This document shows positions 1 through 64,000 of a stretch of DNA of 64,000 nucleotides, in pieces. How positions within the stretch are numbered: position 1 is the stretch's first letter; each line of letters starts with the position of its first letter. A program made the translations under genes and the position numbers. Source of the stretch: Alphaproteobacteria bacterium. GTDB taxonomy: Bacteria > Pseudomonadota > Alphaproteobacteria > Bin95. The stretch lies in contig CBDBGH010000003.1 of the NCBI GenBank assembly GCA_965205265.1, positions 2,304,001-2,368,000 on the forward strand, written 5' to 3'. The notes under the pieces were generated by a model, which saw only the letters and a list, made by a program, of their open reading frames with translations, had not been told where the DNA came from and made no database searches.

Positions 1-950
1 CTGGCGTAGGGGGTCTTGCCGATCCTGACCTCGACCCTCTCGTCGACGGGGGGCCGGTCGTCGGGCAGCGCCATCAGGGAGCCGCGCTCGCGCTCGAAGG
101 CCTCGCGCACGGTGAGGGAGCGGTCGTCCGGCCAGCGACGGTCGGCGGCGACGCCGTCGCACCAGGCGCGGGCCCGGGCGTTCAGGTCGTCGAGGTCGCG
201 CCAGGCGCGGGCGGCGAAGAAGTTGTCGCGCACATAGCGTATGGCGCGCTCCACGCGCCCCTTCTCGTTGCCGCGCGCGACCGCGACCGGCTTGGGCAGG
301 AAGCGGTAGCGGGCGGCGAAGTCGAGGAGCCGGGGGTTGAACCGGATGGCGTCGCCCTGGCGCTCCAGCACGACGCTCTTCAGGTTGTCGTACCATAGCT
401 CGCGGGGCACGCCCTGCCAGGCCTCGAAGGCCTCGACATGGCCGCGCAGGAAGTTGTCCATCGCGGCATTGAGGTAGAAGTGCAGGAAGATGCGGCGCGA
501 GTAGCTCAGCACCATCACGAAGCCCATCAGCGGGCGCTCCGCGCGCCCGATCCTCACCTTGCCGAAGTGGGCCCAGTCCACCTGGGCCAGCTCGCCGGGC
601 AGGGTCTTGAGGCGCAGATAGGCCTCGGCCACAGGCCGCGGGCGCTCCGGCGCGATCATGCGCCGGAAGTGGCTCTGGCTGCCCCGGTAGCCGCGCTCGA
701 CCGCCATCTGGTAGAGCCGGCTGGCTGGCAGCCTGGGCCAGACCGCCAGGGTCTGGCGGATGAAGGGCCGGAACGGATCGATCATCGAAGCCCTGCGCCG
801 CCTCTCACGCGCGGGCGCCCCGGCGGCCGCTACCGCGCGCTCGACCGTGCCGTGGTGGACGCCGAGCTGGCGCGCGATCGTGCCGATCCTCCACTTCTCG
901 GCAAAATACAGCCGCTGGATCTCGGCACGGGTCTGCTTGTCGATCGCCAT
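1..950 (-). CDS. istA: IS21 transposase IstA, 5' part (partial)
   Basis: Mirror of 37045-37994: [36 protein letters not shown] motifs. Confidence 0.92.
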
Positions 951-951
951 C

Positions 952-1386
952 TCACTCCCTTCGCGCCTGGCGCAGGCCCGGATAGACCGCCAGGCCGCAG
1001 AACCGACCGCAGCGCTCGCAGCGGAACACCCGGGCGGGACGGTCGGGCCCGAAGGGCCGGGTTCCGGACCGCCCCGCCGGTATGCGCGCCACATCAGGAC
1101 GCCGGCGCGCGACGGTCAAAGGGTGATGCGTCACTTTCTGCGCGATGGCCCGAACTGCCGGCTGCCGCACACGGCGCCGTTCGCGGTAGCGCCGCTGGCG
1201 CTCGGCATGCTTGTGACGGCCCCGGCGGCTGTTCTGGTAGCGCTGCCCCGCAAGGCGCACCGACCGACGCCGCGCCCGCCCGCTGCAACGCGGCGAACAG
1301 TAGATATGGCCAGAGTCGCAGCGCCGGCAGAGAACCACCTGGCGGCGGCACAGGGCGCAGGTGAACAGGCGGGCGGCGTTCCTCAT
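952..1386 (-). CDS. Cys-rich putative Zn-finger passenger protein of IS21
   Basis: CxxC-rich (CALC...CRRC...YCSPRC...CERCGRFC); same as 36609-37043. Confidence 0.7.
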
Positions 1387-1768
1387 CGCGACCGATGAGA
1401 ACGGGGTGGACCCACGCCCGGACGCGCACGATACTGCGCTTCCGGGCCGCGCCTTGCATGGCTCGGGGGGTGCGGCGCCGGTCGTTGCCACCAAGCCAAC
1501 GGGGCCGGCGCCGCATCGTTCTCAGAAGCCCCAGTCTACCCCCTGCCGCAGCCCGGGAACGGCCAACCCGGTCGCCAGGACGTCGCCGCCCTCCGGGAGG
1601 CGAAAATCTCAACGCGACGGGGGCCGAGGACTCCGGTCGGGCTACGCCCTCCTTCCGTCCTCGGCCCCCGTCATAAACCCGGCCGCGCCTGTCTCACGCT
1701 GTTTGTCGTGCGCACCACAAAAGCGCGCTACGCCAGCAAATATGCGCCCTTTATGATAATCACCGACA

Positions 1769-2589
1769 ATCACATGGACGAACTTGTTCGTGAGAATGAC
1801 CTAGGCCTGTCCGAGCGCCTAGCCGTTGGCATGAAGCGTATGCTCTTTGCCGCCCGAGAAAGGGACGTCGCGACCGTAAAGAATACAATGGCGGAATTGA
1901 GCCGGGTTCTCCCGCAGACGCCGCAACACCTTCGTGTAGCGAAGTACAACTATGCCCACGCACTGTTTGAACTGGGAATAATGGACGAGTGCACTTCTAG
2001 CACCCTTGACCTGATCGCTGAATATTACGACCTACTTGGCCTCAGGTTGGCCGATGTGATGGGCAACAATCCTGATCAGATATTTCCGCTGCTAAACGGC
2101 GATGACGATCAGACAACCAATCTCAAGCACCTGGCCGACGCCCTCGACCTTCAATCAAAGGCCGTCAGGGCATCCGGAAACAATCCTGGTTTGGCTCCTA
2201 TCCACGCGATGAAGTTCTATTCGATGGCTCAAGCGCTCGATTCCTTCGTCAGAGTCGGACAAGAGCTCGTCGACGATTTCGTAGCCCGAAACGACTACAT
2301 CGGCGCTCGTGATGTCATCGAGCGCAATTTGATGCCGACAATTGTGAGGTTGAAGTTTGCCGGACGCGTCATTCCGGTCCGCAGCCAGTACGCCGTCATC
2401 CTCGCCTATTGTGGAGCTTTCGACGAGGCCGACGCTGAAATGGCACGATTGGCGCCCTATCAGCAAGGATTGGACGCGCGGGGCCAGTTGGAGCTGCAGA
2501 ACCAGCGAGCCTTGATAGAACATCTGAGGGCGAATCCGCCGCCGCCACAGAGGGAGATGCCTCCTCAACTTGGAGGCCCAAGAAAGTAG
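1769..2589 (+). pseudogene. 3' part of a helical (TPR-like) hypothetical gene cut by IS21
   Basis: Open frame continues up to the IS21 end at 1768; lower GC; YNYAHALFELG looks like a TPR helix. Confidence 0.6.
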
Positions 2590-2610
2590 CGGGCGCGCCG
2601 TCTACATTCG

Positions 2611-3069
2611 CTAGGAAGCGATCCATCGACGCAAAAAGTAATCGGTCTCTTTTCGGCTTTTGCAATGGTAGGTCTTACGTATCATTTTTCGCAGCGTTTC
2701 GCCTCGTGGCCCATGTCGTTCTTCGCCCTGCAAGAGGTCAACGCTGGCCAACTCCTCGGCCGAGAAGCCGCCCATCGGCATAGGGTTGATGGTCCAGATC
2801 TCTCCCAAACTTGCGACAGCGCCGTTTGAAAACTCGATACGCTCGAGCACGCTAGGTAGATGGCTTTCGAGCCCGTAGTACCGGGCAGCGCCAACCTTCG
2901 TGCTCACTTTGACGTCTATGAACGGCTTTCGCCTGTAGAAGGTAACGTCTGTCGGCTGCCCAGATGTCGAAAGCATCGTCAGCGTGTGCATCAGCATCCC
3001 TTCACGAGAGCCGAAATGCTGCTTGAGCCGCTTGACCGCCTCTTGTGGGGTAATGTCCTGCGTCATCAT
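2611..3069 (-). CDS. Hypothetical protein (152 aa)
   Basis: Lower-GC ORF with protein-like composition; no motif recognised. Confidence 0.65.
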   Translation of the reverse strand: MMTQDITPQEAVKRLKQHFGSREGMLMHTLTMLSTSGQPTDVTFYRRKPFIDVKVSTKVGAARYYGLESHLPSVLERIEFSNGAVASLGEIWTINPMPMGGFSAEELASVDLLQGEERHGPRGETLRKMIRKTYHCKSRKETDYFLRRWIAS

Positions 3070-3210
3070 ATTTCTCGGTTCAGCCTAAAACGTATCCTCG
3101 TCACATAACTGCAAAGTCGAAGTGCGCGTCGAGATGGCGATCAAACGTACGGGCTACAGAGTCCGATCCACTTGATGGGGAATCCGGTCTGACTTGACGG
3201 GTGATCCAGC

Positions 3211-3262
3211 TGTCAATGGCAGCCGAAAATTGCGCATTTTTTGCAATCGGAAATTTCTCACT
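3211..3262 (+). mobile_element. Orphan IS21-like terminal sequence
   Basis: TGTCAATGGCAGCCGAAAATTGCGCA...CGGAAATTTCTCA: TG start with tandem imperfect repeats, no transposase behind it. Confidence 0.5.
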
Positions 3263-3582
3263 TCGACCATTGACCCCTTCGCCGATCCGTCGACGTTACC
3301 GCACTTCGCGCACTTTTCAGTTGATGCGACGCGAAATCCTGTTGCGCAAGTTGGGCGGCGAGGGCGCCGTGAGATAACGCCGCCCACTGGAGGTGAGGCT
3401 CCTGCCGCCGGGACCGACCTGGATCAGATCGAGACGGGTCAAGTATTCCGATAGGATCACGAAGTCCGCCCGGTTGGAGATTCCGAGCGCCCGGCGGATT
3501 TCCTCTTCCGCCGAAGCGCCGCGGGTTCTCAGCAGCTTGAGATATTCGATATGCCCAGTGGACAGGCCGTTCTGATCGACGC

Positions 3583-4704
3583 CTAGTGTCCTGATTCTGA
3601 AGTTTTGATGATTTTCATCTGGCGTTCGGCAGTTTCCAGCGTCCGCAGACAGAAGCGCTTGATGGTGGCAAGGATGTCGTCGGCGGATTTGGTCCAGCGG
3701 AAGGGTCGCGGGTCGGCGTTGACGGTGTCGATGTAGTTCCGGATGGCCTGCTCGAGTTCCTGGGGCGAGCGATGAACCCCGCGCCTGAGCTGTTTCTCGG
3801 TCAAGAGTGCGAAGAAGCGCTCGACCTGGTTGAGCCAGGAGGCGCCGGTGGGCGTGAAGTGGACATGCCAGCGGGGATGCCGGGCCAGCCAACGCCGGAC
3901 GGCGGGCGTCTTGTGGGTTGCGTAGTTGTCCATCACCAGATGGACGTCGAGTTCGCCGGGGACCTGGGCTTCGAGCGTGCGCAGGAACTTGAGGAACTCC
4001 CGGCTGCGGTGGCGCGGCAAGCACTGGCCGATGACCCGGCCGGTGGCGATGTCCAGCGCCGCGAACAGCGTGGTGGTGCCATGGCGCGTGTAGTCATGAG
4101 TACGCCGCTCGACCTGACCCGGCCGCATGGGAAGCAGCGGGCGGGAGCGGTCCAGAGCTTGGATCTGGCTCTTCTCATCGACGCAGAGCACCAGCGCGCG
4201 CTCGGGCGGGTCGAGATAGAGGCCGACAATGTCCCGCACCTTCTCCACAAACAGTGGGTCCGACGACAGCTTGAACGTCTCCGAGCGATGCGGCTGCAGG
4301 CCGAAAGCCTGCCAGATGCGATGGATCGTCGAGGGCGCATAGCCTGCAGCGCGCGCCATCGAGCGCAGGCTCCAATGCGTGCCGTCGGGGGGTGTTTCTT
4401 CCAGGGTGCGGGCAATGACCTCCGCAACCTCCTCGTCACCGATCTTGCGCGGAGCGCCCGGGCGCGGCTCGTCATAGAGCCCGTCAAGCCCGCGCTCGGC
4501 AAAACGCCGCCGCCATTTGCCGACCGTATTCGCATCCGCTCCCAAGCGCGCAACTATCGCCTTGTTCTCCAGACCCTCAGCAGCAGCCAGGACAATCCGA
4601 GCCCGACGCGCCAGTCCCTGCGCCGTCTTCCGACGCCGCGCCAAACCCTCCAACTCTCGTCGTTCTGCTGCCGACAAAGTAATCGCGACCGCTGCTCTCC
4701 CCAC
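3583..4704 (-). CDS. IS630 transposase
   Basis: HTH N-terminus; [31 protein letters not shown] motifs. Confidence 0.95.
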
Positions 4705-4763
4705 CGGTCAGCCCTCCATCAAAACCGATAATCTTATTCTAATAAACTTCTCGATCAGGATAC
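3586..4763 (-). mobile_element. IS630-family element
   Basis: Inverted repeats GTGTCCTGATTCTGAAGTTT / GTATCCTGATCGAGAAGTTT; TA duplication within CTAG (3583-3586, 4763-4766). Confidence 0.93.
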
Positions 4764-7700
4764 TAGCGTGTCTTCGAACCACCGCGCGACCGCGGTCACG
4801 TCCATCAGGTTCGCCACTTCCTCCCGCGTCGGAACCCGTCCCAGCGTCTCCTCGGCCCTGCCGTAGAAGCTTGCCACCAGCGGTTCGAGAATGTTGACGC
4901 TCGGTCGCGGGCTGCACTGCATGCGCGCGGCGATTTCCAGGCAGGTCTCGCGGCTCAGCCCTGATCGTCCAAGCTTGTCGACAGACCGGAGCCATACGAT
5001 CCCGGCCATCTCGTCCAGCGTGTACGACCGCAGAACCGTCTTGTCCGGGCGGCTCTGAAACGCCTCCGAAAGCTTGCCCGGGTCCGTCGTCGCGAGAAGG
5101 AACACGACGCCCTCGAAACTGTAGACGACGTTGCCGATCGTCGTGCTGCGCCGCTCGTCCAGGGCGCTGAGCAACACCGTGGCGACCTGGCTTGCGACCG
5201 CGTGCACCTCGTCGATGAAGATCAGGCAGGGATCGACGTCCACGTCGCCAGCCGGATCGGCCGGCAGCTTTCCCGCCTCCACGAGACGCTCGACGATCAT
5301 TTCCGGTCGGCGGAGGTCGGCACCGTTGAATATGATCGGTTCCAGTTGAAGCAGCCGCTCGGCGATCCTGCGGGCAAGCGTAGTCTTTCCGACACCGGCG
5401 GGCCCGACGAACAACTTGTCGAGGAACCTTTCGCCCCAGCCCTTGGCCTTCCGCGCTTGATTATCCAACTCTTGGGCGATTTCGTACTGGCCGACCATGC
5501 CAAGCGCATTCACCTGGGGCGGCCAGGTCGCCTCCCCTCCTGTGCTTCCCACGCCATCGGTTTCCATCACCTGGCCGACCGGTCTCCAATCGGCCGGCGC
5601 GCCGGTTCTGTTCGTATCGCCGCTATCAACCGCTGCGCCGGCTCTCGACGAAAACGCTTCACCTCCGCTCGACTCACTTGCCGCTCTCGTGCCCCTCCCA
5701 TCTGTCGGCGATTCCGGTCCCGCTCCAGCCGCACGGTCGCCCGGGGCCGCGTCCTCGCCTGCAGGCGATGCCTGGCCTTCGCCGGGCGACCCGTCCGGAT
5801 TCTCTTCGCTTCCGTCGGAATCGGCGCTCCCCGGCGGCGCCTCGCTCATGAAATCATTTCCGAATAACTCCTCGGCCGCCGTTTCGGTGATGGTCCGGAC
5901 TGACATCCGGATCCGCCTACCTCGCATCGGCGTCACCTGGGACGGTTCCGTCGACCTCAGCTTTACGAGGACGACTTCGCCATCGACCCGCACGACTGGC
6001 GGTTCGGCGGCGCCGCCGAACAGGTCCTTGAGCAGCGGCCCCCAGATCTTACGTTGCTCGACATCGTCCTTCTCGGCGCCCCAGCGATTGGATGCCGCCC
6101 TGACCAGGACTTCCTTCAGCATCTCCGACCGCGGTGCCGCGAACGGCCCGGTTCCGCTGACCGCGTTCGAGAGCACGTCGGCCGTTCGCTCAATCTGATC
6201 GGCCCCGTGATCAACCACTGCGCTCTCGTCCGCCAACTCCGCTTCGCCGGTGGTCTTGACTTCGATACAGGTGATCCGGAACGAGCCGTCCGCCTCTCGA
6301 CGCACCGCGATCAGGTCGCAGCGCTTGCCGCTGCCTGCCGGCCCCAGCTTCAGCCAGAGCCGCGCGATCGGCCCATCCACCGATGCGACCAGTGCATCCG
6401 GATCTTCGCTTCGCACATACCGAGCGGCGAGCAGCATGCCCACGAATCCGAGCACGGACGCCTTGTCGGGCTGTCCGGACTGCTTTTTGATCATCTCCAG
6501 CAGTCCGGCACCGACGAGGTTAACGCCCTGCCGCAGAACGTCGCGAAGGCCCTCGTTCGTGATCGTGAGGTTGCAGTTGCTGAACGCGGCGTACATCAAC
6601 GTCGACAGCCGGCCGTAGTCCGCTGCGCTCAGCAGCACCTGGCGATGCCCGTCCTTTCGTTGCAGAAGCCGAATCGACTGCATGCCGCTTTCCGGCGGCA
6701 ATGCACGGTCCGCCAGCAGTACCCAGTGCGCCGCCGGCCGCTCACCAAACAGTAGCCCGTCGATCGTTGAGCGCAGACGATCGGCGTCCGCGGACGCGAC
6801 CATCGTGCTGTCCCGTTGCTCTTGCTCGAACTCGTGAATCATGAGCACAAAGTCCGAGAAGGGCGGCTCGCCCGGATGTGGGCTCAGGCTGATGTCGCCC
6901 AGCATGCTGTCCACGACGATCTCGTTGCGGACGCAGAACGGACTCATCGGAAGCAGCCGTTCGACCCGCCGGCGCCGAACCGAGATCGAGGATTCGTCGA
7001 AGATCGCCACCAAGTGCTGAGGACGCTTGCTCAGCACCTGCTGCACCAGCCGTTCCAAGTCCTCATGCGTGTCGGACTCGACACGGAGATCGAGCCGCCC
7101 CGCGGAAACCTTCTCGTAGACTAGGTCCTGCGCGCGCCCTTCCAGCGTGGACGCAGCCATCAGCCGGTCCCGATGTCCGGTCGTGGCTACCACGGTCACA
7201 TCAAGCGCAGGGAGACGCCTCCGATTGTTCCCCCGCTCGTTCAGCAACTTCGTCAGGCGTTCCATCAGCCTCGCTGGTTCCGGCGGGTTGACCAGCGTCA
7301 GGCGAAGCGGCCGCGGATGGTTGGGATAGAGCATCACGAAGTGATCGAGCGCGAGCACCAGCGTCTCCATCCCGTCGGCGCTGCTCACCGCATTGTGCAG
7401 GTTCTCGAACGTGACCAGACCGCCGATGGTGCTGGCGACCGGCAGGAGCTGGTTGAGCCCTCGACCCTTCGGCGTCGCGCCGGTTCTGATCACGCCGAGG
7501 AAATGCTGCGGCCGGTTCAGCTCCTCGATGACGACCTTCCTGTCGCTTTCGGACATCGGGCCGGCCTGCGAGAGATCGCGGAGAATTTCACCAAGACGCT
7601 GATACCGCCATAAATGTAGGGGGTGCAGCGGCAGCATCACCGCCTTGGCGCTGACTTCCCCATCCGGTCCCGAGATACGGACTTGCACCAAGTCAAGCGC

Positions 7701-10496
7701 CAGGATCGCGTCCAGCGTCGCCTGGGCCCACTCGCGCGACTCGTCCCAGACGGCTCGATAGTGCTTTTGAACCGCCTTGTAGAGTTCGGTCGTTACCTCA
7801 AGGTAGCGCTTGCAGCTGGCCCGTGTTTCCGAATGGGTGTCGAGCCATTCGCGAGGGTGGACGAAAAGGGGCCGCACGTCCTTCACGAGCTGCTCGCGCG
7901 CAGCAATGAAATCGCGCCACATCGCAACGATCGGGCGCGGACAGGCTTCCGCAACTGCATCCACTCTGTCCCATCCCGCAAGCAGGGCCTCGATGGAGTA
8001 TGGGACCCCGTTGTGTCTCCAGACCGCCTCCGGTTCTAGGAATACCGGATTGAACTCGGTATGGCGCGCCAGCGCCTGCCGCAGGTCGCCGACATCGGTC
8101 TCGATGACCCCGCCAAAGCGGTCCGCATCGCAAAACTCGGTAACCCACTCGATGACCTTGGGGTCCACCCGTTCGTCGAGCTTGGCCACGCCCCTGCTGG
8201 TATCCTGATTGGCCGCTAGCCGGTCGCCGTTCTGTCCGAACTCCTCCCATGCTTCCTCAAGCGCCTCGCCAATAGCCGCAAGGTCTTCGTCGCGCCCCTC
8301 CAGCAGCGCGTCCACGGCCATGTCACGCAGACCGGGATCGTCTTCCTCCTCCTCCGAATCGTCGTCATCGCCCGGTTCGTCGAAATCGTCCGGTTCGTCG
8401 GCCTGCCCGCCCCGCGTCGGTCCCGGGTCCGACGGCAAGGTGACGAGACGCTCCGCATCCGCCAGCGTCAAGCCCGCATCCGCCTCGCCCCGCCGATAGG
8501 CTCCCAGACGGTCGAGGGCCCCGGTCACCAGTTCCGCCGTCTTCGCGTCCTTGTAACCGGTCGCTCGCACACGCAGCTTCCTGATATCCCCCGGCGACAT
8601 GATGGTCACGCGTTCCCCGACCCGCAGATTCTCTTCGAGCCGCTTCGCCAGATCCTTCGCCTCGAACAGTTTCGGATCGCGGAGCAGTCCCAGAGCGGGG
8701 AGCATGTCGCGCGGCGCTCCGATTGCGCCGTCGGGCGCTGTGTTCCAGTCGGCAAGAAACGCGGCCACGCCTTCCAGGGACCGAACCGCCGACAGCCCCC
8801 GTGCACGGCGCAAGGTCTCCAACAGGAGCCGGTGTGTTGGCGTCGTCGTGAACTCCGAGGCCTTCTCCGCCCATTCGAGCAGAATACCCGCGAGCTCGCT
8901 CGACGACGCGCGCGAGAAGAAGCGCAGGCCATGCACGCTCGGATTGTAGCCGCGCGCCAGCGCGATGATCCTCGGGTGCCCGTCACGATCGTTGCGCCAC
9001 TCGGTTGCGACGTGCAGATCGATCGTCACGCCGGCCAGGCCCCCGAGACCGTTCGCATCCGCCGTCGCCCGTACATCCTCTTCCGTCCCCTCGAACCCGA
9101 CCAGCGCCAGGGAGAAACTTCCGGCTGGCAAGCCTCCCTCCGACAGGGCCCGCAGCAGGCGCGGAATGTCAAACGCCGGAAGTCCCTCCCGCGCAAAATC
9201 GTTTTCGCGCTCCAGTCGCGACAGTATCCAGGCGGCCAATGCCTCGCTGACCAGAGACTCGGGTGTCCTCCGCATCTCAGATCAACTCTTCCGCATCGAT
9301 GGCCACCAACGTCAGGCCGTCGGACGGCTCCACCGCCAGACCCAGCCTCACCAGCAGCGCCTGAAACTCGTCGGCATTTGGGCGCAAGTCTCCATCGTGA
9401 TCGAGAGGCCCGAAGCGGTTCGAACGCAGGACTTCGCCGTCCGAAGCCTCGGCGCCCACCAGGATCGACCAAACGTTTCTCAACTGCTCGGCGAACTCGG
9501 GCAGCCTCAGCACCTCCCCTTCGTCGAGCAGACTGAAGGCGAGGACCCGAAGCGTGTCAGCCTGCAACTCAATATGCTTGTGCTTGGCCACCGCCGAGCG
9601 CGGCTGGACGATGCCGATGCGTACGCCGAGATCGCGGAAGTGCTCATCCAGAACCTGCCGCGCTTCTGCGGAACCGGCGAACACGTTCCAGTCCTCCTCG
9701 CGGACTCCCGACCCGCCATTCGCTGCAAATGCGCGGTCATAGCTCGAGGAAAAGTGATCCAGCGCCCGGGCATAGGTTGCGCGGCTCTGGGACCGAATTC
9801 TCGGATTGCGGCCCTGCAGCGCGTCGACGAGCAGCAGCGGCGACTCGCTACCCTGGCGCATCATGTAAGCGAACAGCCAGCAACAGAGGCCGAGCACCAT
9901 GTACCGCATCGAGTAGTTGGATCGCAGTCTCACCAGATTTGCCGCCAACCGGCTCACCGCGCTCGTGCAGTCTTGCATCCTCGACGCGATCCGGGTCATC
10001 CGGTCTGGATCGATCGGCCCGTAGAGTTCCTCGTGCGGATCCGACCACTCTTCGTGCTCGTCGTCGAGCAGCGGCTCCCCCAAGACGGCCAGCGGCGGTG
10101 GCGGATGCTCCAGCAGCCGCCGGATTCTGCTGAGCGCTTCCCTTCCCTCGGTCGTCGTCTCGAAGACCGAGACGACGAAGCTTCCCGAGTGGCCGTGGTT
10201 CTTCGACCGATTCGAGATGTAGCGGGGCGAGGGGGCGCTGTAGTCGGTACCGAATGTCGAGTACGGCCGAAAGTCCGCGCCAAGCGCCGAGCCGTCATTG
10301 TTATAGGCGGCGTTCAGATGGGCGCGTAGCGAGCGGAACGCCTCCAGATCGACCGCCGGATCCAGTTTCCCGAGGTCGATCAGGCGCGCGCGAAGCCGGT
10401 CGGACGGATACTCGTCTTGACTGTTCCTCGGTGCCGTCTTCGGAACCGACGCCTTGTTCAGGTATTCCAACCGATAGTATCGACCTGTCAATGCTA

Positions 10497-11548
10497 GAGC
10501 GAATTCGCGGGCGATTGAATCGTTGAGGGATTCCCAATTGGCGGATTATGTGATTCACGATGGGGGCTGGTGAAGGAGGCCAGCTCGCATGGCGCAGTCT
10601 CTTTCTGTTGATCTTCGTCGGCGCGTGGTTGCAGCGGTTGAGTCCGGGATGTCGCGTCGGCAGGCTGCGGCGCGTTTTGGCGTCGGGGTGTCGTCTGCGA
10701 TCCGCTGGGTGAGCCAATCGCGCCTGACAGGCGACCTCTCGCCGAAGCCACGCGGCGGTAGCCGTCCAGGGCGCATTGAGGGTCACGGCGATCTGATCAT
10801 GGGGTGGGTTGAGGTGGAGCCCGACCTGACCCTCCAGGAGATCGCGGCCAGGCTTGAGGAGGCGGTCGGCTACCGGCCGCCGCCCAGCGTGGTGCATGGG
10901 TTCTTCAAGCGTCGCGGCATCACGCGCAAAAAAAGACGGCCCATGCTGCCGAGCAGGACCGACCGGACGTCGCACGCCGGCGTCAGGCCTGGTTCGAAGA
11001 CCAGCCCGGGCTCGACCCCGAGCGCCTGATCTTCATCGACGAAAGCGGGACCTCGACCAAGATGGCCCGCATGTATGGCCGGGCTCCCAGGGGCGAGCGT
11101 TGCCGCGCTCCCGTCCCCCATGGTCACTGGAAGACCACCACTTTGGTCGCCGGCCTCACGCTCGACGGCATCCTCGCCCCCATGACCATCGATGGGGCGA
11201 TGACCGGGGCAGCCTTCCTTGCCTATGTCGAACAGGTCCTGGCCCCGACCCTGAGGCCAGGCGACACCGTCATCCTCGACAATCTGCCGGCCCACAAGCC
11301 CATCGCCATCCGAGAAGCTATCGAGGCCACAGGCGCCGGCATCCTGTTCCTGCCGCCCTACAGCCCCGACTTCAACCCCATCGAGATGGCCTTCTCCAAA
11401 ATCAAGGCTCTCCTGAAAAAGGCCGCAGCACGCTCCGTCCATACGCTCTGGGATGCGATCCGCGACGCCATCGATGCTGTCACTCCACAGGACGCCCGAA
11501 GCTTCTTCACTGCATGCGGATATGAACCCAAATGAAACGAATCTGCTC
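10497..11548 (+). mobile_element. IS630-family element (two-ORF, frameshift type)
   Basis: Ends GAGCGAATTCG / GAGCAGATTCG; TA duplication in CTAG (10494-10497, 11548-11551). Confidence 0.9.
10589..11535 (+). CDS. IS630 transposase made by -1 frameshift
   Basis: orf[15 protein letters not shown]; A7G slippery run at 10928-10935; orfB with [23 protein letters not shown]. Confidence 0.9.
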
Positions 11549-11672
11549 TAGGAGAAAACTCGTCGCAAAGTGAACGGGCTTCATGCGGTAGGGCTGGTAG
11601 CCGAGGATCGCGCCGTGCACACGGCGTTCTGCTGCCGTATCCGCCTCCTGCTCCGCCCGGGTCCGCCGTGCC

Positions 11673-13283
11673 CTAGCCATCCGTGCGAATCCGCTCGAAG
11701 CGATCCCTGTCAGCGCTCAGGCTCACCTGAATGAGCTCCAGGTGCTCCAGGTGAACCGACCAGATTCTGTTGCGCTCTCCGACCGGCCCTGCACCGAGCT
11801 TTTGCAGGAAGGCATCCAGGCGATGAATGTCGCGCTCCGGAATTAGCTTCCGCGGCAGACCGCGCGTCAGGCGACTCAGCGTCCTCCATAGCGGGAAGTC
11901 GATTCTCAATCGCGGCGTCCCGGGGAGCTTGTGCGCCGTCAGCGCGATATGGTCCGGGCGATAGTCGAAACACCTCTCCAGATACTCCGGCAGGCGGGGG
12001 ATTTCCGTGACCAGGTCCTCCGTGGCAACGCGTTCGGCGGCGACGAAGGACCGTGACGGCTGCTCGTGAAAGCGATGGCCGTTCCACAGGTACAGATGCT
12101 GTTCCCGGGAATCGAAGTCGAGCGGGCAGTACGCCGCGTTGATGGAGTCCACCAGATCGGCGACCAGCGTCTGACCGGAACCCCTTCGCCCGCCCAGGAG
12201 ATCTTCGAACTCCTTCTCGTCGGAATCGGCAAGCTCGAAGACTTCCTCGCCCTTCTCGTGCTCGAAATAGAACCTGCGCTTGAGCGCGGCGAAATCCTCC
12301 CAGTCGAGCGTCGGATGCGCCGCGACCACAGGCGGGCGCAGCATCCACCCTCCGCGCACCTCCGGCGCCCGGGCATCGAGTGCGGCATCCCATATCGGAT
12401 GGCTGCATCCCGCAGGATCGACCGCTTGCAGGGCCTCCGTGAAATCGAAGCGATCGTCCCGATCGAACAACGCCTCCGAATACCAGTCCGCGCGCTGATA
12501 GTCGCCGCGCTCCCCGCTTCCGAACACCATTCGCGCGAAAAGGATCCACAGTTCGCGCACCGTGGCTCGATGGCCCAGGGCCACCAGGCGCCCGGCCAGC
12601 GCTCTCAGCCGCGCGCGCACCCGCGATTGCGCGAGAAGTTCGGCGTTCCGACGGACGACAGTCTCTTCCGGACGCGCCAGGGCGGCCTGCAATCCGGCAT
12701 CGGCCAGCAGCTTGTCCAGCAATGCGTCGAAGAAATGGCCGCTCAGCGGGTTTCTCAGACTAAGGTCGATTACGACCAGCCCGCCGTCGGAGCCGACGCC
12801 AGGCCCGTCCCCGTAAGCGAGGCGATTCCTGAGTTGCCGCCCGACCTCCAACAGATGCGGAGCCGACCTGTCGGCCATCCGCAACTGATAGAGCGGGTAT
12901 TCGTTTGCAGCCAGGCAGAAGGGGCGCCCGTCCTCGACCGCATCGTGCCACTTCTCCAGAAGCGGCTGCGGATCGCCGCCCCTCATCTCGGCAGTCGCGT
13001 CCTCAACGACGACGGCCCCGGCACTCTCCAGGTCGCGCTTCACCTGACGCAGCAGATGCGTCTTTCCATCGCCGGCGTTGCCGGTCACGACGATACTCCT
13101 CCCCGCCGCCACCTGTTCGGCGAGAAATCGCTCGATATCGCTTTTGATGTGCAACCGCTCGAAGTCGTCTTCCGTCAACGCTTCCGCGATCGCTTCACGG
13201 CCCGCCGCGGCAAGCGTGCGCCACAAGGCCGTGCCGTCCGGTACGACCGCCTGCGGCGCGTCGCCGTTTCCCCCCGTGCTCAT
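11673..13283 (-). CDS. DptF/DndF-like P-loop ATP-binding protein (536 aa)
   Basis: VVTGNAGDGKTHLL Walker A, VVEDAT, CLAANE, VIDLSLR, KRRFYFE; start overlaps the upstream stop (ATGA). Confidence 0.75.
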   Translation of the reverse strand: MSTGGNGDAPQAVVPDGTALWRTLAAAGREAIAEALTEDDFERLHIKSDIERFLAEQVAAGRSIVVTGNAGDGKTHLLRQVKRDLESAGAVVVEDATAEMRGGDPQPLLEKWHDAVEDGRPFCLAANEYPLYQLRMADRSAPHLLEVGRQLRNRLAYGDGPGVGSDGGLVVIDLSLRNPLSGHFFDALLDKLLADAGLQAALARPEETVVRRNAELLAQSRVRARLRALAGRLVALGHRATVRELWILFARMVFGSGERGDYQRADWYSEALFDRDDRFDFTEALQAVDPAGCSHPIWDAALDARAPEVRGGWMLRPPVVAAHPTLDWEDFAALKRRFYFEHEKGEEVFELADSDEKEFEDLLGGRRGSGQTLVADLVDSINAAYCPLDFDSREQHLYLWNGHRFHEQPSRSFVAAERVATEDLVTEIPRLPEYLERCFDYRPDHIALTAHKLPGTPRLRIDFPLWRTLSRLTRGLPRKLIPERDIHRLDAFLQKLGAGPVGERNRIWSVHLEHLELIQVSLSADRDRFERIRTDG

Positions 13284-13704
13284 TCCATGAGCGCTCCCGT
13301 CGCCTTACCCACAACTTCTCCCAGGGGCACAAAGATGTCCTCTGGCAAGGCGGCCATTGTGGACTCGTGACGAAGCCGGCTGGCGAGCCAGCGCCGGCGC
13401 CAAAAGGCCGCGATGTGTTCCGTGGCTTCCTCGTACTCATCAGGTGCCGCGACATAGCCCGGCAGATCCCCGACACGCTCTTGCAGCCACTCCCGCGCCT
13501 CCGGAAACAACGGGGCGCCGTAGATCAGGCGATGATGTCGATGCTGGATCAGCTTGTCGGGATCGAATCCCAGGCGCCGCAACCCCATTTTCACCTTGCG
13601 GAGCTTTGGACTCGTCCCCTCCCCGAAGACGCTGTTCACCTCCTTGAAGTCGCGTTGGTGGGCCAGATAGGCGTCGATCGCCCTGCTAGTATCCGGCGAG
13701 AACT
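13280..13704 (-). pseudogene. C-terminal ~140 aa of a DruA (DUF4338)-like protein, 5' part lost at IS1634
   Basis: VNSVFGEGTSPKLRK and FWRRRWLASRL recalled as DruA C-terminal motifs. Confidence 0.62.
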
Positions 13705-15620
13705 CCTGACTTCGACGGTTGGGCTGACTTCTGACCGATCTCGCGTCTGGAGTTTTCAGTAAAGCCAATGAGTTGGCAGTTGCGGTGCGGTCAAGCTGCG
13801 TTGTAGTGCCTAGTAAATCTTTGAGACTGTCAATGCCTCCGCCACGCGCTACACTCCCCCCATGTTCGTGCGCATCAAGACCTCCCCCAACAGCCCGCGA
13901 CGCTCGGTCCAGATCGTCGAGGCCGTGCGCGACGGCGGCAAGGTCCGACAGCGCATCGTCCGCCATGTCGGCGTGGCCATGGACGAGGACGAGCTCGAGC
14001 GCCTGAGGCAGCTCGGCGAGTACGTCAAGGCGAAGCTGGAGGACGAGCGTCAGCCGGCATTGTTTGCGCCCGAGAAGATCGCTGAGCAGGCGATCCGTGT
14101 CGGCCGCCGGGGGGACGGCAAGGAGGAACTCCCGGTCGACCTCAAGCAGCTTGAAGAGGAGCAGCGCCTGATCACAGGCATCCACGAGGTCTATGGCGAG
14201 ATCTACCGGCTGCTGGGCCTCGACGCGCTGCTGCCGCGCTCGCGCTACCGGGCCTCCCATGACGCGCTGTTCCATGTGGTGATGGCGCGGGTAGCCAACC
14301 CCGACAGCAAGCGGGGCAGCGTGCGCCGGCTCGAGGAGGACTTCGGCGTGAGTCTTCCGCTCGAGAAGGTCTACCGGATGATGGATCAGCTCGACGCGAC
14401 GGTGATCGAGCGACTGCGCACGCGCGTCGGCGAGGCGAGCCGGTCGCTGCTGCCGGAGCCGGTCGCGATCCTCTTCTTCGATTGCACCACGCTCTACTTC
14501 GAGACGGCCGCCGAGGACGAGCTTCGCCAGCACGGCTTCAGCAAGGACGGCAAACACAAGGACTCGCAGGTTCTGCTGGCGCTGATGGTGACGCGCGAAG
14601 GGCTGCCGATCAGCTACGAGGTCTTCCCCGGCGCCACCTACGAGGGACACAGCATGGTCCCGGTCCTGCAGGACATGCAGCGCCGCCACCAGGTGGAGCG
14701 CACGGTATGCGTGGCCGACCGGGGCATGCTGAGCGCCGACAACCTCGACGCCATGGACGCCATCGGCGGCGAGTATGTCGTCGGCGCGCGGCTGCGCAAG
14801 CTGCCGCTCGCGCTGCTGGGGCAGGTTCTCGACCCCGGGACCTATGCCCCGCTGGAGGGCTCACAGGACCGCCGGGTCGGCGAGTGGGAGTACAAGGGCC
14901 GTCGCCTGATCGTCGTCTTCTGCCCCCAGCGCGCACGCAAGGACGCGCACGAGCGCCGCCATCAGGTGGAACGCCTGCTCGACAGGCTGGCCCGCAGCGA
15001 CAATCCCAGGGAACTGCTCTCCAATCACGGGGCGAAGCGCTTCATCGCCGTCGAGGGCGACGCACGGCTCACGGTGAACCCGGAGAAGATCGCCGAGGCC
15101 GCACGATGGGACGGGCTCACCGGCGTCATCACCAATCTGCGCGACGCGCGCGTCACCGAAGTGATGGCTCACTACCAGGGGCTCTGGCAGGTCGAGGAGA
15201 GCTTCCGGATCACCAAACACGACCTGAAGATACGTCCCATCTGGCACTGGAACCCGGACCGGATCCGCGCTCACATCGCCATCGCCTTCCTGGCCTTCGC
15301 CTGCGTTCGACACCTTGCGTACCGCGTCGCCATCCAGAAGCGGCGGATGTCCCCGGAGGTCATCCGCTCCGCCCTCGTCCACCGCCAGTGCTCCCTGCTG
15401 CGCTGTCGGCAATCGGGCAACCGCTACGTCATCCCCTCGAAGCCGACACCGGCGGCGGAGCAGATTTACGCAACCATGGGGCTGCCCCTGACGATCACCC
15501 CGTATCAACTCGCCTGACCGTCGACGAAGCACGGCTCGAAGAAATGCCGGATGTAGTGCCTAGCCGAAATGAGAACCAGGCAATATCAACTACTTATGCG
15601 AATCAACCGTCGAAGTCAGG
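13705..15620 (+). mobile_element. IS1634-family element copy 1 (1916 bp)
   Basis: Perfect inverted repeat CCTGACTTCGACGGTT; same element as 56200-58115; no flanking direct repeat. Confidence 0.93.
13862..15517 (+). CDS. IS1634 transposase
   Basis: FFDCTTLYFE, GFSKDGK, VADRGM, LWQVEESFRITK. Confidence 0.95.
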   Translation: MFVRIKTSPNSPRRSVQIVEAVRDGGKVRQRIVRHVGVAMDEDELERLRQLGEYVKAKLEDERQPALFAPEKIAEQAIRVGRRGDGKEELPVDLKQLEEEQRLITGIHEVYGEIYRLLGLDALLPRSRYRASHDALFHVVMARVANPDSKRGSVRRLEEDFGVSLPLEKVYRMMDQLDATVIERLRTRVGEASRSLLPEPVAILFFDCTTLYFETAAEDELRQHGFSKDGKHKDSQVLLALMVTREGLPISYEVFPGATYEGHSMVPVLQDMQRRHQVERTVCVADRGMLSADNLDAMDAIGGEYVVGARLRKLPLALLGQVLDPGTYAPLEGSQDRRVGEWEYKGRRLIVVFCPQRARKDAHERRHQVERLLDRLARSDNPRELLSNHGAKRFIAVEGDARLTVNPEKIAEAARWDGLTGVITNLRDARVTEVMAHYQGLWQVEESFRITKHDLKIRPIWHWNPDRIRAHIAIAFLAFACVRHLAYRVAIQKRRMSPEVIRSALVHRQCSLLRCRQSGNRYVIPSKPTPAAEQIYATMGLPLTITPYQLA

Positions 15621-15934
15621 AGTTGTTTGCGGATATCATGGATCGACAAGCCGTCGCGCCGCAGCTCGAGAATGCGACTGCGGAGGTCGTCGGTCTTGTT
15701 CGGCCTCTCTGTCGGCGGCGGCTTCGCTGTCTCGGGTGAAGGAAACAGGAAGTTGGGGTCGTCGGTGTTGAGGAACTGCGAGCGCAGATTGCGCAGGGAT
15801 CCCTCCGCGTACCCGAAGCGCTGCGCGGCTTCGGCGGTCGAGCATCCCTCGACGAAACAGGCGCGCAGGGCTTCGTAGCGCCGTTGGTGTGCATTTGCCG
15901 GTTCAAGAAAGCGGCGGGCATGATCGTATGTCAT
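15621..15934 (-). pseudogene. N-terminal HTH fragment of a probable transposase, cut by IS1634
   Basis: RRYEALRACFVEG...AAQRFGY; frame runs into the IS end. Confidence 0.55.
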
Positions 15935-16391
15935 ATCTATAACTGAACATTGAATATTTTTACATACATGTGTGATGGGCGCCCGTTTGTCAAGAACTTA
16001 CTTTACCGTCGTGCGTTTCCGGCCAGGAGGGTATCGTGAACGTCATGGAGATCAAGGCTATGGCAAGACACGTCCTGCCTGGTCGCGGCTATCCACATGT
16101 CGTTGTTTAAAAGTCAAAAAGAGGCTGTGCCTGGTAGCAACGTTGCTGCGCTCGGGAGTCTTGACAAGAGCCGTCATCGGGAGATTTCAGCATGCCATCA
16201 GACACCGGAACGGCGGTGGCTGTCGCTCGGTGAGCATGGGCGTCTCGGGGCTGAAACAATGTAACGGCTGTTTATTGTATTCAAATATAGGTAACGTGTA
16301 TGATATTCTGTGCGCGGGATGTTCAGGACACACCGATGGTCTGGCAAAATTTCAAGGCCAGATTGTCATACCGGGTGCTATTCTTGGGAAT

Positions 16392-17840
16392 TCAGGCTAG
16401 GGAACGCATGCGCTCGGGGCGGCCGGCGCGGGCCTGGGCGAGAGCCATCGCCATCATCACCGCCAGGGCGAGGGCGAGGCGGGTCTTCATCCTGGCGCGG
16501 CCTCGGATGTAGTGGGTCTCGAAGTTGAAGCTGTTGTCGAGGCGGCTGTTGATCCGCTCCATGGCCGAGCGGCGGTTATAGCCGCGCCGCCATGACGGGC
16601 TGCCCCAAGGCGTGGGGGTGAAGATGCGCCGGTCGTGGCTGTCGAGGTCGATGCGCAGGATGCGGCCATAGTCTCCGGGCTTGACCCCGCCGGCCCGGTG
16701 GCAGGCCCGGCTGCCGGCGCAGGCGAAGCCGAAGGCGGCTGCCGGGCAGCGGTATTTGAGCGTGCCGCAGCGGCCTCGATCAGCCTCGAACCCCTGAAAC
16801 GCCATGGCGCGGACCTCGCCGGTCCCGGGACAGACGCAGGACACCCGGCCGCGCTCGTCGTGAACGATGACATCGGCGCGGTCGGGGAACAGCGGCCGCG
16901 TGATCGGCTGCGCCGGATCGTATCTCGGCTCCTGCTTCTCCACCCGCCACATCAGCCGTGTATCGATCAGCGGGCGGGCGGTCCACCGGTCCCACAGCCG
17001 CGCCTTCAGGCGGGCATCGTCGAGACCGCGGTCGGCGCTGAAGTCGGCGCAGCGCCCGGCCATCTCCGGCGCCCTTGCGAACAGCTCCTCCAGCATCCCG
17101 GACAGCACCTTGGGTTCCGAGGCCGAAGCGCGCGTCACCTCGAAGGCCACCGGAACCTCGTAATCGGTGTCGGCGATCAGGTGCAGCCCGTAGCCGAACC
17201 ACGACTTCACCTTCTTCCACACCGCGCCGGTCCTGGCGTCCACCCCACCCGTCTCGTGCTTGCCCCAGTCGGCGTCGGGGTCCGAGGTCTTGTCCTCGTC
17301 CTTGCCGACCCGGCCCGTCGAGTGGCTCGCGATCGCCTTGCCGTCGTAGCCGAGATGACGCCCGAAGTCCGGCAACGCGGCGAACAGCGAAGCGCGCAGG
17401 CTCTCGATCATGGCGGACACCAGACCCTGCTCGTCCTCAAGCTGCACAACACGCCCCAGGAACCGCGAGAAGTTCCAGTGGCTCGGCGCCGTCGAACGAA
17501 CCCGCGCCGGGCGCGTGACCGCATGCCCGTCGTGAAGCACCGTCACCGGCCCGCTCTGATACGGCAGAGGGTCGAACCCGCAGATCTCCAGCAACGCCGG
17601 GTTGCGCCCCAGCTCCCGCAACAGCGACTGCATCGAGGCGTGTTGCAACACCACCCCCGCGATCAGCGCCCGCCACATCGCCCGCACCGGGTAGTCGTTA
17701 CGGCCCCGACCGCGACACACTTCAAGCGCCGTCACGATCTCCTCGTCGGGAAGCACCTCCAGAACCAGGCGCAGCCGTTCAAGGTCCGGCAGGACTTCGA
17801 CATCGCGCCACAAAAAGGGGAGCTTCTCCGCCGTCGCCAT
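16392..17840 (-). CDS. DDE transposase (IS1182/IS5-like)
   Basis: GRGRNDYPV, DGKAI, DPDADWG, FGYGLH, ADRGLD, YNRRSAMERINSRL. Confidence 0.8.
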   Translation of the reverse strand: MATAEKLPFLWRDVEVLPDLERLRLVLEVLPDEEIVTALEVCRGRGRNDYPVRAMWRALIAGVVLQHASMQSLLRELGRNPALLEICGFDPLPYQSGPVTVLHDGHAVTRPARVRSTAPSHWNFSRFLGRVVQLEDEQGLVSAMIESLRASLFAALPDFGRHLGYDGKAIASHSTGRVGKDEDKTSDPDADWGKHETGGVDARTGAVWKKVKSWFGYGLHLIADTDYEVPVAFEVTRASASEPKVLSGMLEELFARAPEMAGRCADFSADRGLDDARLKARLWDRWTARPLIDTRLMWRVEKQEPRYDPAQPITRPLFPDRADVIVHDERGRVSCVCPGTGEVRAMAFQGFEADRGRCGTLKYRCPAAAFGFACAGSRACHRAGGVKPGDYGRILRIDLDSHDRRIFTPTPWGSPSWRRGYNRRSAMERINSRLDNSFNFETHYIRGRARMKTRLALALAVMMAMALAQARAGRPERMRSLA

Positions 17841-18167
17841 CGCTGTTCTCCCGACCAGGGGGGGGGAACAAGGGCCCCAGGGCCCGATGGCGACACCTTC
17901 TATCTCATGCGCACAATCAGGGCGCGCGAGGCCGCCGCAGGCAAACCTCGCTGCCAAGACGCCGCGACCATCGGCGTGGGGTGAAAATCGCCAAAACGCC
18001 CGCCGCAGCGAAACTGAAACCCAGGATATCAACAACCACCACGGGGTATCAAAAATCTCGCGCCTCCGTGAACGCCTTGTAAATCAACCCGTCCCCGACA
18101 GCGCACACGCCTCAAACCGTGGGTGGATTCGGTGGTGACGGTCGCGCCGAAGTCTACACGGCTGTAT

Positions 18168-19620
18168 GGTCGTGCCCCCAGGCGTGGTGTAGGAGCAGGA
18201 GCCACCATCGGTAGCTGTGGGTAAGTGGCCCGGCGCCGCGACCGTGTGGAGTCTGGCGGCGGCGGGCCACTTATCCATAGCGGATGGCCATCGCGGTGCC
18301 GGTTAGGGTTGGGCTTCTACAGTCCATCCGACCGGAGGAGTACCACGATGACCACCAAGGACATGATGACCCTGCGGGCGCTTTTGGAGAAGAGTTCGGA
18401 CGCCGATCTGCTTCGCGAGATGATCGGGTTCACGGCCGAGCGTTTGATGGCGCTTGAGGTGGAGGGCCTTGCGGGAGCCGCACACGGCGAGCGTTCGCCG
18501 GACCGGCTCACCCATCGCAACGGCTACCGGGACCGGGTCTGGGAGACGCGCGCGGGCACGGTGGAGCTGAAGATCCCGAAGCTGCGCAAGGGGAGCTGCT
18601 TCCCGGGCTTCCTGGAGCCGCGTCGCATGGCGGAGAAGGCGCTGACGGCGGTGATCCAGGAGGCCTACATCAAGGGCGTGTCGACCCGCTCGGTGGACGA
18701 CCTGGTGCAGGCCATGGGCATGTCGGGCATCTCGAAGAGCCAGGTGTCGCGGCTGTGCGGTGAGATCGACGGCAAGATCCGCGACTTCCTCGACCGCCCG
18801 CTGGAGGGCGACTGGCCGTATCTGTGGCTGGACGCGACCTATGTGAAGATGCGCGAGGCCGGGCGCGTCGTCTCGGTCGCGGTCACGATCGCGGTGGCGG
18901 TCAACGACCAGGGCCGCCGCGAGGTGCTCGGCATGGCGATCGGCGCGTCCGAGGCCGAGACCTTCTGGACCTCCTTCCTGCGCTCCCTGGCCCGCCGCGG
19001 CCTGCGCGGCGTCAAGCTGGTCGTCTCCGATGACCACAAGGGCCTGAAGGCGGCTGCAACGCGCGTCCTCGGCGCCACATGGCAGCGCTGCCGCGTCCAC
19101 TTCATGCGCACCCTGCTCGCCCATGCCGGCAAGCAGGGCCGGCGCGTCGTGTCCGCCTTCGTCACCACCGCCTTCGCCCAGGAGGATGCAGACAGCGCCT
19201 CCGCCCAGTGGCGCCAGGTCGCCGACCAGCTCAGGGCCAAGGCGCCGAAGCTCGCCGCTCTCATGGACGAGGCCGAGCACGACGTTCTCGCCGACATGAC
19301 CTTCCCGGCCGCGCATCGCCCCAAGCTGCACTCGACAAACCCGCTCGAACGACTCCATGGCGAGATCAAGCGGCGTACCAACACCGTCGGCATCTTCCCC
19401 AACGAGGACGCCATAACACGGCTGATCGGCGCCATCCTGCTCGAGCAGAACGACGAATGGGCCGTCCAGAGGGCCAGATACATGACGCTGGAATCGATCG
19501 CTCCCGTGAGCGACAATGCAACCGTCAAGCTGCCCGCCGTGGCAGCCTGAGCCTACCGGCCCTACCCGCCGGATACCGCGACGGCCGCCAGGCTCTTACA
19601 CCACGGCTCGGGACACGATC
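18168..19620 (+). mobile_element. IS256-family element
   Basis: Inverted repeats GGTCGTGCCCCCAGGCGTGGTGTA / GATCGTGTCCCGAGCCGTGGTGTA; 9-bp target duplication CGGCTGTAT. Confidence 0.93.
18348..19550 (+). CDS. IS256 transposase
   Basis: [26 protein letters not shown]; GGAGGAG RBS. Confidence 0.95.
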
Positions 19621-19924
19621 CGGCTGTATGCGTGCGGAAGAACCATGGAACAGTCAGGCTGCGGCAAGCTCGGAAGCCCTCGGTAATCGGCATTCGGGCA
19701 TTGTCGCTATTCATCTATCGCTCGCGGCAATCGTCATGACCTCGACTCCCCGGTACCGGATTGCGGTCGCACGACGGGCAGTAAACTGTCCAGACCCGTT
19801 GCATGGCAAAACGGAAGCCGAATGCAAGGCAACTTCCACCGTCATCCGTATCTCCGGTGACGACGGGGTTGCCGCATTGCCTTACCGGCATGGACCATCG
19901 CCTGCCTGACGAAACGGAGAAGCC

Positions 19925-20227
19925 ATGGACCTTGATGTCGAACGCCTCCTCGGCGCCGTGGAGCGCACGGTGTCGTCCCTGGACCGCGACGGACAGGCCG
20001 CGCGCGCGGTCACCCTCGCCCGTGGCTACGCGACGACAGTGGAGGATCTCTGGGACGCCGTGACGAACACGGAACGAATCCGACGCTGGTTCCTGCCGGT
20101 CAGCGGCCGCCTCGAACCCGGCGGCCGCTTCCAGCTGGAGGGAAACGCAGGCGGCACGATCATGCACTGCAAGCCTCCCGCATATCTCGGCCTGACGTGG
20201 GAGCTCGGCGGTGACGTGGTGAGCTGG
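19925..20227 (+). pseudogene. SRPBCC/AHSA1-domain gene truncated by IS66
   Basis: VEDLWDAVT...RRWFLPVSG...GGRFQLEGNAGG; cut at GTAAGC (20228). Confidence 0.8.
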
Positions 20228-20322
20228 GTAAGCCTACGTCGTAGACCGCCTGTCGGTTTTGTCGTGTATTGGCGAGTTTTGGCGCTCAGGGATGGGCGCG
20301 CGTGGGTGTCCATCAGGGATAA

Positions 20323-20742
20323 GTGGACACTATGCGTATGTCGGACGCGGATCATTCGGGGGCGGGGGGCGAGGTTCGGTTTCGCCGCCGTCGCCGTCGC
20401 TGGAGCGAGGCGCGCAAGCGGCAGATCGTGACGGAGAGCTACCAGCCGGGGATTTCGGTTTCGGTGGTGGCGCGGCGTCATGACGTGAACGCGAACCTGG
20501 TCTTCAGCTGGCGCCGCCAGTATCGGGAACTGGCGAGAGTGGTGGGCGGCTTCGTCCCGGTGGTCGTCTCTTCGATGGAGGGGGCGGACCCGGCGAAGCT
20601 GCTGCCGGCGCCGCCGGCTATCGAGGCGTCTTCCTCCGGGCGTATGGAGATTGCCCTGGCGGACGGCTCGCGTGTGACGGTCGACCGGGATGTGGACGCG
20701 GCGGCTCTGTCGCGGGTTCTCGGGGTTCTGGAGCGGCGATGA
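20323..20742 (+). CDS. tnpA: IS66 accessory TnpA
   Basis: RRRWS...[21 protein letters not shown]. Confidence 0.9.
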   Translation: MDTMRMSDADHSGAGGEVRFRRRRRRWSEARKRQIVTESYQPGISVSVVARRHDVNANLVFSWRRQYRELARVVGGFVPVVVSSMEGADPAKLLPAPPAIEASSSGRMEIALADGSRVTVDRDVDAAALSRVLGVLERR

Positions 20743-21086
20743 TCCCGGTTCCGAGCGGAGCGCGGGTGTGGCTGGCGACCGGCGTGACGGACATGCGGCG
20801 CGGGATGAACACGCTGGCGCTGCAGGTCCAGCAGGGTCTCGGGCGGGACCCGCATGCGGGCGATCTCTTCATATTCCGCGGACGCAAGGGCGACCTCGTG
20901 AAGATTCTCTGGACCGACGGGATCGGCACGTCGCTCTACGCCAAGCGCCTGGAGCGCGGCCGGTTCCCCTGGCCTTCGGCTTCGGGCGAGGCGGTGTCGA
21001 TCAGCGCGGCGCAGCTCGGCTACCTGCTTGAGGGGATCGACTGGCGCAACCCGGTGCGGACCTGGCGTCCGTCGCGGGCCGGCTGA
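20739..21086 (+). CDS. tnpB: IS66 accessory TnpB
   Basis: [28 protein letters not shown]. Confidence 0.93.
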   Translation: MIPVPSGARVWLATGVTDMRRGMNTLALQVQQGLGRDPHAGDLFIFRGRKGDLVKILWTDGIGTSLYAKRLERGRFPWPSASGEAVSISAAQLGYLLEGIDWRNPVRTWRPSRAG

Positions 21087-22546
21087 CGGGCGGCAAATGG
21101 ACTCACCGGACAGGATCGGCATGGCGGCGCAGCGGTTGTTGTGATTCGCTTCCGGGCATGCCGGACGGATCGGACATCGACGCGCTGAAGGCCGCGCTGG
21201 CGGCGGCCGAGACCCGGGCTACGAACGCCGAGGCGCAGATCGCCGCCCTGAAGCTGATGATCGAGAAGCTGCGCCGCGCGCTTTTCGGCCAGCGTTCGGA
21301 GCGCAAGCAGCGGCTTCTCGACCAGATGGAACTCCAGCTCGACGAGCTCGAGGCGAGCGCGACCGAGGACGAGCTGGCGGCCGAACAGGCGGCGGCCGGC
21401 GCGACCCGGGTCAAGGGCTTCACCCGCCGCCGCCGGTTCGGGCGCAAGCCGTTCCCCGCGCATCTGCCGCGCGAGCGCGTGGTGGTGACGCCGCCGGACG
21501 CCTGCGCATGCTGCGGCTCGCAGAAGCTCTCCAGGATCGGCGAGGACGTCACCGAGACGCTGGAGGTCATTCCGCGCCAGTGGAAGGTGATCCAGACGGT
21601 GCGCGAGAAGTTCACATGCCGCGATTGCGAGAAGATCAGCCAGCCGCCGGCGCCGTTCCACCCGACGCCGCGCGGCTGGGCGGGCCCCAACCTGCTCGCG
21701 ACGATCGTCTTCGAGAAGTATGGGCAGCACCAGCCGCTGAACCGCCAGCGCGACCGCTTCGCGCGCGAAGGCGTCGACCTCAGCCTGTCGACCCTGGCCG
21801 ACCAGGTCGGCGCCTGCACGGTGGCGCTGAGGCCGCTGCACGACCTGATCGCATCGCATGTCATGGCGGCCGAACGCCTGCATGGCGACGACACGCCGGT
21901 GCCGGTGCTGGCCAGGGGCAAGACCGACAAGGGCCGGGCCTGGGTCTATGTCCGCGACGACCGGCCGTTCGGCGGTCCGGACCCGCCGGCGGCCCTGTTC
22001 CGCTACTCGCGGAACCGCTCCGGCGATCATCCGGTCGAGCACCTGGAGAGCTTCGCCGGCATCCTCCAGGCCGACAGTTTCGCCGGCTACAACCGCCTCT
22101 ACGCGGCCACGCGGCTGCCCGGGCCTGTCACCGAAGTTCCCTGTTGGGCGCATGGTCGACGCAAATTCTTCGAACTCGCCGACATTGCCGCCGGCAAGGG
22201 GCGCAGGAACGCGCCGCCGATCTCGCCGCTGGCGATGGAAGCCGTGAAGCGGATCGACCTGCTGTTCGACATCGAGCGCGACATCAACGGCAAGACCGTC
22301 GCGCGGCGCCATGCCGTCCGCCAGGAGCTGAGCGCGCCGCTCGTCGCCGAACTCGAGACCTGGATGAAGGCCGAACGCGCCAGGCTCTCCCGTCATGCCC
22401 CCGTCGCCAAGGCCATGGACTACATGCTCAGACGATGGGACCGCTTCGCCCGCTTCCTCGACGACGGGCGCATCTGCCTCTCGAACAATGCCGCTGAAAG
22501 GGCGCTCAGGGGTATTGCGACGATGGAGTCATTCTGCACCCCCTCT

Positions 22547-24625
22547 TCAACTATCTGAAAACATTGACATCTGATCCCGGCATGAAGTGCGACGCGGGCC
22601 TTTCCTTTGTGCCAGGGCGTGAGCAACGCTCTCTGAATGGAGGTCCGCGGCTCTGATCTGCCAAGGCGCTCGGGGAACGAGCTGCGTGGCGGGTAGCGTT
22701 CCATCCTCGATGAGGCGCCTGAGCGTATGGCTGGTGGTGCCCAACTCGTTCGCCGCCTCGGTCATGGTGTACCAATCGCCCTGCTTGTCCGCTGAGAGAT
22801 AGCCGTCGATCCCGTTCACGCGACGGATCGATCCGACCCGCTTGCCGGTCCAGCTCTTGTGCTGGCCGGTCCGCATGCCCATCCGGTTGAGAGACGCAGC
22901 GATATGTTCGTCCGACCACCGCCCGGCCATGCTGCGTATCACCGCCAGCGCTTCCTCGGGCGTTCGGCAGCCATGTTCACCGGTTCTGGGCTTTCGAACC
23001 CGCAATCGGGAATGGCGGCCACCGACCCAGTGGATCGTCAGCAGGACTTCGCGCGCTTCCTCGTCGACATCGGCGACGATGCCGGCGATCAGGGTGCGTA
23101 CGAGCCGCTGGCGGGCACGCATGCTCACCCCCGGCGCGTTCCAGGCTGCCTTCAGGTCATCGGCAAGCCCGGCCAGATCCGGTCCCGAGGGCTGCGGTGA
23201 CGGCGACCGCATTGCCTCCAGCCGCGCTTCGCACACCTGGACGCGGCGAAGCGCCGCCTCCCAACTCTTCTCCAGCTCGGCGGCAATCAACCGGTTGTCC
23301 GGATCGCAGGCGGCATAGCGCCGCTCGGCGAGTGATGCTTCGTAGCGGGCTTGCTGCAGGTCCAGCTCGGCCACTCGCTGTTGTTCGCTCAGGCCCTCCA
23401 CCTTCACCCGCTCGGCCTTCAAGGAGGCTTCCACGGCCAAGGGCTCGACGACCCCGATGATCTCATCGGCAATGGCGGCATCCACACGCGCGCCGCCGAA
23501 CCTCAGACAGCGATCGAGCCCGAGCTGGAGGTGTTGCCGGTTGCAGAAATAAACAGGATTGCCCGGTGATTGCCCAGCATAGGCGACTGACATTGAGCGG
23601 CCGCAGCGCCCACAGCTGAGAAGTCCGCTCAGCAGCGCCCGTCCGCCGCGCCCGGACTTCGCGCCGCCGGACCAGCCGAAGGCGTTGGCGGCGAGTTGCG
23701 CCTGGTTGCGCTCGAACTCCGCCCAATCGATGTAGCCCTCGTGATGGTCCTTCAGCATGACCTCCCATTCCGCCATCGGTCTCCGGTGGCCATAGCTTTT
23801 GTGCACCCGCCCGTCGACGATCTCGGTTCGTTGTTCGCTTTTGCCGTAGGCATAGACACCAGCGTAGAAGGGGTTCTTCAATACCGAAATCACATTGCGA
23901 TAGCGGATCGGCGTCCAGTCGAAGCTAACCGTTGTCCTGCCATCTGACGGGCGCGGGAAGCAATGCTGCTGCTCGACCAGCGTCAACAGGACCTGCCGCG
24001 CGCTGCCCAGCTCGCGAAATCGGGCGAATATCTGACGGATCGCTTCCTGAACCCGAATGTCAGGATCCAGCCCCAGCCCGCCTTGGGGATGCCACACGTA
24101 ACCGATCGGGACGCTGATGCGAAGCTCGCCGCGCGCTGCCTTGGATCGGGCGGCGTCGAGCATCCGTGCGCGGAGAACGCCGAGTTCGAACTCACTGATC
24201 TGGCCCTTAAGTCCGAGCAGCAAGCGGTCGTTTGGGTGGCGAGGATCATAGATGCCATCCAGGTCGATGACGCGGGCCTCCACGAGACCGCAGAGCTCGA
24301 GCAGATGGTGCCAGTCCCGGCCGTTGCGGGAGATGCGAGACGCCTCGAAGCAAAGTACCGCTCCGACGTCCCCGGCACACAGCCAGGCGACGAGACGCTC
24401 GAAACCCGGCCGTGCGATGGCGCCACTCGCCGACAGGCCCAGATCTTCGTCGATGACCTCAACCCGGGCGAAACCGTGCCCGCGCGCCACGTTGACGAGA
24501 TCGTATTGGCGGCGCTGGCTCTCGAGATTGTTCCGCATCTGCTGGGGCGTGGACTGACGGACATAAACCACGGCCTTGCGCGTCAACACCGATCGCGGCA
24601 ACGCATCAGAGGTGCTCATCGTCAT
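22547..24625 (-). CDS. Large serine recombinase (resolvase + recombinase + Zn ribbon + C-terminal HTH)
   Basis: YVRQST, SRISRN, LKNPFYAG, LLSCGRCG, coiled coil. Confidence 0.95.
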   Translation of the reverse strand: MTMSTSDALPRSVLTRKAVVYVRQSTPQQMRNNLESQRRQYDLVNVARGHGFARVEVIDEDLGLSASGAIARPGFERLVAWLCAGDVGAVLCFEASRISRNGRDWHHLLELCGLVEARVIDLDGIYDPRHPNDRLLLGLKGQISEFELGVLRARMLDAARSKAARGELRISVPIGYVWHPQGGLGLDPDIRVQEAIRQIFARFRELGSARQVLLTLVEQQHCFPRPSDGRTTVSFDWTPIRYRNVISVLKNPFYAGVYAYGKSEQRTEIVDGRVHKSYGHRRPMAEWEVMLKDHHEGYIDWAEFERNQAQLAANAFGWSGGAKSGRGGRALLSGLLSCGRCGRSMSVAYAGQSPGNPVYFCNRQHLQLGLDRCLRFGGARVDAAIADEIIGVVEPLAVEASLKAERVKVEGLSEQQRVAELDLQQARYEASLAERRYAACDPDNRLIAAELEKSWEAALRRVQVCEARLEAMRSPSPQPSGPDLAGLADDLKAAWNAPGVSMRARQRLVRTLIAGIVADVDEEAREVLLTIHWVGGRHSRLRVRKPRTGEHGCRTPEEALAVIRSMAGRWSDEHIAASLNRMGMRTGQHKSWTGKRVGSIRRVNGIDGYLSADKQGDWYTMTEAANELGTTSHTLRRLIEDGTLPATQLVPRAPWQIRAADLHSESVAHALAQRKGPRRTSCRDQMSMFSDS

Positions 24626-24791
24626 CCTCCTTCACCGCGAAATCCGCCGCTTCCAGAAGCAGCCCGGCCAGCGCGCCCACGACCGCGTCGCGTTCCTCCC
24701 GGTTCAGGCCACGCAGCGCCGGTGTGTCCAACAGCATGCTGAGCTGTCGGAACTCGCCCGGCGGCCTCGCCGGTACAGCCAAAGACTTCAT
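24606..24791 (-). CDS. Small accessory protein upstream of recombinase
   Basis: Mirror of 25826-26011. Confidence 0.6.
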   Translation of the reverse strand: MKSLAVPARPPGEFRQLSMLLDTPALRGLNREERDAVVGALAGLLLEAADFAVKEDDDEHL

Positions 24792-25418
24792 TGAGCTCCT
24801 CCTCACTAACCGTCCCGTCAGCGGAGGAGCTTCGTCTAAAACCCTGGCCGACGAGAACCTCGTGAAGCGCGGCAAGAGCGGCCAGGGATACACGCGGCGC
24901 GCCGATCTCCATGCCGGCGCATGACGCAGGATCGAGCGACCAGGCGGGAATCTTGATGACCAGCCCGGGCTCTACCTCGACAGAGGCCATGAGGCCGTCG
25001 GCACGCTGTTCGATAACTTCAAGGCGGACACGGCGGCCGAAATGGGCATGCCACGGGTAATGGATGACGCAGTCCTGCCCGACATGGGCAGAATGAATGC
25101 ACGATCGCCCTCGGCCGCAAATCCTGGCTGTTCGCCGGCTCCGACCGCGGCGGCAGGCGCGCCGCGGCCATGTATACCCTCATCGGAACCGCCAAGCTCA
25201 ACAACGTCGATCCCCAGGCCTGGCTCGCCGATGTCCTGCGCCGGATCGCGGAGACGCCGCAGAGCCGGCTCGGCGAACTCCTTCCATGGAACCGGCAGGA
25301 CAGCCAGCGGCACGATAACGCCGCATAGCCAGACAAGCCCGCCCGATCCGTCCCGATCAACAGCACCCCGCAGACAAACTCAAACCGACATACCCTGCGG
25401 TCCTTGTCGGACGCTTAC

Positions 25419-25510
25419 AGTTTGGCGGTGCCGATGAGGGTATACATGGCCGCGGCGCGCCTGCCGCCGCGGTCGGAGCCGGCGAACAGCCAGGATTTGC
25501 GGCCGAGGGC
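25419..25510 (-). pseudogene. IS66 tnpC 3' fragment (ALGRKSWLF...TAKL)
   Basis: Near-identical to 25107-25198 (2 mismatches); cut by the right end of IS66 A. Confidence 0.8.
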
Positions 25511-25995
25511 GATCGTGCATTCATTCTGCCCATGTCGGGCAGGACTGCGTCATCCATTACCCGTGGCATGCCCATTTCGGCCGCCGTGTCCGCCTTGAAG
25601 TTATCGAACAGCGTGCCGACGGCCTCATGGCCTCTGTCGAGGTAGAGCCCGGGCTGGTCATCAAGATTCCCGCCTGGTCGCTCGATCCTGCGTCATGCGC
25701 CGGCATGGAGATCGGCGCGCCGCGTGTATCCCTGGCCGCTCTTGCCGCGCTTCACGAGGTTCTCGTCGGCCAGGGTTTTAGACGAAGCTCCTCCGCTGAC
25801 GGGACGGTTAGTGAGGAGGAGCTCAATGAAGTCTTTGGCTGTACCGGCGAGGCCGCCGGGCGAGTTCCGACAGCTCAGCATGCTGTTGGACACACCGGCG
25901 CTGCGTGGCCTGAACCGGGAGGAACGCGACGCGGTCGTGGGCGCGCTGGCCGGGCTGCTTCTGGAAGCGGCGGATTTCGCGGTGAAGGAGGATGA
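25511..25995 (+). CDS. Accessory ORF1; its upstream start would be supplied by the circle junction
   Basis: Frame open from the element end (SCIHSAHVGQDCVIHYPWHAHFG...IPAWSLD); internal ATG at 25627. Confidence 0.6.
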
Positions 25996-26011
25996 CGATG
26001 AGCACCTCTGA
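25826..26011 (+). CDS. Small accessory protein (61 aa)
   Basis: GAGGAG RBS; MKSLAVP...RQLSMLLD...LAGLLLEAA; overlaps recombinase start. Confidence 0.65.
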   Translation: MKSLAVPARPPGEFRQLSMLLDTPALRGLNREERDAVVGALAGLLLEAADFAVKEDDDEHL

Positions 26012-28070
26012 TGCGTTGCCGCGATCGGTGTTGACGCGCAAGGCCGTGGTTTATGTCCGTCAGTCCACGCCCCAGCAGATGCGGAACAATCTCGAGAGCC
26101 AGCGCCGCCAATACGATCTCGTCAACGTGGCGCGCGGGCACGGTTTCGCCCGGGTTGAGGTCATCGACGAAGATCTGGGCCTGTCGGCGAGTGGCGCCAT
26201 CGCACGGCCGGGTTTCGAGCGTCTCGTCGCCTGGCTGTGTGCCGGGGACGTCGGAGCGGTACTTTGCTTCGAGGCGTCTCGCATCTCCCGCAACGGCCGG
26301 GACTGGCACCATCTGCTCGAGCTCTGCGGTCTCGTGGAGGCCCGCGTCATCGACCTGGATGGCATCTATGATCCTCGCCACCCAAACGACCGCTTGCTGC
26401 TCGGACTTAAGGGCCAGATCAGTGAGTTCGAACTCGGCGTTCTCCGCGCACGGATGCTCGACGCCGCCCGATCCAAGGCAGCGCGCGGCGAGCTTCGCAT
26501 CAGCGTCCCGATCGGTTACGTGTGGCATCCCCAAGGCGGGCTGGGGCTGGATCCTGACATTCGGGTTCAGGAAGCGATCCGTCAGATATTCGCCCGATTT
26601 CGCGAGCTGGGCAGCGCGCGGCAGGTCCTGTTGACGCTGGTCGAGCAGCAGCATTGCTTCCCGCGCCCGTCAGATGGCAGGACAACGGTTAGCTTCGACT
26701 GGACGCCGATCCGCTATCGCAATGTGATTTCGGTATTGAAGAACCCCTTCTACGCTGGTGTCTATGCCTACGGCAAAAGCGAACAACGAACCGAGATCGT
26801 CGACGGGCGGGTGCACAAAAGCTATGGCCACCGGAGACCGATGGCGGAATGGGAGGTCATGCTGAAGGACCATCACGAGGGCTACATCGATTGGGCGGAG
26901 TTCGAGCGCAACCAGGCGCAACTCGCCGCCAACGCCTTCGGCTGGTCCGGCGGCGCGAAGTCCGGGCGCGGCGGACGGGCGCTGCTGAGCGGACTTCTCA
27001 GCTGTGGGCGCTGCGGCCGCTCAATGTCAGTCGCCTATGCTGGGCAATCACCGGGCAATCCTGTTTATTTCTGCAACCGGCAACACCTCCAGCTCGGGCT
27101 CGATCGCTGTCTGAGGTTCGGCGGCGCGCGTGTGGATGCCGCCATTGCCGATGAGATCATCGGGGTCGTCGAGCCCTTGGCCGTGGAAGCCTCCTTGAAG
27201 GCCGAGCGGGTGAAGGTGGAGGGCCTGAGCGAACAACAGCGAGTGGCCGAGCTGGACCTGCAGCAAGCCCGCTACGAAGCATCACTCGCCGAGCGGCGCT
27301 ATGCCGCCTGCGATCCGGACAACCGGTTGATTGCCGCCGAGCTGGAGAAGAGTTGGGAGGCGGCGCTTCGCCGCGTCCAGGTGTGCGAAGCGCGGCTGGA
27401 GGCAATGCGGTCGCCGTCACCGCAGCCCTCGGGACCGGATCTGGCCGGGCTTGCCGATGACCTGAAGGCAGCCTGGAACGCGCCGGGGGTGAGCATGCGT
27501 GCCCGCCAGCGGCTCGTACGCACCCTGATCGCCGGCATCGTCGCCGATGTCGACGAGGAAGCGCGCGAAGTCCTGCTGACGATCCACTGGGTCGGTGGCC
27601 GCCATTCCCGATTGCGGGTTCGAAAGCCCAGAACCGGTGAACATGGCTGCCGAACGCCCGAGGAAGCGCTGGCGGTGATACGCAGCATGGCCGGGCGGTG
27701 GTCGGACGAACATATCGCTGCGTCTCTCAACCGGATGGGCATGCGGACCGGCCAGCACAAGAGCTGGACCGGCAAGCGGGTCGGATCGATCCGTCGCGTG
27801 AACGGGATCGACGGCTATCTCTCAGCGGACAAGCAGGGCGATTGGTACACCATGACCGAGGCGGCGAACGAGTTGGGCACCACCAGCCATACGCTCAGGC
27901 GCCTCATCGAGGATGGAACGCTACCCGCCACGCAGCTCGTTCCCCGAGCGCCTTGGCAGATCAGAGCCGCGGACCTCCATTCAGAGAGCGTTGCTCACGC
28001 CCTGGCACAAAGGAAAGGCCCGCGTCGCACTTCATGCCGGGATCAGATGTCAATGTTTTCAGATAGTTGA
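25992..28070 (+). CDS. Large serine recombinase
   Basis: Same 692-aa translation as copy 1. Confidence 0.95.
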   Translation: MTMSTSDALPRSVLTRKAVVYVRQSTPQQMRNNLESQRRQYDLVNVARGHGFARVEVIDEDLGLSASGAIARPGFERLVAWLCAGDVGAVLCFEASRISRNGRDWHHLLELCGLVEARVIDLDGIYDPRHPNDRLLLGLKGQISEFELGVLRARMLDAARSKAARGELRISVPIGYVWHPQGGLGLDPDIRVQEAIRQIFARFRELGSARQVLLTLVEQQHCFPRPSDGRTTVSFDWTPIRYRNVISVLKNPFYAGVYAYGKSEQRTEIVDGRVHKSYGHRRPMAEWEVMLKDHHEGYIDWAEFERNQAQLAANAFGWSGGAKSGRGGRALLSGLLSCGRCGRSMSVAYAGQSPGNPVYFCNRQHLQLGLDRCLRFGGARVDAAIADEIIGVVEPLAVEASLKAERVKVEGLSEQQRVAELDLQQARYEASLAERRYAACDPDNRLIAAELEKSWEAALRRVQVCEARLEAMRSPSPQPSGPDLAGLADDLKAAWNAPGVSMRARQRLVRTLIAGIVADVDEEAREVLLTIHWVGGRHSRLRVRKPRTGEHGCRTPEEALAVIRSMAGRWSDEHIAASLNRMGMRTGQHKSWTGKRVGSIRRVNGIDGYLSADKQGDWYTMTEAANELGTTSHTLRRLIEDGTLPATQLVPRAPWQIRAADLHSESVAHALAQRKGPRRTSCRDQMSMFSDS

Positions 28071-28100
28071 AGAGGGGGTGCAGAATGACTCCATCGTCGC

Positions 28101-29414
28101 GATCGGCCTCATTGCGCGTTCGGCGGGGTTGTTGTCGATCTCGAGGAAGCCGTGCTCGAGATAGGGTCGAAGGCGCTTCATCCGGGTCAGGGCATGACGG
28201 ATCGCCGCTGCCAGCGGGGTCTTGGCGGAGATTCTGGGCAGCTGCGATTGCAGCCACCGCTCCAGCTCGTCGAGGCACGGCGCGGCCTTGGCCTGGCGGA
28301 TGGCCGCGCGGTTCTCGGGCGGCTGCCCGCGGGCCTCCTTCTCGATAGCGTAGAGGGCGGCGATCCGTTCCAGCGCCTCGGCGGCGATCGCCGAGCCCTG
28401 GGCGGCATGGACGTCGAAGAACTTGCGTCGCACATGCGCCAGACAGGCCACCTCGCGGACCGGCCCGGCGCGCGCCAGCGCACCGAACCCGGCATAGCCG
28501 TCCGAGTGCATCCAGCCGGCGAAGCCTTCAAGATGCGCCTTCGGATGCGCCGCCTTGCGGTCGGCCGAGAAGCGGTACCAGGCCGCCGGCGGCGCCTCGC
28601 CAGCCCAGGGCCGCTCGTCCCGCACGTAGGTCCAGGCCCGGCCGGTCGCCGTTTTGCCGGTTCCCGGCGCCAGCAGCTTGACCGGGGTGTCGTCGGCGAA
28701 CAGGGCTTGTCCTTCCAGCACATGGCGCCCGATCGCATCGGCCAGGGGCTCCAGCAGCGCCGTCGCCTTGCCGACCCAGCCGGCGAGCGTCGAGCGGTCG
28801 AGCTCGACGCCGTCGCGGGCGAAGATGCGGGACTGGCGGTAGAGCGGCAGGTGATCGCAATACTTCGAGACCAGCACATGCGCCAGAAGGCCGGGGCCCG
28901 GTCGGCCGCGCTCGATCGGTCGCGGCGGCAGCGGCGCCTGGTGGAACTTCTCGCAGCCGCCGCAGGCCAGGCGCGGACGGACGATGCGCTTCACCACGAA
29001 GCGGCCGGGGATGTACTCCAGCTCCTCCGTCACATCCTCGCCGAGCCGCTTGAGACGGCCGCCGCAGTCCGCGCAGCGCTCGCCCGGCGCGAGAACCGTC
29101 TCCTCGCGCGGCAGGTGGTCCGGCAGGGGACGGCGCTTCGGCTGCTTCTTCGTGGCGGGCGTCGGCTCGGTCGGCGCCTCGGCCGCCCGCGCGATCTCCT
29201 CGTCCTCCAGCCCGAGCTCAAGCTGGTCGAGGGCCTCCGAGGTGACGCCGAAGCGCTGCCGCCGCAGACCCGCAAGCTGGTGCCTGAGCTTCTCGATCAA
29301 CAGATCGCGGTTGCGCAGCTCGGCGTCCCGTGCCGCCAGTTCGGCCCGCGAGGCCAGCACCATCGCCTTCAACGCGGCGATGTCGTCGGGCAGGGAATGG
29401 GCCGCTTCGAGCAT
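28101..29414 (-). pseudogene. tnpC: IS66 TnpC cut at RPIA| by recombinase element
   Basis: KYCDHLPLYRQ, ADDTPV, CLAHVRRKF, IDNNPAERAMRPIA. Confidence 0.9.
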
Positions 29415-29488
29415 GGCCGCATCCTACCCGAAGGGGCCGACAAAGGGAAGCCCGAATGACAGTCAACCCATTGTTTATAAACGGTGAA

Positions 29489-29836
29489 TCAGCCCGCGGC
29501 CAGCGGTCTCCAGGTGCGAACCGGCGCCCGCCAGTCGATCCCCTCAAGCAGCATCGACAGCTGCGCCGGCGTCACCGACACCTTCCCTTCCGATGCCGAC
29601 GGCCACACGAAGCGGCCGCGCTCCAGACGCTTCGAGAACAGGCACGCACCCTGGCCGTCCCACCAGATCATCTTGATCAGGTCGCCCCGGCGGCCGCGGT
29701 AGATGAAGAGATGGCCGCAATGCGGATCCGCCTTCAATACCCGCTCCGCCTGCGCCGCGAGACCGGGGAACCCCTTGCGCATGTCGGTCACGCCGCAGGC
29801 CAGCCATACCCGGGTCGAGGAGGGAACCGGGATCAT
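29489..29836 (-). CDS. tnpB: IS66 TnpB
   Basis: [22 protein letters not shown]...LLEGIDW. Confidence 0.92.
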
Positions 29837-30178
29837 CCGCCAAGCGCCCGCACCACCCGGCACAGCGCGTCCGCGTCGAACGACCCGAACGCGCTCACCC
29901 GGTGGCCGTTCGACAACGCGATCTCGATCCGACCGTCCGATGCCGCGGCCGGCTCCAACGGCGGCGCATCGGGCACCACCTCCACCGGCAGGAAGGACGG
30001 CGCCTCCCCGGCATCGGCCGCCGGCCTGTAACGGGGATCGCGCCGCCAGGTGAAGATCAGGTTGGCGTTGACGTCTGCGGCGCGCCACAACCGACACCGA
30101 GACACCGGGAGCGTAGCTCTGCGCCACGATCCGGCGCTTCTCGTCGTCCGACCAGAACCGGCGTACCCGACGTGGCAC
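29833..30178 (-). pseudogene. tnpA: IS66 TnpA, frameshifted
   Basis: RRFWSDDEK...VARR and [10 protein letters not shown] lie in different frames. Confidence 0.8.
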
Positions 30179-30417
30179 CGCAGCCCCCTAAGATAGTGTC
30201 CATTAGCCGATAATGGACACTATCGACCTCCGGAACCTCACCAGAGACTGCGGCTCCAAGCCGTCTCGCCACAAGGGCGGTCACGCCAGACGCTTACGAG
30301 AAACCGGCAAGGACAGCGATGCGAAATCGTAAGCGATGGAGTGGACGCCCCTCCCGACGGCATCGCAATGTGCCAGGTTGACGGTGTTGTAAACGCCAAG
30401 AGAGGAAAGGGGCGTCC

Positions 30418-31440
30418 ATGGAACAGGTTAGCATGATCGGGATCGATCTCGCGAAGAACAGCTTTCAGCTTCACGGTGCGCGACCCGAAGGATCGGTCGC
30501 GTTCCGGAAGAAGCTGAGCCGGGGTAAGGTGCTGGGGTTTCTGGCCTCGCAGCAGCCCTGCACAGTTGCGATGGAAGCCTGCGGCGGCGCGCATCATTGG
30601 GGTCGTGAGATTGGGCGTCTGGGCCATGCGGTGCGGTTGGTTCCGCCGGCCTACGTGAAGGCCTACGTCAAGCGACAGAAGAACGATGCGGCGGATGCGG
30701 AGGCGATCTGCGAGGCGGCATCGCGTCCGACGATGAGTTTTGTGGCGGTGAAGACGGTCGAGCAGCAGGCCCGTGGCATGCTGTTCCGCACGCGCGATCT
30801 GCTGGTGCGCCAGCGGACCCAGACGATCAACGCGCTTCGCGGCCACCTGGCGGAGTTCGGTGTCATTGCTCCCCAGGGCCCGGTTCATGTCGAGCGTCTG
30901 GCGTCGGCGCTTGAAGACCCGGACCTGGATCTGCCGGATGCGGTCCGCGAGCTGGCCGGCCTTCTGTTGAACCAGATTGGCGGGCTTGGCGAGAAGATCG
31001 ATGGCCTTGACGGGGAAATCCGGGCGGCGGCTCGGCAGGACGACGAGGTACGTCGTCTGATGACGGTGCCGGGGATCGGCCCGATCACTGCGATGGCGGT
31101 TCAGGCCTTCGCGCCGCCGATGGAGACCTTCCGGCGCGGACGGGACTTCGCCGCCTGGCTCGGCCTGGTGCCGCGCCAGCACACGACCGGCGGCAAGCCG
31201 CGGCTGGGCAAGATATCGAAGATGGGCCAACGCGATCTGAGACGGCTGCTGATTACAGGCGCCATGGCGGTCGTTCGCTGGGCGGCTCGGCGCGGCAGGA
31301 CGAACGATCCATGGCTTGCCAGGATGCTGGCGCGCAAGCCGCGTATGCTGGTCGCCGTGGCGCTGGCCAACCGGATGGCGCGCATCGTCTGGGCGCTGAT
31401 GATGAAGAAGGAGAGTTACCGGGCTCCCGCCGCCGCCTGA
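30418..31440 (+). CDS. IS110/IS1111 DEDD recombinase
   Basis: GIDLAK, MEACG, KNDAADAEAI, PGIGP, WLGLVP. Confidence 0.96.
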   Translation: MEQVSMIGIDLAKNSFQLHGARPEGSVAFRKKLSRGKVLGFLASQQPCTVAMEACGGAHHWGREIGRLGHAVRLVPPAYVKAYVKRQKNDAADAEAICEAASRPTMSFVAVKTVEQQARGMLFRTRDLLVRQRTQTINALRGHLAEFGVIAPQGPVHVERLASALEDPDLDLPDAVRELAGLLLNQIGGLGEKIDGLDGEIRAAARQDDEVRRLMTVPGIGPITAMAVQAFAPPMETFRRGRDFAAWLGLVPRQHTTGGKPRLGKISKMGQRDLRRLLITGAMAVVRWAARRGRTNDPWLARMLARKPRMLVAVALANRMARIVWALMMKKESYRAPAAA

Positions 31441-31690
31441 CAGGGCGGCCGGACGGGTAGCTGTCGGGGACGCGGGCAGGTCTGAGGAAAGGCAAGGGCA
31501 AACGGTCAATCGAGACGGGATCGGGAAAACCAGTTCAGCTCCGCAGGGCCGTTGAGCTCGCGTAAGCGATTTGGACCCGGTCCGCGCATCTCCATGAGGG
31601 CCCGCGGCGCGTGACCTGCCGCATTGAGAGGCCGGACACACGACAGCGCCTGACCGCGCGCCGAGCCGCCCGAAGAAAATGCTTGCGTCA
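31441..31690 (+). ncRNA. Putative seekRNA/bridge RNA region
   Basis: Contains CGTAAGCG (target flank), CTCCAT and ACACACG (element ends). Confidence 0.7.
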
Positions 31691-31775
31691 CCAGGGGCGT
31701 CCACACACGGGGCGAGCGGGGCACCTTCCAGGTTCGGTTCTGATTTGAGATTCACGCCTGCGAGTTGGGCAGGAG

Positions 31776-32180
31776 GTGAGTTTCACATTGTTGGGCTCAG
31801 TTGAGACACACAGGACGGTTGAAGTGCTTCCGGCGCGTGGCGGACGTCGTCGCTGGCCGGACGAAGTGAAGGCTCGGATTGTAGCGGAGACGCTGGAGCC
31901 TGGGGCGACGGTGCGCGCCGTTGCGCGGCGATACGATGTTCATTCGAACCAGCTGACGAGCTGGCGGCGTCTGGCGCGGGATGGGCGTCTTGTTTTGCCT
32001 GCGGCGGAAGCGGGCGTGGAGTTTGCGCCGCTTGTGGTGCGGGCTGAAGGGCGCGGCGGTGCCGAGGTGAGCGGCGCGCGTGTGGAAGTGGTCCTGGACC
32101 GGGTTACGGTCCGTCTGGACGCGGCGGTGCCGGCGGTCCGGCTGGCGGAGATCGTCTCTGCGCTGAACGCGTCGTCATGA
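31776..32180 (+). CDS. tnpA: IS66 TnpA
   Basis: RRRWPDEVKARIVAE...VARRY. Confidence 0.88.
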   Translation: MSFTLLGSVETHRTVEVLPARGGRRRWPDEVKARIVAETLEPGATVRAVARRYDVHSNQLTSWRRLARDGRLVLPAAEAGVEFAPLVVRAEGRGGAEVSGARVEVVLDRVTVRLDAAVPAVRLAEIVSALNASS

Positions 32181-32530
32181 TCTTCCCCTCGAACCGGGTG
32201 CGGATCATGGTCGCGACGAAGCCCGTCGACTTCAGGAAGCAGCACGACGGTCTTGTGGCCTATGTGAAGAGCGCGCTGCGCCGTGACCCGTTCACGGGCA
32301 CGGTGTTCGTGTTCCGGGCGAAGCGCAGCGACAGGCTGAAGCTGATCTACTGGGACGGGACCGGCCTGGTCATGGTCTACAAGCGCCTGGAGGAGCAAGG
32401 CTTTGTGTGGCCGGCGATCCGGGACGGGGCGATGACGTTGAACCATGCGCAGTTCGAGGCCTTGTTCGCGGGCCTGGACTGGCGTCGCGTGCGGGCGCTG
32501 TCGGTCAGGGCGCCGGCCGAGGCGGAATGA
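32177..32530 (+). CDS. tnpB: IS66 TnpB
   Basis: PVDFRK, YWDGTG, KRLE. Confidence 0.92.
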   Translation: MIFPSNRVRIMVATKPVDFRKQHDGLVAYVKSALRRDPFTGTVFVFRAKRSDRLKLIYWDGTGLVMVYKRLEEQGFVWPAIRDGAMTLNHAQFEALFAGLDWRRVRALSVRAPAEAE

Positions 32531-32585
32531 CTCACCGCACGGATCGCGGCCTGCGGCTCCGCGACACTGTGCTATCGGGTGAGCC

Positions 32586-34226
32586 ATGGCTGCGCTTGCG
32601 GAGATGGACCTCGACACGCTGACGCCCGAACAGGCGGCGGCCGCGAGGCAGGCGCTTGCGGCGCTGGAGACGCTGCGTGCCGAGAACGAGACGCTGGCGG
32701 AAGAGAAGGCCTGTCTGGCGGGTGAGAACGAGGCGCAGGCCGAACGCATCCGCCGTCTGGAACATCTGAACCTGGAACTGATCCGGCTTCTGTATGGCAA
32801 GAGGTCGGAGAAGCTGTCGGCGGACGAACGCCAGCTGGCGTTCGAGGAGCTTGAGGGCGCGTCTGCGGAGGTGGAGGCCGCGGCGCCGCCGGAAGACCCG
32901 TCGCCGGCGCGCTCGGCGAAGCGGCCTCGTCCGGCGCGCAATCTCGGCCATTTGCCGGAACACCTGCCCCGGATCGAGCAGGTGATCGAGCCGGAGAGCA
33001 CGCTCTGCCCCTGCGGCTGCGGGGAGATGGTGCGGATCGGGGAAGATCGCGCCGAGAGGCTCGACATCGTGCCGGCGCAGTTGCGGGTGATCGTCACCGT
33101 GCGCCCGAAATACGCCTGCCGGACCTGCGAGGGAGGCGTCACCCAGGCGCCGGCGCCGGCCCGGCTGATCGAGGGCGCGCTGCCGACTGAAGGCGCCATC
33201 GCCCATGTTCTGATCTCGAAATACGCTGACCACACCCCGCTCTATCGTCAGAGCCGGATCTACGCCCGCTCGGGGCTGGAGCTGGACCGCTCGATCCTAG
33301 CCGGCTGGGTCGGCAAGGCGGCGTTCCACCTCGGGCCCGTGTATGACCGCCTGAAGGCGGCGCTGAAGACGTCGAACAATCTGGGTCTGGACGAGACCAC
33401 GGTTCGGGTTCTCGACCCGGGCCGGGGCAAGACGAAGACCGGCTATCTGTGGACGATGGCGCGCGACGAGCGGGCCTGGTCCGGGGCGGACCCGCCGGGC
33501 GTGGCGTATGAGTATGCGCCCGGGCGTAGCGGCAAGCATGGCGAGAGGCTTCTCGAGGGCTTCAGGGGAACGGTGCAGATCGACGGCTACTCCGGCCACA
33601 ACCGACTGGCTCGGCCGAACCGGGCGGGCGGGGCGCTGACGCGGGCTGCCTGTTGGGTCCATGCCAGGCGGGGCCCCAAGGAGGTGTTCGACAGTAGCGG
33701 CTCGCCGATCGCGAAAGAGGCTCTGAGGCGGATCGCGCAACTCTACGCGATCGAGGACAGGATCCGGGGTGAGCCGCCGGCGACGCGCCAGTTTGTCCGC
33801 TGGACCGAGGCCGCGCCGCTGGTGAACGCCTTCGGGGTGTGGCTCGACGAGCAACGCTCGCGCGTCTCGCCCAAGTCCCGGCTCGGTGAGAAGCTGTCCT
33901 ATATCGCCAACCACTGGGAGAGGTTGCTGGTGTTCCTCTATGACGGCGCGTCGAGATGGACAGCAACTTCGTCGAAAACCGCATCCGGCCGCAGAAGCTC
34001 ACCGCGAAAAACGCCCTGTTCGCCGGCCACGATGAGGGCGCGCGCTCATGGGGCCGCGTCGGTAGCCTGATCGAGACCTGCAAGATGAACGGCGTTGAGC
34101 CCTACGCCTGGCTCAAGGACACGCTGGAGAAAATCGCCGGAGCCTGCCCCTGCGAAGGCGGGGGGCCACCCCAACAGCCGCATCGACGACCTACTTCCCT
34201 GGAACTTCATCCCGCCGTCAAGCTGA
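32586..34226 (+). pseudogene. tnpC: IS66 TnpC with frameshift (~33945) and ~25-bp palindromic insertion
   Basis: MDSNFVENRIRP lies in a different frame from the body of the gene. Confidence 0.85.
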
Positions 34227-34292
34227 AAGCCCGGTGCCTCTCCCGCACCGCTTACGCGAAATCGGCCGGCAAGGGCAATGGATTCGACCGCG

Positions 34293-35242
34293 GTAAGCGG
34301 GACGAGCGGGGCACCTTCCAGGTTCGGTTCTGATTTGAGATTCACGCCTGCGAGTTGGGCAGGAGGTGAGTTTCACATTGTTGGGCTCAGTTGAGACACA
34401 CAGGACGGTAGAAGTGCTTCCGGCGCGTGGCGGTCGTCGTCGCTGGCCGGACGAAGTGAAGGCTCGGATTGTTGCGGAGACGCTGGAGCCTGGGGCGACG
34501 GTTCGCGCCGTTGCGCGGCGATACGATATTCATTCGAACCAGGTGACGGGGTGGCGGCGCCTGGCGCGGGATGGGCGTCTGGTATTGCCCGCGGCGGAGG
34601 CGGGCGTGGAGTTTGCACCGCTTGTGGTTCGGGCTGAAGGGCGCGGCGCTGCCGAGGCAAGCGGTGCGCGTGTGGAAGTGGTCCTGGACCGGGTTACGGT
34701 CCGTCTGGACGCGGCGGTGCCGGCGGTCCGGCTGGCGGAGATCGTCTCTGCGCTGAATGCGTCGTCAGTAAGCGGGGCGAGCGGGGCACCTTCCAGGTTC
34801 GGTTCTGATTTGAGATTCACGCCTGCGAGTTGGGCAGGAGGTGAGTTTCACATTGTTGGGCTCAGTTGAGACACACAGGACGGTTGAAGTGCTTCCGGCG
34901 CGTGGCGGTCGTCGTCGCTGGCCGGACGAAGTGAAGGCTCGGATTGTTGCGGAGACGCTGGAGCCTGGGGCGACGGTTCGCGCCGTTGCGCGGCGATACG
35001 ATATTCATTCGAACCAGGTGACGGGGTGGCGGCGCCTGGCGCGGGATGGGCGTCTGGTATTGCCCGCGGCGGAGGCGGGCGTGGAGTTTGCACCGCTTGT
35101 GGTTCGGGCTGAAGGGCGCGGCGCTGCCGAGGCAAGCGGTGCGCGTGTGGAAGTGGTCCTGGACCGGGTTACGGTCCGTCTGGACGCGGCGGTGCCGGCG
35201 GTCCGGCTGGCGGAGATCGTCTCTGCGCTGAATGCGTCGTCA
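34293..35242 (+). repeat. 475-bp tandem duplication of IS66 left end + tnpA
   Basis: GTAAGC restarts at 34768; near-identical units. Confidence 0.9.
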
Positions 35243-35245
35243 TGA
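34841..35245 (+). CDS. tnpA: IS66 TnpA
   Basis: Near-identical to 31776-32180. Confidence 0.88.
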   Translation: MSFTLLGSVETHRTVEVLPARGGRRRWPDEVKARIVAETLEPGATVRAVARRYDIHSNQVTGWRRLARDGRLVLPAAEAGVEFAPLVVRAEGRGAAEASGARVEVVLDRVTVRLDAAVPAVRLAEIVSALNASS

Positions 35246-35595
35246 TCTTCCCCTCGAACCGGGTGCGGATCATGGTCGCGACGAAGCCCGTCGACTTCCG
35301 CCGCCAACACGACGGCCTTGTGGCTTATGTGAAGAGCGCGCTGCGCCGTGACCCGTTCACGGGCACGGTGTTCGTGTTCCGGGCGAAGCGGGCCGACCGT
35401 CTGAAGCTGATCTACTGGGACGGGACAGGTCTGGTCATGGTCTACAAGCGCCTGGAGGAGCAGGGCTTTGTGTGGCCGGCGATCCGCGACGGGGCGATGA
35501 CGCTGAACCATGCGCAGTTCGAGGCCTTATTCGCCGGCCTAGACTGGCGTCGCGTGCGGGCGCTGTCGGTCCGGGCGCCGGCTGAGGCGGAATGA
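35242..35595 (+). CDS. tnpB: IS66 TnpB
   Basis: Near-identical to 32177-32530. Confidence 0.92.
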   Translation: MIFPSNRVRIMVATKPVDFRRQHDGLVAYVKSALRRDPFTGTVFVFRAKRADRLKLIYWDGTGLVMVYKRLEEQGFVWPAIRDGAMTLNHAQFEALFAGLDWRRVRALSVRAPAEAE

Positions 35596-36608
35596 CTCAC
35601 CGCACGGATCGCGGCCTCCGGCTCCGCAACACTGTGCTATCGGGTGAGCCATGGCTGCGCTTGCGGAGATGGACCTCGACACGCTGACGCCCGAACAGGC
35701 GGTGGCGGCGAGGCAGGCGCTTGCGGCGCTGGAGACGCTGCGCGCCGAGAACGAGACGCTGGCGGAAGAGAAGGCCTGTCTGGCGGGTGAGAACGAGGCG
35801 CAGGCCGACCGCATCCGCCGTCTGGAGCATCTGAACCTGGAACTGCTCCGCCTTTTGTATGGCAAGAGGTCGGAGAAGCTGTCGGCGGACGAGCGCCAGC
35901 TGGCGTTCGAGGAGCTTGAGGGCGCGTCTGCGGAGGTGGAGGCCGCGGCGGCGCCGGAAGATCCGACGCCGGCCCGCTCGCAGAAGCGTCCTCGCCCGGC
36001 GCGCAATATCGGCCACTTGCCGGAGCATCTGGAGCGCATCGAGCAGGTGATCAAGCCGGAAAGCACGCTCTGCCCCTGCGGCTGCGGAGAGATGGTGCGG
36101 ATCGGCGAGGATCGCACGGAGCGGCTCGACATCGTGCCGGCGCAGTTGCGGGTGATCGTCACCGTGCGCCCGAAATACGCCTGCCGCATATGCGAGGAGG
36201 GCGTCACCCAGGCGCCGGCGCCGGCCTGTCGGTGATTATCATAAAGGGCGCATATTTGCTGGCGTAGCGCGCTTTTGTGGTGCGCACGACAAACAGCGTG
36301 AGACAGGCGCGGCCGGGTTTATGACGGGGGCCGAGGACGGAAGGAGGGCGTAGCCCGACCGGAGTCCTCGGCCCCCGTCGCGTTGAGATTTTCGCCTCCC
36401 GGAGGGCGGCGACGTCCTGGCGACCGGGTTGGCCGTTCCCGGGCTGCGGCAGGGGGTAGACTGGGGCTTCTGAGAACGATGCGGCGCCGGCCCCGTTGGC
36501 TTGGTGGCAACGACCGGCGCCGCACCCCCCGAGCCATGCAAGGCGCGGCCCGGAAGCGCAGTATCGTGCGCGTCCGGGCGTGGGTCCACCCCGTTCTCAT
36601 CGGTCGCG

Positions 36609-37043
36609 ATGAGGAACGCCGCCCGCCTGTTCACCTGCGCCCTGTGCCGCCGCCAGGTGGTTCTCTGCCGGCGCTGCGACTCTGGCCATATCTACTGTTC
36701 GCCGCGTTGCAGCGGGCGGGCGCGGCGTCGGTCGGTGCGCCTTGCGGGGCAGCGCTACCAGAACAGCCGCCGGGGCCGTCACAAGCATGCCGAGCGCCAG
36801 CGGCGCTACCGCGAACGGCGCCGTGTGCGGCAGCCGGCAGTTCGGGCCATCGCGCAGAAAGTGACGCATCACCCTTTGACCGTCGCGCGCCGGCGTCCTG
36901 ATGTGGCGCGCATACCGGCGGGGCGGTCCGGAACCCGGCCCTTCGGGCCCGACCGTCCCGCCCGGGTGTTCCGCTGCGAGCGCTGCGGTCGGTTCTGCGG
37001 CCTGGCGGTCTATCCGGGCCTGCGCCAGGCGCGAAGGGAGTGA
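36609..37043 (+). CDS. Cys-rich putative Zn-finger protein
   Basis: Multiple CxxC; stop 1 nt before istA ATG. Confidence 0.7.
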   Translation: MRNAARLFTCALCRRQVVLCRRCDSGHIYCSPRCSGRARRRSVRLAGQRYQNSRRGRHKHAERQRRYRERRRVRQPAVRAIAQKVTHHPLTVARRRPDVARIPAGRSGTRPFGPDRPARVFRCERCGRFCGLAVYPGLRQARRE

Positions 37044-37044
37044 G

Positions 37045-38550
37045 ATGGCGATCGACAAGCAGACCCGTGCCGAGATCCAGCGGCTGTATTTTGCCGAGAA
37101 GTGGAGGATCGGCACGATCGCGCGCCAGCTCGGCGTCCACCACGGCACGGTCGAGCGCGCGGTAGCGGCCGCCGGGGCGCCCGCGCGTGAGAGGCGGCGC
37201 AGGGCTTCGATGATCGATCCGTTCCGGCCCTTCATCCGCCAGACCCTGGCGGTCTGGCCCAGGCTGCCAGCCAGCCGGCTCTACCAGATGGCGGTCGAGC
37301 GCGGCTACCGGGGCAGCCAGAGCCACTTCCGGCGCATGATCGCGCCGGAGCGCCCGCGGCCTGTGGCCGAGGCCTATCTGCGCCTCAAGACCCTGCCCGG
37401 CGAGCTGGCCCAGGTGGACTGGGCCCACTTCGGCAAGGTGAGGATCGGGCGCGCGGAGCGCCCGCTGATGGGCTTCGTGATGGTGCTGAGCTACTCGCGC
37501 CGCATCTTCCTGCACTTCTACCTCAATGCCGCGATGGACAACTTCCTGCGCGGCCATGTCGAGGCCTTCGAGGCCTGGCAGGGCGTGCCCCGCGAGCTAT
37601 GGTACGACAACCTGAAGAGCGTCGTGCTGGAGCGCCAGGGCGACGCCATCCGGTTCAACCCCCGGCTCCTCGACTTCGCCGCCCGCTACCGCTTCCTGCC
37701 CAAGCCGGTCGCGGTCGCGCGCGGCAACGAGAAGGGGCGCGTGGAGCGCGCCATACGCTATGTGCGCGACAACTTCTTCGCCGCCCGCGCCTGGCGCGAC
37801 CTCGACGACCTGAACGCCCGGGCCCGCGCCTGGTGCGACGGCGTCGCCGCCGACCGTCGCTGGCCGGACGACCGCTCCCTCACCGTGCGCGAGGCCTTCG
37901 AGCGCGAGCGCGGCTCCCTGATGGCGCTGCCCGACGACCGGCCCCCCGTCGACGAGAGGGTCGAGGTCAGGATCGGCAAGACCCCCTACGCCAGGTTCGA
38001 CCTCAATGACTATAGCGTCCCGCATACCCATACGCGGCGCACCCTCACCGTGGTCGCGACACTGGAGGAGGTACGCATCCTCGACGGCGCCGACACCGTC
38101 GCCCGTCATCCGCGCAGCTTCGACAAGGCGGCCCGCATCGAGACCCCCGAGCACATCGAGGAGCTGGTCAGGCTCAAACGTCACGCCCACCGCCTGCGCG
38201 GGCAGAGCCGCCTTCTCCAGGCCGCCCCCGACAGCGAGCGCCTGCTTGCCGAGACCGCCAGGCGCGGCGGCAATATCGGCACAACCGTCGCCTCCCTGCT
38301 GCGCCTGCTCGACGACTACGGAGCCGTCGAACTCGAAGCCGCCATCGATGAAGCCCTTGAGCGCGGCGTCCCCCATCCCAATGCGGTGCGCTTCAGCCTG
38401 AACCGGCGGCGCGAACAGCGCAACGAGCCACCACCCATCCCCATCGACCTGCCCGGCGATCCAAGACTGCGCGATATCGCGGTCCGCGATCACGACCTCG
38501 GCGGATACGACGGGCTCGCAAGCCACCACGAGGAGGACAGCGAAGAATGA
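37045..38550 (+). CDS. istA: IS21 transposase IstA
   Basis: [21 protein letters not shown]. Confidence 0.95.
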   Translation: MAIDKQTRAEIQRLYFAEKWRIGTIARQLGVHHGTVERAVAAAGAPARERRRRASMIDPFRPFIRQTLAVWPRLPASRLYQMAVERGYRGSQSHFRRMIAPERPRPVAEAYLRLKTLPGELAQVDWAHFGKVRIGRAERPLMGFVMVLSYSRRIFLHFYLNAAMDNFLRGHVEAFEAWQGVPRELWYDNLKSVVLERQGDAIRFNPRLLDFAARYRFLPKPVAVARGNEKGRVERAIRYVRDNFFAARAWRDLDDLNARARAWCDGVAADRRWPDDRSLTVREAFERERGSLMALPDDRPPVDERVEVRIGKTPYARFDLNDYSVPHTHTRRTLTVVATLEEVRILDGADTVARHPRSFDKAARIETPEHIEELVRLKRHAHRLRGQSRLLQAAPDSERLLAETARRGGNIGTTVASLLRLLDDYGAVELEAAIDEALERGVPHPNAVRFSLNRRREQRNEPPPIPIDLPGDPRLRDIAVRDHDLGGYDGLASHHEEDSEE

Positions 38551-39332
38551 CCCTCAAGGACCGCGCCACGGCGCTCGGACTGCACGGCCTCCTCGCCCAC
38601 TGGAGCGAGGTTGCGGAGCGCGACTGGCTCCCGCCCCTGATCGCATGGGAAGAGGAAGAGAGGCGAAGCCGAAGCCTCAGGCGACGCCTCACCGCCGCCC
38701 GCCTCGGACAGTTCAAGCCGCTCGCCGACTTCGACTGGGACTGGCCAAGGCGATGCGACCGCATGGCCGTCGAGGACCTCATGACCCTCAACTTCCTCCG
38801 CGAGGGCGCCAATGTCGTCCTCATCGGCCCCAACGGCGTCGGCAAGTCCACAATCGCCGCCAATATCGCACACCGCGCCGTCCTCGAAGGCCACACCGTG
38901 CGCTTCGCAACCGCCGCCAGCCTGCTCGGCGAGCTCGCCGCCATCGACTCCGACACAATGCTCCAGCGCAGGCTGCGCTTCTACGCCCGCCAGCACCTCC
39001 TGGTCATCGACGAAGTCGGATATCTCTCCTACTCCAACCGTCATGCCGACCTGCTGTTCAATATCGTCTCAAGCCGCAGCCAGCAGCGCTCCACCATCAT
39101 CACCACAAACCGCCCCTTCGCCGAGTGGAGCGAGGCCTTCCCCAACGCCGCCTGCCTCGTGGCCCTTGTCGACCGGCTCGTCCACAATGCCGAGATCCTC
39201 GCCATCGACGGCGACTCATACCGCCGCAAGGAGGCCGAGGAACGCCAGAAGCAGCGCAGCGCCGATCGCCGCCGGCGGCGATCGGCAAAAGGAGCGGGCA
39301 AGAGCACGGCGCAAGACACGGGGGATGCCTGA
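38547..39332 (+). CDS. istB: IS21 helper ATPase IstB
   Basis: [27 protein letters not shown]. Confidence 0.95.
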
Positions 39333-40218
39333 GCCAGCCGTGCAGCATCTGCATCCATGGGATCGCCGCCTGCGGGCCGAGGGGCTGCGAAGCTGCCCCC
39401 TCGAAGACGTGGTCCACGCCCTCGGCTATCGCCGCGATCCCGCCGATGCCGCGCGCTGGAGACGAGCCGGTTCGGTCCTCTCCATCAACCGCTTCATGTT
39501 CTACGACCATCTGCGCGGAGAGGGAGGCGCCGGGGCCATCCAGCTGGCGGTTCATGCGCTCGGATGCCCAACGACCGAAGCCCTCGACTTCCTCGCCCAA
39601 CTGCCGCGCCACTCACGGCTCCCGAACAGTCGCTGTGAGGCGGAGCCCTCGTGCCAGGACCCTCGCTGGCCGGCGCTGCGGCAATACCTCATCGAGCAGC
39701 GCGGCCTCGCCGACGCGCTCGTCGAGCTATGCCGAGGCCTCGGCCTGATCCGTGCCGACCGGCGCGGCAATCCCGTGTTCCTCCGCCGAAACGCCGCCAG
39801 CAAGGTGGTCGGCATAGAGACCCTCCCCGCAGCGCAGGAGCCGGCCGCAGACGGCGGCTTCTGGATGTCATGGGAGCCCGACTGGCCCGGCACCGTCATC
39901 CTCACCGGCAGCGCCCTCGACGCCCTGTCGATCCTCTCCCTCCACCTCGTCCCGGAAAAACGCAGCAAATGCGCCGTCGTCTCCACCGGCGCCATCACGG
40001 CCAGAATCCCCAAATGGGTCGAGGCCTGGAACCCGCGCCGTATCTTCTGTGCCTGGGACGCTACACGATACGGCGATCACGCCGCCCGCCGCATGCAAGA
40101 CAACGACACAAGAATCGTCCGAATGCGACCGGCCCTCGAAAACCAGGACTGGAACGACATGCTCATCCGTGACCGCGACGGCGAGCCGCTCGAAACCGAT
40201 GACCGCCCAATCAGATGA
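39325..40218 (+). CDS. DUF3991/TOPRIM-like passenger protein with degenerate acidic motifs
   Basis: [41 protein letters not shown]. Confidence 0.7.
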
Positions 40219-42169
40219 ACGCAACACCTAACCCATGCGACGCTGCTCGCAAGCCGCACAAACCGGCCGTTCCGCGCCAGCAAATAAACGCCCTTCCTAA
40301 CCGTCGCTAACACGGCCCGGCTGATCGAGGGCGCGCTGCCGACCGAAGGCGCCATCGCGCATGTCCTGATCTCGAAATACGCTGACCATACCCCTCTCTA
40401 CCGCCAGGCGACCGTCTACGCCCGCTCGGGGATGAAGCTGGACCGCTCGACCCTCGCCGGCTGGGTCGGCAAGGCGGCGTTCCACCTCGGACCGGTGTAT
40501 GAACGCCTGAAGGCGACGCTGAAGACGTCGAGCACTCTGGGTCTGGACGAGACCACGGTCCGGGTTCTCGACCCGGGCCGGGGCAAGACGAAGACCGGCT
40601 ACCTTTGGACGATGGTGCGCGACGAGCGGTCATGGTCCGGGGCGGACCCGCCGGGCGTGGTCTATGAGTATGCGCCCGGGCGTGGCGGCAAGCATGGCGA
40701 GAAGTTGCTTGATGGCTTCAGGGGAACGGTGCAGATCGACGGCTATGCCGGCCACAACCGGCTGGCCCGGCGGGACCGACCGGGCGGGGCGCTGACGCTG
40801 GCTTCATGTTGGGCCCATGCCAGGCGTGGCCCCAAGGAGGTGTTCGACAGTAGCGGCTCGCCGATCGCGAAAGAGGCTCTGAGGCGGATCGCGCAACTCT
40901 ACGCGATCGAGGACAGGATCCGGGGTGAGCCGCCGGCGACGCGCCAGTTTGTCCGCTGGACCGAGGCCGCGCCGCTGGTGAACGCCTTCGGGGTGTGGCT
41001 CGACGAGCAACGCTCGCGCGTCTCGCCCAAGTCCCGGCTCGGTGAGAAGCTGTCCTATATCGCCAACCACTGGGAGAGGTTGCTGGTGTTCCTCTATGAC
41101 GGCGCGTCGAGATGGACAGCAACTTCGTCGAAAACCGCATCCGGCCGCAGAAGCTCACCGCGAAAAACGCCCTGTTCGCCGGCCACGATGAGGGCGCGCG
41201 CTCATGGGGCCGCGTCGGTAGCCTGATCGAGACCTGCAAGATGAACGGCGTCGAGCCTTACGCCTGGCTCAAGGACACTCTGGAGAAAATCGCCGGAGCC
41301 TGCCCCTGCGAAGGCGGGGGGCCACCCAAACAGCCGCATCGACGAGCTTCTCCCCTGGAACTTCGTCCCGCCGTCAAGCTGAAAGCCCGGTGCCTCTCCC
41401 GCACCGCTTACCGACCGCGGGCAGGGCCGCGCCAACGGTCCCGGCCGCGACGCCGGCCACGAAAAGGCCGCCGAACCGAAGCAGAAGACGCCCGACTTCG
41501 ACCTCGGGATGTAGCCTCCCGGCTCCGCTTCCGGCCAGCCCGACGGCGGCGGCAACCCCGAAACGTCCGGCAAGGCGCGCGCGTTCAAGCCGCCGGTCTC
41601 TCCGGAATCGGGCGCCGGATCGCCAGCCGCCGCCACGCGGCGACAGGGACGCTCTGCCGTGTCCTGGAGCCGCCTGATGCCGCCTCCGGTATCTTGGGAA
41701 AGCGCGCAACCGATCGGGCGCGCTGTTGGAAATCCCCTGCCCGGAGAGTCCCGCAGGATTCGCACTGTGGGACGGAACAAACACAGGAATTGTCCCGCCG
41801 AATCAAGGGCGTCATACGGCGCAATGCGCCGGAGCACCGATCGGCATGCACGCTTTTCCATGATACGATTGGCGGCGTTTGGCGGCCCCAGCGCACCGCA
41901 GCGCACGTCAGTCCGCCCATGCCGCGTTTCGCACCATGGTGCGGCAGGTGTGTCCAGGCTCCCGCCCTCCGGGCGGTCGGACAAGGCAAGCTCTGCCGCA
42001 ATGCCCTTTTGCCGCAACCCCGGCAACGGCAGGGAGTCCCAGCCGTCGCGGCGCTTGAGCGAGACGACCGGCCAACGATCCGTGAGCGCGTTCCGCGTCG
42101 CCTTCCTGACGGCAGAGGTAACAGAACGGCGGGCGACTGTCGCGGTCGGCGGGATGACGCCGGGCGCGT

Positions 42170-42270
42170 TCATCGCCAACGACTGCCGTCACTGCTACGC
42201 CTTGCGGACGCTGGCGCCGGGCGAGGGGCTGTCGACGACCGGGGCGCTGTTCGGCCACCGCAACCCGCCA
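42170..42270 (+). pseudogene. Tyrosine integrase remnant
   Basis: RHCYALRTLAPGEGLSTTGALFGHR resembles the integrase box II region. Confidence 0.45.
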
Positions 42271-42299
42271 GGATCGACGCGCCGTTTCGCATCGTCGGC

Positions 42300-42477
42300 C
42301 GCCGGGGGCGGAACCGCTGCGGACGCCTCCGGCAACTGGCACGGAAGTTTCACCCAGCAGGATGCCGGTCGTGACAGGAGCCTTCTCCCGAAGGTGATGA
42401 CCGGGAACTTCTACTCCGAATACGACGGCGTGGGCAGGATGGTCGGCGGCTTCAGTGCCAATCTGAAGACGGAGTAG
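42300..42477 (+). pseudogene. C-terminal fragment of a beta-rich surface lipoprotein-like gene
   Basis: GNWHGSF...TGNF...MVGGFSA resembles a TbpB-type barrel end. Confidence 0.35.
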
Positions 42478-42797
42478 CGCAGCCGCAGGAATGCGTCTCC
42501 GCAGCGGCGCCGTCTCGCCATCGATGCAAACTCCAATGGGCGGCATGACTTCGGCGTCGCGAGGGGTGGAGGTCTTGCCGTTCCCTGACCCCTGATCGGG
42601 CGCCCGGTCTGGTATTGCCTTCTTCTTTCCAGGCTGGGCGTCCCCTTTCTCGCACCGCTTCGGAGTGCGGATGCCGCGCGGGCGGGTTGGCGTGCCGGAG
42701 CTTCCTGCCCGGCCGGGTTCCGCCGTCCCTCCTTCGACAATTGTCCGACCCGGCAACGGCGCATGTCCGGAATGAGCCGCAGCGCGCGATCTCATAC

Positions 42798-43170
42798 TCA
42801 TCGGCCATGGCTGCGGCGCGGGCGGGCATGGGAAGGCATCGGCGCCGTGTGAAGGTTCATCGCCTCGGCGATCAGTCTTCCAACCTCTTCGGCGGTCTCG
42901 ACCAGATGGCCGTCGGCGAGGTGGGCGTAGTCGGCGGTGGCACGGTGCCGCCGGTGGCCGAGCAGCTTTTCGACCAAGGGCAGGGTCTCGCCGGACATGA
43001 CGGCGTGGCTGGCCGCGGTGTTGCCATGGCGATCAGCACAAGCGCCCCTGTTTCATCCTACGGGGTGGCTCAGTACCGCGGCGACCATGACGGTTTCGTC
43101 CGCCGTCAGGAACCGCTCCTTCGGCTGCATGCGTAGCGAGAGGAGTTCTTGCAGGGGTTGGTTTTGTCGT
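42798..43170 (-). pseudogene. Tyrosine integrase C-terminal remnant
   Basis: GETLPLVEKLLGHRRHRATADYAHLAD. Confidence 0.7.
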
Positions 43171-43179
43171 TGGACCACC

Positions 43180-45579
43180 TCAGGTGAAGCTGCGCGGGTG
43201 CCTCAGGTCGATGCAGCCAAGGAGCGCAACTGTGTGAGCGTGTGTTATACAATTGAATTCACGCCCAAAGCCAATCCAAGTCGGAAAACGCAAGAGTGGC
43301 AACGGACCGCAACCGGCGCTGGTCACAAATTTTAGATAATCCCACCGCGGAGTTCTCTTCAAGGGGCGCTGGGTGAATTGGTTGCGCCAATAGTCTCGAA
43401 AATCGTTGTACAACGGTTCCGTCGACAGTTCGTGGTCGCGGTGAGGTCTATCGGTGACCCCAAGATGGCGCAACAGATCTTCGTCTGGTTCGTGAAATTC
43501 CGTATCGACGGTGGCGTCTTGGTCTCTACTCCCATCGCTTGGCACGATATCGCCCGGAAACAGAACAGAGTGAAGGGGTAACCAGTTACCTGCTTTCGTT
43601 CGTACCCGGAGCTTCGAACGCCAGCATTCCTGTCCATTCGGACTCATGGATCTTCGAAGATCAGCGAGGGCTACTTCGACCGGTAGCTTGCGGGAAGCGA
43701 TCCAAAACTTCCGGCAAGTGTCATCAAGAGGCACCTGACTGCCGCTAGTTCCAAGAATGCGCTTTGCGGCGAGCCTGAAGCTACTCTCCGATGAAGGCGC
43801 TTTGATTCCAAGTTTTTTCAGCGCTGCAAGAGTATCTGGGTCGGAAGCCAATTTCGGATGGACACGCGACTCCCTGTTCGTGGGATCGTCACCGTTCAGG
43901 GAATCATCGGAAAGGAAGATGAAATCGGGTTCGGGCGATCTCCAGACACGATCTGCGGTTAGCACGATGCAGCCAAGTTCCTTGTTTGACTTTATTGCCT
44001 CGCGCGGAATGGATGCAGCCCTGAGGATTGCTGCCATAGAAGCCTGGATCGCTTCGTCTCCTTTCCTGCCTTCCACAAGCGCCTCAAGCCACTTCGCGAT
44101 GGACTCCTGTGGCGCGCTCTGACGGTCGTAGCCTGCCCCGCGTGCCGGGAACAGCCGGTTGATGGCGGCAAGTCGGCTCACACGATTGCGTGTAACAGCC
44201 GAGCAGTGGAGCCAATTACGGGGGCGATCTGGGTATTTTTCCCATCGCTCCAAAGGCACGGTGTACGAACTGTCAGTGAGCTTCTTCGGGGGATACGAGA
44301 GATCTCGGACTTCTCGCAATCTGCCATCTTGATCAGGGACAATTGCACGTCCATCGAGACAAGAAAAGAGGCATTTGCGAAGAAGCTCGACTTGTTGGGA
44401 ATCGCCTCCCTCGTGGCGACGCGGCAACGCATCAAGGTGCCTGGCGGGGTCTTCAGCGTCTGAGAGCTGCGGGAGTTTCTCAGCTATCATCCTTGCCGCT
44501 GCTTCGATTAGCTCGTCGTTATGCGGCCCCTGAAGCAGACTCTGCCGATCCTCGTTGGTTTTCCAAGGCGCGTTAAGGATGCCTGCCACGAGGCTCGCAG
44601 TATCGGTCGGGAAAAAGGCCCAGAAGTGACCCGGATCGGCTAAACGGTCGAGCGGCACGGCCCATTGGATCTGCGCGCACTCGTTTTCGTCATACAGGTG
44701 CCAATCGGCCCGAGCCTCAGGGGACAGATGGTGGGTCACGTCGAAGCGCATCCAGCGGGAGGTCCCCGCGTCGGTGTCCAGATGAAGCTCGCCGTCGTTG
44801 CGGCTCAATGTGATATTCCGAGAGTCGTCTCCATTCTCAAGGGTCAAATACCGGACATGATCGACGAAAAGCATGAATTCGGGCGGGAAATTCTGAATCT
44901 GCCGGGCAATCTCTGTTTGCACTCCTATACTGAGGGGAAGGCGAACAATATTCGTCGTCCAACTCATCAGCTCCTGCAAATCTTCATCCGTCTTCCTTGC
45001 CTCGTCGGGATCGATGGATTCGGGCAGACGCAGAACCGGATAGGGACCGGCAGACGCGGCTTCGGCTATGAGCTTTGCGGAGCGCTTCCTGTCGAAACGG
45101 AATGAACCGGAACGGCTGTAGAATTCAGGCGCATCGGTCACGCGCAGTACGGATTTGAAGCCGCGTCCAAATCTGCCGATTGCAGCGGTGTTCCTCTTGC
45201 TCGACATGCGGTCGAACATAAGCCCCTCGACACCTTTTTCGTCGATGGGAGTTCCGTCGTCAGCGCAGTAAAGGAATTCTCCCGTTAGCCGGATCAGGAT
45301 GCTCTGACTTCTCGGCGATTCGAGCAGAGAATCAGCGCTGTTCTGAACGAGTTCAAATAGTTGACGATGAGCGTATCCGCCCTGAGCCGTGTCTTGCTCC
45401 AAGCGAGCATGTTCGGTTGCCAGTTTTGCTTGTGCACGATATGCGTTGAGACTCTTTTGGGCCTCCTGTTCGATGAAAACACCGATCCGGCCAGAGGGAC
45501 CGGCCCAGATCGGTATCTCATCAGAGGAGGAGCCCGGGTCGCGATCACATGACATTTGAGCGGTGTGTGGTTCACTCAT
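43180..45579 (-). CDS. Sacsin-like GHKL/HATPase protein, probably 3'-truncated
   Basis: ELVQNSAD, ADDGTPID, IGRFGRGFKSV, FFPT, NAPW; lower GC. Confidence 0.8.
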   Translation of the reverse strand: MSEPHTAQMSCDRDPGSSSDEIPIWAGPSGRIGVFIEQEAQKSLNAYRAQAKLATEHARLEQDTAQGGYAHRQLFELVQNSADSLLESPRSQSILIRLTGEFLYCADDGTPIDEKGVEGLMFDRMSSKRNTAAIGRFGRGFKSVLRVTDAPEFYSRSGSFRFDRKRSAKLIAEAASAGPYPVLRLPESIDPDEARKTDEDLQELMSWTTNIVRLPLSIGVQTEIARQIQNFPPEFMLFVDHVRYLTLENGDDSRNITLSRNDGELHLDTDAGTSRWMRFDVTHHLSPEARADWHLYDENECAQIQWAVPLDRLADPGHFWAFFPTDTASLVAGILNAPWKTNEDRQSLLQGPHNDELIEAAARMIAEKLPQLSDAEDPARHLDALPRRHEGGDSQQVELLRKCLFSCLDGRAIVPDQDGRLREVRDLSYPPKKLTDSSYTVPLERWEKYPDRPRNWLHCSAVTRNRVSRLAAINRLFPARGAGYDRQSAPQESIAKWLEALVEGRKGDEAIQASMAAILRAASIPREAIKSNKELGCIVLTADRVWRSPEPDFIFLSDDSLNGDDPTNRESRVHPKLASDPDTLAALKKLGIKAPSSESSFRLAAKRILGTSGSQVPLDDTCRKFWIASRKLPVEVALADLRRSMSPNGQECWRSKLRVRTKAGNWLPLHSVLFPGDIVPSDGSRDQDATVDTEFHEPDEDLLRHLGVTDRPHRDHELSTEPLYNDFRDYWRNQFTQRPLKRTPRWDYLKFVTSAGCGPLPLLRFPTWIGFGREFNCITHAHTVALLGCIDLRHPRSFT

Positions 45580-45880
45580 TCTCGACGTTTACCACAGTTT
45601 GGGGTTTGGGCAGTGTCGAGTGTCGAAAACCGTTCAACATCCATTTTCAGGTCCGTTTCTGCGACATGAGAAGTGCGTATTGGTTTTGCCGGCTTGTTCT
45701 TGAGCCATTACCGGGCCGGGAATCAGCAGCAGTTCCGTCCTGTATCCCATGACCTGCATCGTGGTGTCGCGCTGACGTGCGTTCCGCGTCACCACATTAA
45801 GGCACCGGTCGACAAGGAGGGTCGCACCTGTCGTACGATGGCGGTCGAAAGGATGGTGCGGACAGGTTCGTGCATCGGGC

Positions 45881-46906
45881 TTAGCGCCTAGGTCGAGTGA
45901 CCATTACCTCGTCGAGGCTCGCCGCCGTCAGTACCGCCTCCGCCCAGGCTTCCAGCTCGGAAGCCGACGCGTCGCGAACCCGCTCGTGCACCGCATCCGG
46001 CACAATCCCGAAGCGCAGCTCCAGAAGACGAAGAACGGTCCTGGCTTGGCCCTCGATGCGGCCCTCGTTTCGTCCTTCCGCCCATCCCTCAGCCCGTCCT
46101 TCGACCCGTCCGGCAGTGCGGCCTTCTTCCCGCCCCTCTGCTCTTCCCTGTTCGATCCATGCTTCGGCGACGGTACCCATCAGCGCCTCCCATCGGTCCG
46201 GCTTCGTCCGGCGCAGCGACGCCTCCAGCATCACGGGCGTCAGGTTCATGCGCTCGGCGATGTAGCGCACAATATGACGCTCGAACGCGCTCCCGGCAAC
46301 CGGCCCGCCGGTCATCAGGTCGAGAAGGTCAGCCGGAATGTCCGTGGCATGGACCACCCGGAGCGCCAGCAGCCCGGCCCTGACCTCCGGCGTCCGCGAC
46401 AGATGCAGCGGCTCGATCCCGCCCAGGTCGTGCAGCACATAGGCGAACTCCCGGGCGAACCGCCCCAGTTCCTCGGGCGCGTCGATCATCTCGGCCACCG
46501 AGCGCGGCACGGTCCAGCGGCCCGGACCGTGGTAGAAGACGAGCGGGACGATCGCCGGCAGCCGGTCCCGGGCAGCGCCGCCCTCGATCTCGCGGAGCCA
46601 GATGCTGGCGAGGTATTTCAGGATCTGGAGCGGTGTGGCGGCGTCGATATGGCTCTTGTGCTCCAGGAGCGCGAATATGAAGGCATCCTCGCCGGTCCTG
46701 AGCCTGACCCTGAAGAGGGCGTCGCATTGGGTCCTCGCGGCGTCCTCATCGACGAAGCTGCCCTCGACCGCCTCCGGCGGGGTGTCGGGATCGAGCAGAT
46801 CGGCGACCTCCGGCGGCAGGTATTCCGCAAGCAGCGCGCCGGCGCGGGCCGGGTCTGAGACCAGCGCCCGGAACAGCGCGTCGTGCGGCGTCGCGGGAAG
46901 GCTCAC
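45881..46906 (-). CDS. Rpn/YhgA-like PD-(D/E)XK nuclease
   Basis: HDALFR, CDALF, LEHKS, PLVFYHG, EGR repeats, DUF4351-like tail; start position uncertain. Confidence 0.9.
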   Translation of the reverse strand: MSLPATPHDALFRALVSDPARAGALLAEYLPPEVADLLDPDTPPEAVEGSFVDEDAARTQCDALFRVRLRTGEDAFIFALLEHKSHIDAATPLQILKYLASIWLREIEGGAARDRLPAIVPLVFYHGPGRWTVPRSVAEMIDAPEELGRFAREFAYVLHDLGGIEPLHLSRTPEVRAGLLALRVVHATDIPADLLDLMTGGPVAGSAFERHIVRYIAERMNLTPVMLEASLRRTKPDRWEALMGTVAEAWIEQGRAEGREEGRTAGRVEGRAEGWAEGRNEGRIEGQARTVLRLLELRFGIVPDAVHERVRDASASELEAWAEAVLTAASLDEVMVTRPRR

Positions 46907-47170
46907 CGGGCGGGCGCTCGGCGGATGTCCCGCCCGCGGCCCGTGACAGGAACGGCATTCGTCATGGCGGCACCCTACGCCGACCGGTCCTTCCGGTCGA
47001 CCGGGAACGGTCCCCTCGACGCCACCAGGCGGCCAGAATGCCGGCGGCGGAGCGACGCGTCTCGCTCGCCGGTTACGCAACTCCGGTATACACCCGCAGC
47101 GTGTGCGTTTGCGTTTTCCTGAACCCAGCCCGAATCTTTCAAGGTATCAGACAACCCTGTCCGGCGCGTG

Positions 47171-48439
47171 TCATCCCGCTGGCGGAACGTTTGCCGGGAC
47201 GGCTTCTTGTGCCAGGGCGTCGATCCTGTCGGCGATCTTCTGCGCGGCGTCGCGGAGCTGGCCCATGGTCCAGTCGGCGGCGTAGCCCTCGGTCACGTCC
47301 TGGGGCCGGGCATGGTTGACCAGCCGCTTGGTCAGGCTGGCCGGCAGCATCAGGGCGCGGTCGGCGACGGTGATGAAGCAGTTGCGCAGGGCGTGGAACC
47401 AGAACCGCGCGCCGCCGGCCTCGCCGATGCGCGCGTTCAGGTGCTGCATGCCCTCGAGATGGCCGGACCCGCTGGTCTCCGACGGGAACACCCAGACCCG
47501 GGTCGTCTCGGCAAAGCCGTCCCGCCCTGCCATGCGCCTCTCAAGGATGGCCGCGAGTTGGCGGGTGACGGGAAGCTCCAGCGGCTCGCCGGTCTTGGTG
47601 TCCTCGACCCGGAACGTCATCGCCGCCATGTCGATGCGCGCCCATGCGAGGCCGAACACCTCGGCCCGGCGCATGCCGGTGTAGAGGCCGAAGCGGAAGG
47701 CGTCGCGCGCGACCGGGTTGCGCACCGCGGTCTCGATGCCCCGGCTCCAGCGCGGCAGCACCTCGGCCGGGGGCCGGATGGTGCGCCGCTTCTGGCGGTG
47801 CGGCCGCCCGCCCGCGGCGCGCCACTGCTCGACCGGATTGCGCAGCCCCTCATGGTCGATGCACTGGCGGCGGTAGAGGGCGCCCAGCATCTTCACCGCG
47901 TTGTTGGCCTGCACCCACCCGGCGTTGTCGGTCAGGCTGCGGAAGCGCTGTTCGACATCGCGGCGCTCGATGGTGTCGAGGGGACGGTCGAGCCAGTCGG
48001 CGAGGTCCCGGTGGACGGTGATGCGGTAGAGCGCGACCGTGCTGTCCCTGCGCGCCGGCCCGGCGGCGAGATAGTCCTCGAAGGCCTCGCGCAAGGTCGG
48101 CATGGCGCGGGCGCGGGTGCGGGTGCGCCCCGCCGCCGGATCCTCGCCGGCGGCGACGCGGCCCAGCGTTTCCTGGGCGAGGCGCCTGGCCTGTTCGGGG
48201 GTGATCCTGCCGTGGCGTCCGACGACCAGCCTGCGGTTGGCGGCCTTTCGCCCGCCGCCGCCGGCGCGGTAGTTGACGATGTAGGAGCGCACGCCCGAGG
48301 GCTGGACGCGGATGCCGAAGCCGGTGAGGCGGTCGTCCCATGCGATGAAGGGTTTCCCGCCCGGCTTCAGGGCCTCGACATTGCGCTTGTTGAGGGTGAT
48401 CTTGAGGTTTGCGGTTCGCTTGCCGGGTTGTGTTGACAT
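47171..48439 (-). CDS. Tyrosine integrase with N-terminal arm-binding domain
   Basis: WDDRLTGFGIRV, YTGMRRAE, HALR, LVNH, YA. Confidence 0.93.
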   Translation of the reverse strand: MSTQPGKRTANLKITLNKRNVEALKPGGKPFIAWDDRLTGFGIRVQPSGVRSYIVNYRAGGGGRKAANRRLVVGRHGRITPEQARRLAQETLGRVAAGEDPAAGRTRTRARAMPTLREAFEDYLAAGPARRDSTVALYRITVHRDLADWLDRPLDTIERRDVEQRFRSLTDNAGWVQANNAVKMLGALYRRQCIDHEGLRNPVEQWRAAGGRPHRQKRRTIRPPAEVLPRWSRGIETAVRNPVARDAFRFGLYTGMRRAEVFGLAWARIDMAAMTFRVEDTKTGEPLELPVTRQLAAILERRMAGRDGFAETTRVWVFPSETSGSGHLEGMQHLNARIGEAGGARFWFHALRNCFITVADRALMLPASLTKRLVNHARPQDVTEGYAADWTMGQLRDAAQKIADRIDALAQEAVPANVPPAG

Positions 48440-48630
48440 GGTGACATTCTCCCGAAACGGCCTCGAATATCACCATACAGGTCAACACATGAAAGTCAAC
48501 GGGAGCTTACGAGAGCGCAGGTGAGTCGTCGCATGTCGCACAAGGCTAGACCCATCATATTGAAATAACAACGATTTACATGGACAATCACTGCCATACG
48601 CGGACAGGCGTATGATGAGACACTGAACCA

Positions 48631-49071
48631 TTCGGTCTCAACCGCGCCGAACTGATCGGCCGCCTCGGCGCCGACGTCGCCGTCAATCACCTCCAGAGCG
48701 GCGGCCGCGTCGCCAATCTGAGCATCGCCACCGACGAGTCCTACATCGACGCCAAGACCGGCGAGCGGGTCGACCGCACCGAGTGGCACCGCATCGTCAC
48801 CTTCCAGGACGGCCTGATCGACATGCTGGTCAGGCACGCGGTCAAGGGCCGTCTGGTCTACGTCGCCGGCAAGCTCCAGACCCGGCGCTGGAAGAAGGAG
48901 GGCGAGGACTCCGACCGCTTCTCCACCGAGATCCTGCTGGTCCCGGGCGGCCGCGTCCAGTTCCTCGACAAGGCCAACGGCTCCCGGCCGCAGCCCGACC
49001 CGGACATGGCGGGCGACGCCGCTCCGGTTGCGGCGCCCGCCGACATGGACGGCGACCGGATTCCGTTCTGA
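48631..49071 (+). pseudogene. ssb: Single-stranded DNA-binding protein lacking a start codon
   Basis: LNRAELIGRLG...TEWHRIV...GKLQTRRW...RIPF; in-frame TGA at 48616 with no start codon after it. Confidence 0.85.
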
Positions 49072-49097
49072 TCGGCGTCATGCTTCCTCCCCGGCCT

Positions 49098-49126
49098 GGC
49101 CGGCGCTTCGGCGCCGGTCTTTTTTT
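49098..49126 (+). terminator. Rho-independent terminator
   Basis: CCGGCGC-TTCG-GCGCCGG followed by T7. Confidence 0.8.
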
Positions 49127-49301
49127 GCTGCCGGTCCGGAGGCGTCCCCGGTTCCATGGCGCGTCCGCGCTTCGCGCGGCGCGCGCCTTCTCCGGCGCCG
49201 GCCGGAGGCGGAGGCCGGCCGGTATCGGGCGTTCCGTTCCCATGCAGGAGTCCCGCCATGCCCGATGACAGGTTCCGCCGCCGTCCCGCCGGGGGCCGGC
49301 C

Positions 49302-50276
49302 ATGAACGCCGGCGCCCTCGCCGCCGCGCTCGCGGCGCGCGCCGAGGCGGTCTGCCGCCACTATTTGCCCCACGGCCGTCGCCAGGGCCGCTACTGGATC
49401 TGCGGCGATCTCGACGGCGCCCGCGGGCGCTCCCTCTTCGTCCGCCTTTCCGGCCCCGGCAAGCCGGGCGGCTGGACGGATGCCGCCACCGGCGAGCACG
49501 GCGACCTGCTCGACATCATCCGCCACCGCTCCCGCGCGCCGACGCTGCGCGCGGCGCTCGACGAGGCGCGGCGCTTCCTCGCCTTGCCGGCTGCGCCGGC
49601 AACGGCATCGGACGACCCCTGGGACGCCACCGAGGCGGCGCGCCGCCTGTGGCGCGGCTGCCGCGCCCTCGACGGCAGTCACGCCGAGCGCTATCTCCAC
49701 GCCCGCGGGCTCGGCCGCTGCCGCTTCGCGGCGCTGCGCTTCCACCCGGCCCTTCGCTACCGCGAAGGCGCCTCGGTGCGCCGCCTCCCGGCGCTGGTCG
49801 CCGCCGTCACCGGCGGCGACGGCCGGCTCTTCGGCGTCCAGCGCACCTGGCTCGATCCGTTCCAACCCGCCAAGGCGGGGGTCGCGCATCCGCGCAAGGC
49901 GCTCGGCCGCATCCACGGCCTCGCGGTGCGCTTCGGCGTTCCCGCCGACGACGCTGCGCTCGTCGTCGGCGAGGGCATCGAGACCGTGCTCTCGCTGGTC
50001 GCCGCCGTGCCGGAAATCCGCGCCGCGGCAGCGCTCTCGGCCGGCAGCCTCGGCGCATTCGCGCCTCCGCCCGGCCTCGCCCGGCTGGTGATCGCGCGCG
50101 ACAACGACGAGGAGGGCGCGCGCGCCGCCGAACGCCTCGCCCGGCGCTCCGCGCGGGCCGGCGTCGCCGCCACGGTGATCGTCCCTCAGGGCAACGACTT
50201 CAACGACGACCTGGTCGCGCTCGGCGCGGCGGCGCTGCGCGCCCGCCTCGCGCCCCTGTTCCGCGCCGGCGCCTGA
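49302..50276 (+). CDS. ICE/plasmid primase-like TOPRIM protein
   Basis: WTDAATGEHGDLLD, YLHARG, GEGIETVLS, ARDND, DFNDDL. Confidence 0.88.
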   Translation: MNAGALAAALAARAEAVCRHYLPHGRRQGRYWICGDLDGARGRSLFVRLSGPGKPGGWTDAATGEHGDLLDIIRHRSRAPTLRAALDEARRFLALPAAPATASDDPWDATEAARRLWRGCRALDGSHAERYLHARGLGRCRFAALRFHPALRYREGASVRRLPALVAAVTGGDGRLFGVQRTWLDPFQPAKAGVAHPRKALGRIHGLAVRFGVPADDAALVVGEGIETVLSLVAAVPEIRAAAALSAGSLGAFAPPPGLARLVIARDNDEEGARAAERLARRSARAGVAATVIVPQGNDFNDDLVALGAAALRARLAPLFRAGA

Positions 50277-50344
50277 CCCAGTCCGGGGAGGGAGAGGAAA
50301 GCGGAGGCCGGGCAAGCCGCCCCGAAGAGAGGAGGAGGGAGATC

Positions 50345-50680
50345 ATGAGTTCCGTCATCAACCTGAAGCACGCGCCCACGCTGCGCGCGCTGCTCGCCCG
50401 CCATCCGGTGCAGGACGCCGCCGTCCTGATCGACCGCCGCACGCCCTGGGGCAATCCGTTCCGGATCGGCCCCGGCCAGGACCGCGCCCGGGCGACCGCG
50501 CGCTACCGCGCCGATCTCTGGCGGCGCATCCGCGCCGGCGAGATCGATCTGGAGGCGCTGGCCGCGCTGCATGGCCGCCGCCTCGCCTGCTGGTGCGCGC
50601 CGCTGCCCTGTCACGGCCATGTGCTGGCCCGTGCCGCGGCCTGGGCGGCGCGGCAGCTGGCGGACGGGGGCGCGTCATGA
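50345..50680 (+). CDS. DUF4326 family protein
   Basis: WGNPF...LHGRRLACWCAPLPCHGHVL; strong RBS. Confidence 0.88.
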   Translation: MSSVINLKHAPTLRALLARHPVQDAAVLIDRRTPWGNPFRIGPGQDRARATARYRADLWRRIRAGEIDLEALAALHGRRLACWCAPLPCHGHVLARAAAWAARQLADGGAS

Positions 50681-50904
50681 GTGCCATCGCCTTCCGCCGT
50701 ATCGCACCGGACGTGGCGCGCGTCTACTGCGACGGCGACCATGTCGGCGACGTCTGCGCCCGCGACGATCCGCTGCGCGAGGGCGCGCGGTATTACGTCA
50801 TCCATCTCGACGAGGATCCGCGCGGTCCCTGCCGCGTCCATGACCGCGACCGCATCCGCGAGGTGGCCAGGCAGCGGATCCTCTCGCATCCGCTGTGGGG
50901 GTGA
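50677..50904 (+). CDS. Small hypothetical protein
   Basis: ATGA overlap with upstream gene. Confidence 0.6.
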   Translation: MSAIAFRRIAPDVARVYCDGDHVGDVCARDDPLREGARYYVIHLDEDPRGPCRVHDRDRIREVARQRILSHPLWG

Positions 50905-51373
50905 ACCGCTGTCCATCGGCGCCCCATCGAACGGTGCGGGGATCGTCCGGGCGATGCCTCCGGTCGCTGGCGCTCCCTGCGCGCTTCGCTTGCACGGCCG
51001 GCCGCCAGGTCCGGGAGCACTCCCGGAGGCCGTGCCGGGCCGCACCGCCCAAGGGGTCCGTGCGTGTTGAAACAGATACGCACCCTGCTGTGATGTCCCA
51101 TTGTGCCACACGTGCTCACTCCACCAACCCGCTGCGCGGGTCCTCCGCTCCGCTCCGGCCGGGACTCGCAATGAAACGGCGCTCGCGCGCCTAGGCCCGA
51201 TGGCGCGCGCGACCGTGGCTCCGCGCTCGCTGCGCTCGCTTGTGCGCCCGCACCATCGCGCACCCCATCGGGCCATTCATTCCGGTCCCGGTGGTTCCGC
51301 TGCGCGCGCGTGACCCAACAGGACACCACACCGGGGATCGGCCCCGGACGTGAAACCGATCAAGGAGATCGAC

Positions 51374-52013
51374 ATGAACACCATCATCGACACCATCGAG
51401 AGCACCGCGCACTCCGTCACCGCAACCGTCTGCGAAAACGCGGCGCTCTACGGCGCCACCCCCGAGCGCGACGAGTTCGATACCCGCGCCATCTGGGACC
51501 AGGACGGCGCCATCGATGCCGTCGCCGACGCCTTCCGCGTCATCGCCAACGACGTCTGCCCCGACGGCACACAGCTCGCCGACGAACGCGAGAGCCTGCT
51601 CTGGGGCTTCGTCAACATGCTCCACGCCCAGACACAGCGCATCGAGCGCTCCGCCGACAGGCTCACCCCCGAACTCCGCGACCTCCAGCGCGAACAGGAC
51701 GGCTCCGAGATCAAGTCCCGCGAACTCGAACTCGTCACCGACCGCGCACAGAACCTCGGAGACCGCCGCGACGCCTTCGAGACCCTGCGCGACGCCGCCG
51801 CCGACGCCTACCGCGACGCCACCGGCGAGGTCTGGCGCCCCCGGCGCGGCAGCCACATCTCCGAAACCGGCAGGCTGACCTCCGCCAGCATCGACGCCCG
51901 CGACTTCCTCCGCGCCCGCAAGGACCGCAAGACCGCCGCCCACCTGCCGCAGGGCACCCTCGTCGCCATCGCCGGCGGCAGGGACATCGCCGACCCGGCC
52001 GCCGTCATCGCAC
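51374..52013 (+). pseudogene. DUF2493-family ICE protein truncated by IS21
   Basis: LLWGFVN, TGEVWRPRRGS, IDARDFL, IAGG; AAGGAG RBS. Confidence 0.75.
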
Positions 52014-52195
52014 TGCGGCGCGACAATCAGCTTGAGACGCTGGCGACAATCAGGATGAGACGGGGGAAGGCGGCGGCCCGGAACGGAGGGAGGGCGTAGC
52101 CCGACCGGAGTTCCGGGCCGCCGCCTCAAAAAATTTTTCCTGGACCTTCTGGCGGGGTCGGTCGGCTGGGCGAACGGTGACGTTTTTCCGAGTAG

Positions 52196-54543
<2,348 letters not shown>

Positions 54544-54804
54544 ACCGCTGCCGCCAGATCGGCCCAGCGGCCACAACACTCACGGCCCGCGGGAATCGCC
54601 TCCGCGGGCCGTCTCTTCTCCGACCCGACGGCCCCCCCGCGACAATCAAAACGCTCTCCGAAAACCTTGTTTGTCGCGCCGCGACAATCAAAATCCGAAA
54701 CCGCTTGCAATCCGCGCCCCGCGCGACAATCATCAACTCGCCGATGCCGCCGGGGAATCTCATCCTGATTGACGCGCGGCTCTCACCCAGATTGTCGCGC
54801 TATA

Positions 54805-55685
54805 GTTTCGGGGCGGGTTGAAGGGGGCGGCCCATTCTCGAGCCGGTTGAGGCTGTCGGCCTGGCGGCGTTCGATGTTTTCCGGCGACCAGGGGTCGTGG
54901 ATCTCGGCATAGCCGTTGCGGCGCTGGTAGAGCCAGTCGGTTTCCGCGCCCTCGGCGCGTTCCTCCTCGCCCGGGCGGTCGCCGTCGGCCCACTCGCCGG
55001 GGAACCGCTCGGGGTCGTAGGTGTCTTCGGGCGGGTCGTCAGCGAGGGGAAGGTCGTTGGCCGGAGGCGGCGGCGGGTCGAAGCAGACGGGCAGGCTCTC
55101 GCGCTCCTCGACGGCCGCCGTGAGCCTTGCGGCAAGCTGCGCATGGGCGGCCCCGTCGAAGCCTTCCCCTGCCTCCATCGCCTCCCTGTTCCCGCAATGG
55201 CGGGCAAGGGCGCGTTCGGCGCGGGCACGGCCGTGGCGCACGGCCTCGGCGAGGGGTCCCGGCACGGTGCCGGCCTCCTGCGCCTCGCCGGCCTCGATCT
55301 CCCCGAACTCGTCCTCCTCCGGCATCGCCCAGAGCGCCGCCCGGTTGGCCGGCTGCGTCAGCCCCGCAATCTCCGCCTGGAAGCGGACGATCCGGACCAT
55401 CATGTAGGCGGACCCGCTGGCCACCGCCGCATCCCAGGCCTGCTCCAGACGGGCGAGCACGATCTGCGCCTCGTCCCGCTCGGTGCGCCGCCACGACATG
55501 CGGATGCGCCGCACCCGCTCCACGATCCAGGGGCGTTCCAGCAAAGCGGAGCCGGTCTGCCTTGCGGAGCGTTCGGCATAGCCGGCGCGCCTTGCGGCGT
55601 CTGCGGCATTGCCGGAGGCTGTGTAGTGGCGGCAGAAGGCTTCCTGGCGGGAGGAGAGGGAGAGGGTCGGGTCGAGCACGGGCAT
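54805..55685 (-). CDS. Protein with terminase-small-subunit-like N-terminus, 3' end abutting IS21
   Basis: RQEAFCRHY..SGNAADAARRAGY...GSALL. Confidence 0.7.
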
Positions 55686-55873
55686 GGGTGCGGCTCCTCG
55701 GTTTCGTCTCATGTTCATCCGGCGCCCCGTCCCGGCATCGGAGCGACCCTTTACCGCGCGTATCCTGCGCGAGCGCCTGTGCGCGGGCGGGCGCACGTTT
55801 CGCGGCGGCGCGGTTCGCGCGCCTGATTGCCCGCGCGCGAGGCAGGCACAGGGCGCACTTCGCCTGTCGGCTG

Positions 55874-56199
55874 AATCGGGGTCGGTCCGCACCGGGCCGG
55901 CGCGGGCGGGACGCGGTCCATGGATGCCGCTTCCCTCGGACCCATCATAGCACATTTTCTGAGAATACAAGTCTTAGAGAGAAATATTACATGAATTTCA
56001 TGAACAATTTATCATGCCAATGGCCTCGACTTCGGACTTATGTCTTCTTCTCGTCATGCCCGGACTTGTTCCACGGCTGTCCGGTTTGGGTTTTGCGGAC
56101 AGGACGCATGGCCTGGATTCAAGCGGGTTTCCAAGGGTCCGGCCGAACCGGGACTCCGATCGACGCCCGGCGCGCCGCCCCTTTTCATCGTCATGCCCT
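55874..56199 (+). repeat. 326-bp direct repeat (left target duplication of IS1634)
   Basis: Matches 58116-58441. Confidence 0.92.
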
Positions 56200-58115
56200 C
56201 CTGACTTCGACGGTTGATTCGCATAAGTAGTTGATATTGCCTGGTTCTCATTTCGGCTAGGCACTACATCCGGCATTTCTTCGAGCCGTGCTTCGTCGAC
56301 GGTCAGGCGAGTTGATACGGGGTGATCGTCAGGGGCAGCCCCATGGTTGCGTAAATCTGCTCCGCCGCCGGTGTCGGCTTCGAGGGGATGACGTAGCGGT
56401 TGCCCGATTGCCGACAGCGCAGCAGGGAGCACTGGCGGTGGACGAGGGCGGAGCGGATGACCTCCGGGGACATCCGCCGCTTCTGGATGGCGACGCGGTA
56501 CGCAAGGTGTCGAACGCAGGCGAAGGCCAGGAAGGCGATGGCGATGTGAGCGCGGATCCGGTCCGGGTTCCAGTGCCAGATGGGACGTATCTTCAGGTCG
56601 TGTTTGGTGATCCGGAAGCTCTCCTCGACCTGCCAGAGCCCCTGGTAGTGAGCCATCACTTCGGTGACGCGCGCGTCGCGCAGATTGGTGATGACGCCGG
56701 TGAGCCCGTCCCATCGTGCGGCCTCGGCGATCTTCTCCGGGTTCACCGTGAGCCGTGCGTCGCCCTCGACGGCGATGAAGCGCTTCGCCCCGTGATTGGA
56801 GAGCAGTTCCCTGGGATTGTCGCTGCGGGCCAGCCTGTCGAGCAGGCGTTCCACCTGATGGCGGCGCTCGTGCGCGTCCTTGCGTGCGCGCTGGGGGCAG
56901 AAGACGACGATCAGGCGACGGCCCTTGTACTCCCACTCGCCGACCCGGCGGTCCTGTGAGCCCTCCAGCGGGGCATAGGTCCCGGGGTCGAGAACCTGCC
57001 CCAGCAGCGCGAGCGGCAGCTTGCGCAGCCGCGCGCCGACGACATACTCGCCGCCGATGGCGTCCATGGCGTCGAGGTTGTCGGCGCTCAGCATGCCCCG
57101 GTCGGCCACGCATACCGTGCGCTCCACCTGGTGGCGGCGCTGCATGTCCTGCAGGACCGGGACCATGCTGTGTCCCTCGTAGGTGGCGCCGGGGAAGACC
57201 TCGTAGCTGATCGGCAGCCCTTCGCGCGTCACCATCAGCGCCAGCAGAACCTGCGAGTCCTTGTGTTTGCCGTCCTTGCTGAAGCCGTGCTGGCGAAGCT
57301 CGTCCTCGGCGGCCGTCTCGAAGTAGAGCGTGGTGCAATCGAAGAAGAGGATCGCGACCGGCTCCGGCAGCAGCGACCGGCTCGCCTCGCCGACGCGCGT
57401 GCGCAGTCGCTCGATCACCGTCGCGTCGAGCTGATCCATCATCCGGTAGACCTTCTCGAGCGGAAGACTCACGCCGAAGTCCTCCTCGAGCCGGCGCACG
57501 CTGCCCCGCTTGCTGTCGGGGTTGGCTACCCGCGCCATCACCACATGGAACAGCGCGTCATGGGAGGCCCGGTAGCGCGAGCGCGGCAGCAGCGCGTCGA
57601 GGCCCAGCAGCCGGTAGATCTCGCCATAGACCTCGTGGATGCCTGTGATCAGGCGCTGCTCCTCTTCAAGCTGCTTGAGGTCGACCGGGAGTTCCTCCTT
57701 GCCGTCCCCCCGGCGGCCGACACGGATCGCCTGCTCAGCGATCTTCTCGGGCGCAAACAATGCCGGCTGACGCTCGTCCTCCAGCTTCGCCTTGACGTAC
57801 TCGCCGAGCTGCCTCAGGCGCTCGAGCTCGTCCTCGTCCATGGCCACGCCGACATGGCGGACGATGCGCTGTCGGACCTTGCCGCCGTCGCGCACGGCCT
57901 CGACGATCTGGACCGAGCGTCGCGGGCTGTTGGGGGAGGTCTTGATGCGCACGAACATGGGGGGAGTGTAGCGCGTGGCGGAGGCATTGACAGTCTCAAA
58001 GATTTACTAGGCACTACAACGCAGCTTGACCGCACCGCAACTGCCAACTCATTGGCTTTACTGAAAACTCCAGACGCGAGATCGGTCAGAAGTCAGCCCA
58101 ACCGTCGAAGTCAGG
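56200..58115 (-). mobile_element. IS1634-family element copy 2
   Basis: Same IRs and 1916-bp length as copy 1. Confidence 0.94.
56303..57958 (-). CDS. IS1634 transposase
   Basis: Same 551-aa translation as copy 1. Confidence 0.95.
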   Translation of the reverse strand: MFVRIKTSPNSPRRSVQIVEAVRDGGKVRQRIVRHVGVAMDEDELERLRQLGEYVKAKLEDERQPALFAPEKIAEQAIRVGRRGDGKEELPVDLKQLEEEQRLITGIHEVYGEIYRLLGLDALLPRSRYRASHDALFHVVMARVANPDSKRGSVRRLEEDFGVSLPLEKVYRMMDQLDATVIERLRTRVGEASRSLLPEPVAILFFDCTTLYFETAAEDELRQHGFSKDGKHKDSQVLLALMVTREGLPISYEVFPGATYEGHSMVPVLQDMQRRHQVERTVCVADRGMLSADNLDAMDAIGGEYVVGARLRKLPLALLGQVLDPGTYAPLEGSQDRRVGEWEYKGRRLIVVFCPQRARKDAHERRHQVERLLDRLARSDNPRELLSNHGAKRFIAVEGDARLTVNPEKIAEAARWDGLTGVITNLRDARVTEVMAHYQGLWQVEESFRITKHDLKIRPIWHWNPDRIRAHIAIAFLAFACVRHLAYRVAIQKRRMSPEVIRSALVHRQCSLLRCRQSGNRYVIPSKPTPAAEQIYATMGLPLTITPYQLA

Positions 58116-58441
58116 AATCGGGGTCGGTCCGCACCGGGCCGGCGCGGGCGGGACGCGGTCCATGGATGCCGCTTCCCTCGGACCCATCATAGCACATTTT
58201 CTGAGAATACAAGTCTTAGAGAGAAATATTACATGAATTTCATGAACAATTTATCATGCCAATGGCCTCGACTTCGGACTTATGTCTTCTTCTCGTCATG
58301 CCCGGACTTGTTCCACGGCTGTCCGGTTTGGGTTTTGCGGACAGGACGCATGGCCTGGATTCAAGCGGGTTTCCAAGGGTCCGGCCGAACCGGGACTCCG
58401 ATCGACGCCCGGCGCGCCGCCCCTTTTCATCGTCATGCCCT
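58116..58441 (+). repeat. 326-bp direct repeat (right target duplication)
   Basis: Matches 55874-56199. Confidence 0.92.
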
Positions 58442-59120
58442 CATATCGTCATGCCCGGAACAAGTCCATTCCTGTCCGGTTTAGATTTTGTGGACAGGAC
58501 GTATGGCTCGAATTCAACCGGGTTTCGAGGGGTTCGGCGGGATCGGGACCCGGATCGACGCCCGGCGGCCCGGCCCCCAAGTCGTCATGCCCGACCCTCA
58601 CATCGTCATACCCGCCCCATATCGTCATACCCGGACTTGTTCCGGGTATCTCTCTCAAGCGGCTCAGCCGGGCGGCCGTGTGGATACCCGGAACAAGTCC
58701 GGGTATGACGGAGAAGCCTGTCTTGAGCTTGTCGAAGGAGGGCGTTGGGGCCTCACGGGCAAGGGGCGGATCGCAGACGCAGTGCGCTCCCGACACCCCG
58801 TTCGGCTCCCCCCGATGACTAAACCGGACAGCCGTGGAACAAGTCCGGGTATGACGAAAGAGCCTGCCCTGAGCCTGCCGAAGGGGGGCGTTCGAGCCTC
58901 ACGGGCAAGGGGCGGATCGCAGACGCCGCGCGCCCCCGAAACCCCCGGCGGACTCCCGTTCAGCCTCACCCAATGGCTGAACCGGACAGCAATGGAACAA
59001 GTCCGGGCATGACGGACGGTGGCAATCGGGGCGGCGGGTGTCGAAGCCGGAATGGGTTCCGGTCAACGGCCGCTGGTATCACACTGCTTCGTCACCCCGG
59101 CCCCCGCCTTCGCGGGGGAG
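58294..59120. repeat. Cluster of REP/RIME-like palindromes
   Basis: GTCAT(G/A)CCCGGACTTGTTCC and inverse GGAACAAGTCCGGG(T/C)ATGAC recur; also TGAGCTTGTCGAAGG-type units. Confidence 0.8.
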
Positions 59121-59213
59121 ACGAAAAGGGCGCGGGGGCAACGAAGGGAGCTTGCGGGATTGCCCGGCCGGGCCGGCGAACGCCCCCGGATACACGCCAG
59201 GCGGCCGGCTGCG

Positions 59214-60410
59214 TCAGCGGACCTCCACCTTCAGCACGAGGGCCGCCGCGCTGTCGCCGGCCGCGCAGCCGGTGAAGAGGCCGTAACCGCCGCCCATGAG
59301 CGCCAGTTCCTCGATCAGCTCCAGAACGAGGCGCATGCCCGTCGGGCCCTGCGGATGGCCGAAGATGAGAGACGAGCCGTAATTGTTCATGCTCCCGGCA
59401 TCGAACCCCGTCGCCTCGGCGAAATAGAGGTCGTTCACCGCGAAGGGATTGTGCGTCTTGACCGCAGCGATCCGGTCGATCCCGAGCCCCGCATCGGCAA
59501 GCGCCGCTTTGGCCGCCGCCACCGGCGCCATGCCCATATAGGCCTTTTCCGCGCGCCCCTCGCCATAGGAGAGGAGCCGGACCGAAACCGCATCGTCGCG
59601 GCCGAGCTCCTTCGCCTGGCCCGCAGTCGTCAGCAGCAGGCCGGCATTGCCGTCGGCCGGATGGGTCTGCGCGGCGGCGGTGACGGTGCCGTTCCCGACG
59701 ACGGGCGCGAGCGCCTGCACCCGCTCTTCGGTGCGCTCGCGTATACCCTCGTCGCCGGAGACGGTCTTCGCCCCGCGCGTCCCGCCCACCGGGACATCGA
59801 CCATGTAGCGGCGCTGGAACGCGCGGTCGTCGGCGAGCGCCATGGCGTATTGCTCCTGCCGGAGGAGGGCCAGATCGTCCTGCGCGCGGCGCGAATATCC
59901 GAACCGCGCCGCAATGTTCTCGGCGGTCCGGATCATGGCGACATCGGCGTGCGGGTCCTCGTTGAAATTGTCCCACACCCAGTGCTCGGTGACACCGCGG
60001 CCGCCGGGCCCCGAGGGGTCGGGATAGTAGAGGGTGGGCCCGTTGGAGATGCGGTCCGCGGCAAGCGCCAGCATGCGCTCGCCGCCGCCGAGCTCCAGGG
60101 CCGAGGCGGCCGAGGCGACGACGCGCGCCGAGGTGGCGCAGGCCTGCGACAAGGTCGGCCCCGTCACGTGCTCCGCGCCGATCAGGCCGCCGATCCAGGG
60201 CGCGCCCCAGAAGCTCTTGTGCTGCGGCACCGTCATGCCGAAATGGATGCCGTCCAGGCTCTCGCGCTCGCAGCCGGCATCGTCGACGAACATGCCGGCG
60301 CAGGAGGCGGCGAGCCGTATCGGGTGCTCGCCGCTCAGGCTGCCCTGCCAGCGGCAGAAAGGCGTGCTCCAGTAGCCGCCGTAAGGGATATGGACCTTCT
60401 CGAACCGCAT
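59214..60410 (-). CDS. Thiolase family protein
   Basis: QACATS, DGNA, MGMAP, HNPFA, GHPQGPTG, CAAG. Confidence 0.93.
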   Translation of the reverse strand: MRFEKVHIPYGGYWSTPFCRWQGSLSGEHPIRLAASCAGMFVDDAGCERESLDGIHFGMTVPQHKSFWGAPWIGGLIGAEHVTGPTLSQACATSARVVASAASALELGGGERMLALAADRISNGPTLYYPDPSGPGGRGVTEHWVWDNFNEDPHADVAMIRTAENIAARFGYSRRAQDDLALLRQEQYAMALADDRAFQRRYMVDVPVGGTRGAKTVSGDEGIRERTEERVQALAPVVGNGTVTAAAQTHPADGNAGLLLTTAGQAKELGRDDAVSVRLLSYGEGRAEKAYMGMAPVAAAKAALADAGLGIDRIAAVKTHNPFAVNDLYFAEATGFDAGSMNNYGSSLIFGHPQGPTGMRLVLELIEELALMGGGYGLFTGCAAGDSAAALVLKVEVR

Positions 60411-60419
60411 CGCCGCACC

Positions 60420-61706
60420 TCAGGGAATGTTGCGCTCCACGAGCTTCGCCTTCATCTCGGTGCGCGGCAGCACGCCGCGCGGCACGAGCTCGACCCTGGC
60501 CTGCACGATGAGCCTGGCGCGAATCGCCTGTTCGATCCGCGCCGCAAGGCCCTCGCCGGCCGCGCTGCCCGCCTCCACCCGGACCCGGAGCGGCGGATCG
60601 ACCTTCGGCCCTTCGCCGTCCACCCGGATCGACATTTCGCCGGTCGCCTCCGGGCGGAACCCGGCGACCACGTCCCTCACCGCCGACGGCCACACATTGA
60701 CGCCGCGCAGAATCAGCATGTCGTCCGTGCGCCCGACGCAGCGAAGCCGCGGCCCGGTGCGACCGCAAGCGCAGGGCCCGGTCTTCACGACGACCCGGTC
60801 GCGGGTGCGGAAGCGCAGCATCGGATTGCACTCGCGGTCGATATGGGTGAAGACCAGCTCGCCCTCGATTTCGGGCCGGTCCGGCGGGATGACGGCGCCC
60901 GTCTCAGGATCGACGATCTCCATGATGAGATAGTCCGGCACCATGAAATGGCACCCGTCCCGCGCTTCGCATTCGGCGCTGTGGATGGTGATGAGGTCTG
61001 CGATTCCGATGGCTTCCGTGCAGCGCGCGCCCCAGCTTTCCTCGATCTGCGCGCGTATTTCGGGAACGCCGCCGCCGGGCTCGGCGCCGACCATGACCCG
61101 CTTTACGCCGAGCGACGCCGGATCGACGCCCATCTCCTCCCGCGCCAGTTCGGCGAGGTAGAGGGCGTAGGAGGGCGTCGTCGCAAGCACGTCCGCCTTC
61201 ATCGACCGGATGGAGGCGATGAGCCTGTCGGAGGCTCCGGTGCCGATGGGCAGCAGGGTTGCGCCGACGGCCTCGACAGCCGCGGCGACCGGCAGGCCGC
61301 CGACGAAGAAACCTATGCTGAGCCCCATCGCGAAGACGCTCTCCGGACGAAGCCCCTGGGCCCAGTAGCTGCGCGCGATGCATTCGGCCCAGCGGCTTGC
61401 GTCATAGGCGGTGAGGCCGATGAAGGAAGGGGTGCCGGTCGTGCCCGAGGAGGCATGGACGCGCACGACATTCCGCATGGGCGCCGCCGCGTGGCTTCCG
61501 AGCGGCGGCTCGCGCCTCTGGCTCTCCCTGAGCTCGGCCTTTTCGGTGAAGGGCAGCCGGGCGAGGTCCGCAAACGAGCGGATGTCGCCGGGCTCCGCGC
61601 CCGCTTCGGCGAGCTTCGCGGCATGGAAGGGCGAGTTCGCCGCCAGATAGCCGAGCTGGCGGGCGAGCTTCGCCTGCTGCATCGCAGCGGTCTCCTCGGC
61701 CGGCAT
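60420..61706 (-). CDS. Phenylacetate-CoA ligase (PaaK) family protein
   Basis: HASSGTTG, TPSY, GAEP, RFRTRD, GRTDDM. Confidence 0.92.
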   Translation of the reverse strand: MPAEETAAMQQAKLARQLGYLAANSPFHAAKLAEAGAEPGDIRSFADLARLPFTEKAELRESQRREPPLGSHAAAPMRNVVRVHASSGTTGTPSFIGLTAYDASRWAECIARSYWAQGLRPESVFAMGLSIGFFVGGLPVAAAVEAVGATLLPIGTGASDRLIASIRSMKADVLATTPSYALYLAELAREEMGVDPASLGVKRVMVGAEPGGGVPEIRAQIEESWGARCTEAIGIADLITIHSAECEARDGCHFMVPDYLIMEIVDPETGAVIPPDRPEIEGELVFTHIDRECNPMLRFRTRDRVVVKTGPCACGRTGPRLRCVGRTDDMLILRGVNVWPSAVRDVVAGFRPEATGEMSIRVDGEGPKVDPPLRVRVEAGSAAGEGLAARIEQAIRARLIVQARVELVPRGVLPRTEMKAKLVERNIP

Positions 61707-61881
61707 CGTCTCGACCGCGGCGTTGAAATAGGCGCTCCCGCCTCATGCGCCCGCTCGTTACCGGCGCATTGCCCGCCGGAGAATAGTGAACTCCTCCCGC
61801 CCCGGAAACAGCGCCGCCCCGGGGCGTGGCCACCGGGCGGGCACGGCGATACAAATACCGGCGCGGGAAGGGGGCCGTTCC

Positions 61882-62349
61882 ATGCGGCAGCGATACGGGT
61901 TCGGCGTGCTGGGGCTGCTGGCGGCGGTGTTCATGGCGGCGCCGGCGGCCTTCGCCGGGGACATCGCGTTCGGGCGCGCGGAGGTGCGGATCGGGACGGC
62001 CGCGGGCGTGCGCCTCTTCCATGTCGAGCTTGCCGAGACGCCGGACCAGCGGGCGCGCGGCCTCATGTTCCGCCGCTCGCTGGCGCCGGATGCCGGCATG
62101 CTGTTCCTTTTCCCGGAGCGCGAGCGGCCGACCATGTGGATGGCAAATACCTGGCTGCCGCTCGACATGCTGTTCATCGCCGCGGACGGGCGCATCGTGC
62201 ACCTCTTCCCGAACGCCGTGCCGCGCTCCCGGCTCACCGTCTCCTCGCCGCGCCCGGCGCGCATGGTGCTCGAACTCGCCGGCGGGACGGCGCGCCGCCT
62301 CGGCATCGCGCCCGGCGACCGCCTCTCCTGGCGCCGCGTGGACCGTTAG
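61882..62349 (+). CDS. DUF192 family protein
   Basis: RARGLMFR, GMLFLF, WMANT, VLEL; signal-peptide-like N-terminus. Confidence 0.92.
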   Translation: MRQRYGFGVLGLLAAVFMAAPAAFAGDIAFGRAEVRIGTAAGVRLFHVELAETPDQRARGLMFRRSLAPDAGMLFLFPERERPTMWMANTWLPLDMLFIAADGRIVHLFPNAVPRSRLTVSSPRPARMVLELAGGTARRLGIAPGDRLSWRRVDR

Positions 62350-62367
62350 CGCCGAGGCAGTCCCCGC

Positions 62368-63789
62368 CTACGGGAAGAAGACCAGCGTCACCACCAGGAA
62401 GATCGGCACCAGTATGCCGACCGACCAGACCATGTAGCCGAAGAAGCTCGGCATGGGGATGCCGCGCTCCTCGCAGATCGCCCGCACCATGAAATTCGGC
62501 GCATTGCCGATATAGGTGTTGGCGCCCATGAACACCGCGCCCGCCGAAATCGCGAGCAAGGTGCCGTAGAGCGGCCCCATCAGGGTTTCCGCGTCGCCGC
62601 CTGCGGTGTTGAAGAAGACGAGGTAGGTCGGCGCATTGTCGAGGAAGCTCGACAGGATGCCGGTCAGCCAGAAATACATCGCCTCGACCGGCTGGCCGTC
62701 CGCGCCCGTGACCAGCGAAACCACCGGCTCCAGCGCGCCCGAGGTGCCCGCGCGCAATATGGCGATGGCCGGCACGATGGTGAGGAAGATGCCGGCGAAC
62801 AGCTTGCCCACTTCCAGGATCGGGAACCAGGAGAAGCCGTTGGCGTCCCGGTTGGCCCGGTCGGTGACGACCCATGACGCATAGGCGATGGCGAGCAGGG
62901 CCAGGTCGCGGCAGAGGTTCTGAAGCTCCACCGTCACATGGAAGACGTCGAAGGAGACGCCCGGCCGCCACACGCCCGACATCAGCACCGCGGCGACGAC
63001 GCCGGCGAGCAGCAGGAAGTTGACCTTGCCGGTGACGCCGAGGCTCTCGCCGTCGCCTTCGTCCTCCTCCGAAGGGGCGCCCGTCTCGCGCCGGTAGAGG
63101 AAGCTGTCCACGCCGTAATAGAGCACCAGCAACAGGACGGAGACGAGCAGCATCGGCACCAGCATGGCCCCGGTCGGCCAGAAGAAATCGACGCCCTTCA
63201 GGAATCCCAGGAACAGCGGCGGGTCGCCGAGCGGCGTCAGCGAGCCGCCGATATTCGCCACCAGGAAGATGAAGAACACCATGGTGTGGACCTTGTAGCG
63301 CCGCCATTCATTGGCCCGGATGATCGGGCGGATGAGCAGCATCGCCGCGCCCGTGGTGCCCATCCAGCTCGCGAGCACCGTGCCGAGCAGCAGGATGCCG
63401 GTATTGACGACCGGCGTGCCGACCAGCCGGCCGGTGAGCCGGATGCCGCCGGCCACGGTAAAGAGCGAGAGCAGCAGGATGATGAAGGGAATGTATTCGA
63501 GCAGCGCCACATGCAGAATCTCGAACAGGGTGAGCTCCCAGCCGAACACCACGAGAAAGGGCAGCAGGAAGGCAAACGCCCAGAAGGCCGAGACCTTGCC
63601 GAAATGGTGGTGCCAGAAGGTCGGCGCCAGCAACGGGAAGAGCGCGATCGACAACAGGATACCGACGAAGGGCACGCACCAGACGAGCCCGAGCGTGCCG
63701 CCGTCCAGATGCGGCGCGCCCGCGCCGGCGGCCAGCGCCGGCCCCGCGCCGAGCAGCAAGGCCGAAATGGATGCGGCGAGCACGCGCAT
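62368..63789 (-). CDS. Putative Na+/H+ antiporter (ion transporter superfamily)
   Basis: Many TM helices; LTPLGDPPLFLGF, LDNAPTY, YIGNAPNF. Confidence 0.9.
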   Translation of the reverse strand: MRVLAASISALLLGAGPALAAGAGAPHLDGGTLGLVWCVPFVGILLSIALFPLLAPTFWHHHFGKVSAFWAFAFLLPFLVVFGWELTLFEILHVALLEYIPFIILLLSLFTVAGGIRLTGRLVGTPVVNTGILLLGTVLASWMGTTGAAMLLIRPIIRANEWRRYKVHTMVFFIFLVANIGGSLTPLGDPPLFLGFLKGVDFFWPTGAMLVPMLLVSVLLLVLYYGVDSFLYRRETGAPSEEDEGDGESLGVTGKVNFLLLAGVVAAVLMSGVWRPGVSFDVFHVTVELQNLCRDLALLAIAYASWVVTDRANRDANGFSWFPILEVGKLFAGIFLTIVPAIAILRAGTSGALEPVVSLVTGADGQPVEAMYFWLTGILSSFLDNAPTYLVFFNTAGGDAETLMGPLYGTLLAISAGAVFMGANTYIGNAPNFMVRAICEERGIPMPSFFGYMVWSVGILVPIFLVVTLVFFP

Positions 63790-63958
63790 GGAACCCTCCC
63801 CGATAGCCCCCCGAAGCCGCCGGGTCCGCCGGCGCGCAGGACGGGCCAATATGCCCCAGCGCCGGCCCCCGGCCAAGACGGCGGGATTTGCGGCTTGCGG
63901 CGGGCGGGTTAGAGTGCGCGCTCCATCTATTCCCGCAGGCGCGGAGGCCGCCCTATCC

Positions 63959-64000
63959 ATGGAACTCACCGGCGAACGGCGCATCGAGGCCCCGCGCGAG
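63959..64000 (+). CDS. CoxG/SRPBCC protein start (partial)
   Basis: MELTGERRIEAPRE. Confidence 0.6.
   Translation, partial: MELTGERRIEAPRE

Follow-up and report, generated by a model that had tools for sequence, protein, structure and literature searches.

A DndH/SspH-like protein with a RuvB-like AAA+ tail, the probable effector of a DruA-F-G-H cassette wrecked by insertion sequences

The window, a stretch of 64,000 nucleotides, holds the remains of a four-gene cassette in the order DruA (DUF4338, GNAT-like), F (an SspF/DndF-like P-loop protein), G and, last, H (Table 1). H encodes 1592 amino acids on the minus strand, as 1504 codons and 88 codons on either side of an IS630 copy. Over 1505 aa the 5′ part shares 86% identity with P0001, an intact homologue of 1591 aa, and it covered residues 1-1500 when the orthologue from locus L002 was used as tblastn query. 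The open reading frame 4755-9275 terminates three codons inside the element. Past the element the frame resumes (WFEDTL before the insertion, GVDQNGL after it) for 88 codons up to a stop at 3317-3319, and this 3′ part is 84% identical to residues 1503-1590 of L002 H (tblastn). Intact H homologues measure 1590-1592 aa, with identities up to 86%. A preliminary description of this DNA had placed the start of the feature at 6330; the gene extends to 9275, and only its last third had been flagged. The sequence signals in H lie far beyond chance. The H family is rare: in a sample of 400 other genomes of the host class none had the gene, a count to be read as a floor because that search used a stricter filter.

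The IS630 copy in H is bordered by TA duplications at 4765-4764 and 3585-3584 and has imperfect terminal inverted repeats. Its transposase (3583-4704) matches Pfam DDE_3 (9.5e-21) and HTH_32 (2.3e-19), and eight full-length copies of this element, of ~100% identity, are present in the same genome. G, whose start overlaps the stop of F, is interrupted by a second IS630-family element with TA duplications at 11550-11549 and 10496-10495. DruA is reduced to a remnant, and the rest of the gene, its 5′ part, is found as two pieces at a distance of ~2 Mb on the same contig. The element adjoining the remnant contains a 551-aa ORF (13862-15517) which, by our reading of the ORF, is putatively IS4-like. 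With an IS630-family element in each of H and G, and with DruA broken and mostly relocated ~2 Mb away, the system cannot work here; the copy of the cassette in the window is certainly inactive. The wrecked cassette is a casualty of IS expansion, an ordinary result for this genome. The mobile-element genes of the window include IS21, IS66, IS256 and other transposases, two serine recombinases and one tyrosine integrase. Both the four-gene cassette and the inactivation of the operon by insertion sequences had been missed in the preliminary description.

Table 1. Features of the cassette and of the elements that interrupt it, in window coordinates
Feature	Position	Strand	Details
H, 3′ part	3317..3583	-	88 codons + stop; RuvB_C-type winged helix
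IS630-family element within H, between lid and winged helix	3586..4763	-	1178 bp; TA target duplications
H, 5′ part (residues 1-1504)	4764..9275	-	from the DndH/SspH-like core through nuclease and linker to the AAA+ lid
AAA+ large domain and lid (residues ~1250-1504)	4764..5528	-	Pfam, RuvB alignments, Foldseek
CSPRPS, sensor 2 candidate	4899-4916	-	H frame
YTLDEM	5007-5024	-	H frame
FQSRPD, Arg-finger candidate	5043-5060	-	H frame
LLATTD, sensor 1	5082-5099	-	H frame
LIFIDEVH, Walker B	5202-5225	-	H frame
GPAGVGKTT, Walker A	5379-5405	-	H frame
MVGQ	5478-5498	-	H frame
Low-complexity variable linker (residues ~1130-1245)	5541..5888	-	Gly/Ser/Pro/Asp/Glu/Ala-rich, ~115 residues
PD-(D/E)XK nuclease motif (D987/E1005/K1007)	6252..6323	-	RCDLIAV 6303-6323, CIEVKT 6252-6269
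Class I methyltransferase-fold domain (residues ~625-887)	6615..7403	-	structure match of AF2 model, L002 orthologue
G, 3′ part, ~405 codons	9277..10494	-	tblastn, L002 G residues 38-452, 81% identity
Second IS630-family element, inside G	10497..11548	+	ORFs 10589-11029 and 11062-11535
G, 5′ part, 44 codons	11549..11680	-	tblastn, L002 G residues 10-44, 91% identity
F, 536 aa, intact	11673..13283	-	SspF/DndF-like P-loop; 77% identical to L002 F
DruA remnant (DUF4338), last ~139 residues	13301..13705	-	tblastn, L002 DruA residues 546-684, 82% identity
Putative IS4-like element adjoining DruA remnant	13690..15635	+	32-nt inverted repeats 13690-13721 and 15604-15635

All six non-redundant loci whose upstream DNA reaches far enough (L001, L002, L008, L009, L011 and L013) have the gene order DruA-F-G-H, with protein identities down to 40% and unrelated flanks. 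L014, at the end of its contig, has F-G-H, and L012 a piece of H only. The DruA of L002 matches the PADLOC Druantia DruA model (2.1e-127) and Pfam (5.2e-29). A Cap15-like CBASS effector domain is located just downstream of the same cassette, and the surroundings of L002 are a defence-island setting. The F protein of the window matched PADLOC SspF at 1.1e-13, over its N-terminal half only, and DndF at 1.5e-4; the match to NCBIfam DptF (4.5e-4, 19.2 bits) stays under the cut-off of 50. No Pfam, PADLOC or NCBIfam family matched G, and nothing was found by hhalign between G and one DptG sequence. Neither G nor H matched a DndH, DptH, SspH, DndG or SspG model of PADLOC or NCBIfam at E <= 0.01, the searches with H covering both the window protein and the L002 orthologue. 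DndC (TIGR03183) was not found in the 98.98%-complete host genome; a DUF4007/SspB search gave no match there, its control likewise matching nowhere. No description of G or H was found in the literature searched.

In H, one minus-strand frame leads from a nuclease motif through a disordered linker into a full RuvB-like AAA+ module, and every motif quoted in the preliminary description is present in it. Across the 33 aligned sequences no substitution occurs in GPAGVGKT, DEVH, ATT, SRPD or SPR, which pair with the matching motifs of RuvB; the invariant arginines align to RuvB RDRFG and TPR. SRPD is the candidate Arg finger, by comparison with the finger arginine of RuvB. Against Pfam, the ATPase matched AAA (5.4e-17) and RuvB_N (1.2e-6; 28.8 bits, cut-off 27), and the split-off tail matched RuvB_C (5.3e-5) with 23.5 bits, 1.2 below the cut-off of 24.7. 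The best PDB match of the H family profile was RuvB (7.2e-12). Alignments of H to the RuvB chains 3pfi and 1ixr extend through the winged helix, that to 1ixr_C spanning profile positions 1254-1568, and the wing aligns as well (RTPRGRVAT against VGPGGRSLT). When the AF2 model was compared by Foldseek, every match listed down to rank 40 was RuvB (TM 0.70-0.78, identity 20-27%), with 8efy_D at the top (E 9.5e-20, TM (target) 0.78, 341 columns), followed by clamp-loader subunits at TM 0.43-0.46; no Clp/Hsp100 protein was among the matches listed. Each of the three domains of the H tail, the large AAA+ domain, the lid and the winged helix, resembles its RuvB counterpart. The complete RuvB-type motor proposed earlier is thus present, including the winged helix which the ORF track had split off and which lies past the IS630 copy in the same frame; RuvB is the best match in sequence and fold, and the case that would have refuted the proposal, a C-terminal region closer to another AAA+ clade and lacking the winged helix, does not hold. 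The tail scores 51.7 bits against a cut-off of 282 and 45.7 against 299 with the NCBIfam RuvB equivalogs (NF000868, TIGR00635). At its tip, the pre-sensor-1 hairpin lacks seven residues that RuvB has (3pfi, 1ixr). In RuvB this hairpin holds RuvA, and no RuvA or RuvC family was found by Pfam in the cassette genes.

A PD-(D/E)XK motif ahead of the motor, also proposed earlier, is present, and its residues D987, E1005 and K1007 are invariant in all 33 aligned homologues. The AF2 model built for the L002 orthologue puts the motif on predicted strands that directly follow each other (model residues 59-64 and 70-80). The nuclease domain alone had no Pfam match at E <= 5, and an Atlas lead scored only 0.75, to a cluster with HinfI in 44% of its members. 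The linker is without consensus in the 33-sequence alignment, and pLDDT drops below 50 at model residues 211-298 and 308-317, corresponding to residues ~1140-1246 of L002 H. Further upstream, structure comparison for the L002 orthologue (AF2 model) revealed a methyltransferase fold (VIA-align Z 10-13.6, 142-196 aligned residues); among the matches listed, all 50 fall between model residues 540 and 945, and SAM-dependent methyltransferases make up nearly all of them. This domain is probably inactive, since LVNPPEP in the loop past strand 1 replaces the glycine-rich loop, which is absent. Passages of PMC10853773 give the domain order of DndH as inactive methylase, nuclease and ATPase, with which the position of the fold at ~625-887 agrees. 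The fusion of a nuclease to a motor that had been described is not a protein of two domains; it forms the tail of a 1592-aa multidomain protein.

Distant relatives of residues 1 to ~1100 of H (21-31% identity) end in FtsK- or HerA/TrwB-type ATPases. A phmmer search with residues 1-1130 returned 291 proteins at E <= 0.001. Tails were typed by Pfam in 17 relatives chosen among 150 listed matches, giving FtsK_SpoIIIE in ten, a HerA/TrwB-type ATPase in four, AAA/RuvB_N in two and none in one. PADLOC SspH or DndH models match 14 of these 17, over the C-terminal ATPase only, and the FtsK-tailed relatives match SspH at 1e-46 to 1e-88 over that tail. Among 57 full-length proteins clustered on their last 430 residues, the tail was FtsK-type in 28, HerA-type in 19, RuvB-type in nine and of another kind in one. 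A FastTree built on 60 core rows groups all 12 rows of RuvB type in one clade (local support 1.0), inside which three HerA-type rows are nested, and about ten changes of motor type are needed over the whole tree. The RuvB-type motor thus probably displaced the usual DNA pump, as relatives of the same core carry FtsK or HerA/TrwB-type tails. By hhalign, the core (60 sequences) aligned to canonical DptH (24 sequences) with a probability of 53.6% and P 1.3e-4, a single moderate result. The alignment is collinear over 942 columns, with LGLLpD…kRLxxN, PlHPLxL and the nuclease D…EVK in common, so that the nuclease motif of H pairs with that of DptH. A narrow H family profile found nothing against one DptH sequence.

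In gene order and sizes the cassette fits DndFGH/DptFGH (DptH TIGR03237), with a P-loop F, a mid-sized G and a giant H of 1500-1700 aa. Judged by passages of PMC10853773, H and DptH share a DNA-binding N-terminal region, a methyltransferase fold, a probable PD-(D/E)XK nuclease and a C-terminal ring ATPase, and their cores align weakly and collinearly. The ATPase of H, however, belongs to the AAA+ class, RuvB-type and ending in a winged helix, instead of HerA/FtsK, the curated DptH, DndH and DndG models leave H and G unmatched, a DruA gene heads the operon, and DndC was not found in the host. According to parts of PMC10853773, DndFGH is often decoupled from modification genes, and DUF4338 is fused to DndF in some genomes; portions of PMC11662687 attribute nickase and translocase activity to the DndFGH complex. 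Among SspFGH systems, the SspF models are the nearest to F, and SspH is comparable to H in overall length (about 1560 aa), but its tail is FtsK rather than AAA+ and its model has no match to the H core. With RuvB (8efy, 7pbl, 1ixr), the H tail has the three-domain fold and all nucleotide-binding motifs in common, whereas RuvB is free-standing and the H tail is attached to a protein of 1250 residues, has no RuvA/RuvC partner and has the shorter hairpin tip. The cassette is also like Druantia type I in that its first gene is a strong DruA/DUF4338 match; in contrast to that system, F, G and H matched no DruB, DruC, DruD or DruE (YprA-type helicase) model, and the effector is a DndH-like nuclease-motor protein.

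These results suggest that H is probably the DndH/SspH-like effector of DruA-F-G-H, with a RuvB-type motor in place of the HerA/FtsK pump, in a cassette that is dead at this locus. Ring formation, DNA translocation and an anti-phage function of H are inferred by analogy with DndFGH and RuvB. On the mechanism so proposed, H most likely feeds double-stranded DNA to its nuclease: the AAA+ modules would form a ring around the duplex, the ring would consume ATP and drag foreign DNA past the nuclease, and time and place would be set by F, G and DruA together with the core's DNA-binding domains. The chances are about even that DruA-F-G-H constitutes an undescribed, self-contained anti-phage restriction system in which a RuvB-type AAA+ ring took over from the HerA/FtsK (ASCE/RecA-like) pump of the DndH/SspH scaffold.

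The preliminary description left a choice between a dsDNA translocase and a branch-migration motor coupled to the nuclease, possibly acting on branched replication intermediates. The first part is reasonable in the form of a ring-shaped translocase. A true branch-migration motor, by which H would recognise Holliday junctions or forks of phage DNA and migrate them for the attached nuclease to cut, seems unlikely, even though RuvB is the closest solved relative of the H tail, winged-helix head included, and several 2026 preprints offer a precedent, reporting that Druantia III and a helicase-nuclease system act on forked or single-stranded replication intermediates. DruA, F and G contain no RuvA- or RuvC-like Pfam family, the shortened hairpin tip and the RuvB equivalog scores far under cut-off point the same way, and the occurrence of FtsK/HerA dsDNA pumps at the same position, with about ten swaps, favours a generic duplex translocase; branch migration, and with it action on branched intermediates, finds no specific support.

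Very unlikely is an AAA+ module that serves as a nucleotide-controlled switch or Clp/Hsp100 remodeller gating or assembling the nuclease complex. The second ATPase domains of ClpC, ClpE, ClpB and Hsp104 do reach 1e-9 in profile searches, against 7e-12 for RuvB, and Hsp104 is the top match of the single H sequence, but the Clp/Hsp104 alignments span the ATPase core only (about 1250-1390) while those of RuvB continue to the end of the winged helix. The Foldseek ranking of RuvB and then clamp-loader subunits, and the fact that the alternatives swapped into relatives are DNA pumps, also speak against it. Least probable of all is a role outside defence, in which the cassette would belong to a mobile element as its cargo or machinery, for segregation or transfer for example, and would sit in an IS-rich island for that reason. 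The window is indeed crowded with transposases, recombinases and an integrase, and HerA/FtsK-type relatives of the motor act in DNA transfer (such origins are discussed in passages of PMC10853773). Yet the four genes stay together amid unrelated flanks, DruA and F match Druantia DruA and SspF models, and L002 has the CBASS domain beside its cassette; the invariant nuclease motif suits restriction better than transfer.

DndFGH and SspFGH rank among the least understood restriction systems. A recent idea, set out by the Aravind laboratory (NAR 2024, PMC10853773), is that DndH repeatedly "captures" HerA/FtsK pumps, one restriction core gaining ring ATPases time and again as in the relatives of H. 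The motor captured by H is of the AAA+ class, not HerA/FtsK, and the word RuvB is absent from the main text of that paper; a RuvB-type AAA+ motor on a flexible linker extends the capture idea across ATPase classes. If the exchange of pumps is true, the DndH/SspH scaffold would need no more than a motor that encircles duplex DNA; taken furthest, this reading would have the head domain of RuvB type give the system a preference for branched or recombining phage DNA. The cassette also links the Druantia gene DruA, as a separate and conserved first gene, to a DndFGH-like module. Such loci are left unannotated or labelled "AAA family ATPase" or "RuvB" because the PADLOC v2 models miss G and H. RuvB-tailed H provides a clean comparison for the part played by the motor in loading, in direction and in the choice between plain duplex and branched DNA.

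Read as one gene across the IS630-family element that interrupts it, H encodes 1504 + 88 = 1592 aa. Intact H homologues have 1590-1592 aa, the best match among them being 86% identical over 1505 residues. H is present as a single copy in the host genome. The preliminary description had placed a RuvB-type motor fused behind a PD-(D/E)XK nuclease at 3317..6330; all the motifs that it quoted are found at their positions on the minus strand; the true start of H lies ~3 kb further upstream. TA duplication is typical of the IS630 family, and the transposase of the element in H (3583-4704) matches DDE_3 in Pfam (9.5e-21). Since the 8 full-length genome copies of this element are ~100% identical, the insertion into H is probably recent. 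What is of interest is the H family and not the broken copy in the window.

Cassette genes and insertion elements of the window, with the four proteins of the intact reference locus L002
Locus	Feature	Position	Strand	Length	Remarks
Window	H ORF, main part	9275 to 4755	minus	1506 aa	last three codons inside IS630-family element
Window	IS630-family element in H	3586-4763		1178 bp	imperfect inverted-repeat ends; TA duplication at 4765-4764 and 3585-3584
Window	H, 3' part	stop at 3317-3319	minus	88 codons	unchanged frame past IS630
Window	second IS630-family element	10497-11548			splits G; TA duplication
Window	G, first 44 codons	11549-11680			remainder from 10494 downward
Window	F	11673-13283			intact
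Window	DruA remnant	13301-13705		last ~139 residues	adjoins IS4-like element
Window	IS4-like element	13690-15635			
L002	DruA			686 aa	PADLOC DruA 2.1e-127; Pfam DruA 5.2e-29
L002	F			534 aa	SspF 4.4e-11
L002	G			452 aa	no family
L002	H			1590 aa	last of four genes

The RuvB-type nature of the tail was borne out by Pfam, profile and Foldseek comparisons, in which RuvB alone fitted all three domains, the winged helix included. The main H ORF matched AAA (5.4e-17) and RuvB_N (1.2e-6) in Pfam, and the split-off tail matched RuvB_C at 5.3e-5, with 23.5 bits against a cut-off of 24.7. With a profile of 33 full-length H homologues, Campylobacter RuvB (3pfi) was the best solved relative (7.2e-12), and the alignments of Thermus and Thermotoga RuvB to the H profile spanned the module, beginning where the ATPase begins and reaching the final winged-helix strand. 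An AF2 model of residues 930-1590 of L002 H was obtained with a mean pLDDT of 79.6 and a disordered linker. Among the matches listed when this model was compared with PDB by Foldseek, all rows to rank 40 were RuvB (E down to 9.5e-20, TM 0.70-0.78, ~290-345 columns), followed by clamp-loader subunits at TM 0.43-0.46. The second ATPase domains of Clp/Hsp100 proteins gave sequence scores near those of RuvB, in the ATPase core only. The H tail has invariant Walker A, Walker B and sensor 1 motifs, and the arginines that match the RDRFG and TPR motifs of RuvB in the alignment do not vary either.

Judged by its sequence, the tail is not a RuvB orthologue. It scored 51.7 and 45.7 bits with the RuvB equivalogs of NCBIfam, against cut-offs of 282 and 299; identity of the module to the canonical RuvB proteins found is 26-30%, and its pre-sensor-1 hairpin tip is 7 residues shorter than that of RuvB. 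This level of identity also rules out that the module arose by recent duplication of the host's ruvB. The host genome has just one further match to the module, a stretch of the ATPase core with 35% identity in a frame of 660 aa. Two-copy complex prediction of the module scored 0.01 against a mark of 0.42, which is uninformative on ring formation either way. Proteins of stand-alone length (330-470 aa; P0411, P0421, P0432, P0433, P0440, P0442 and P0443) with 49-61% identity to the H tail were also seen, on contigs of 9.7 to 81 kb, three with the source names Blastocatellia, Methylococcales and Methanomicrobiales archaeon. In other lineages the motor may have a gene of its own.

In the nuclease, D987, E1005 and K1007 are invariant (33/33 H sequences) and lie on consecutive predicted strands of the AF2 model. 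The linker between the nuclease region and the motor comprises ~115 unconserved residues, rich in Gly, Ser, Pro, Asp, Glu and Ala, with pLDDT <50. Pfam searches at E <= 5 with H sub-regions and with the nuclease domain alone gave no useful match; in Protein Atlas the top score for the nuclease region was 0.75, under the trust level, with HinfI in 44% of the members of one of two clusters. An AF2 model of residues 1-950 (pLDDT 76) had no Foldseek match in PDB at E <= 0.001. VIA-align of this model assigned residues ~625-887 to the class I methyltransferase fold (Z 10-13.6), methyltransferases being nearly all of the best 50 entries; this was the only assignment, and the first ~620 residues received no fold, which is no sign of novelty in them. 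The loop expected to bind S-adenosylmethionine is LVNPPEP, and since it is glycine-free the methyltransferase-fold domain would appear to be inactive. An invariant GEPPFSD is present at H residues 802-808 (window 6852-6872), where strand 4 of this domain is followed by an insert modelled at low confidence. It resembles the (D/N/S)PP(F/Y) catalytic motif of amino-methyltransferases, and may be a relic or a working site.

Curated DndH-type models of PADLOC and NCBIfam did not match H. A comparison of a narrow H-family profile with a single canonical DptH found no similarity and was superseded by a broader one, in which 60 core sequences were compared with 24 canonical DptH sequences, the latter seeded by a genome match of 1236 bits to TIGR03237. 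The two profiles were collinear over 942 columns with a probability of 53.6% and P 1.3e-4, a weak positive, and the motifs LGLLpD…kRLxxN, PlHPLxL and the nuclease D…EVK are common to both. H agrees with the anatomy of DndH published in PMC10853773 in overall length and in the order of methylase fold, nuclease and ring ATPase. These comparisons point, with moderate rather than decisive force, to the H core belonging, as a distant member, to the DndH/SspH group. G, compared at low power (6 sequences against 1), showed no similarity to a DptG sequence.

A phmmer search of 1.84 billion representatives with H residues 1-1130 gave 291 proteins at E <= 0.001, 84 of them at E <= 1e-30. Many core relatives have a length of 1500-1630 aa and share 21-31% identity with the query over ~1000 residues. 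When 17 chosen relatives were searched with Pfam, FtsK_SpoIIIE was found in 10, a HerA/TrwB-type domain in 4, AAA/RuvB_N in 2 and none in 1; in the same set, the SspH models of PADLOC matched the 10 FtsK-type and its DndH models the 4 HerA-type proteins, each in one stretch of the C-terminal ATPase only. The last 430 residues of 57 full-length proteins clustered into 28 FtsK-type, 19 HerA-type, 9 RuvB-type and 1 other. A FastTree of the core was built after three RuvB-type rows were added to the 57 (60 rows, 1062 columns, none dropped; midpoint-rooted, SH-like supports only). All RuvB-type rows (12/12) fell into one clade with local support 1.0, within which three HerA-type proteins are nested; elsewhere FtsK and HerA types are intermixed, and rough parsimony gives ~10 changes of motor type. 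"HerA/FtsK capture" in DndH is a pattern named in the main text of PMC10853773, and the motor exchange read from these sequences is that pattern, extended to an AAA+ motor. RuvB has zero occurrences in that main text, the supplements of which may list AAA+-tailed variants, and no description of a DruA-F-G-H system with a RuvB-type tail was found in the literature searched. Among the papers listed, PMC4507180 alone mentions both RuvB and DndFGH. Another tail variant is seen in P0157, a core relative of 1760 aa, in which the C-terminal domain of Lon protease (Lon_C 5e-47; also PADLOC BrxL 6.8e-18) comes after an FtsK-type motor.

DruA, F, G and H occur in this order at all six of the six non-redundant loci with enough upstream DNA (L001, L002, L008, L009, L011, L013); L007 and L010 are identical in sequence to L008, at L014 the contig ends beside F-G-H, and L012 has part of H only. 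Identity of the cassette proteins to L002 is as low as 40%. Because distinct loci have nothing in common in their flanks, the unit is of four genes. DruA in front of F fits the fusion of DUF4338 (GNAT domain) to DndF in some genomes, reported in PMC10853773. PADLOC v2 did not recognise G and H, and in public annotations H goes by "AAA family ATPase" or RuvB-type helicase subunit. "Druantia type IV" was ruled out by its composition, DruE + DruF + DruL according to PMC8565338. A genome-collection scan with P0001, an intact 1591-aa H, gave 3 loci only, and a class-wide search found the H gene in 0/400 other genomes under a stricter filter, hence a floor.

H is interrupted also at L001, on a chromosome labelled Vicinamibacterales, where residues 1-1401 and 1400-1590 are ~3.8 kb apart (L001:14210-17986); this break falls inside the AAA+ module, and F, G and DruA of L001 appear frameshifted. 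At L002, a Cap15 cyclic-dinucleotide receptor domain (9.7e-13) is encoded by an ORF ~1.1 kb downstream of H (L002:15885-16529), which places the locus in a defence island. ORFs of 1274 aa and 271 aa upstream of DruA in L002 match no family, and the other loci do not share them.

From the observed architecture, conserved catalytic motifs, operon and motor exchange, a mechanism can be proposed. By analogy with RuvB and FtsK/HerA, the H tails would encircle duplex DNA as a ring and drive its translocation, the nuclease would cut the DNA as it is reeled in, and recognition and control would come from F, G, DruA and the N-terminal domains. The role of the system would be defence against phages or plasmids. 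The nickase and translocase activities of DndFGH, stated in the abstract of PMC11662687, support the analogy. The preliminary description, whose observation was confirmed, had read the RuvB-like tail as a dsDNA translocase or branch-migration motor coupled to a nuclease, possibly acting on branched phage replication intermediates. Branch migration is improbable, since the motor slot accepts ordinary duplex pumps and no RuvA-like partner accompanies the tail; the interpretation is supported in part.

The 5' part of DruA that the cassette lacks (residues 1-234 and 168-573) is on the same contig at C3:4292081-4295909 (L016, L017), ~2 Mb from the cassette, as two pieces interrupted by ~1.9 kb. Its distance implies a large IS-mediated chromosomal rearrangement. 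DndC was not found in the host genome. Downstream of H, G+C falls to 0.53-0.57 (window 1500-3300) from 0.62-0.72 around, and the ORFs there, 1708-2589 (+) and 2611-3069 (-), have no Pfam family. Window 13690-42400 and 45881-58000 are unusually dense in mobile-element genes, which include the IS4-like element, a DDE_Tnp_1/DUF772 transposase, an IS256-like ORF (from translation), a YhgA-like transposase, at least four IS66-family transposase ORFs and IS21 istB twice with Mu-type transposase; a tyrosine integrase is at 47171-48439. The region looks like an island turned IS sink. Two large serine recombinase ORFs of equal length (692 aa), at 22547-24625 (-) and 25992-28070 (+), are divergent and ~1.4 kb apart; as a possible inverted duplication, the pair could flank a segment that is invertible or mobile.

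What the first reader, a model, noticed from the sequence alone, without database searches (positions are those of the whole stretch)
22517..28100. Minimal serine-integrase element that parasitises IS66 tnpC at a conserved codon
Seen: two 2590-bp copies, each at NNxAERxxRxIA|LGRK, with 5' flanks from two different IS66 transposases. Joining the ends gives GCAGAATGAATGCACGATC-GC-GACGATGGAGTCATTCTGC, two 19-bp imperfect inverted arms around a GC core. Known: this is the architecture of a large serine integrase attP. Inference: a cargo-free hyperparasite that targets the conserved catalytic region of IS66, inactivates it and may travel inside it. It comes with defined attP/attB sites as a candidate integrase tool.
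Basis: partly seen in the sequence, partly recalled or inferred. Interest (0 to 1): 0.75.

Follow-up and report, generated by a model that had tools for sequence, protein, structure and literature searches.

The report
Mini serine-integrase element that targets IS66
A 2.6-kb selfish DNA element with a serine integrase and two small genes sits at one conserved codon of the transposase gene of another mobile element, IS66, here and in many other bacteria, and I found no published account of it.

Summary
The window has two identical 2588-bp copies (22519-25106 and 25511-28098), inverted, each bounded by a GC dinucleotide. Both split an IS66 tnpC gene at ..IA|LGRK.., and the two transposases are only 43% identical. 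The genome holds five identical copies. Four lie in IS66 tnpC. The fifth splits a darT toxin gene at a look-alike site.

Relatives (62-89% identical integrase) sit at the same codon:
- 2 of 2 loci from another genome;
- 10 of 10 plasmid loci from Alpha- and Betaproteobacteria;
- 68 of 74 assessable metagenome contigs.

The element is not quite cargo-free. It carries three conserved genes: orfA, orfB and the integrase.
- orfA's ribosome-binding site and first five codons lie at the far (right) end, so the gene is whole only in the excised circle.
- orfA's stop overlaps the integrase start in 41 of 41 loci checked.
- OrfB is predicted to bind the feet of the integrase coiled-coil, where known directionality factors bind.

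No circle or recombination was observed; both remain inferred. More distant relatives split IS21 istB and an IS110-family transposase.

Ten literature searches found no description. Earlier reports of this scan found the same family on other DNA. Verdict: a real, widespread and apparently undescribed variant of serine-integrase elements.

The parts
20228..25418 (+). IS66-A, the host insertion sequence. Left inverted repeat from 20228. tnpA 20323-20742, tnpB 20739-21086, tnpC split by element copy A. Right inverted repeat ends at 25418.
   Evidence: Pfam HTH_Tnp_1, TnpB_IS66, DDE_Tnp_IS66. Ends read. The flanking 8 bp do not match, so this is not a simple insertion.
21158..22518 (+). N-terminal part of tnpC-A, ending ..NNAAERALRGI + GC (core 22517-22518).
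   Evidence: Pfam LZ_Tnp_IS66, zf-IS66 and DDE_Tnp_IS66 to profile position 268 of 284. Junction read.
22519..25106 (-). Element copy A (2588 bp), integrase antisense to tnpC.
   Evidence: 100% identical to four other copies in the genome.
22547..24625 (-). Integrase gene of copy A (692 aa).
   Evidence: ORF list. Pfam Resolvase, Recombinase, Zn_ribbon_recom, HTH_17.
24606..25104 (-). orfB (24606-24791) and the body of orfA (24622-25104) of copy A. Coordinates are mirrored from copy B.
   Evidence: Mirror of copy B through the exact inverted repeat. ORFs 24606..24893 and 24622..24990.
25107..25328 (+). C-terminal part of tnpC (A-type), ALGRKSWLF... to the stop. Core GC at 25107-25108.
   Evidence: Translation. 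Identical to the C-terminal part at the genome copy near C3:3197257-3197475.
25400..25418 (-). Right terminal inverted repeat of IS66-A (begins GTAAGCG reading inward).
   Evidence: a single match in the window, 0 expected. The same 20-mer ends the genome copy at C3:3197166.
25419..25508 (-). 90-nt stub of A-type tnpC C-terminal coding sequence, flanking copy B and abutting the IS66-A end. This is a rearrangement scar.
   Evidence: 2 mismatches to the copy-A flank. The junction to the IS66 end also appears in a contig of run X16 (loose end at 25195).
25509..25510 (.). GC core at the left junction of copy B.
25511..28098 (+). Element copy B (2588 bp).
25513..25995 (+). Body of orfA. It has no start codon in the integrated state before the internal ATG at 25627. 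The conserved part is ..HSAHVGQ..HY.WH... Its stop TGA overlaps the integrase ATG.
   Evidence: AlphaFold2 model with pLDDT 74.7. No Pfam or NCBIfam match.
25826..26011 (+). orfB, 61 aa, in another frame inside the 3' part of orfA. Candidate recombination directionality factor.
   Evidence: translation. 30 cluster representatives. Conserved motif. Predicted complex with the integrase.
25992..28070 (+). Integrase gene of copy B (692 aa): catalytic domain, recombinase domain, zinc ribbon with coiled-coil, and an extra C-terminal excisionase-type helix-turn-helix (618-663).
   Evidence: Pfam. TIGR01764 at 29.1 bits against a cut-off of 28.8. AlphaFold2 helices 379-439 and 445-473. SPbeta integrase is the nearest solved chain, E 2.2e-6.
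28072..28098 (+). Right end of the element. Purine-rich ribosome-binding site (28072-28078), then ATG (28085-28087) and four more codons. These are in frame, across the core, with the orfA body at the left end. This stretch also forms the right arm of the attachment site.
   Evidence: Read. The same arrangement is present in all 10 plasmid loci and both loci from the other genome. The conserved arm motif TCATT.TGC is.
28099..28100 (.). GC core at the right junction of copy B.
28101..30297 (-). IS66-B, left part only: tnpC N-terminal part (28101-29414), a fused tnpA/tnpB ORF (29489-30178), and the terminal repeat ending at 30297. Its own tnpC C-terminus and right end are missing from the genome.
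   Evidence: Pfam. End read. No BLASTN hit in the genome for the B-type C-terminal flank taken from L006.

Best explanation
This is an autonomous, minimal integrative element that I take to be active. It is 2588 bp plus a 2-bp core. Its large serine recombinase is inferred to recombine an attachment site formed by the joined element ends with a target inside IS66 tnpC, at the Ala codon of ..IA|LGRK... That would split the transposase gene.

Shown by sequence:
- exact ends;
- a 2-bp core repeated at both junctions;
- five identical copies at different sites;
- the same target codon across hundreds of diverged relatives;
- a three-gene layout (orfA, orfB, int).

Inferred cycle:
1. The integrated copy excises as a circle.
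2. In the circle, the ribosome-binding site and first five codons at the right end join the orfA body at the left end. Full-length orfA is then translated.
3. orfA's stop overlaps the integrase start, so the integrase is made by coupling.
4. Integrase alone then integrates the circle into a free IS66 tnpC site.
5. OrfB, predicted to bind the feet of the integrase coiled-coil, is the likely directionality factor that permits excision.

Target recognition in this genome seems to rest mainly on the LGRK-coding half-site (CTCGGCC..AAA). The other half-site is loosely specified.
For: Integrase domains. The residue I take to be the nucleophile serine (S25) is invariant in 22 family members.

Copies and ends. 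There are five copies with 0 differences. They sit in two tnpC types that are 43% identical and in darT. The flanks diverge exactly at the GC.

Other sites in this genome. 20 of 24 aligned tnpC sites are empty, and all 20 are of the ..LTRKNALF type, which lacks CTCGGCC. An A-like relic with CCTTGGAAGA instead is also empty.

Same codon elsewhere:
- L006 and L007: 2 of 2.
- Plasmids: 10 of 10.
- Metagenome contigs: 68 of 74 with an assessable flank, and 32 of the 47 with both flanks assessable have IS66 on both sides in a consistent orientation (31 int antisense, 1 reversed).

Core dinucleotide. It matches at both junctions in 39 of 45 loci: GC in 35, AC in 3, GA in 1.

orfA.
- It is conserved, and the start at the right end is in frame across the core, in every locus read.
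- It is open for at least 110 codons in 41 of 41 loci.
- It runs to a stop overlapping the integrase start in 41 of 41 loci.
- One database protein (P0131, from a 2712-nt contig) begins M-T-Q-P-R-P-S-P-V-H-S-A-H. That is the form expected across the joined ends.

OrfB-integrase model. Score 0.67, best of 3 controls 0.00. The mark was reached by 58 of 80 solved complexes and 2 of 110 mismatched pairs. The runs agree in at least 75% of contacts and the partner pLDDT is at least 57. My own alignments were used, so the counts hold only roughly. The interface covers Int 391-408, 482-512 and 533-539, which flank the coiled-coil helices 379-439 and 445-473. [quoted passage not shown]
Against: - No circle, empty-site joint or recombination product was seen. 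This is untested rather than negative.
- No sigma-70-like promoter was found in or beside the element.
- The GC core reads the same on both strands, so by the textbook rule (recalled) it should allow both orientations. Yet the integrase is antisense to tnpC in 4 of 4 own copies, 2 of 2 genome loci and 9 of 10 plasmid loci. Among metagenome contigs, 31 of the 32 with IS66 on both sides in a consistent orientation are also antisense. The model does not explain this bias.
- 6 of 74 assessable metagenome contigs have no IS66 flank, and 10 of 47 have it on one side only. Specificity is therefore not absolute, or short-read assemblies join the wrong flanks.
- 5 of the 10 loose half-site motifs in the genome are empty.
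- The OrfA fold gave no significant structural match, so its role is a guess.
- The overall integrase model is of low confidence (mean pLDDT 61.7).
Confidence: 0.85

Rival explanations
1. A serine 'transposon' with relaxed specificity, of the Tn4451/Tn5397 kind. The recombinase would insert wherever DNA resembles its own joined ends. IS66 tnpC would be over-represented only because it is abundant and happens to carry that motif, not because the element is specialised on IS66.
For: - One of five own copies is in darT, at a site whose half-site motif is one base out of register.
- Three metagenome contigs have matched cores but no IS66 on either side: L038, L043, L103.
- The LGRK-side half-site resembles the element's own left arm in the same register: 11 of 22 positions by my own count on the sequences.
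Against: - 68 of 74 assessable contigs and 12 of 12 genome and plasmid loci are in tnpC at one codon. These tnpC genes are as little as 31% identical to tnpC-A and have very different DNA on the N-terminal side.
- Relatives with 42-45% identical integrases sit at conserved motifs of other insertion-sequence genes. That looks like specialisation on conserved IS motifs.
Confidence: 0.1
2. The copies are no longer mobile by site-specific recombination. They would have spread by IS66 transposition of an already occupied IS66, or by homologous recombination or gene conversion between IS66 copies.
For: - The C-terminal tnpC flank is shared for 90 nt between the two window copies, and more widely among A-type copies.
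- One occupied IS66 (near C3:4361004-4366219) has a perfect 8-bp target duplication.
- The locus in the window is rearranged.
Against: - Identity stops exactly at the GC on the N-terminal side.
- The same 2588 bp sits in tnpC-B (43% identical) and in darT, where no IS66 homology exists.
- The host A-type copies differ (94-100% aa) while the elements do not differ at all.
Confidence: 0.04
3. The close inverted pair is an assembly artefact (a fold-back or collapsed repeat), and only one copy exists at this locus.
For: - A 2.7-kb perfect inverted repeat with a 220-nt centre is a shape that long-read fold-back errors can give.
- The genome's contamination estimate is 7.28%.
Against: - The two copies have different outer flanks, tnpC-A and tnpC-B.
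- A contig of run X16 runs from the 90-nt stub into the IS66-A end, as in the window.
- A very similar genome assembly (L009 and L010) also has tnpC-B joined to the element.
Confidence: 0.03

Closest known systems
Phage and ICE serine integrases (phiC31, Bxb1, A118, SPbeta). SPbeta integrase is the nearest solved structure.
   Same: - Resolvase, recombinase and zinc-ribbon domains with a coiled-coil.
- A 2-bp crossover core.
- A small partner protein predicted at the base of the coiled-coil, like known directionality factors.
   Different: - Sequence similarity is weak: E 2.2e-6 over residues 66-346 only.
- There is an extra C-terminal excisionase-type helix-turn-helix.
- No phage or conjugation genes: the whole element is 2.6 kb.
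- The target is another mobile element's transposase gene.
- The core of this copy reads the same on both strands.
- The attachment site lies inside a gene (orfA) that integration splits.
Tn4451/Tn4453 (TnpX) and Tn5397 (TndX), clostridial transposons moved by large serine recombinases.
   Same: - A large serine recombinase would serve as the only mobility enzyme, with a presumed circular intermediate.
- Expression depends on joining the ends. For Tn4451 this rests on the title of Lyras and Rood 2000, seen in the reference list of PMC13023037; the rest is recalled.
- The target resembles the joined ends (recalled for TnpX and TndX; my own count here).
   Different: - No cargo such as resistance or conjugation genes.
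- Here the joint restores a coding sequence (ribosome-binding site plus start codon joined to the gene body) rather than a promoter.
- The target is one conserved codon of IS66 tnpC.
- Sequence relationship to TnpX and TndX was not tested here.
phiRv1 of Mycobacterium tuberculosis (serine integrase that integrates into the REP13E12 repeat family).
   Same: A serine-integrase element whose target is a repeated genomic element present in several copies.
   Different: phiRv1 is a roughly 10-kb prophage-like element with a separate Xis. Its target is not a transposase catalytic motif conserved across phyla.
Mobile elements that home into other mobile elements: the group II intron RmInt1 in ISRm2011-2, and Tn5053/Tn402 'res hunters'. 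Recalled.
   Same: The life style is the same: a parasite of a parasite, with the target carried by another mobile element and so spread with it.
   Different: The chemistry differs entirely (retrohoming, or DDE transposition guided by a resolution site). None uses a serine integrase.
IS607 family (small serine-recombinase transposases).
   Same: An insertion-sequence-sized element moved by a serine recombinase.
   Different: - The NCBIfam IS607 model scores 18.3 bits against a cut-off of 110.
- The domain order is opposite: here the catalytic domain comes first and the large C-terminal DNA-binding domains are present.
- IS607 has minimal target specificity (abstract of PMC4058570, seen in the listing).

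Membership tests
Large serine recombinase (serine integrase) | N-terminal resolvase-type catalytic domain with the nucleophile serine | tested here: met
   PF00239, E 8.1e-22, residues 18-167. R23-Q24-S25 are invariant in 22 family members. That S25 is the nucleophile is my reading by position, not a test.
Large serine recombinase (serine integrase) | Recombinase domain and zinc-ribbon domain carrying a coiled-coil | tested here: met
   PF07508 (193-313) and PF13408 (331-388). A long helical hairpin at 379-439 and 445-473 in the AlphaFold2 model, with block pLDDT of 72-93 there although the whole-model mean is 61.7.
Large serine recombinase (serine integrase) | Integration with a 2-bp crossover: the same dinucleotide at both junctions and no longer target duplication | tested here: met
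   GC at both junctions of all 5 own copies. Matched cores in 39 of 45 family loci. For A-type and darT sites, identity between the two partners is limited to the GC.
Large serine recombinase (serine integrase) | Catalyses recombination between the element site and the target site; direction is reversed by a partner protein | not testable with these tools
   Only a structural prediction for the partner OrfB is available.
Tn4451/Tn5397-type serine transposons | Excises as a circle whose joint switches on the recombinase | tested here: inconclusive
   The sequence predicts a joint-dependent orfA whose stop overlaps the integrase start. One database protein has the joint-type N-terminus (P0131). 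No circle joint was seen in the contigs of 4 runs.
Tn4451/Tn5397-type serine transposons | Carries cargo (resistance, mobilisation or conjugation genes) | tested here: not met
   Only orfA, orfB and int lie within the 2588 bp. There is no Pfam or NCBIfam match for the two small ORFs.
IS607 family | Small serine recombinase with an N-terminal helix-turn-helix; matches the family model | tested here: not met
   NF033518 scores 18.3 bits against a cut-off of 110. The protein is 692 aa and the catalytic domain comes first.
Recombination directionality factor (for OrfB) | Small element-encoded protein that binds its integrase near the base of the coiled-coil and switches direction | tested here: inconclusive
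   The predicted complex passes: 0.67 against a best control of 0.00, with the interface at Int 391-408 and 482-512. The site fits the passage of PMC11722253. The effect on direction is untested.
IS66 family (the host element) | tnpA, tnpB and tnpC genes; terminal repeats beginning GTAAGCG; 8-bp target duplication (the last two features recalled as family traits) | tested here: met
   Pfam for all three genes. Ends. A perfect 8-bp duplication around the occupied copy near C3:4361004-4366219, but none around IS66-A in the window.

The most novel reading that the evidence does not exclude
The element carries a self-contained topological switch for direction.

The attachment site lies inside orfA, so only the excised circle has a translatable full-length orfA. 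In the circle, ribosomes reading orfA would run over the embedded orfB start and end on the integrase start codon. The circle would therefore make integrase without the directionality factor OrfB, and would integrate. In the integrated copy, orfA has lost its start, orfB is free to be translated, and any integrase made is set for excision.

On top of this, the whole clade would be a radiation of 'IS hunters'. Each lineage would be tuned, down to the core dinucleotide, to a conserved motif of a different insertion-sequence gene: IS66 tnpC, IS21 istB or an IS110-family transposase.
Probability: 0.3. Interest if true: 0.85.

Novelty: new variant of a known kind. Interest (0 to 1): 0.72.

Why it matters
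1. It would add a missing kind to the catalogue of bacterial mobile DNA: an insertion-sequence-sized element moved by a large serine integrase and living on other insertion sequences. It is very common. One search returned 7986 database proteins at E of 0.001 or less, although only the best 120 were inspected and shown to be family members. One search found 280 plasmid records, mostly from rhizobia. Annotation pipelines label it only 'recombinase family protein' beside an IS66 pseudogene.

2. It disables IS66 copies, so it may limit IS66 activity in genomes and symbiosis plasmids.

3. Splitting a gene at the attachment site offers a simple, testable mechanism for telling the circle from the integrated state.

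4. The family offers hundreds of natural integrase and site pairs with varied cores (GC, AC, GA, GT, AT), each with a short partner protein. That is raw material for recombinase tools, with the caveat that a GC core cannot fix orientation.

Tried and rejected
- Circle or empty-site joints. I laid Logan contigs of 4 runs (X15, X16, X18, X19) on 22300-25330. The element forms its own unitig (22517-25109) with branches exactly at its ends. No joint of the ends and no restored tnpC were reported. Contigs drop rare variants, so this says nothing about excision.
- Promoter scan of 25380-28250: 0 sites.
- Pfam and NCBIfam for orfA and orfB: nothing at E up to 1.
- Foldseek of the OrfA model against the PDB: best E 0.27, to small Tudor/KOW/SH3-like barrels. 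I treat this as no match.
- History of the inverted pair. I tried simple insertion of IS66-A into IS66-B, inversion between the two copies, and cross-matching of 8-bp flanks among copies. None fits. I leave it as 'rearranged'. The B-type tnpC C-terminus, taken from L006, is absent from the genome.
- tBLASTn of tnpC pieces on loci of the 40-47% identical integrases found no adjoining IS66. Two of them later proved to sit in other IS genes. The other four loci were not resolved (L021 is a second copy from the genome that holds L016), and L018 was not looked at.
- Circularly permuted contigs among the 80 metagenome loci. None of the 15 contigs printed has the joined ends. The 2590-nt and 2613-nt contigs (L045, L051) simply end at the element ends.
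- Literature: ten searches and passages of PMC10061031, PMC3925955, PMC3281130 and PMC10083194. None describes a serine recombinase element in IS66. The library lacks most subscription journals and ISfinder or TnCentral entries.


Full report
WHAT IS THERE

One search finds one large inverted repeat, 22457-25198 against 25419-28160. A base-by-base comparison gives:
- no mismatch from 22517 to 25186;
- 25 mismatches in 22462-22516;
- two mismatches, at 25187 and 25196.

On the side of the tnpC N-terminus, the shared sequence therefore starts exactly at a GC dinucleotide. The unit is 2588 bp with a GC at each junction. Copy A is 22519-25106 and copy B is 25511-28098, in opposite orientation. Each copy holds a 692-aa ORF with Pfam Resolvase, Recombinase, Zn_ribbon_recom and a C-terminal HTH_17.

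The outer flanks are the N-terminal parts of two IS66 tnpC genes, each with LZ_Tnp_IS66, zf-IS66 and DDE_Tnp_IS66 to profile position 268 of 284. They are 43% identical to each other. They end ..NNAAERALRGI and ..NNPAERAMRPI. On the inner side of copy A, tnpC continues ALGRKSWLF.. to its stop, and IS66-A ends at 25418.

Copy B has only 90 nt of an A-type C-terminal flank. This stub abuts the IS66-A end. The B-type C-terminus, known from a relative (L006), is nowhere in the genome. The 8-bp flanks of IS66-A do not match each other. The locus has therefore been rearranged after the insertions, and I could not reconstruct how. A contig of an independent run crosses the stub-to-IS66-end junction, which argues against an assembly artefact.

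COPIES IN THE GENOME

The genome (3 contigs, 5.7 Mb) has five copies, all 100% identical over 2588 nt.
- Four are in tnpC at the same codon, always with the integrase antisense to tnpC. Three of these are in A-type genes that differ from one another (94-100% aa); one is in the B-type gene.
- The fifth splits a darT gene next to a macro-domain gene (Pfam DarT for both halves, Macro for the neighbour).

At the darT site the half-site on one side reads CTCGGCCAGAAA. That is close to the CCTCGGCCGCAAA of the tnpC sites, but one base nearer the core.

Of 24 tnpC sites that align to the target codon, 20 are empty. All 20 are of the ..RP(I/V).LT.KNALF.. type, without CTCGGCC. An A-like relic with CCTTGGAAGA at that place is empty too. 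A loose version of the half-site motif occurs 10 times in the genome, and 5 of these are occupied.

Identical elements in diverged hosts and in a non-IS66 gene, with identity ending at a 2-bp core, are what site-specific integration gives. They are not what IS66 transposition or gene conversion gives.

RELATIVES

The integrase has a very large family. One search returned 7986 proteins at E of 0.001 or less among 8000 scored. The best 120 are all 689-710 aa and 70-93% identical, and many lie on contigs of about 2.6 kb, the size of the element.

- Another genome. Two copies with 86% nucleotide identity lie in a B-type and an A-type tnpC at the same place (L006, L007).
- Plasmids. 280 records match at E of 1e-100 or less: Rhizobium 86, Sinorhizobium 83, Bradyrhizobium 31, and also Betaproteobacteria. 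I fetched 10 hits from different genera. All 10 have the tnpC C-terminal part starting at or within one residue of A-L-G-R-K on one side and the N-terminal part ending within three residues of the target codon on the other. Nine have the integrase antisense to tnpC. One (L026, Azospirillum) is reversed.
- Metagenome contigs. I placed the junctions with a 12-nt motif of the left end, which is exact in most loci, and with the ribosome-binding site plus ATGA at the right end. I then compared up to 400 nt of each flank with a panel of tnpC pieces.

Tally of the 80 contigs:

| Group | Count |
|---|---|
| No flank of 32 nt or more (not assessable) | 6 of 80 |
| At least one IS66 tnpC flank abutting the junction | 68 of the other 74 |
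| Both flanks assessable | 47 |
| - canonical on both sides | 31 |
| - fully reversed (L074) | 1 |
| - IS66 on one side only | 10 |
| - odd pairs (L087, L099) | 2 |
| - no IS66 on either side (L038, L043, L103, each with matched cores) | 3 |

Short-read assemblies can join wrong flanks across a 2.6-kb repeat, so the mixed cases are of uncertain meaning.

In a sample of 400 other genomes of the same class, 7 hold a relative at E of 1e-100 or less. Six are 41-47% identical and one is a 76% identical fragment.

THE ENDS AND THE CORE

Over 45 loci, both arms carry TCATT.TGC at positions 11-19 from the core. The left arm is conserved through ..CTGCCCAT.

| Core at the two junctions | Loci (of 45) |
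|---|---|
| GC / GC | 35 |
| AC / AC | 3 |
| GA / GA | 1 |
| The two junctions differ | 6 |

GT/GT and AT/AT occur at two non-IS66 sites.

L080 and L074 lie in the same tnpC type, whose target core is TC in the gene's sense. L080 has GA and the usual orientation. L074 has TC and the reverse orientation. That is as expected if a non-symmetric core sets polarity; the rule itself is recalled from work on phiC31 and Bxb1.

GC reads the same on both strands, so it cannot set polarity. Nevertheless GC-core copies are almost always antisense to tnpC; the exceptions are L026, L098 and L105. I have no explanation for this. Candidates are selection after insertion, or an asymmetric accessory site for the extra C-terminal helix-turn-helix or for OrfA.

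THREE GENES, ONE OF THEM SPLIT BY THE ATTACHMENT SITE

Translating the region between the left end and the integrase start in 13 loci shows two conserved frames.

orfA:
- It starts at the very left end (..HSAHVGQ.V.VHYRWHP..G..) and has no start codon there.
- The right end of the element carries a ribosome-binding site two bases after the integrase stop. An ATG and four more codons follow, and then the core. This short reading frame continues in frame across the core into orfA in this element and in every locus I read.
- orfA is therefore whole only when the ends are joined.
- In 41 metagenome loci that I picked by hand from the 80 (left end on the contig, obvious duplicates skipped), the frame is open for at least 110 codons in 41 of 41.
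- In the same 41 it runs 154-173 codons to a stop that overlaps the integrase start region. In 39 of the 41 the context is ATGA, GTGA or TTGA; the exceptions are L052 (CTGA) and L087 (ATAA).
- Gene callers rarely find orfA: the database gave only 12 hits. One (P0131, 166 aa, on a 2712-nt contig) begins with the joint-type N-terminus. Four begin with a start codon lying in the flank.

orfB:
- It is 61 aa (25826-26011) and lies in another frame inside the poorly conserved 3' part of orfA.
- It has a conserved motif: ..RQLS..FD...LRG.s..ER......LA.LLLEAAG...E.DD.
- It has 30 cluster representatives of similar length.
- My crude script showed it in 32 of the 41 loci. In the other 9 the script printed another frame or nothing, and I did not look further.

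WHAT THE SMALL PROTEINS MAY DO

OrfA folds, at moderate confidence (pLDDT 74.7, 34-row alignment), as a small beta-barrel plus a helix. It has no significant match among solved structures.

A complex prediction of the integrase with OrfB passed its controls.
- Score 0.67, best of 3 controls 0.00.
- The mark was reached by 58 of 80 solved complexes and 2 of 110 mismatched pairs.
- The runs agree in at least 75% of contacts, and the partner pLDDT is at least 57.
- My own alignments were used, so these counts hold only roughly.

The contacts are at Int 391-408, 482-512 and 533-539. These are the two feet of the helical hairpin 379-439/445-473 of the AlphaFold2 model. [quoted passage not shown] This supports OrfB as the directionality factor but does not show it.

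MECHANISM

The best-supported reading is a cycle of excision to a circle, circle-specific translation of orfA coupled to the integrase, and integration into a free tnpC site. OrfB would set the direction. The exact order of events, the promoter (none found) and the role of OrfA are inferred.

BROADER FAMILY

Two of the more distant relatives keep the same end architecture but sit in other insertion-sequence genes.
- L014 splits an IS21 istB in the Walker-A codons (Pfam IstB_IS21 for both halves).
- L016 splits an IS110-family transposase. Pfam DEDD_Tnp_IS110 matches the C-terminal half; the N-terminal half gave no match, although it reads like that family.

COMPARISON AND NOVELTY

The enzyme is a large serine recombinase by all sequence criteria tested.

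The life cycle most resembles the clostridial serine transposons Tn4451 and Tn5397. I know their joint-formed promoter from a reference title only and otherwise from memory. It differs in having no cargo, in restoring a coding sequence rather than a promoter, and in its target.

It is not an IS607.

Ten literature searches and the passages read found no description. The closed supplements of PMC10083194 could list this target, and ISfinder is not covered.

Earlier reports of this scan found the same family on other DNA and reached the same reading, including the gene that is whole only in the circle. I looked them up after forming mine.

New here:
- the five-copy burst, including the darT site;
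- the core-and-orientation analysis;
- the 41 of 41 overlap of the orfA stop with the integrase start;
- the OrfB-integrase prediction;
- the istB and IS110 targets.

Noticed in passing
G000:C3:3807738-3810325 (locus L002): The fifth element copy splits a darT gene (ssDNA ADP-ribosyltransferase toxin) at Pfam profile position 77/83 of 201. The macro-domain partner (darG-like) downstream is intact. The toxin of this toxin-antitoxin pair is therefore disabled by the insertion.
   Followed up: partly
L014 (G228:C1) and L016 (G191:C2): Integrases 42-45% identical to this one, in elements with the same end architecture, split an IS21 istB at the Walker-A codons (core GT) and an IS110-family transposase at ..YVKPF|VKTNKNDAADA.. 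(core AC). The clade seems to specialise on conserved motifs of several insertion-sequence families.
   Followed up: partly
window 30418-31440 and 31776-34070: The neighbourhood is a cluster of insertion sequences. An ORF at 30418-31440 begins MEQVSMIGIDLAKNSFQLHG, which I recognise from memory as IS110-family. Three consecutive ORFs at 31776-34070 have the sizes of IS66 tnpA, tnpB and tnpC. Neither group was scanned against Pfam, and I did not check this tnpC for the element's target site.
   Followed up: no
window 19925-20227: An ORF ending ..LTWELGGDVVSW is cut by the left end of IS66-A. Its continuation was not found next to either IS66 end in the window.
   Followed up: no
run X15, records 3 and 6: Two other contigs of 2592 nt share only the terminal 30 nt with the element (at 22517-22546 and at 25080-25109). 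A second, diverged family member with the same ends may be present in that sample.
   Followed up: no
L009 and L010 (one contig of a near-identical assembly): In this near-identical assembly the tnpC-B N-terminal part adjoins the element's left end in the reverse arrangement. The element there is also interrupted by about 1.9 kb of other DNA after position 331. This suggests further rearrangements or nested insertions in a sister strain.
   Followed up: no
G000:C3:4361004-4366219: The occupied A-type IS66 at this place has a perfect 8-bp target duplication (CGCAAGCG). The copies at C3:3197166-3202401 and in the window have none.
   Followed up: partly
L080 and L074; L081, L085, L094, L071, L073: Within one subfamily, the 3-4 bases on each side of the core vary from copy to copy (for example CAT, GAT or AAT at the left end). 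The rest of the arms is constant. The cause is unknown.
   Followed up: no

Follow-up and report, generated by a model that had tools for sequence, protein, structure and literature searches.

The window, that is the whole 64,000-nt stretch of DNA that was analysed, carries two copies of an IS-like element in opposite orientations (Table 1). The stretch from 25511 to 28100 is a minimal transposable element of ~2.58 kb that depends on a large serine recombinase (LSR) for its movement. The element comprises the body of a reading frame (ORF1) at the left end, a second small frame (ORF2), the LSR gene, and a short segment with a start codon at the right end. The parts of copy 1 mirror those of copy 2 at coordinate 50617 minus x.

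Table 1. Features of the two element copies and their flanks in the window
Feature	Position	Strand	Basis and remarks
IS-like element, copy 2	25511..28100	+	2,590 bp including one crossover dinucleotide; ends from flank comparison
IS-like element, copy 1 (inverted)	22517..25106	-	inverted repeat I1, ORF list, locus L005
Copy 1, right-end ATG	22532-22530	-	
Copy 1, ORF1 body	25104-24622	-	
Copy 1, LSR	24625-22547	-	
Left flank of copy 2	25419..25510	-	92-nt tnpC C-terminal coding fragment (...ALGRKSWLF...)
Crossover dinucleotide GC, attL	25509..25510	.	twin at attR, 28099-28100
Left (P') arm of attP	25511..25540	+	imperfect inverted repeat with 28080-28111 (I6)
ORF1 body, without own start codon	25513..25995	+	160 codons plus stop (TGA, 25993-25995, 2 nt before LSR ATG); translation, coding signature
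ORF2, 61 aa	25826..26011	+	own Shine-Dalgarno (SD) sequence 25813-25821; GC-by-codon-position plot, conservation
LSR	25998..28070	+	690 aa from conserved ATG, 692 aa from ATG at 25992; SD GGAGG 25987-25991; stop TGA 28068-28070
SD-like purine run GAGGGGG	28072..28078	+	would serve the right-end ATG
Right-end ATG plus 13 nt to element end	28085..28100	+	first five codons plus one base of joined ORF1
Target, N-terminal 438 codons of IS66-family tnpC, interrupted by copy 2	28101..29414	-	Pfam

The genome holds five copies of the element at 100% identity, inserted in diverged IS66 copies, and four of the five occupy one conserved site of IS66-family transposase genes. When the flanks of all five are compared, attL and attR share only the dinucleotide GC. 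A 7-bp core GCGATCG is therefore a coincidence of copy 2, but a 7-bp and a 2-bp core give the identical junction sequence, so the frame across the junction is unchanged. There is no target-site duplication; the 2-bp crossover is the same in attL and attR, and the arms are imperfect inverted repeats. Among 62 relatives the dinucleotide is GC in 43, TT, AC, and GT in four each, and other pairs elsewhere; 48 of the 62 have the same two bases in the left flank, so that dinucleotide and flank co-vary. Within the left arm, the block 25522-25536 is invariant at all three codon positions, and across 70 relatives the entropy of ORF1 codons 4-8 is close to zero at each codon position. Inverted repeat I1 (2,742 nt) was considered as a duplicated outer flank and rejected, as similarity is confined to the inner 92 nt and the two copies have different right flanks.

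The preferred target is a conserved, partly palindromic site within IS66-family transposase genes. The preference is strong: relatives provide 63 unique insertion sites, and 44 of these contain the target motif. The gene interrupted by copy 2 matches DDE_Tnp_IS66, zf-IS66, and LZ_Tnp_IS66 of Pfam on its right-hand side. The tnpC fragment on the left is truncated by the end of the neighboring IS66.

The LSR has an N-terminal resolvase catalytic domain, followed by a recombinase domain and a zinc ribbon (Resolvase PF00239, E 8e-22; Recombinase PF07508, 4.5e-17; Zn_ribbon_recom PF13408, 2.8e-7; all past their cut-offs), and its C-terminus matches HTH_17. Relatives place the conserved start at the second ATG. 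Among proteins of solved structure, YokA, the integrase of SPbeta, is the nearest (E 2e-6). Serine transposases of the IS607 family are small proteins with an N-terminal DNA-binding and a C-terminal catalytic domain. Membership in that family is ruled out by the N-terminal catalytic domain, the length of 690 aa, and a score of 18 bits against NF033518, for which the cut-off is 110.

ORF1 is split between the two ends of the element. Its body begins two bases inside the left end, and that end is open. At the right end, the ATG (28085-28087) lies 14 nt past the LSR stop, and 16 nt run from its A to 28100. Together with 25511-25512 these make up six codons, and the codon at 25513 follows next, in the frame of ATG 25627, so the joined ORF1 has 6 + 160 = 166 codons. 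The crossover falls inside the sixth codon, placing attP within coding sequence. The first-pass annotation had described exactly these elements, namely a ribosome-binding-site-like run and ATG 28085 after the LSR stop and an in-frame joined ORF of 166 codons, and all are present in the sequence. The SD-like run with its ATG and the ORF1 body thus lie at opposite ends and are united only by end-joining. The integrated ORF1 had also been said to lack a start; this is borne out for copy 2, in which 25 open flank codons contain no ATG, GTG, or TTG before a stop is reached.

No conserved internal start replaces the right-end ATG. Translation of the integrated ORF1 from Met-25627, the alternative raised in the first-pass annotation, is refuted: the methionine is not conserved, codon 39 being ATG in 6 of 122 unique loci. 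The 38 codons upstream of it carry a coding signature and supply three of the four strands of the folded domain, and the entropies at codon positions 1/2/3 are 0.71/0.62/1.47 for codons 9-38 and 0.97/0.70/1.50 for codons 39-90. Just 8 of the 122 loci have a start-capable codon within ORF1 codons 1-3, and each later position has one in at most 14.

The arrangement at the junction is kept among relatives, whose kinship with one another means that the following counts overstate independence. Of 63 unique right ends, 61 have an ATG at +14 or +15 relative to the LSR stop. A loose motif detects an SD-like run ahead of this ATG in 58 of the 61, and a strict motif in 42; in 11-nt windows of the LSR genes the background is 14.4% and 8.7%, respectively. 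The joined frame is open in 61 of the 62 unique elements having both ends, the exception being L012, whose ends have mismatched dinucleotides. Frame and ribosome-binding site across the junction are kept down to 39% ORF1 identity, the outcome that the check proposed in the first-pass annotation required of homologues. The ATG itself belongs to the inverted repeat of the right (P) arm, in which it pairs with a CAT codon of the left end. Since it sits within this repeat, its conservation and its fixed in-frame spacing could come from the geometry of the recombinase site alone. The purine run varies in sequence yet remains SD-like, lies outside the symmetric part of the att arm, and is not mirrored at the left arm. 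Judged by these sequence comparisons, the arrangement of SD, ATG, and split ORF1 body at attP is beyond chance.

The conserved domain of ORF1 spans codons 1 to ~95. From about codon 92 onwards the tail is unconserved and overlaps ORF2, which is read in a different frame and is described as contained in the ORF1 tail and as ending 14 nt into the LSR gene (the ORF1 stop ends at 25995). ORF2 has a conserved core and a coding pattern in 100 unique relatives, is modelled by AF2 as one long helix (residues 31-58), and matches no Pfam, NCBIfam, or PHROG family. In the overlap, protein-level constraint acts on ORF2 and not on the ORF1 tail, which has a GC3 of ~0.4 and resembles an alternative-frame translation. 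In 104 of 112 loci the ORF1 frame nevertheless stays open as far as the LSR start and stops within a few nucleotides of the ATG there. Against synonymous resampling of ORF2, it is open in 101 of 104 loci vs 30.7 expected, and the other alternative frame in 0 of 104 vs 10.8 expected.

AF2 models the N-terminal 90 residues of ORF1 as an SH3/Tudor-like barrel plus a helix, with pLDDT of 80-95 for residues 5-90 and below 50 for the tail, which is predicted to be disordered. Strands at residues 10-13, 25-34, and 37-45 fall within the part upstream of Met-25627. A Foldseek search of the PDB returns weak SH3/Tudor/PsaE-like matches (best E 0.18, TM ~0.6 on the target), and a sequence profile search of the PDB returns none. 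ORF1 has no match in Pfam, NCBIfam, or PHROG, but its profile reaches 2,930 representative clusters at E <= 0.001, and the family is labelled 'hypothetical protein' on 257 plasmid records. Several searches hint at a possible remote link to DUF5372 (PF17342). By the Pfam gathering score ORF1 is not a member: one of 61 ORF1 relatives matches the model (E 0.04) and the ORF1 of the window does not; in a language-model search with ORF1, 30 of 30 matches fall in DUF5372 clusters (score 0.93); hhalign of ORF1 against six DUF5372 segments gives a probability of 26% (E 7e-4, 45 columns). The locus L170 precedes a related LSR; it hits PF17342 with E 1.9e-4, which falls short of the cut-off, and is also similar to ORF1 (tblastn E 4e-10).

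A structural model of the ORF1–LSR complex reaches an ipSAE of 0.66, compared with 0.00 for the best control; the mark applied is reached by 58 of 80 solved complexes and, among 110 mismatched pairs, by 2. Agreement between runs is at least 85% of contacts, the partner pLDDT is at least 72, and alignments prepared for this analysis were used. In the model, residues 65-90 of ORF1 contact LSR residues 335-342, 386-403, and 479-538. The ORF1 helix is thereby placed beside the zinc ribbon and the coiled-coil base, and the prediction supports binding of ORF1 to the LSR. The first-pass annotation had suggested a directionality factor or regulator. The complex model, as a prediction, lends this some support. 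A frame that is start-less when integrated does not behave as a classical recombination directionality factor (RDF), and ORF1 has no sequence similarity to annotated RDF families in Pfam, NCBIfam, and PHROG.

Scans of 25300-28300 and of in-silico joints identified no promoter for the integrated or the joined state: there is no sigma-70-like site in 25300-28300, and no consistent hybrid -35/-10 spans the in-silico joints of ~60 unique relatives. A recurrent pair, TTTnCA or TnCAGA with nAnAAT at a spacing of 17-19 nt, lies entirely in the right end and was not adopted. The nAnAAT was rejected as a -10 because it overlaps the ATG and would leave the ATG out of the transcript. There is no terminator-like site on the + strand between the LSR and the element end, which favors read-through.

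Public protein predictions include products of the joined type. P0010, P0033, P0150, P0157, P0200, and P0263 start exactly six codons before the anchor, and P0197 is a doubtful further case (six or seven in all). Their N-terminal peptides are of the type encoded by the right end, and for three loci the junction peptide predicted in silico is identical to residues 1-6 of P0010. Like the five identical copies in diverged IS66 copies, these ORFs point indirectly to excision and re-integration. An ATG at the six-codon distance is absent from all flanks of the 67 integrated loci. The joined-type ORFs are on short contigs of 660-2712 nt, at which length a circle and a tandem look the same. Over 25300-28300, the back-joint is absent from Logan contigs of four runs in four studies, a result that is not informative, as such contigs drop rare variants; the loose ends in these contigs are alternative flanks and an unoccupied IS66 site. 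An LSR 3' end abutting ORF1 upstream was found in 0 of 80 metagenome loci, and the viral contigs searched contain no relative of the element.

From these observations, we consider it probable that ORF1 is a split gene that is completed when the ends are joined, is made after excision, and binds the LSR and biases it towards re-integration. The integrated ORF1 would have no translation start. Excision and joining, in a circle or a head-to-tail tandem, would complete the 166-codon frame, which ribosomes leaving the LSR gene, or ribosomes binding the SD, could then translate. ORF1 would thus act as a sensor of state and as an accessory factor that binds the LSR and favors re-integration; the direction of any effect of ORF1 on recombination is pure inference on our part. 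Its translation may also couple into the LSR start and occlude initiation at ORF2, a candidate excision factor.

This scheme can be extended, tentatively and with considerable doubt, to a hard-wired switch at the level of translation, in which ORF2 and the LSR drive excision, and the joined ORF1 silences ORF2, boosts the LSR, and forces integration. An integrated copy would make ORF2 and the LSR from their own SDs and so excise. In the joined form, translation of ORF1 would cross the ORF2 start, silencing it, and end on the LSR ATG, boosting it, and the barrel-plus-helix of ORF1 on the coiled-coil base would serve as an 'integration directionality factor', an RDF in reverse. The three genes of the circle would form a closed loop of coupled translation, with the LSR stop followed after 14 nt by the ORF1 ATG and the ORF1 stop at the LSR ATG.

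It is unlikely that ORF1 is instead translated in the integrated state, from a start in the flank or a non-canonical one at the left end, with the right-end ATG and purine run as by-products of the recombinase site. The ATG does lie in the symmetric part of the arms (GCAnAATGA vs TCATTCTGC). Some in-frame start is present in 36 of 67 flanks and an in-frame ATG in 25; six of these 25 are at a recurrent place, where an NCA-TGG codon pair in tnpC is read on the antisense strand, and this recurrent ATG is the start of 25 of 93 public predicted proteins, a set that is biased to copies possessing a start. In addition, TTG is the first ORF1 codon in 7 of 122 elements. Against this, 31 of the 67 flanks lack any in-frame start (ATG, GTG, or TTG), about 14 have a stop within two codons of the left end, and in only 5 of the 67 is an in-frame start preceded by an SD-like run. 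The purine run is unmirrored and outside the symmetric part, and the six joined codons are free of stops except in the one element with mismatched ends. The suggestion of the first-pass annotation that ORF1 is expressed only from the circle is accordingly not absolute, as 25 flanks chance to offer an in-frame ATG.

It is quite improbable that the completing junction arises mainly in head-to-tail tandems, with ORF1 marking a tandem intermediate of the kind formed as (IS21)2 and (IS30)2. The short contigs with joined-type ORFs fit a tandem as well as a circle, and a serine recombinase could integrate a circle into an attP-like joint or the end of a resident copy. However, there is no tandem among the five genomic copies or in 160 loci, including genome loci with flanks, and a circle is the standard excision product of serine recombinase elements such as Tn4451. 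That the ORF1 frame is open merely through the high G+C content of the DNA, leaving ORF2 and the LSR as the only genes, is scarcely credible. The alternative-frame look of its tail and its lack of a family match would fit, but codons 9-90 have a coding signature, the fold is confident, the frame is open far beyond the resampling expectation, its profile finds thousands of clusters, and the complex model passes its controls.

The split gene that we favor resembles several known systems in part. Lyras and Rood reportedly described in 2000 that the circular intermediate of Tn4451/Tn4453 forms a promoter for tnpX, which encodes the LSR TnpX. As is probable for our element, an element moved by an LSR is excised as a circle, and end-joining creates an expression signal that is absent when integrated. 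There, a promoter drives the recombinase itself; here, no consistent hybrid sigma-70 promoter crosses the joint, a coding sequence is split, and the product would be an accessory protein. Junction promoters are also formed by IS911/IS3, IS30, IS21, IS492, and IS110-type elements, which likewise are small and turn on functions of the integration step at a circle or tandem junction. They use DDE or DEDD transposases and assemble a promoter, whereas here a translation start is joined in a serine recombinase element. SprB/YotN of SPbeta, which acts with SprA/YokA, is an example of the RDFs of large serine integrases; the PDB entry 9dxd names a YokA-YotN fusion. Like an RDF, ORF1 is a small element-encoded protein, modelled near the zinc ribbon and coiled-coil base of the LSR. 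Unlike a classical RDF, which must come from the integrated element to drive excision, it is start-less there.

In archaeal integrases of the SSV1 type, attP lies inside int and the gene is partitioned on integration, so that the recombinase itself is split, and not an accessory gene such as ORF1. Mycobacteriophage BPs has integration-dependent immunity with attP inside the repressor gene (PMC4557955). With SSV1 and BPs, our element shares an attP in coding sequence, by which the integrated and excised products differ. In BPs, integration takes the 3' end off the repressor, and the shortened protein is active; our element instead loses the start codon together with the 5' end, and complete silencing of the gene would be expected. 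The int genes of ICEclc (Pcirc) and ICEKp1 (P3'end) are controlled by promoter switching that depends on the state of the element (PMC13023037). There too, excision is needed to bring a signal from the far end to a gene at the near end, but these are tyrosine-recombinase ICEs of tens of kb in which the switch is transcriptional and the gene keeps its start codon. The accessory orf121 of IS91, whose stop overlaps the transposase start, regulates transposition (PMC13181058). ORF1 similarly ends at the start of the recombinase gene; IS91 is an HUH rolling-circle element, and orf121, with a start and a promoter of its own, is left intact by the element ends.

In the literature searched, no paper treats the element family, ORF1, DUF5372, or a start codon parted from its ORF by attP; a large LSR survey (PMC10083194) may list this recombinase cluster and its target. 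We read the arrangement as state-dependent expression in a form not previously described, in an element family that we found undescribed.

Mobile elements need opposite acts, to leave when integrated and to insert when free. Known solutions either rewire transcription on end-joining or use directionality factors under separate control. In our element the evidence points to an attP-split gene as a simpler and stricter device: the attachment site parts the start codon from the rest of the gene, which would confine the product to the excised state. If ORF1 steers the LSR, it would be the first LSR accessory factor gated by the recombination state itself, and genome engineering, which uses serine integrases, might gain from it a control part that needs no design. 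It would then also explain to gene callers the mis-annotation of a whole family of 'start-less' ORFs, and the same trick may occur in other DUF5372-like genes beside serine recombinases. The element is, moreover, a parasite of parasites, homing to a motif of IS66 transposases and knocking their genes out, which bears on the control of insertion sequences in rhizobial and marine alphaproteobacterial genomes.

ORF1 is a real gene, and its conserved domain begins at the element end. In the first protein search, relatives at 54–62% identity align across the whole extension upstream of position 25627 and carry no Met matching that position. Loci were collected from species genomes (80) and from metagenomes (80). 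Together with the window, the species-genome loci give 76 unique left ends; six of these contain an internal stop or lack a motif and were excluded, leaving 70. In these 70 sequences the entropies at the three codon positions are 0.71/0.62/1.47 for codons 9–38 and 0.97/0.70/1.50 for codons 39–90, the same pattern. Codon 39, the position of Met-25627, is ATG in only 6 of 122 unique loci; a start-capable codon occurs in at most 14 of the 122 at any position of the first 40 codons, and within codons 1–3 in only eight. AlphaFold, supplied with 61 relatives, models residues 5–90 at pLDDT 80–95 and the tail from residue 92 below 50, and three of the four strands of the domain fall in the extension. 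The coding entropy, the lack of a conserved start, and the fold that runs from the element end therefore indicate that ORF1 is genuine and that 25627 is not its start. Codons 4–8 (25522–25536) are invariant at all three positions, a sign of constraint on the DNA itself, most simply the recombinase site. The right arm has nothing that corresponds to the outer part of this block, and the block may be recognized by a reader other than the symmetric recombinase half-site.

Features of the element and of related loci (element, ORF1, recombinase and ORF2 in window positions; DUF5372 genes in positions of the fetched locus)
Feature	Position	Strand	Description
Element copy 1	22517-25106	-	2,590-bp unit, inverted relative to copy 2
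Element copy 2	25511-28100	+	2,590-bp unit
ORF1 frame	25513 to TGA 25993-25995	+	open from two bases inside left end
ORF2	25826-26011	+	61 aa; strong Shine-Dalgarno-like run; frame with normal G+C pattern by codon position
Large serine recombinase	25992/25998-28070	+	Resolvase, Recombinase, zinc-ribbon domains
Junction-type proteins			P0010, P0033, P0150, P0157, P0200, P0263; P0197 doubtful
DUF5372 gene, L166	1426-1731	-	adjoins another serine recombinase, same genus
DUF5372 gene, L167	1396-1770		adjoins another serine recombinase, same genus
DUF5372 gene, L174	1267-1641		adjoins another serine recombinase, same genus
DUF5372 gene, L170	1384-1926		by another serine recombinase, same genus
DUF5372 gene, L175	1066-2580		by another serine recombinase, same genus

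To judge from the flanks, the start of ORF1 in the integrated state is mostly nowhere. The flank of copy 2 offers 25 open codons without ATG, GTG, or TTG. Among the 67 loci whose left flank extends for 150 nt or more, scanned from the last stop to the element, no in-frame ATG, GTG, or TTG is present in 31, and about 14 have a stop no more than two codons away from the element end. A flank ATG is present in 25 of the 67, and a start preceded by a Shine-Dalgarno-like (SD-like) run in five. One flank ATG recurs in six of the 67; it is read antisense to an NCA-TGG codon pair of tnpC, the transposase gene of the IS66 family. In the public ORF predictions, a set biased towards copies possessing a start, this ATG accounts for the 25 of 93 that begin ten residues before the H-S-A-H motif.

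The first-pass annotation placed the start codon of ORF1 at the right end of the element and its body at the left end, such that the gene is assembled only on excision. The purine run (28072–28078) and the ATG (28085) are correctly located. Six codons are made up by the 16 nt from the ATG to the right end together with 2 nt of the left end; they share the frame of 25513 and Met-25627, and the joined frame has 166 codons in total. In 61 of 63 unique right ends the recombinase stop is followed by an ATG at a distance of 14 or 15 nt, and the distance from this ATG to the crossover is fixed among right ends. Upstream of it, an SD-like run is found in 58 of the 61 by a loose motif and in 42 by a strict one, against backgrounds of 14.4% and 8.7%, respectively. 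The frame across the joint is likewise conserved, being open over the first 106 codons in 61 of 62 unique elements with both ends.

The position of the crossover is defined by the five copies of the element in the genome, which are 100% identical over all 2,590 bases. In the alignment of their flanks, identity ends at the same two places in every copy, and GC are the only letters common to the left flank and the right end. The 7-bp core proposed by the first-pass annotation is thus particular to the insertion of copy 2; the true core is the dinucleotide, and the joint is unaffected. The ends comprise a 2-bp crossover and imperfect inverted arms on either side of it (repeat I6), with no target duplication, and the anatomy is that of a serine-recombinase element. 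Among the 62 elements the dinucleotide varies by lineage (GC 43, TT 4, AC 4, GT 4, and others) and equals the last two left-flank bases in 48, which locates the exchange without recourse to the reading frame. The commonest dinucleotide, GC (28099–28100), reads identically on both strands, the IS66 target is a partial palindrome, and several relatives (L023, L025, L037, L043, and L067) carry the element in opposite orientation at the same tnpC site.

Four of the five copies occupy one position of tnpC, with codons for ...R-x-I-A on one side and for L-G-R-K-x-W... on the other. The fifth (G000:C3:3807738-3810327, locus L002) lies outside IS66, at a site whose left half (…CTGGCCGAGGC) resembles the IS66 target, suggesting that the left half-site dominates target recognition. 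The IS66 copies around the elements differ by several substitutions in 150 nt while the elements themselves are identical; therefore, the insertions are recent and independent, or else homogenized. The flanks of copy 2 are hybrid. On its right is the N-part of a tnpC (28101–29414) with only 43% protein identity to the tnpC holding copy 1; on its left, 92 nt (25419–25510) match the C-part flank of copy 1 (25107–25198) almost perfectly and are cut off by the terminal repeat of the other IS66 (end motif 25412–25418). This looks like the outcome either of a rearrangement in which element copies recombined or of a nested IS66 insertion. Two more IS66-family tnpC genes in the window (32745–34205 and 40318–41361) are unoccupied and have diverged at the target position, with …IRPQKLTAKNALF instead of …RPIALGRKSWLF.

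Seven public predicted proteins start exactly six codons before the anchor, a distance at which an ATG is present in none of the 67 flanks. Six of the seven begin with a peptide of the right-end-encoded kind, i.e., an initial M followed by T or N and then by a stretch rich in serine and proline, and the first six residues of P0010 are those of the in-silico joint of three loci. These junction-type proteins come from contigs of 660–2712 nt and are the sole physical hint that joined ends may occur. The joint DNA itself was not found in contigs of four public runs, 80 metagenome loci, or viral contigs, and these blanks carry no weight.

The right-end ATG belongs to the inverted repeat of the att arms (GCAnAATGA facing TCATTCTGC), its mirror image being the first His codon of ORF1, and recombinase geometry alone could hold both the ATG and its in-frame spacing. 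However, the SD-like run lies outside the symmetric part, is variable in sequence, and lacks a mirror image in the left arm, so geometry cannot explain it. Nor can geometry explain why the joined codons are free of stops, why a startless gene under purifying selection abuts the element end, or why junction-type proteins are present in public data. The split-gene observation itself is confirmed, with coordinates, frame, and joint all present in the sequence, and the proposed switching-on of ORF1 by end-joining is supported by the comparative evidence.

At its other end, the ORF1 frame runs uninterrupted for 158–167 codons in 104 of 112 unique loci and ends no more than a few bases from the conserved recombinase ATG; in 67 of these loci the stop and the ATG overlap as ATGA. 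Upstream of this stop the frame overlaps ORF2, which is kept in relatives with a coding pattern and is predicted to form approximately a single long helix. When the ORF2 codons are resampled synonymously, the ORF1 frame is expected to be open in 30.7 of the 104 loci and is open in 101; the third frame is expected open in 10.8 and is open in none. The protein-level constraint in the overlap is that of ORF2, and the ORF1 tail is modelled as disordered. Selection keeps the frame of the tail, not its sequence, which fits a role for the act of translation: translating ORF1 may itself couple into the recombinase start and would perhaps occlude the start of ORF2.

The closest solved structure to the recombinase is SPbeta integrase (E 2e-6). 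Residues 616–661 of the element's recombinase (about 27840–27980) form an extra C-terminal domain of the HTH_17/excisionase type (Pfam E 1.9e-6; TIGR01764 just above cut-off), which large serine recombinases do not usually carry. At the 3' end of the recombinase gene, the final 20 nt (28051–28070) are conserved as DNA across relatives, including third codon positions, though the proteins differ there; this block has no mirror at the left end and could be an accessory binding site, a promoter part, or an RNA signal just upstream of the SD-like run.

The ORF1 domain is predicted to be an SH3/Tudor-like barrel followed by a helix, with weak Foldseek matches (best E 0.18), and ORF1 matches no curated family in Pfam, NCBIfam, or PHROG. 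In a language-model search, 30 of 30 matches are in DUF5372 (score 0.93); the profile–profile comparison with DUF5372 is weak (probability 26%), and DUF5372 is absent from the literature searched. In genomes of the same genus, true DUF5372 genes are likewise found upstream of serine recombinases, as in locus L166, and locus L170 matches both families. The DUF5372 frames of L167 and L174 have no Met anywhere, L170 has none upstream of the domain, and in L175 a 505-codon open frame begins with the domain. Other families may likewise have a split start.

In complex prediction, the recombinase and ORF1 residues 1–95 score an ipSAE of 0.66, compared with 0.00 for the best control; the mark is reached by 58 of 80 solved complexes and by 2 of 110 mismatched pairs. 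The runs, based on alignments built for this analysis, agree in at least 85% of contacts, with a partner pLDDT of at least 72. In the model, helix 65–90 of ORF1 is positioned on recombinase residues 335–342, 386–403, and 479–538, i.e., the zinc ribbon and the stretches on either side of the predicted coiled coil. This region of serine integrases is the site of action of directionality factors. Because a classical recombination directionality factor must come from the integrated element, and ORF1 cannot, we propose the opposite polarity: ORF1 would be a factor made after excision that favours integration.

State-dependent expression through end-joining is well known at the promoter level. IS911 and other insertion sequences switch promoter-level expression by joined ends, and in Tn4451 a promoter is reportedly formed on end-joining. 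Split coding sequences are known as well; that of the SSV1 integrase is split by attP. Published descriptions include promoter-level switching in ICEclc and ICEKp1 (PMC13023037), a repressor coding sequence split by attP in BPs (PMC4557955), and, in IS91, an accessory ORF with a stop that overlaps the start of the transposase gene (PMC13181058). In the literature searched we found no description of a translation-initiation region cut off from its ORF by the crossover, and none of this element family, although the supplements of a large survey of large serine recombinases (PMC10083194) might list the recombinase and its target. The family is a large one. A search with the ORF1 profile hits 2,930 representative clusters (E ≤ 0.001), and the relatives on 257 plasmid records carry no annotation beyond 'recombinase family protein' and 'hypothetical protein'. 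Relatives are present in the culturable genera Paracoccus, Sinorhizobium/Ensifer, Mesorhizobium, and Azospirillum. IS66-targeting serine-recombinase elements of this kind are apparently undescribed and widespread, and what would be new relative to the known promoter switches is that the crossover parts a translation start from its ORF.
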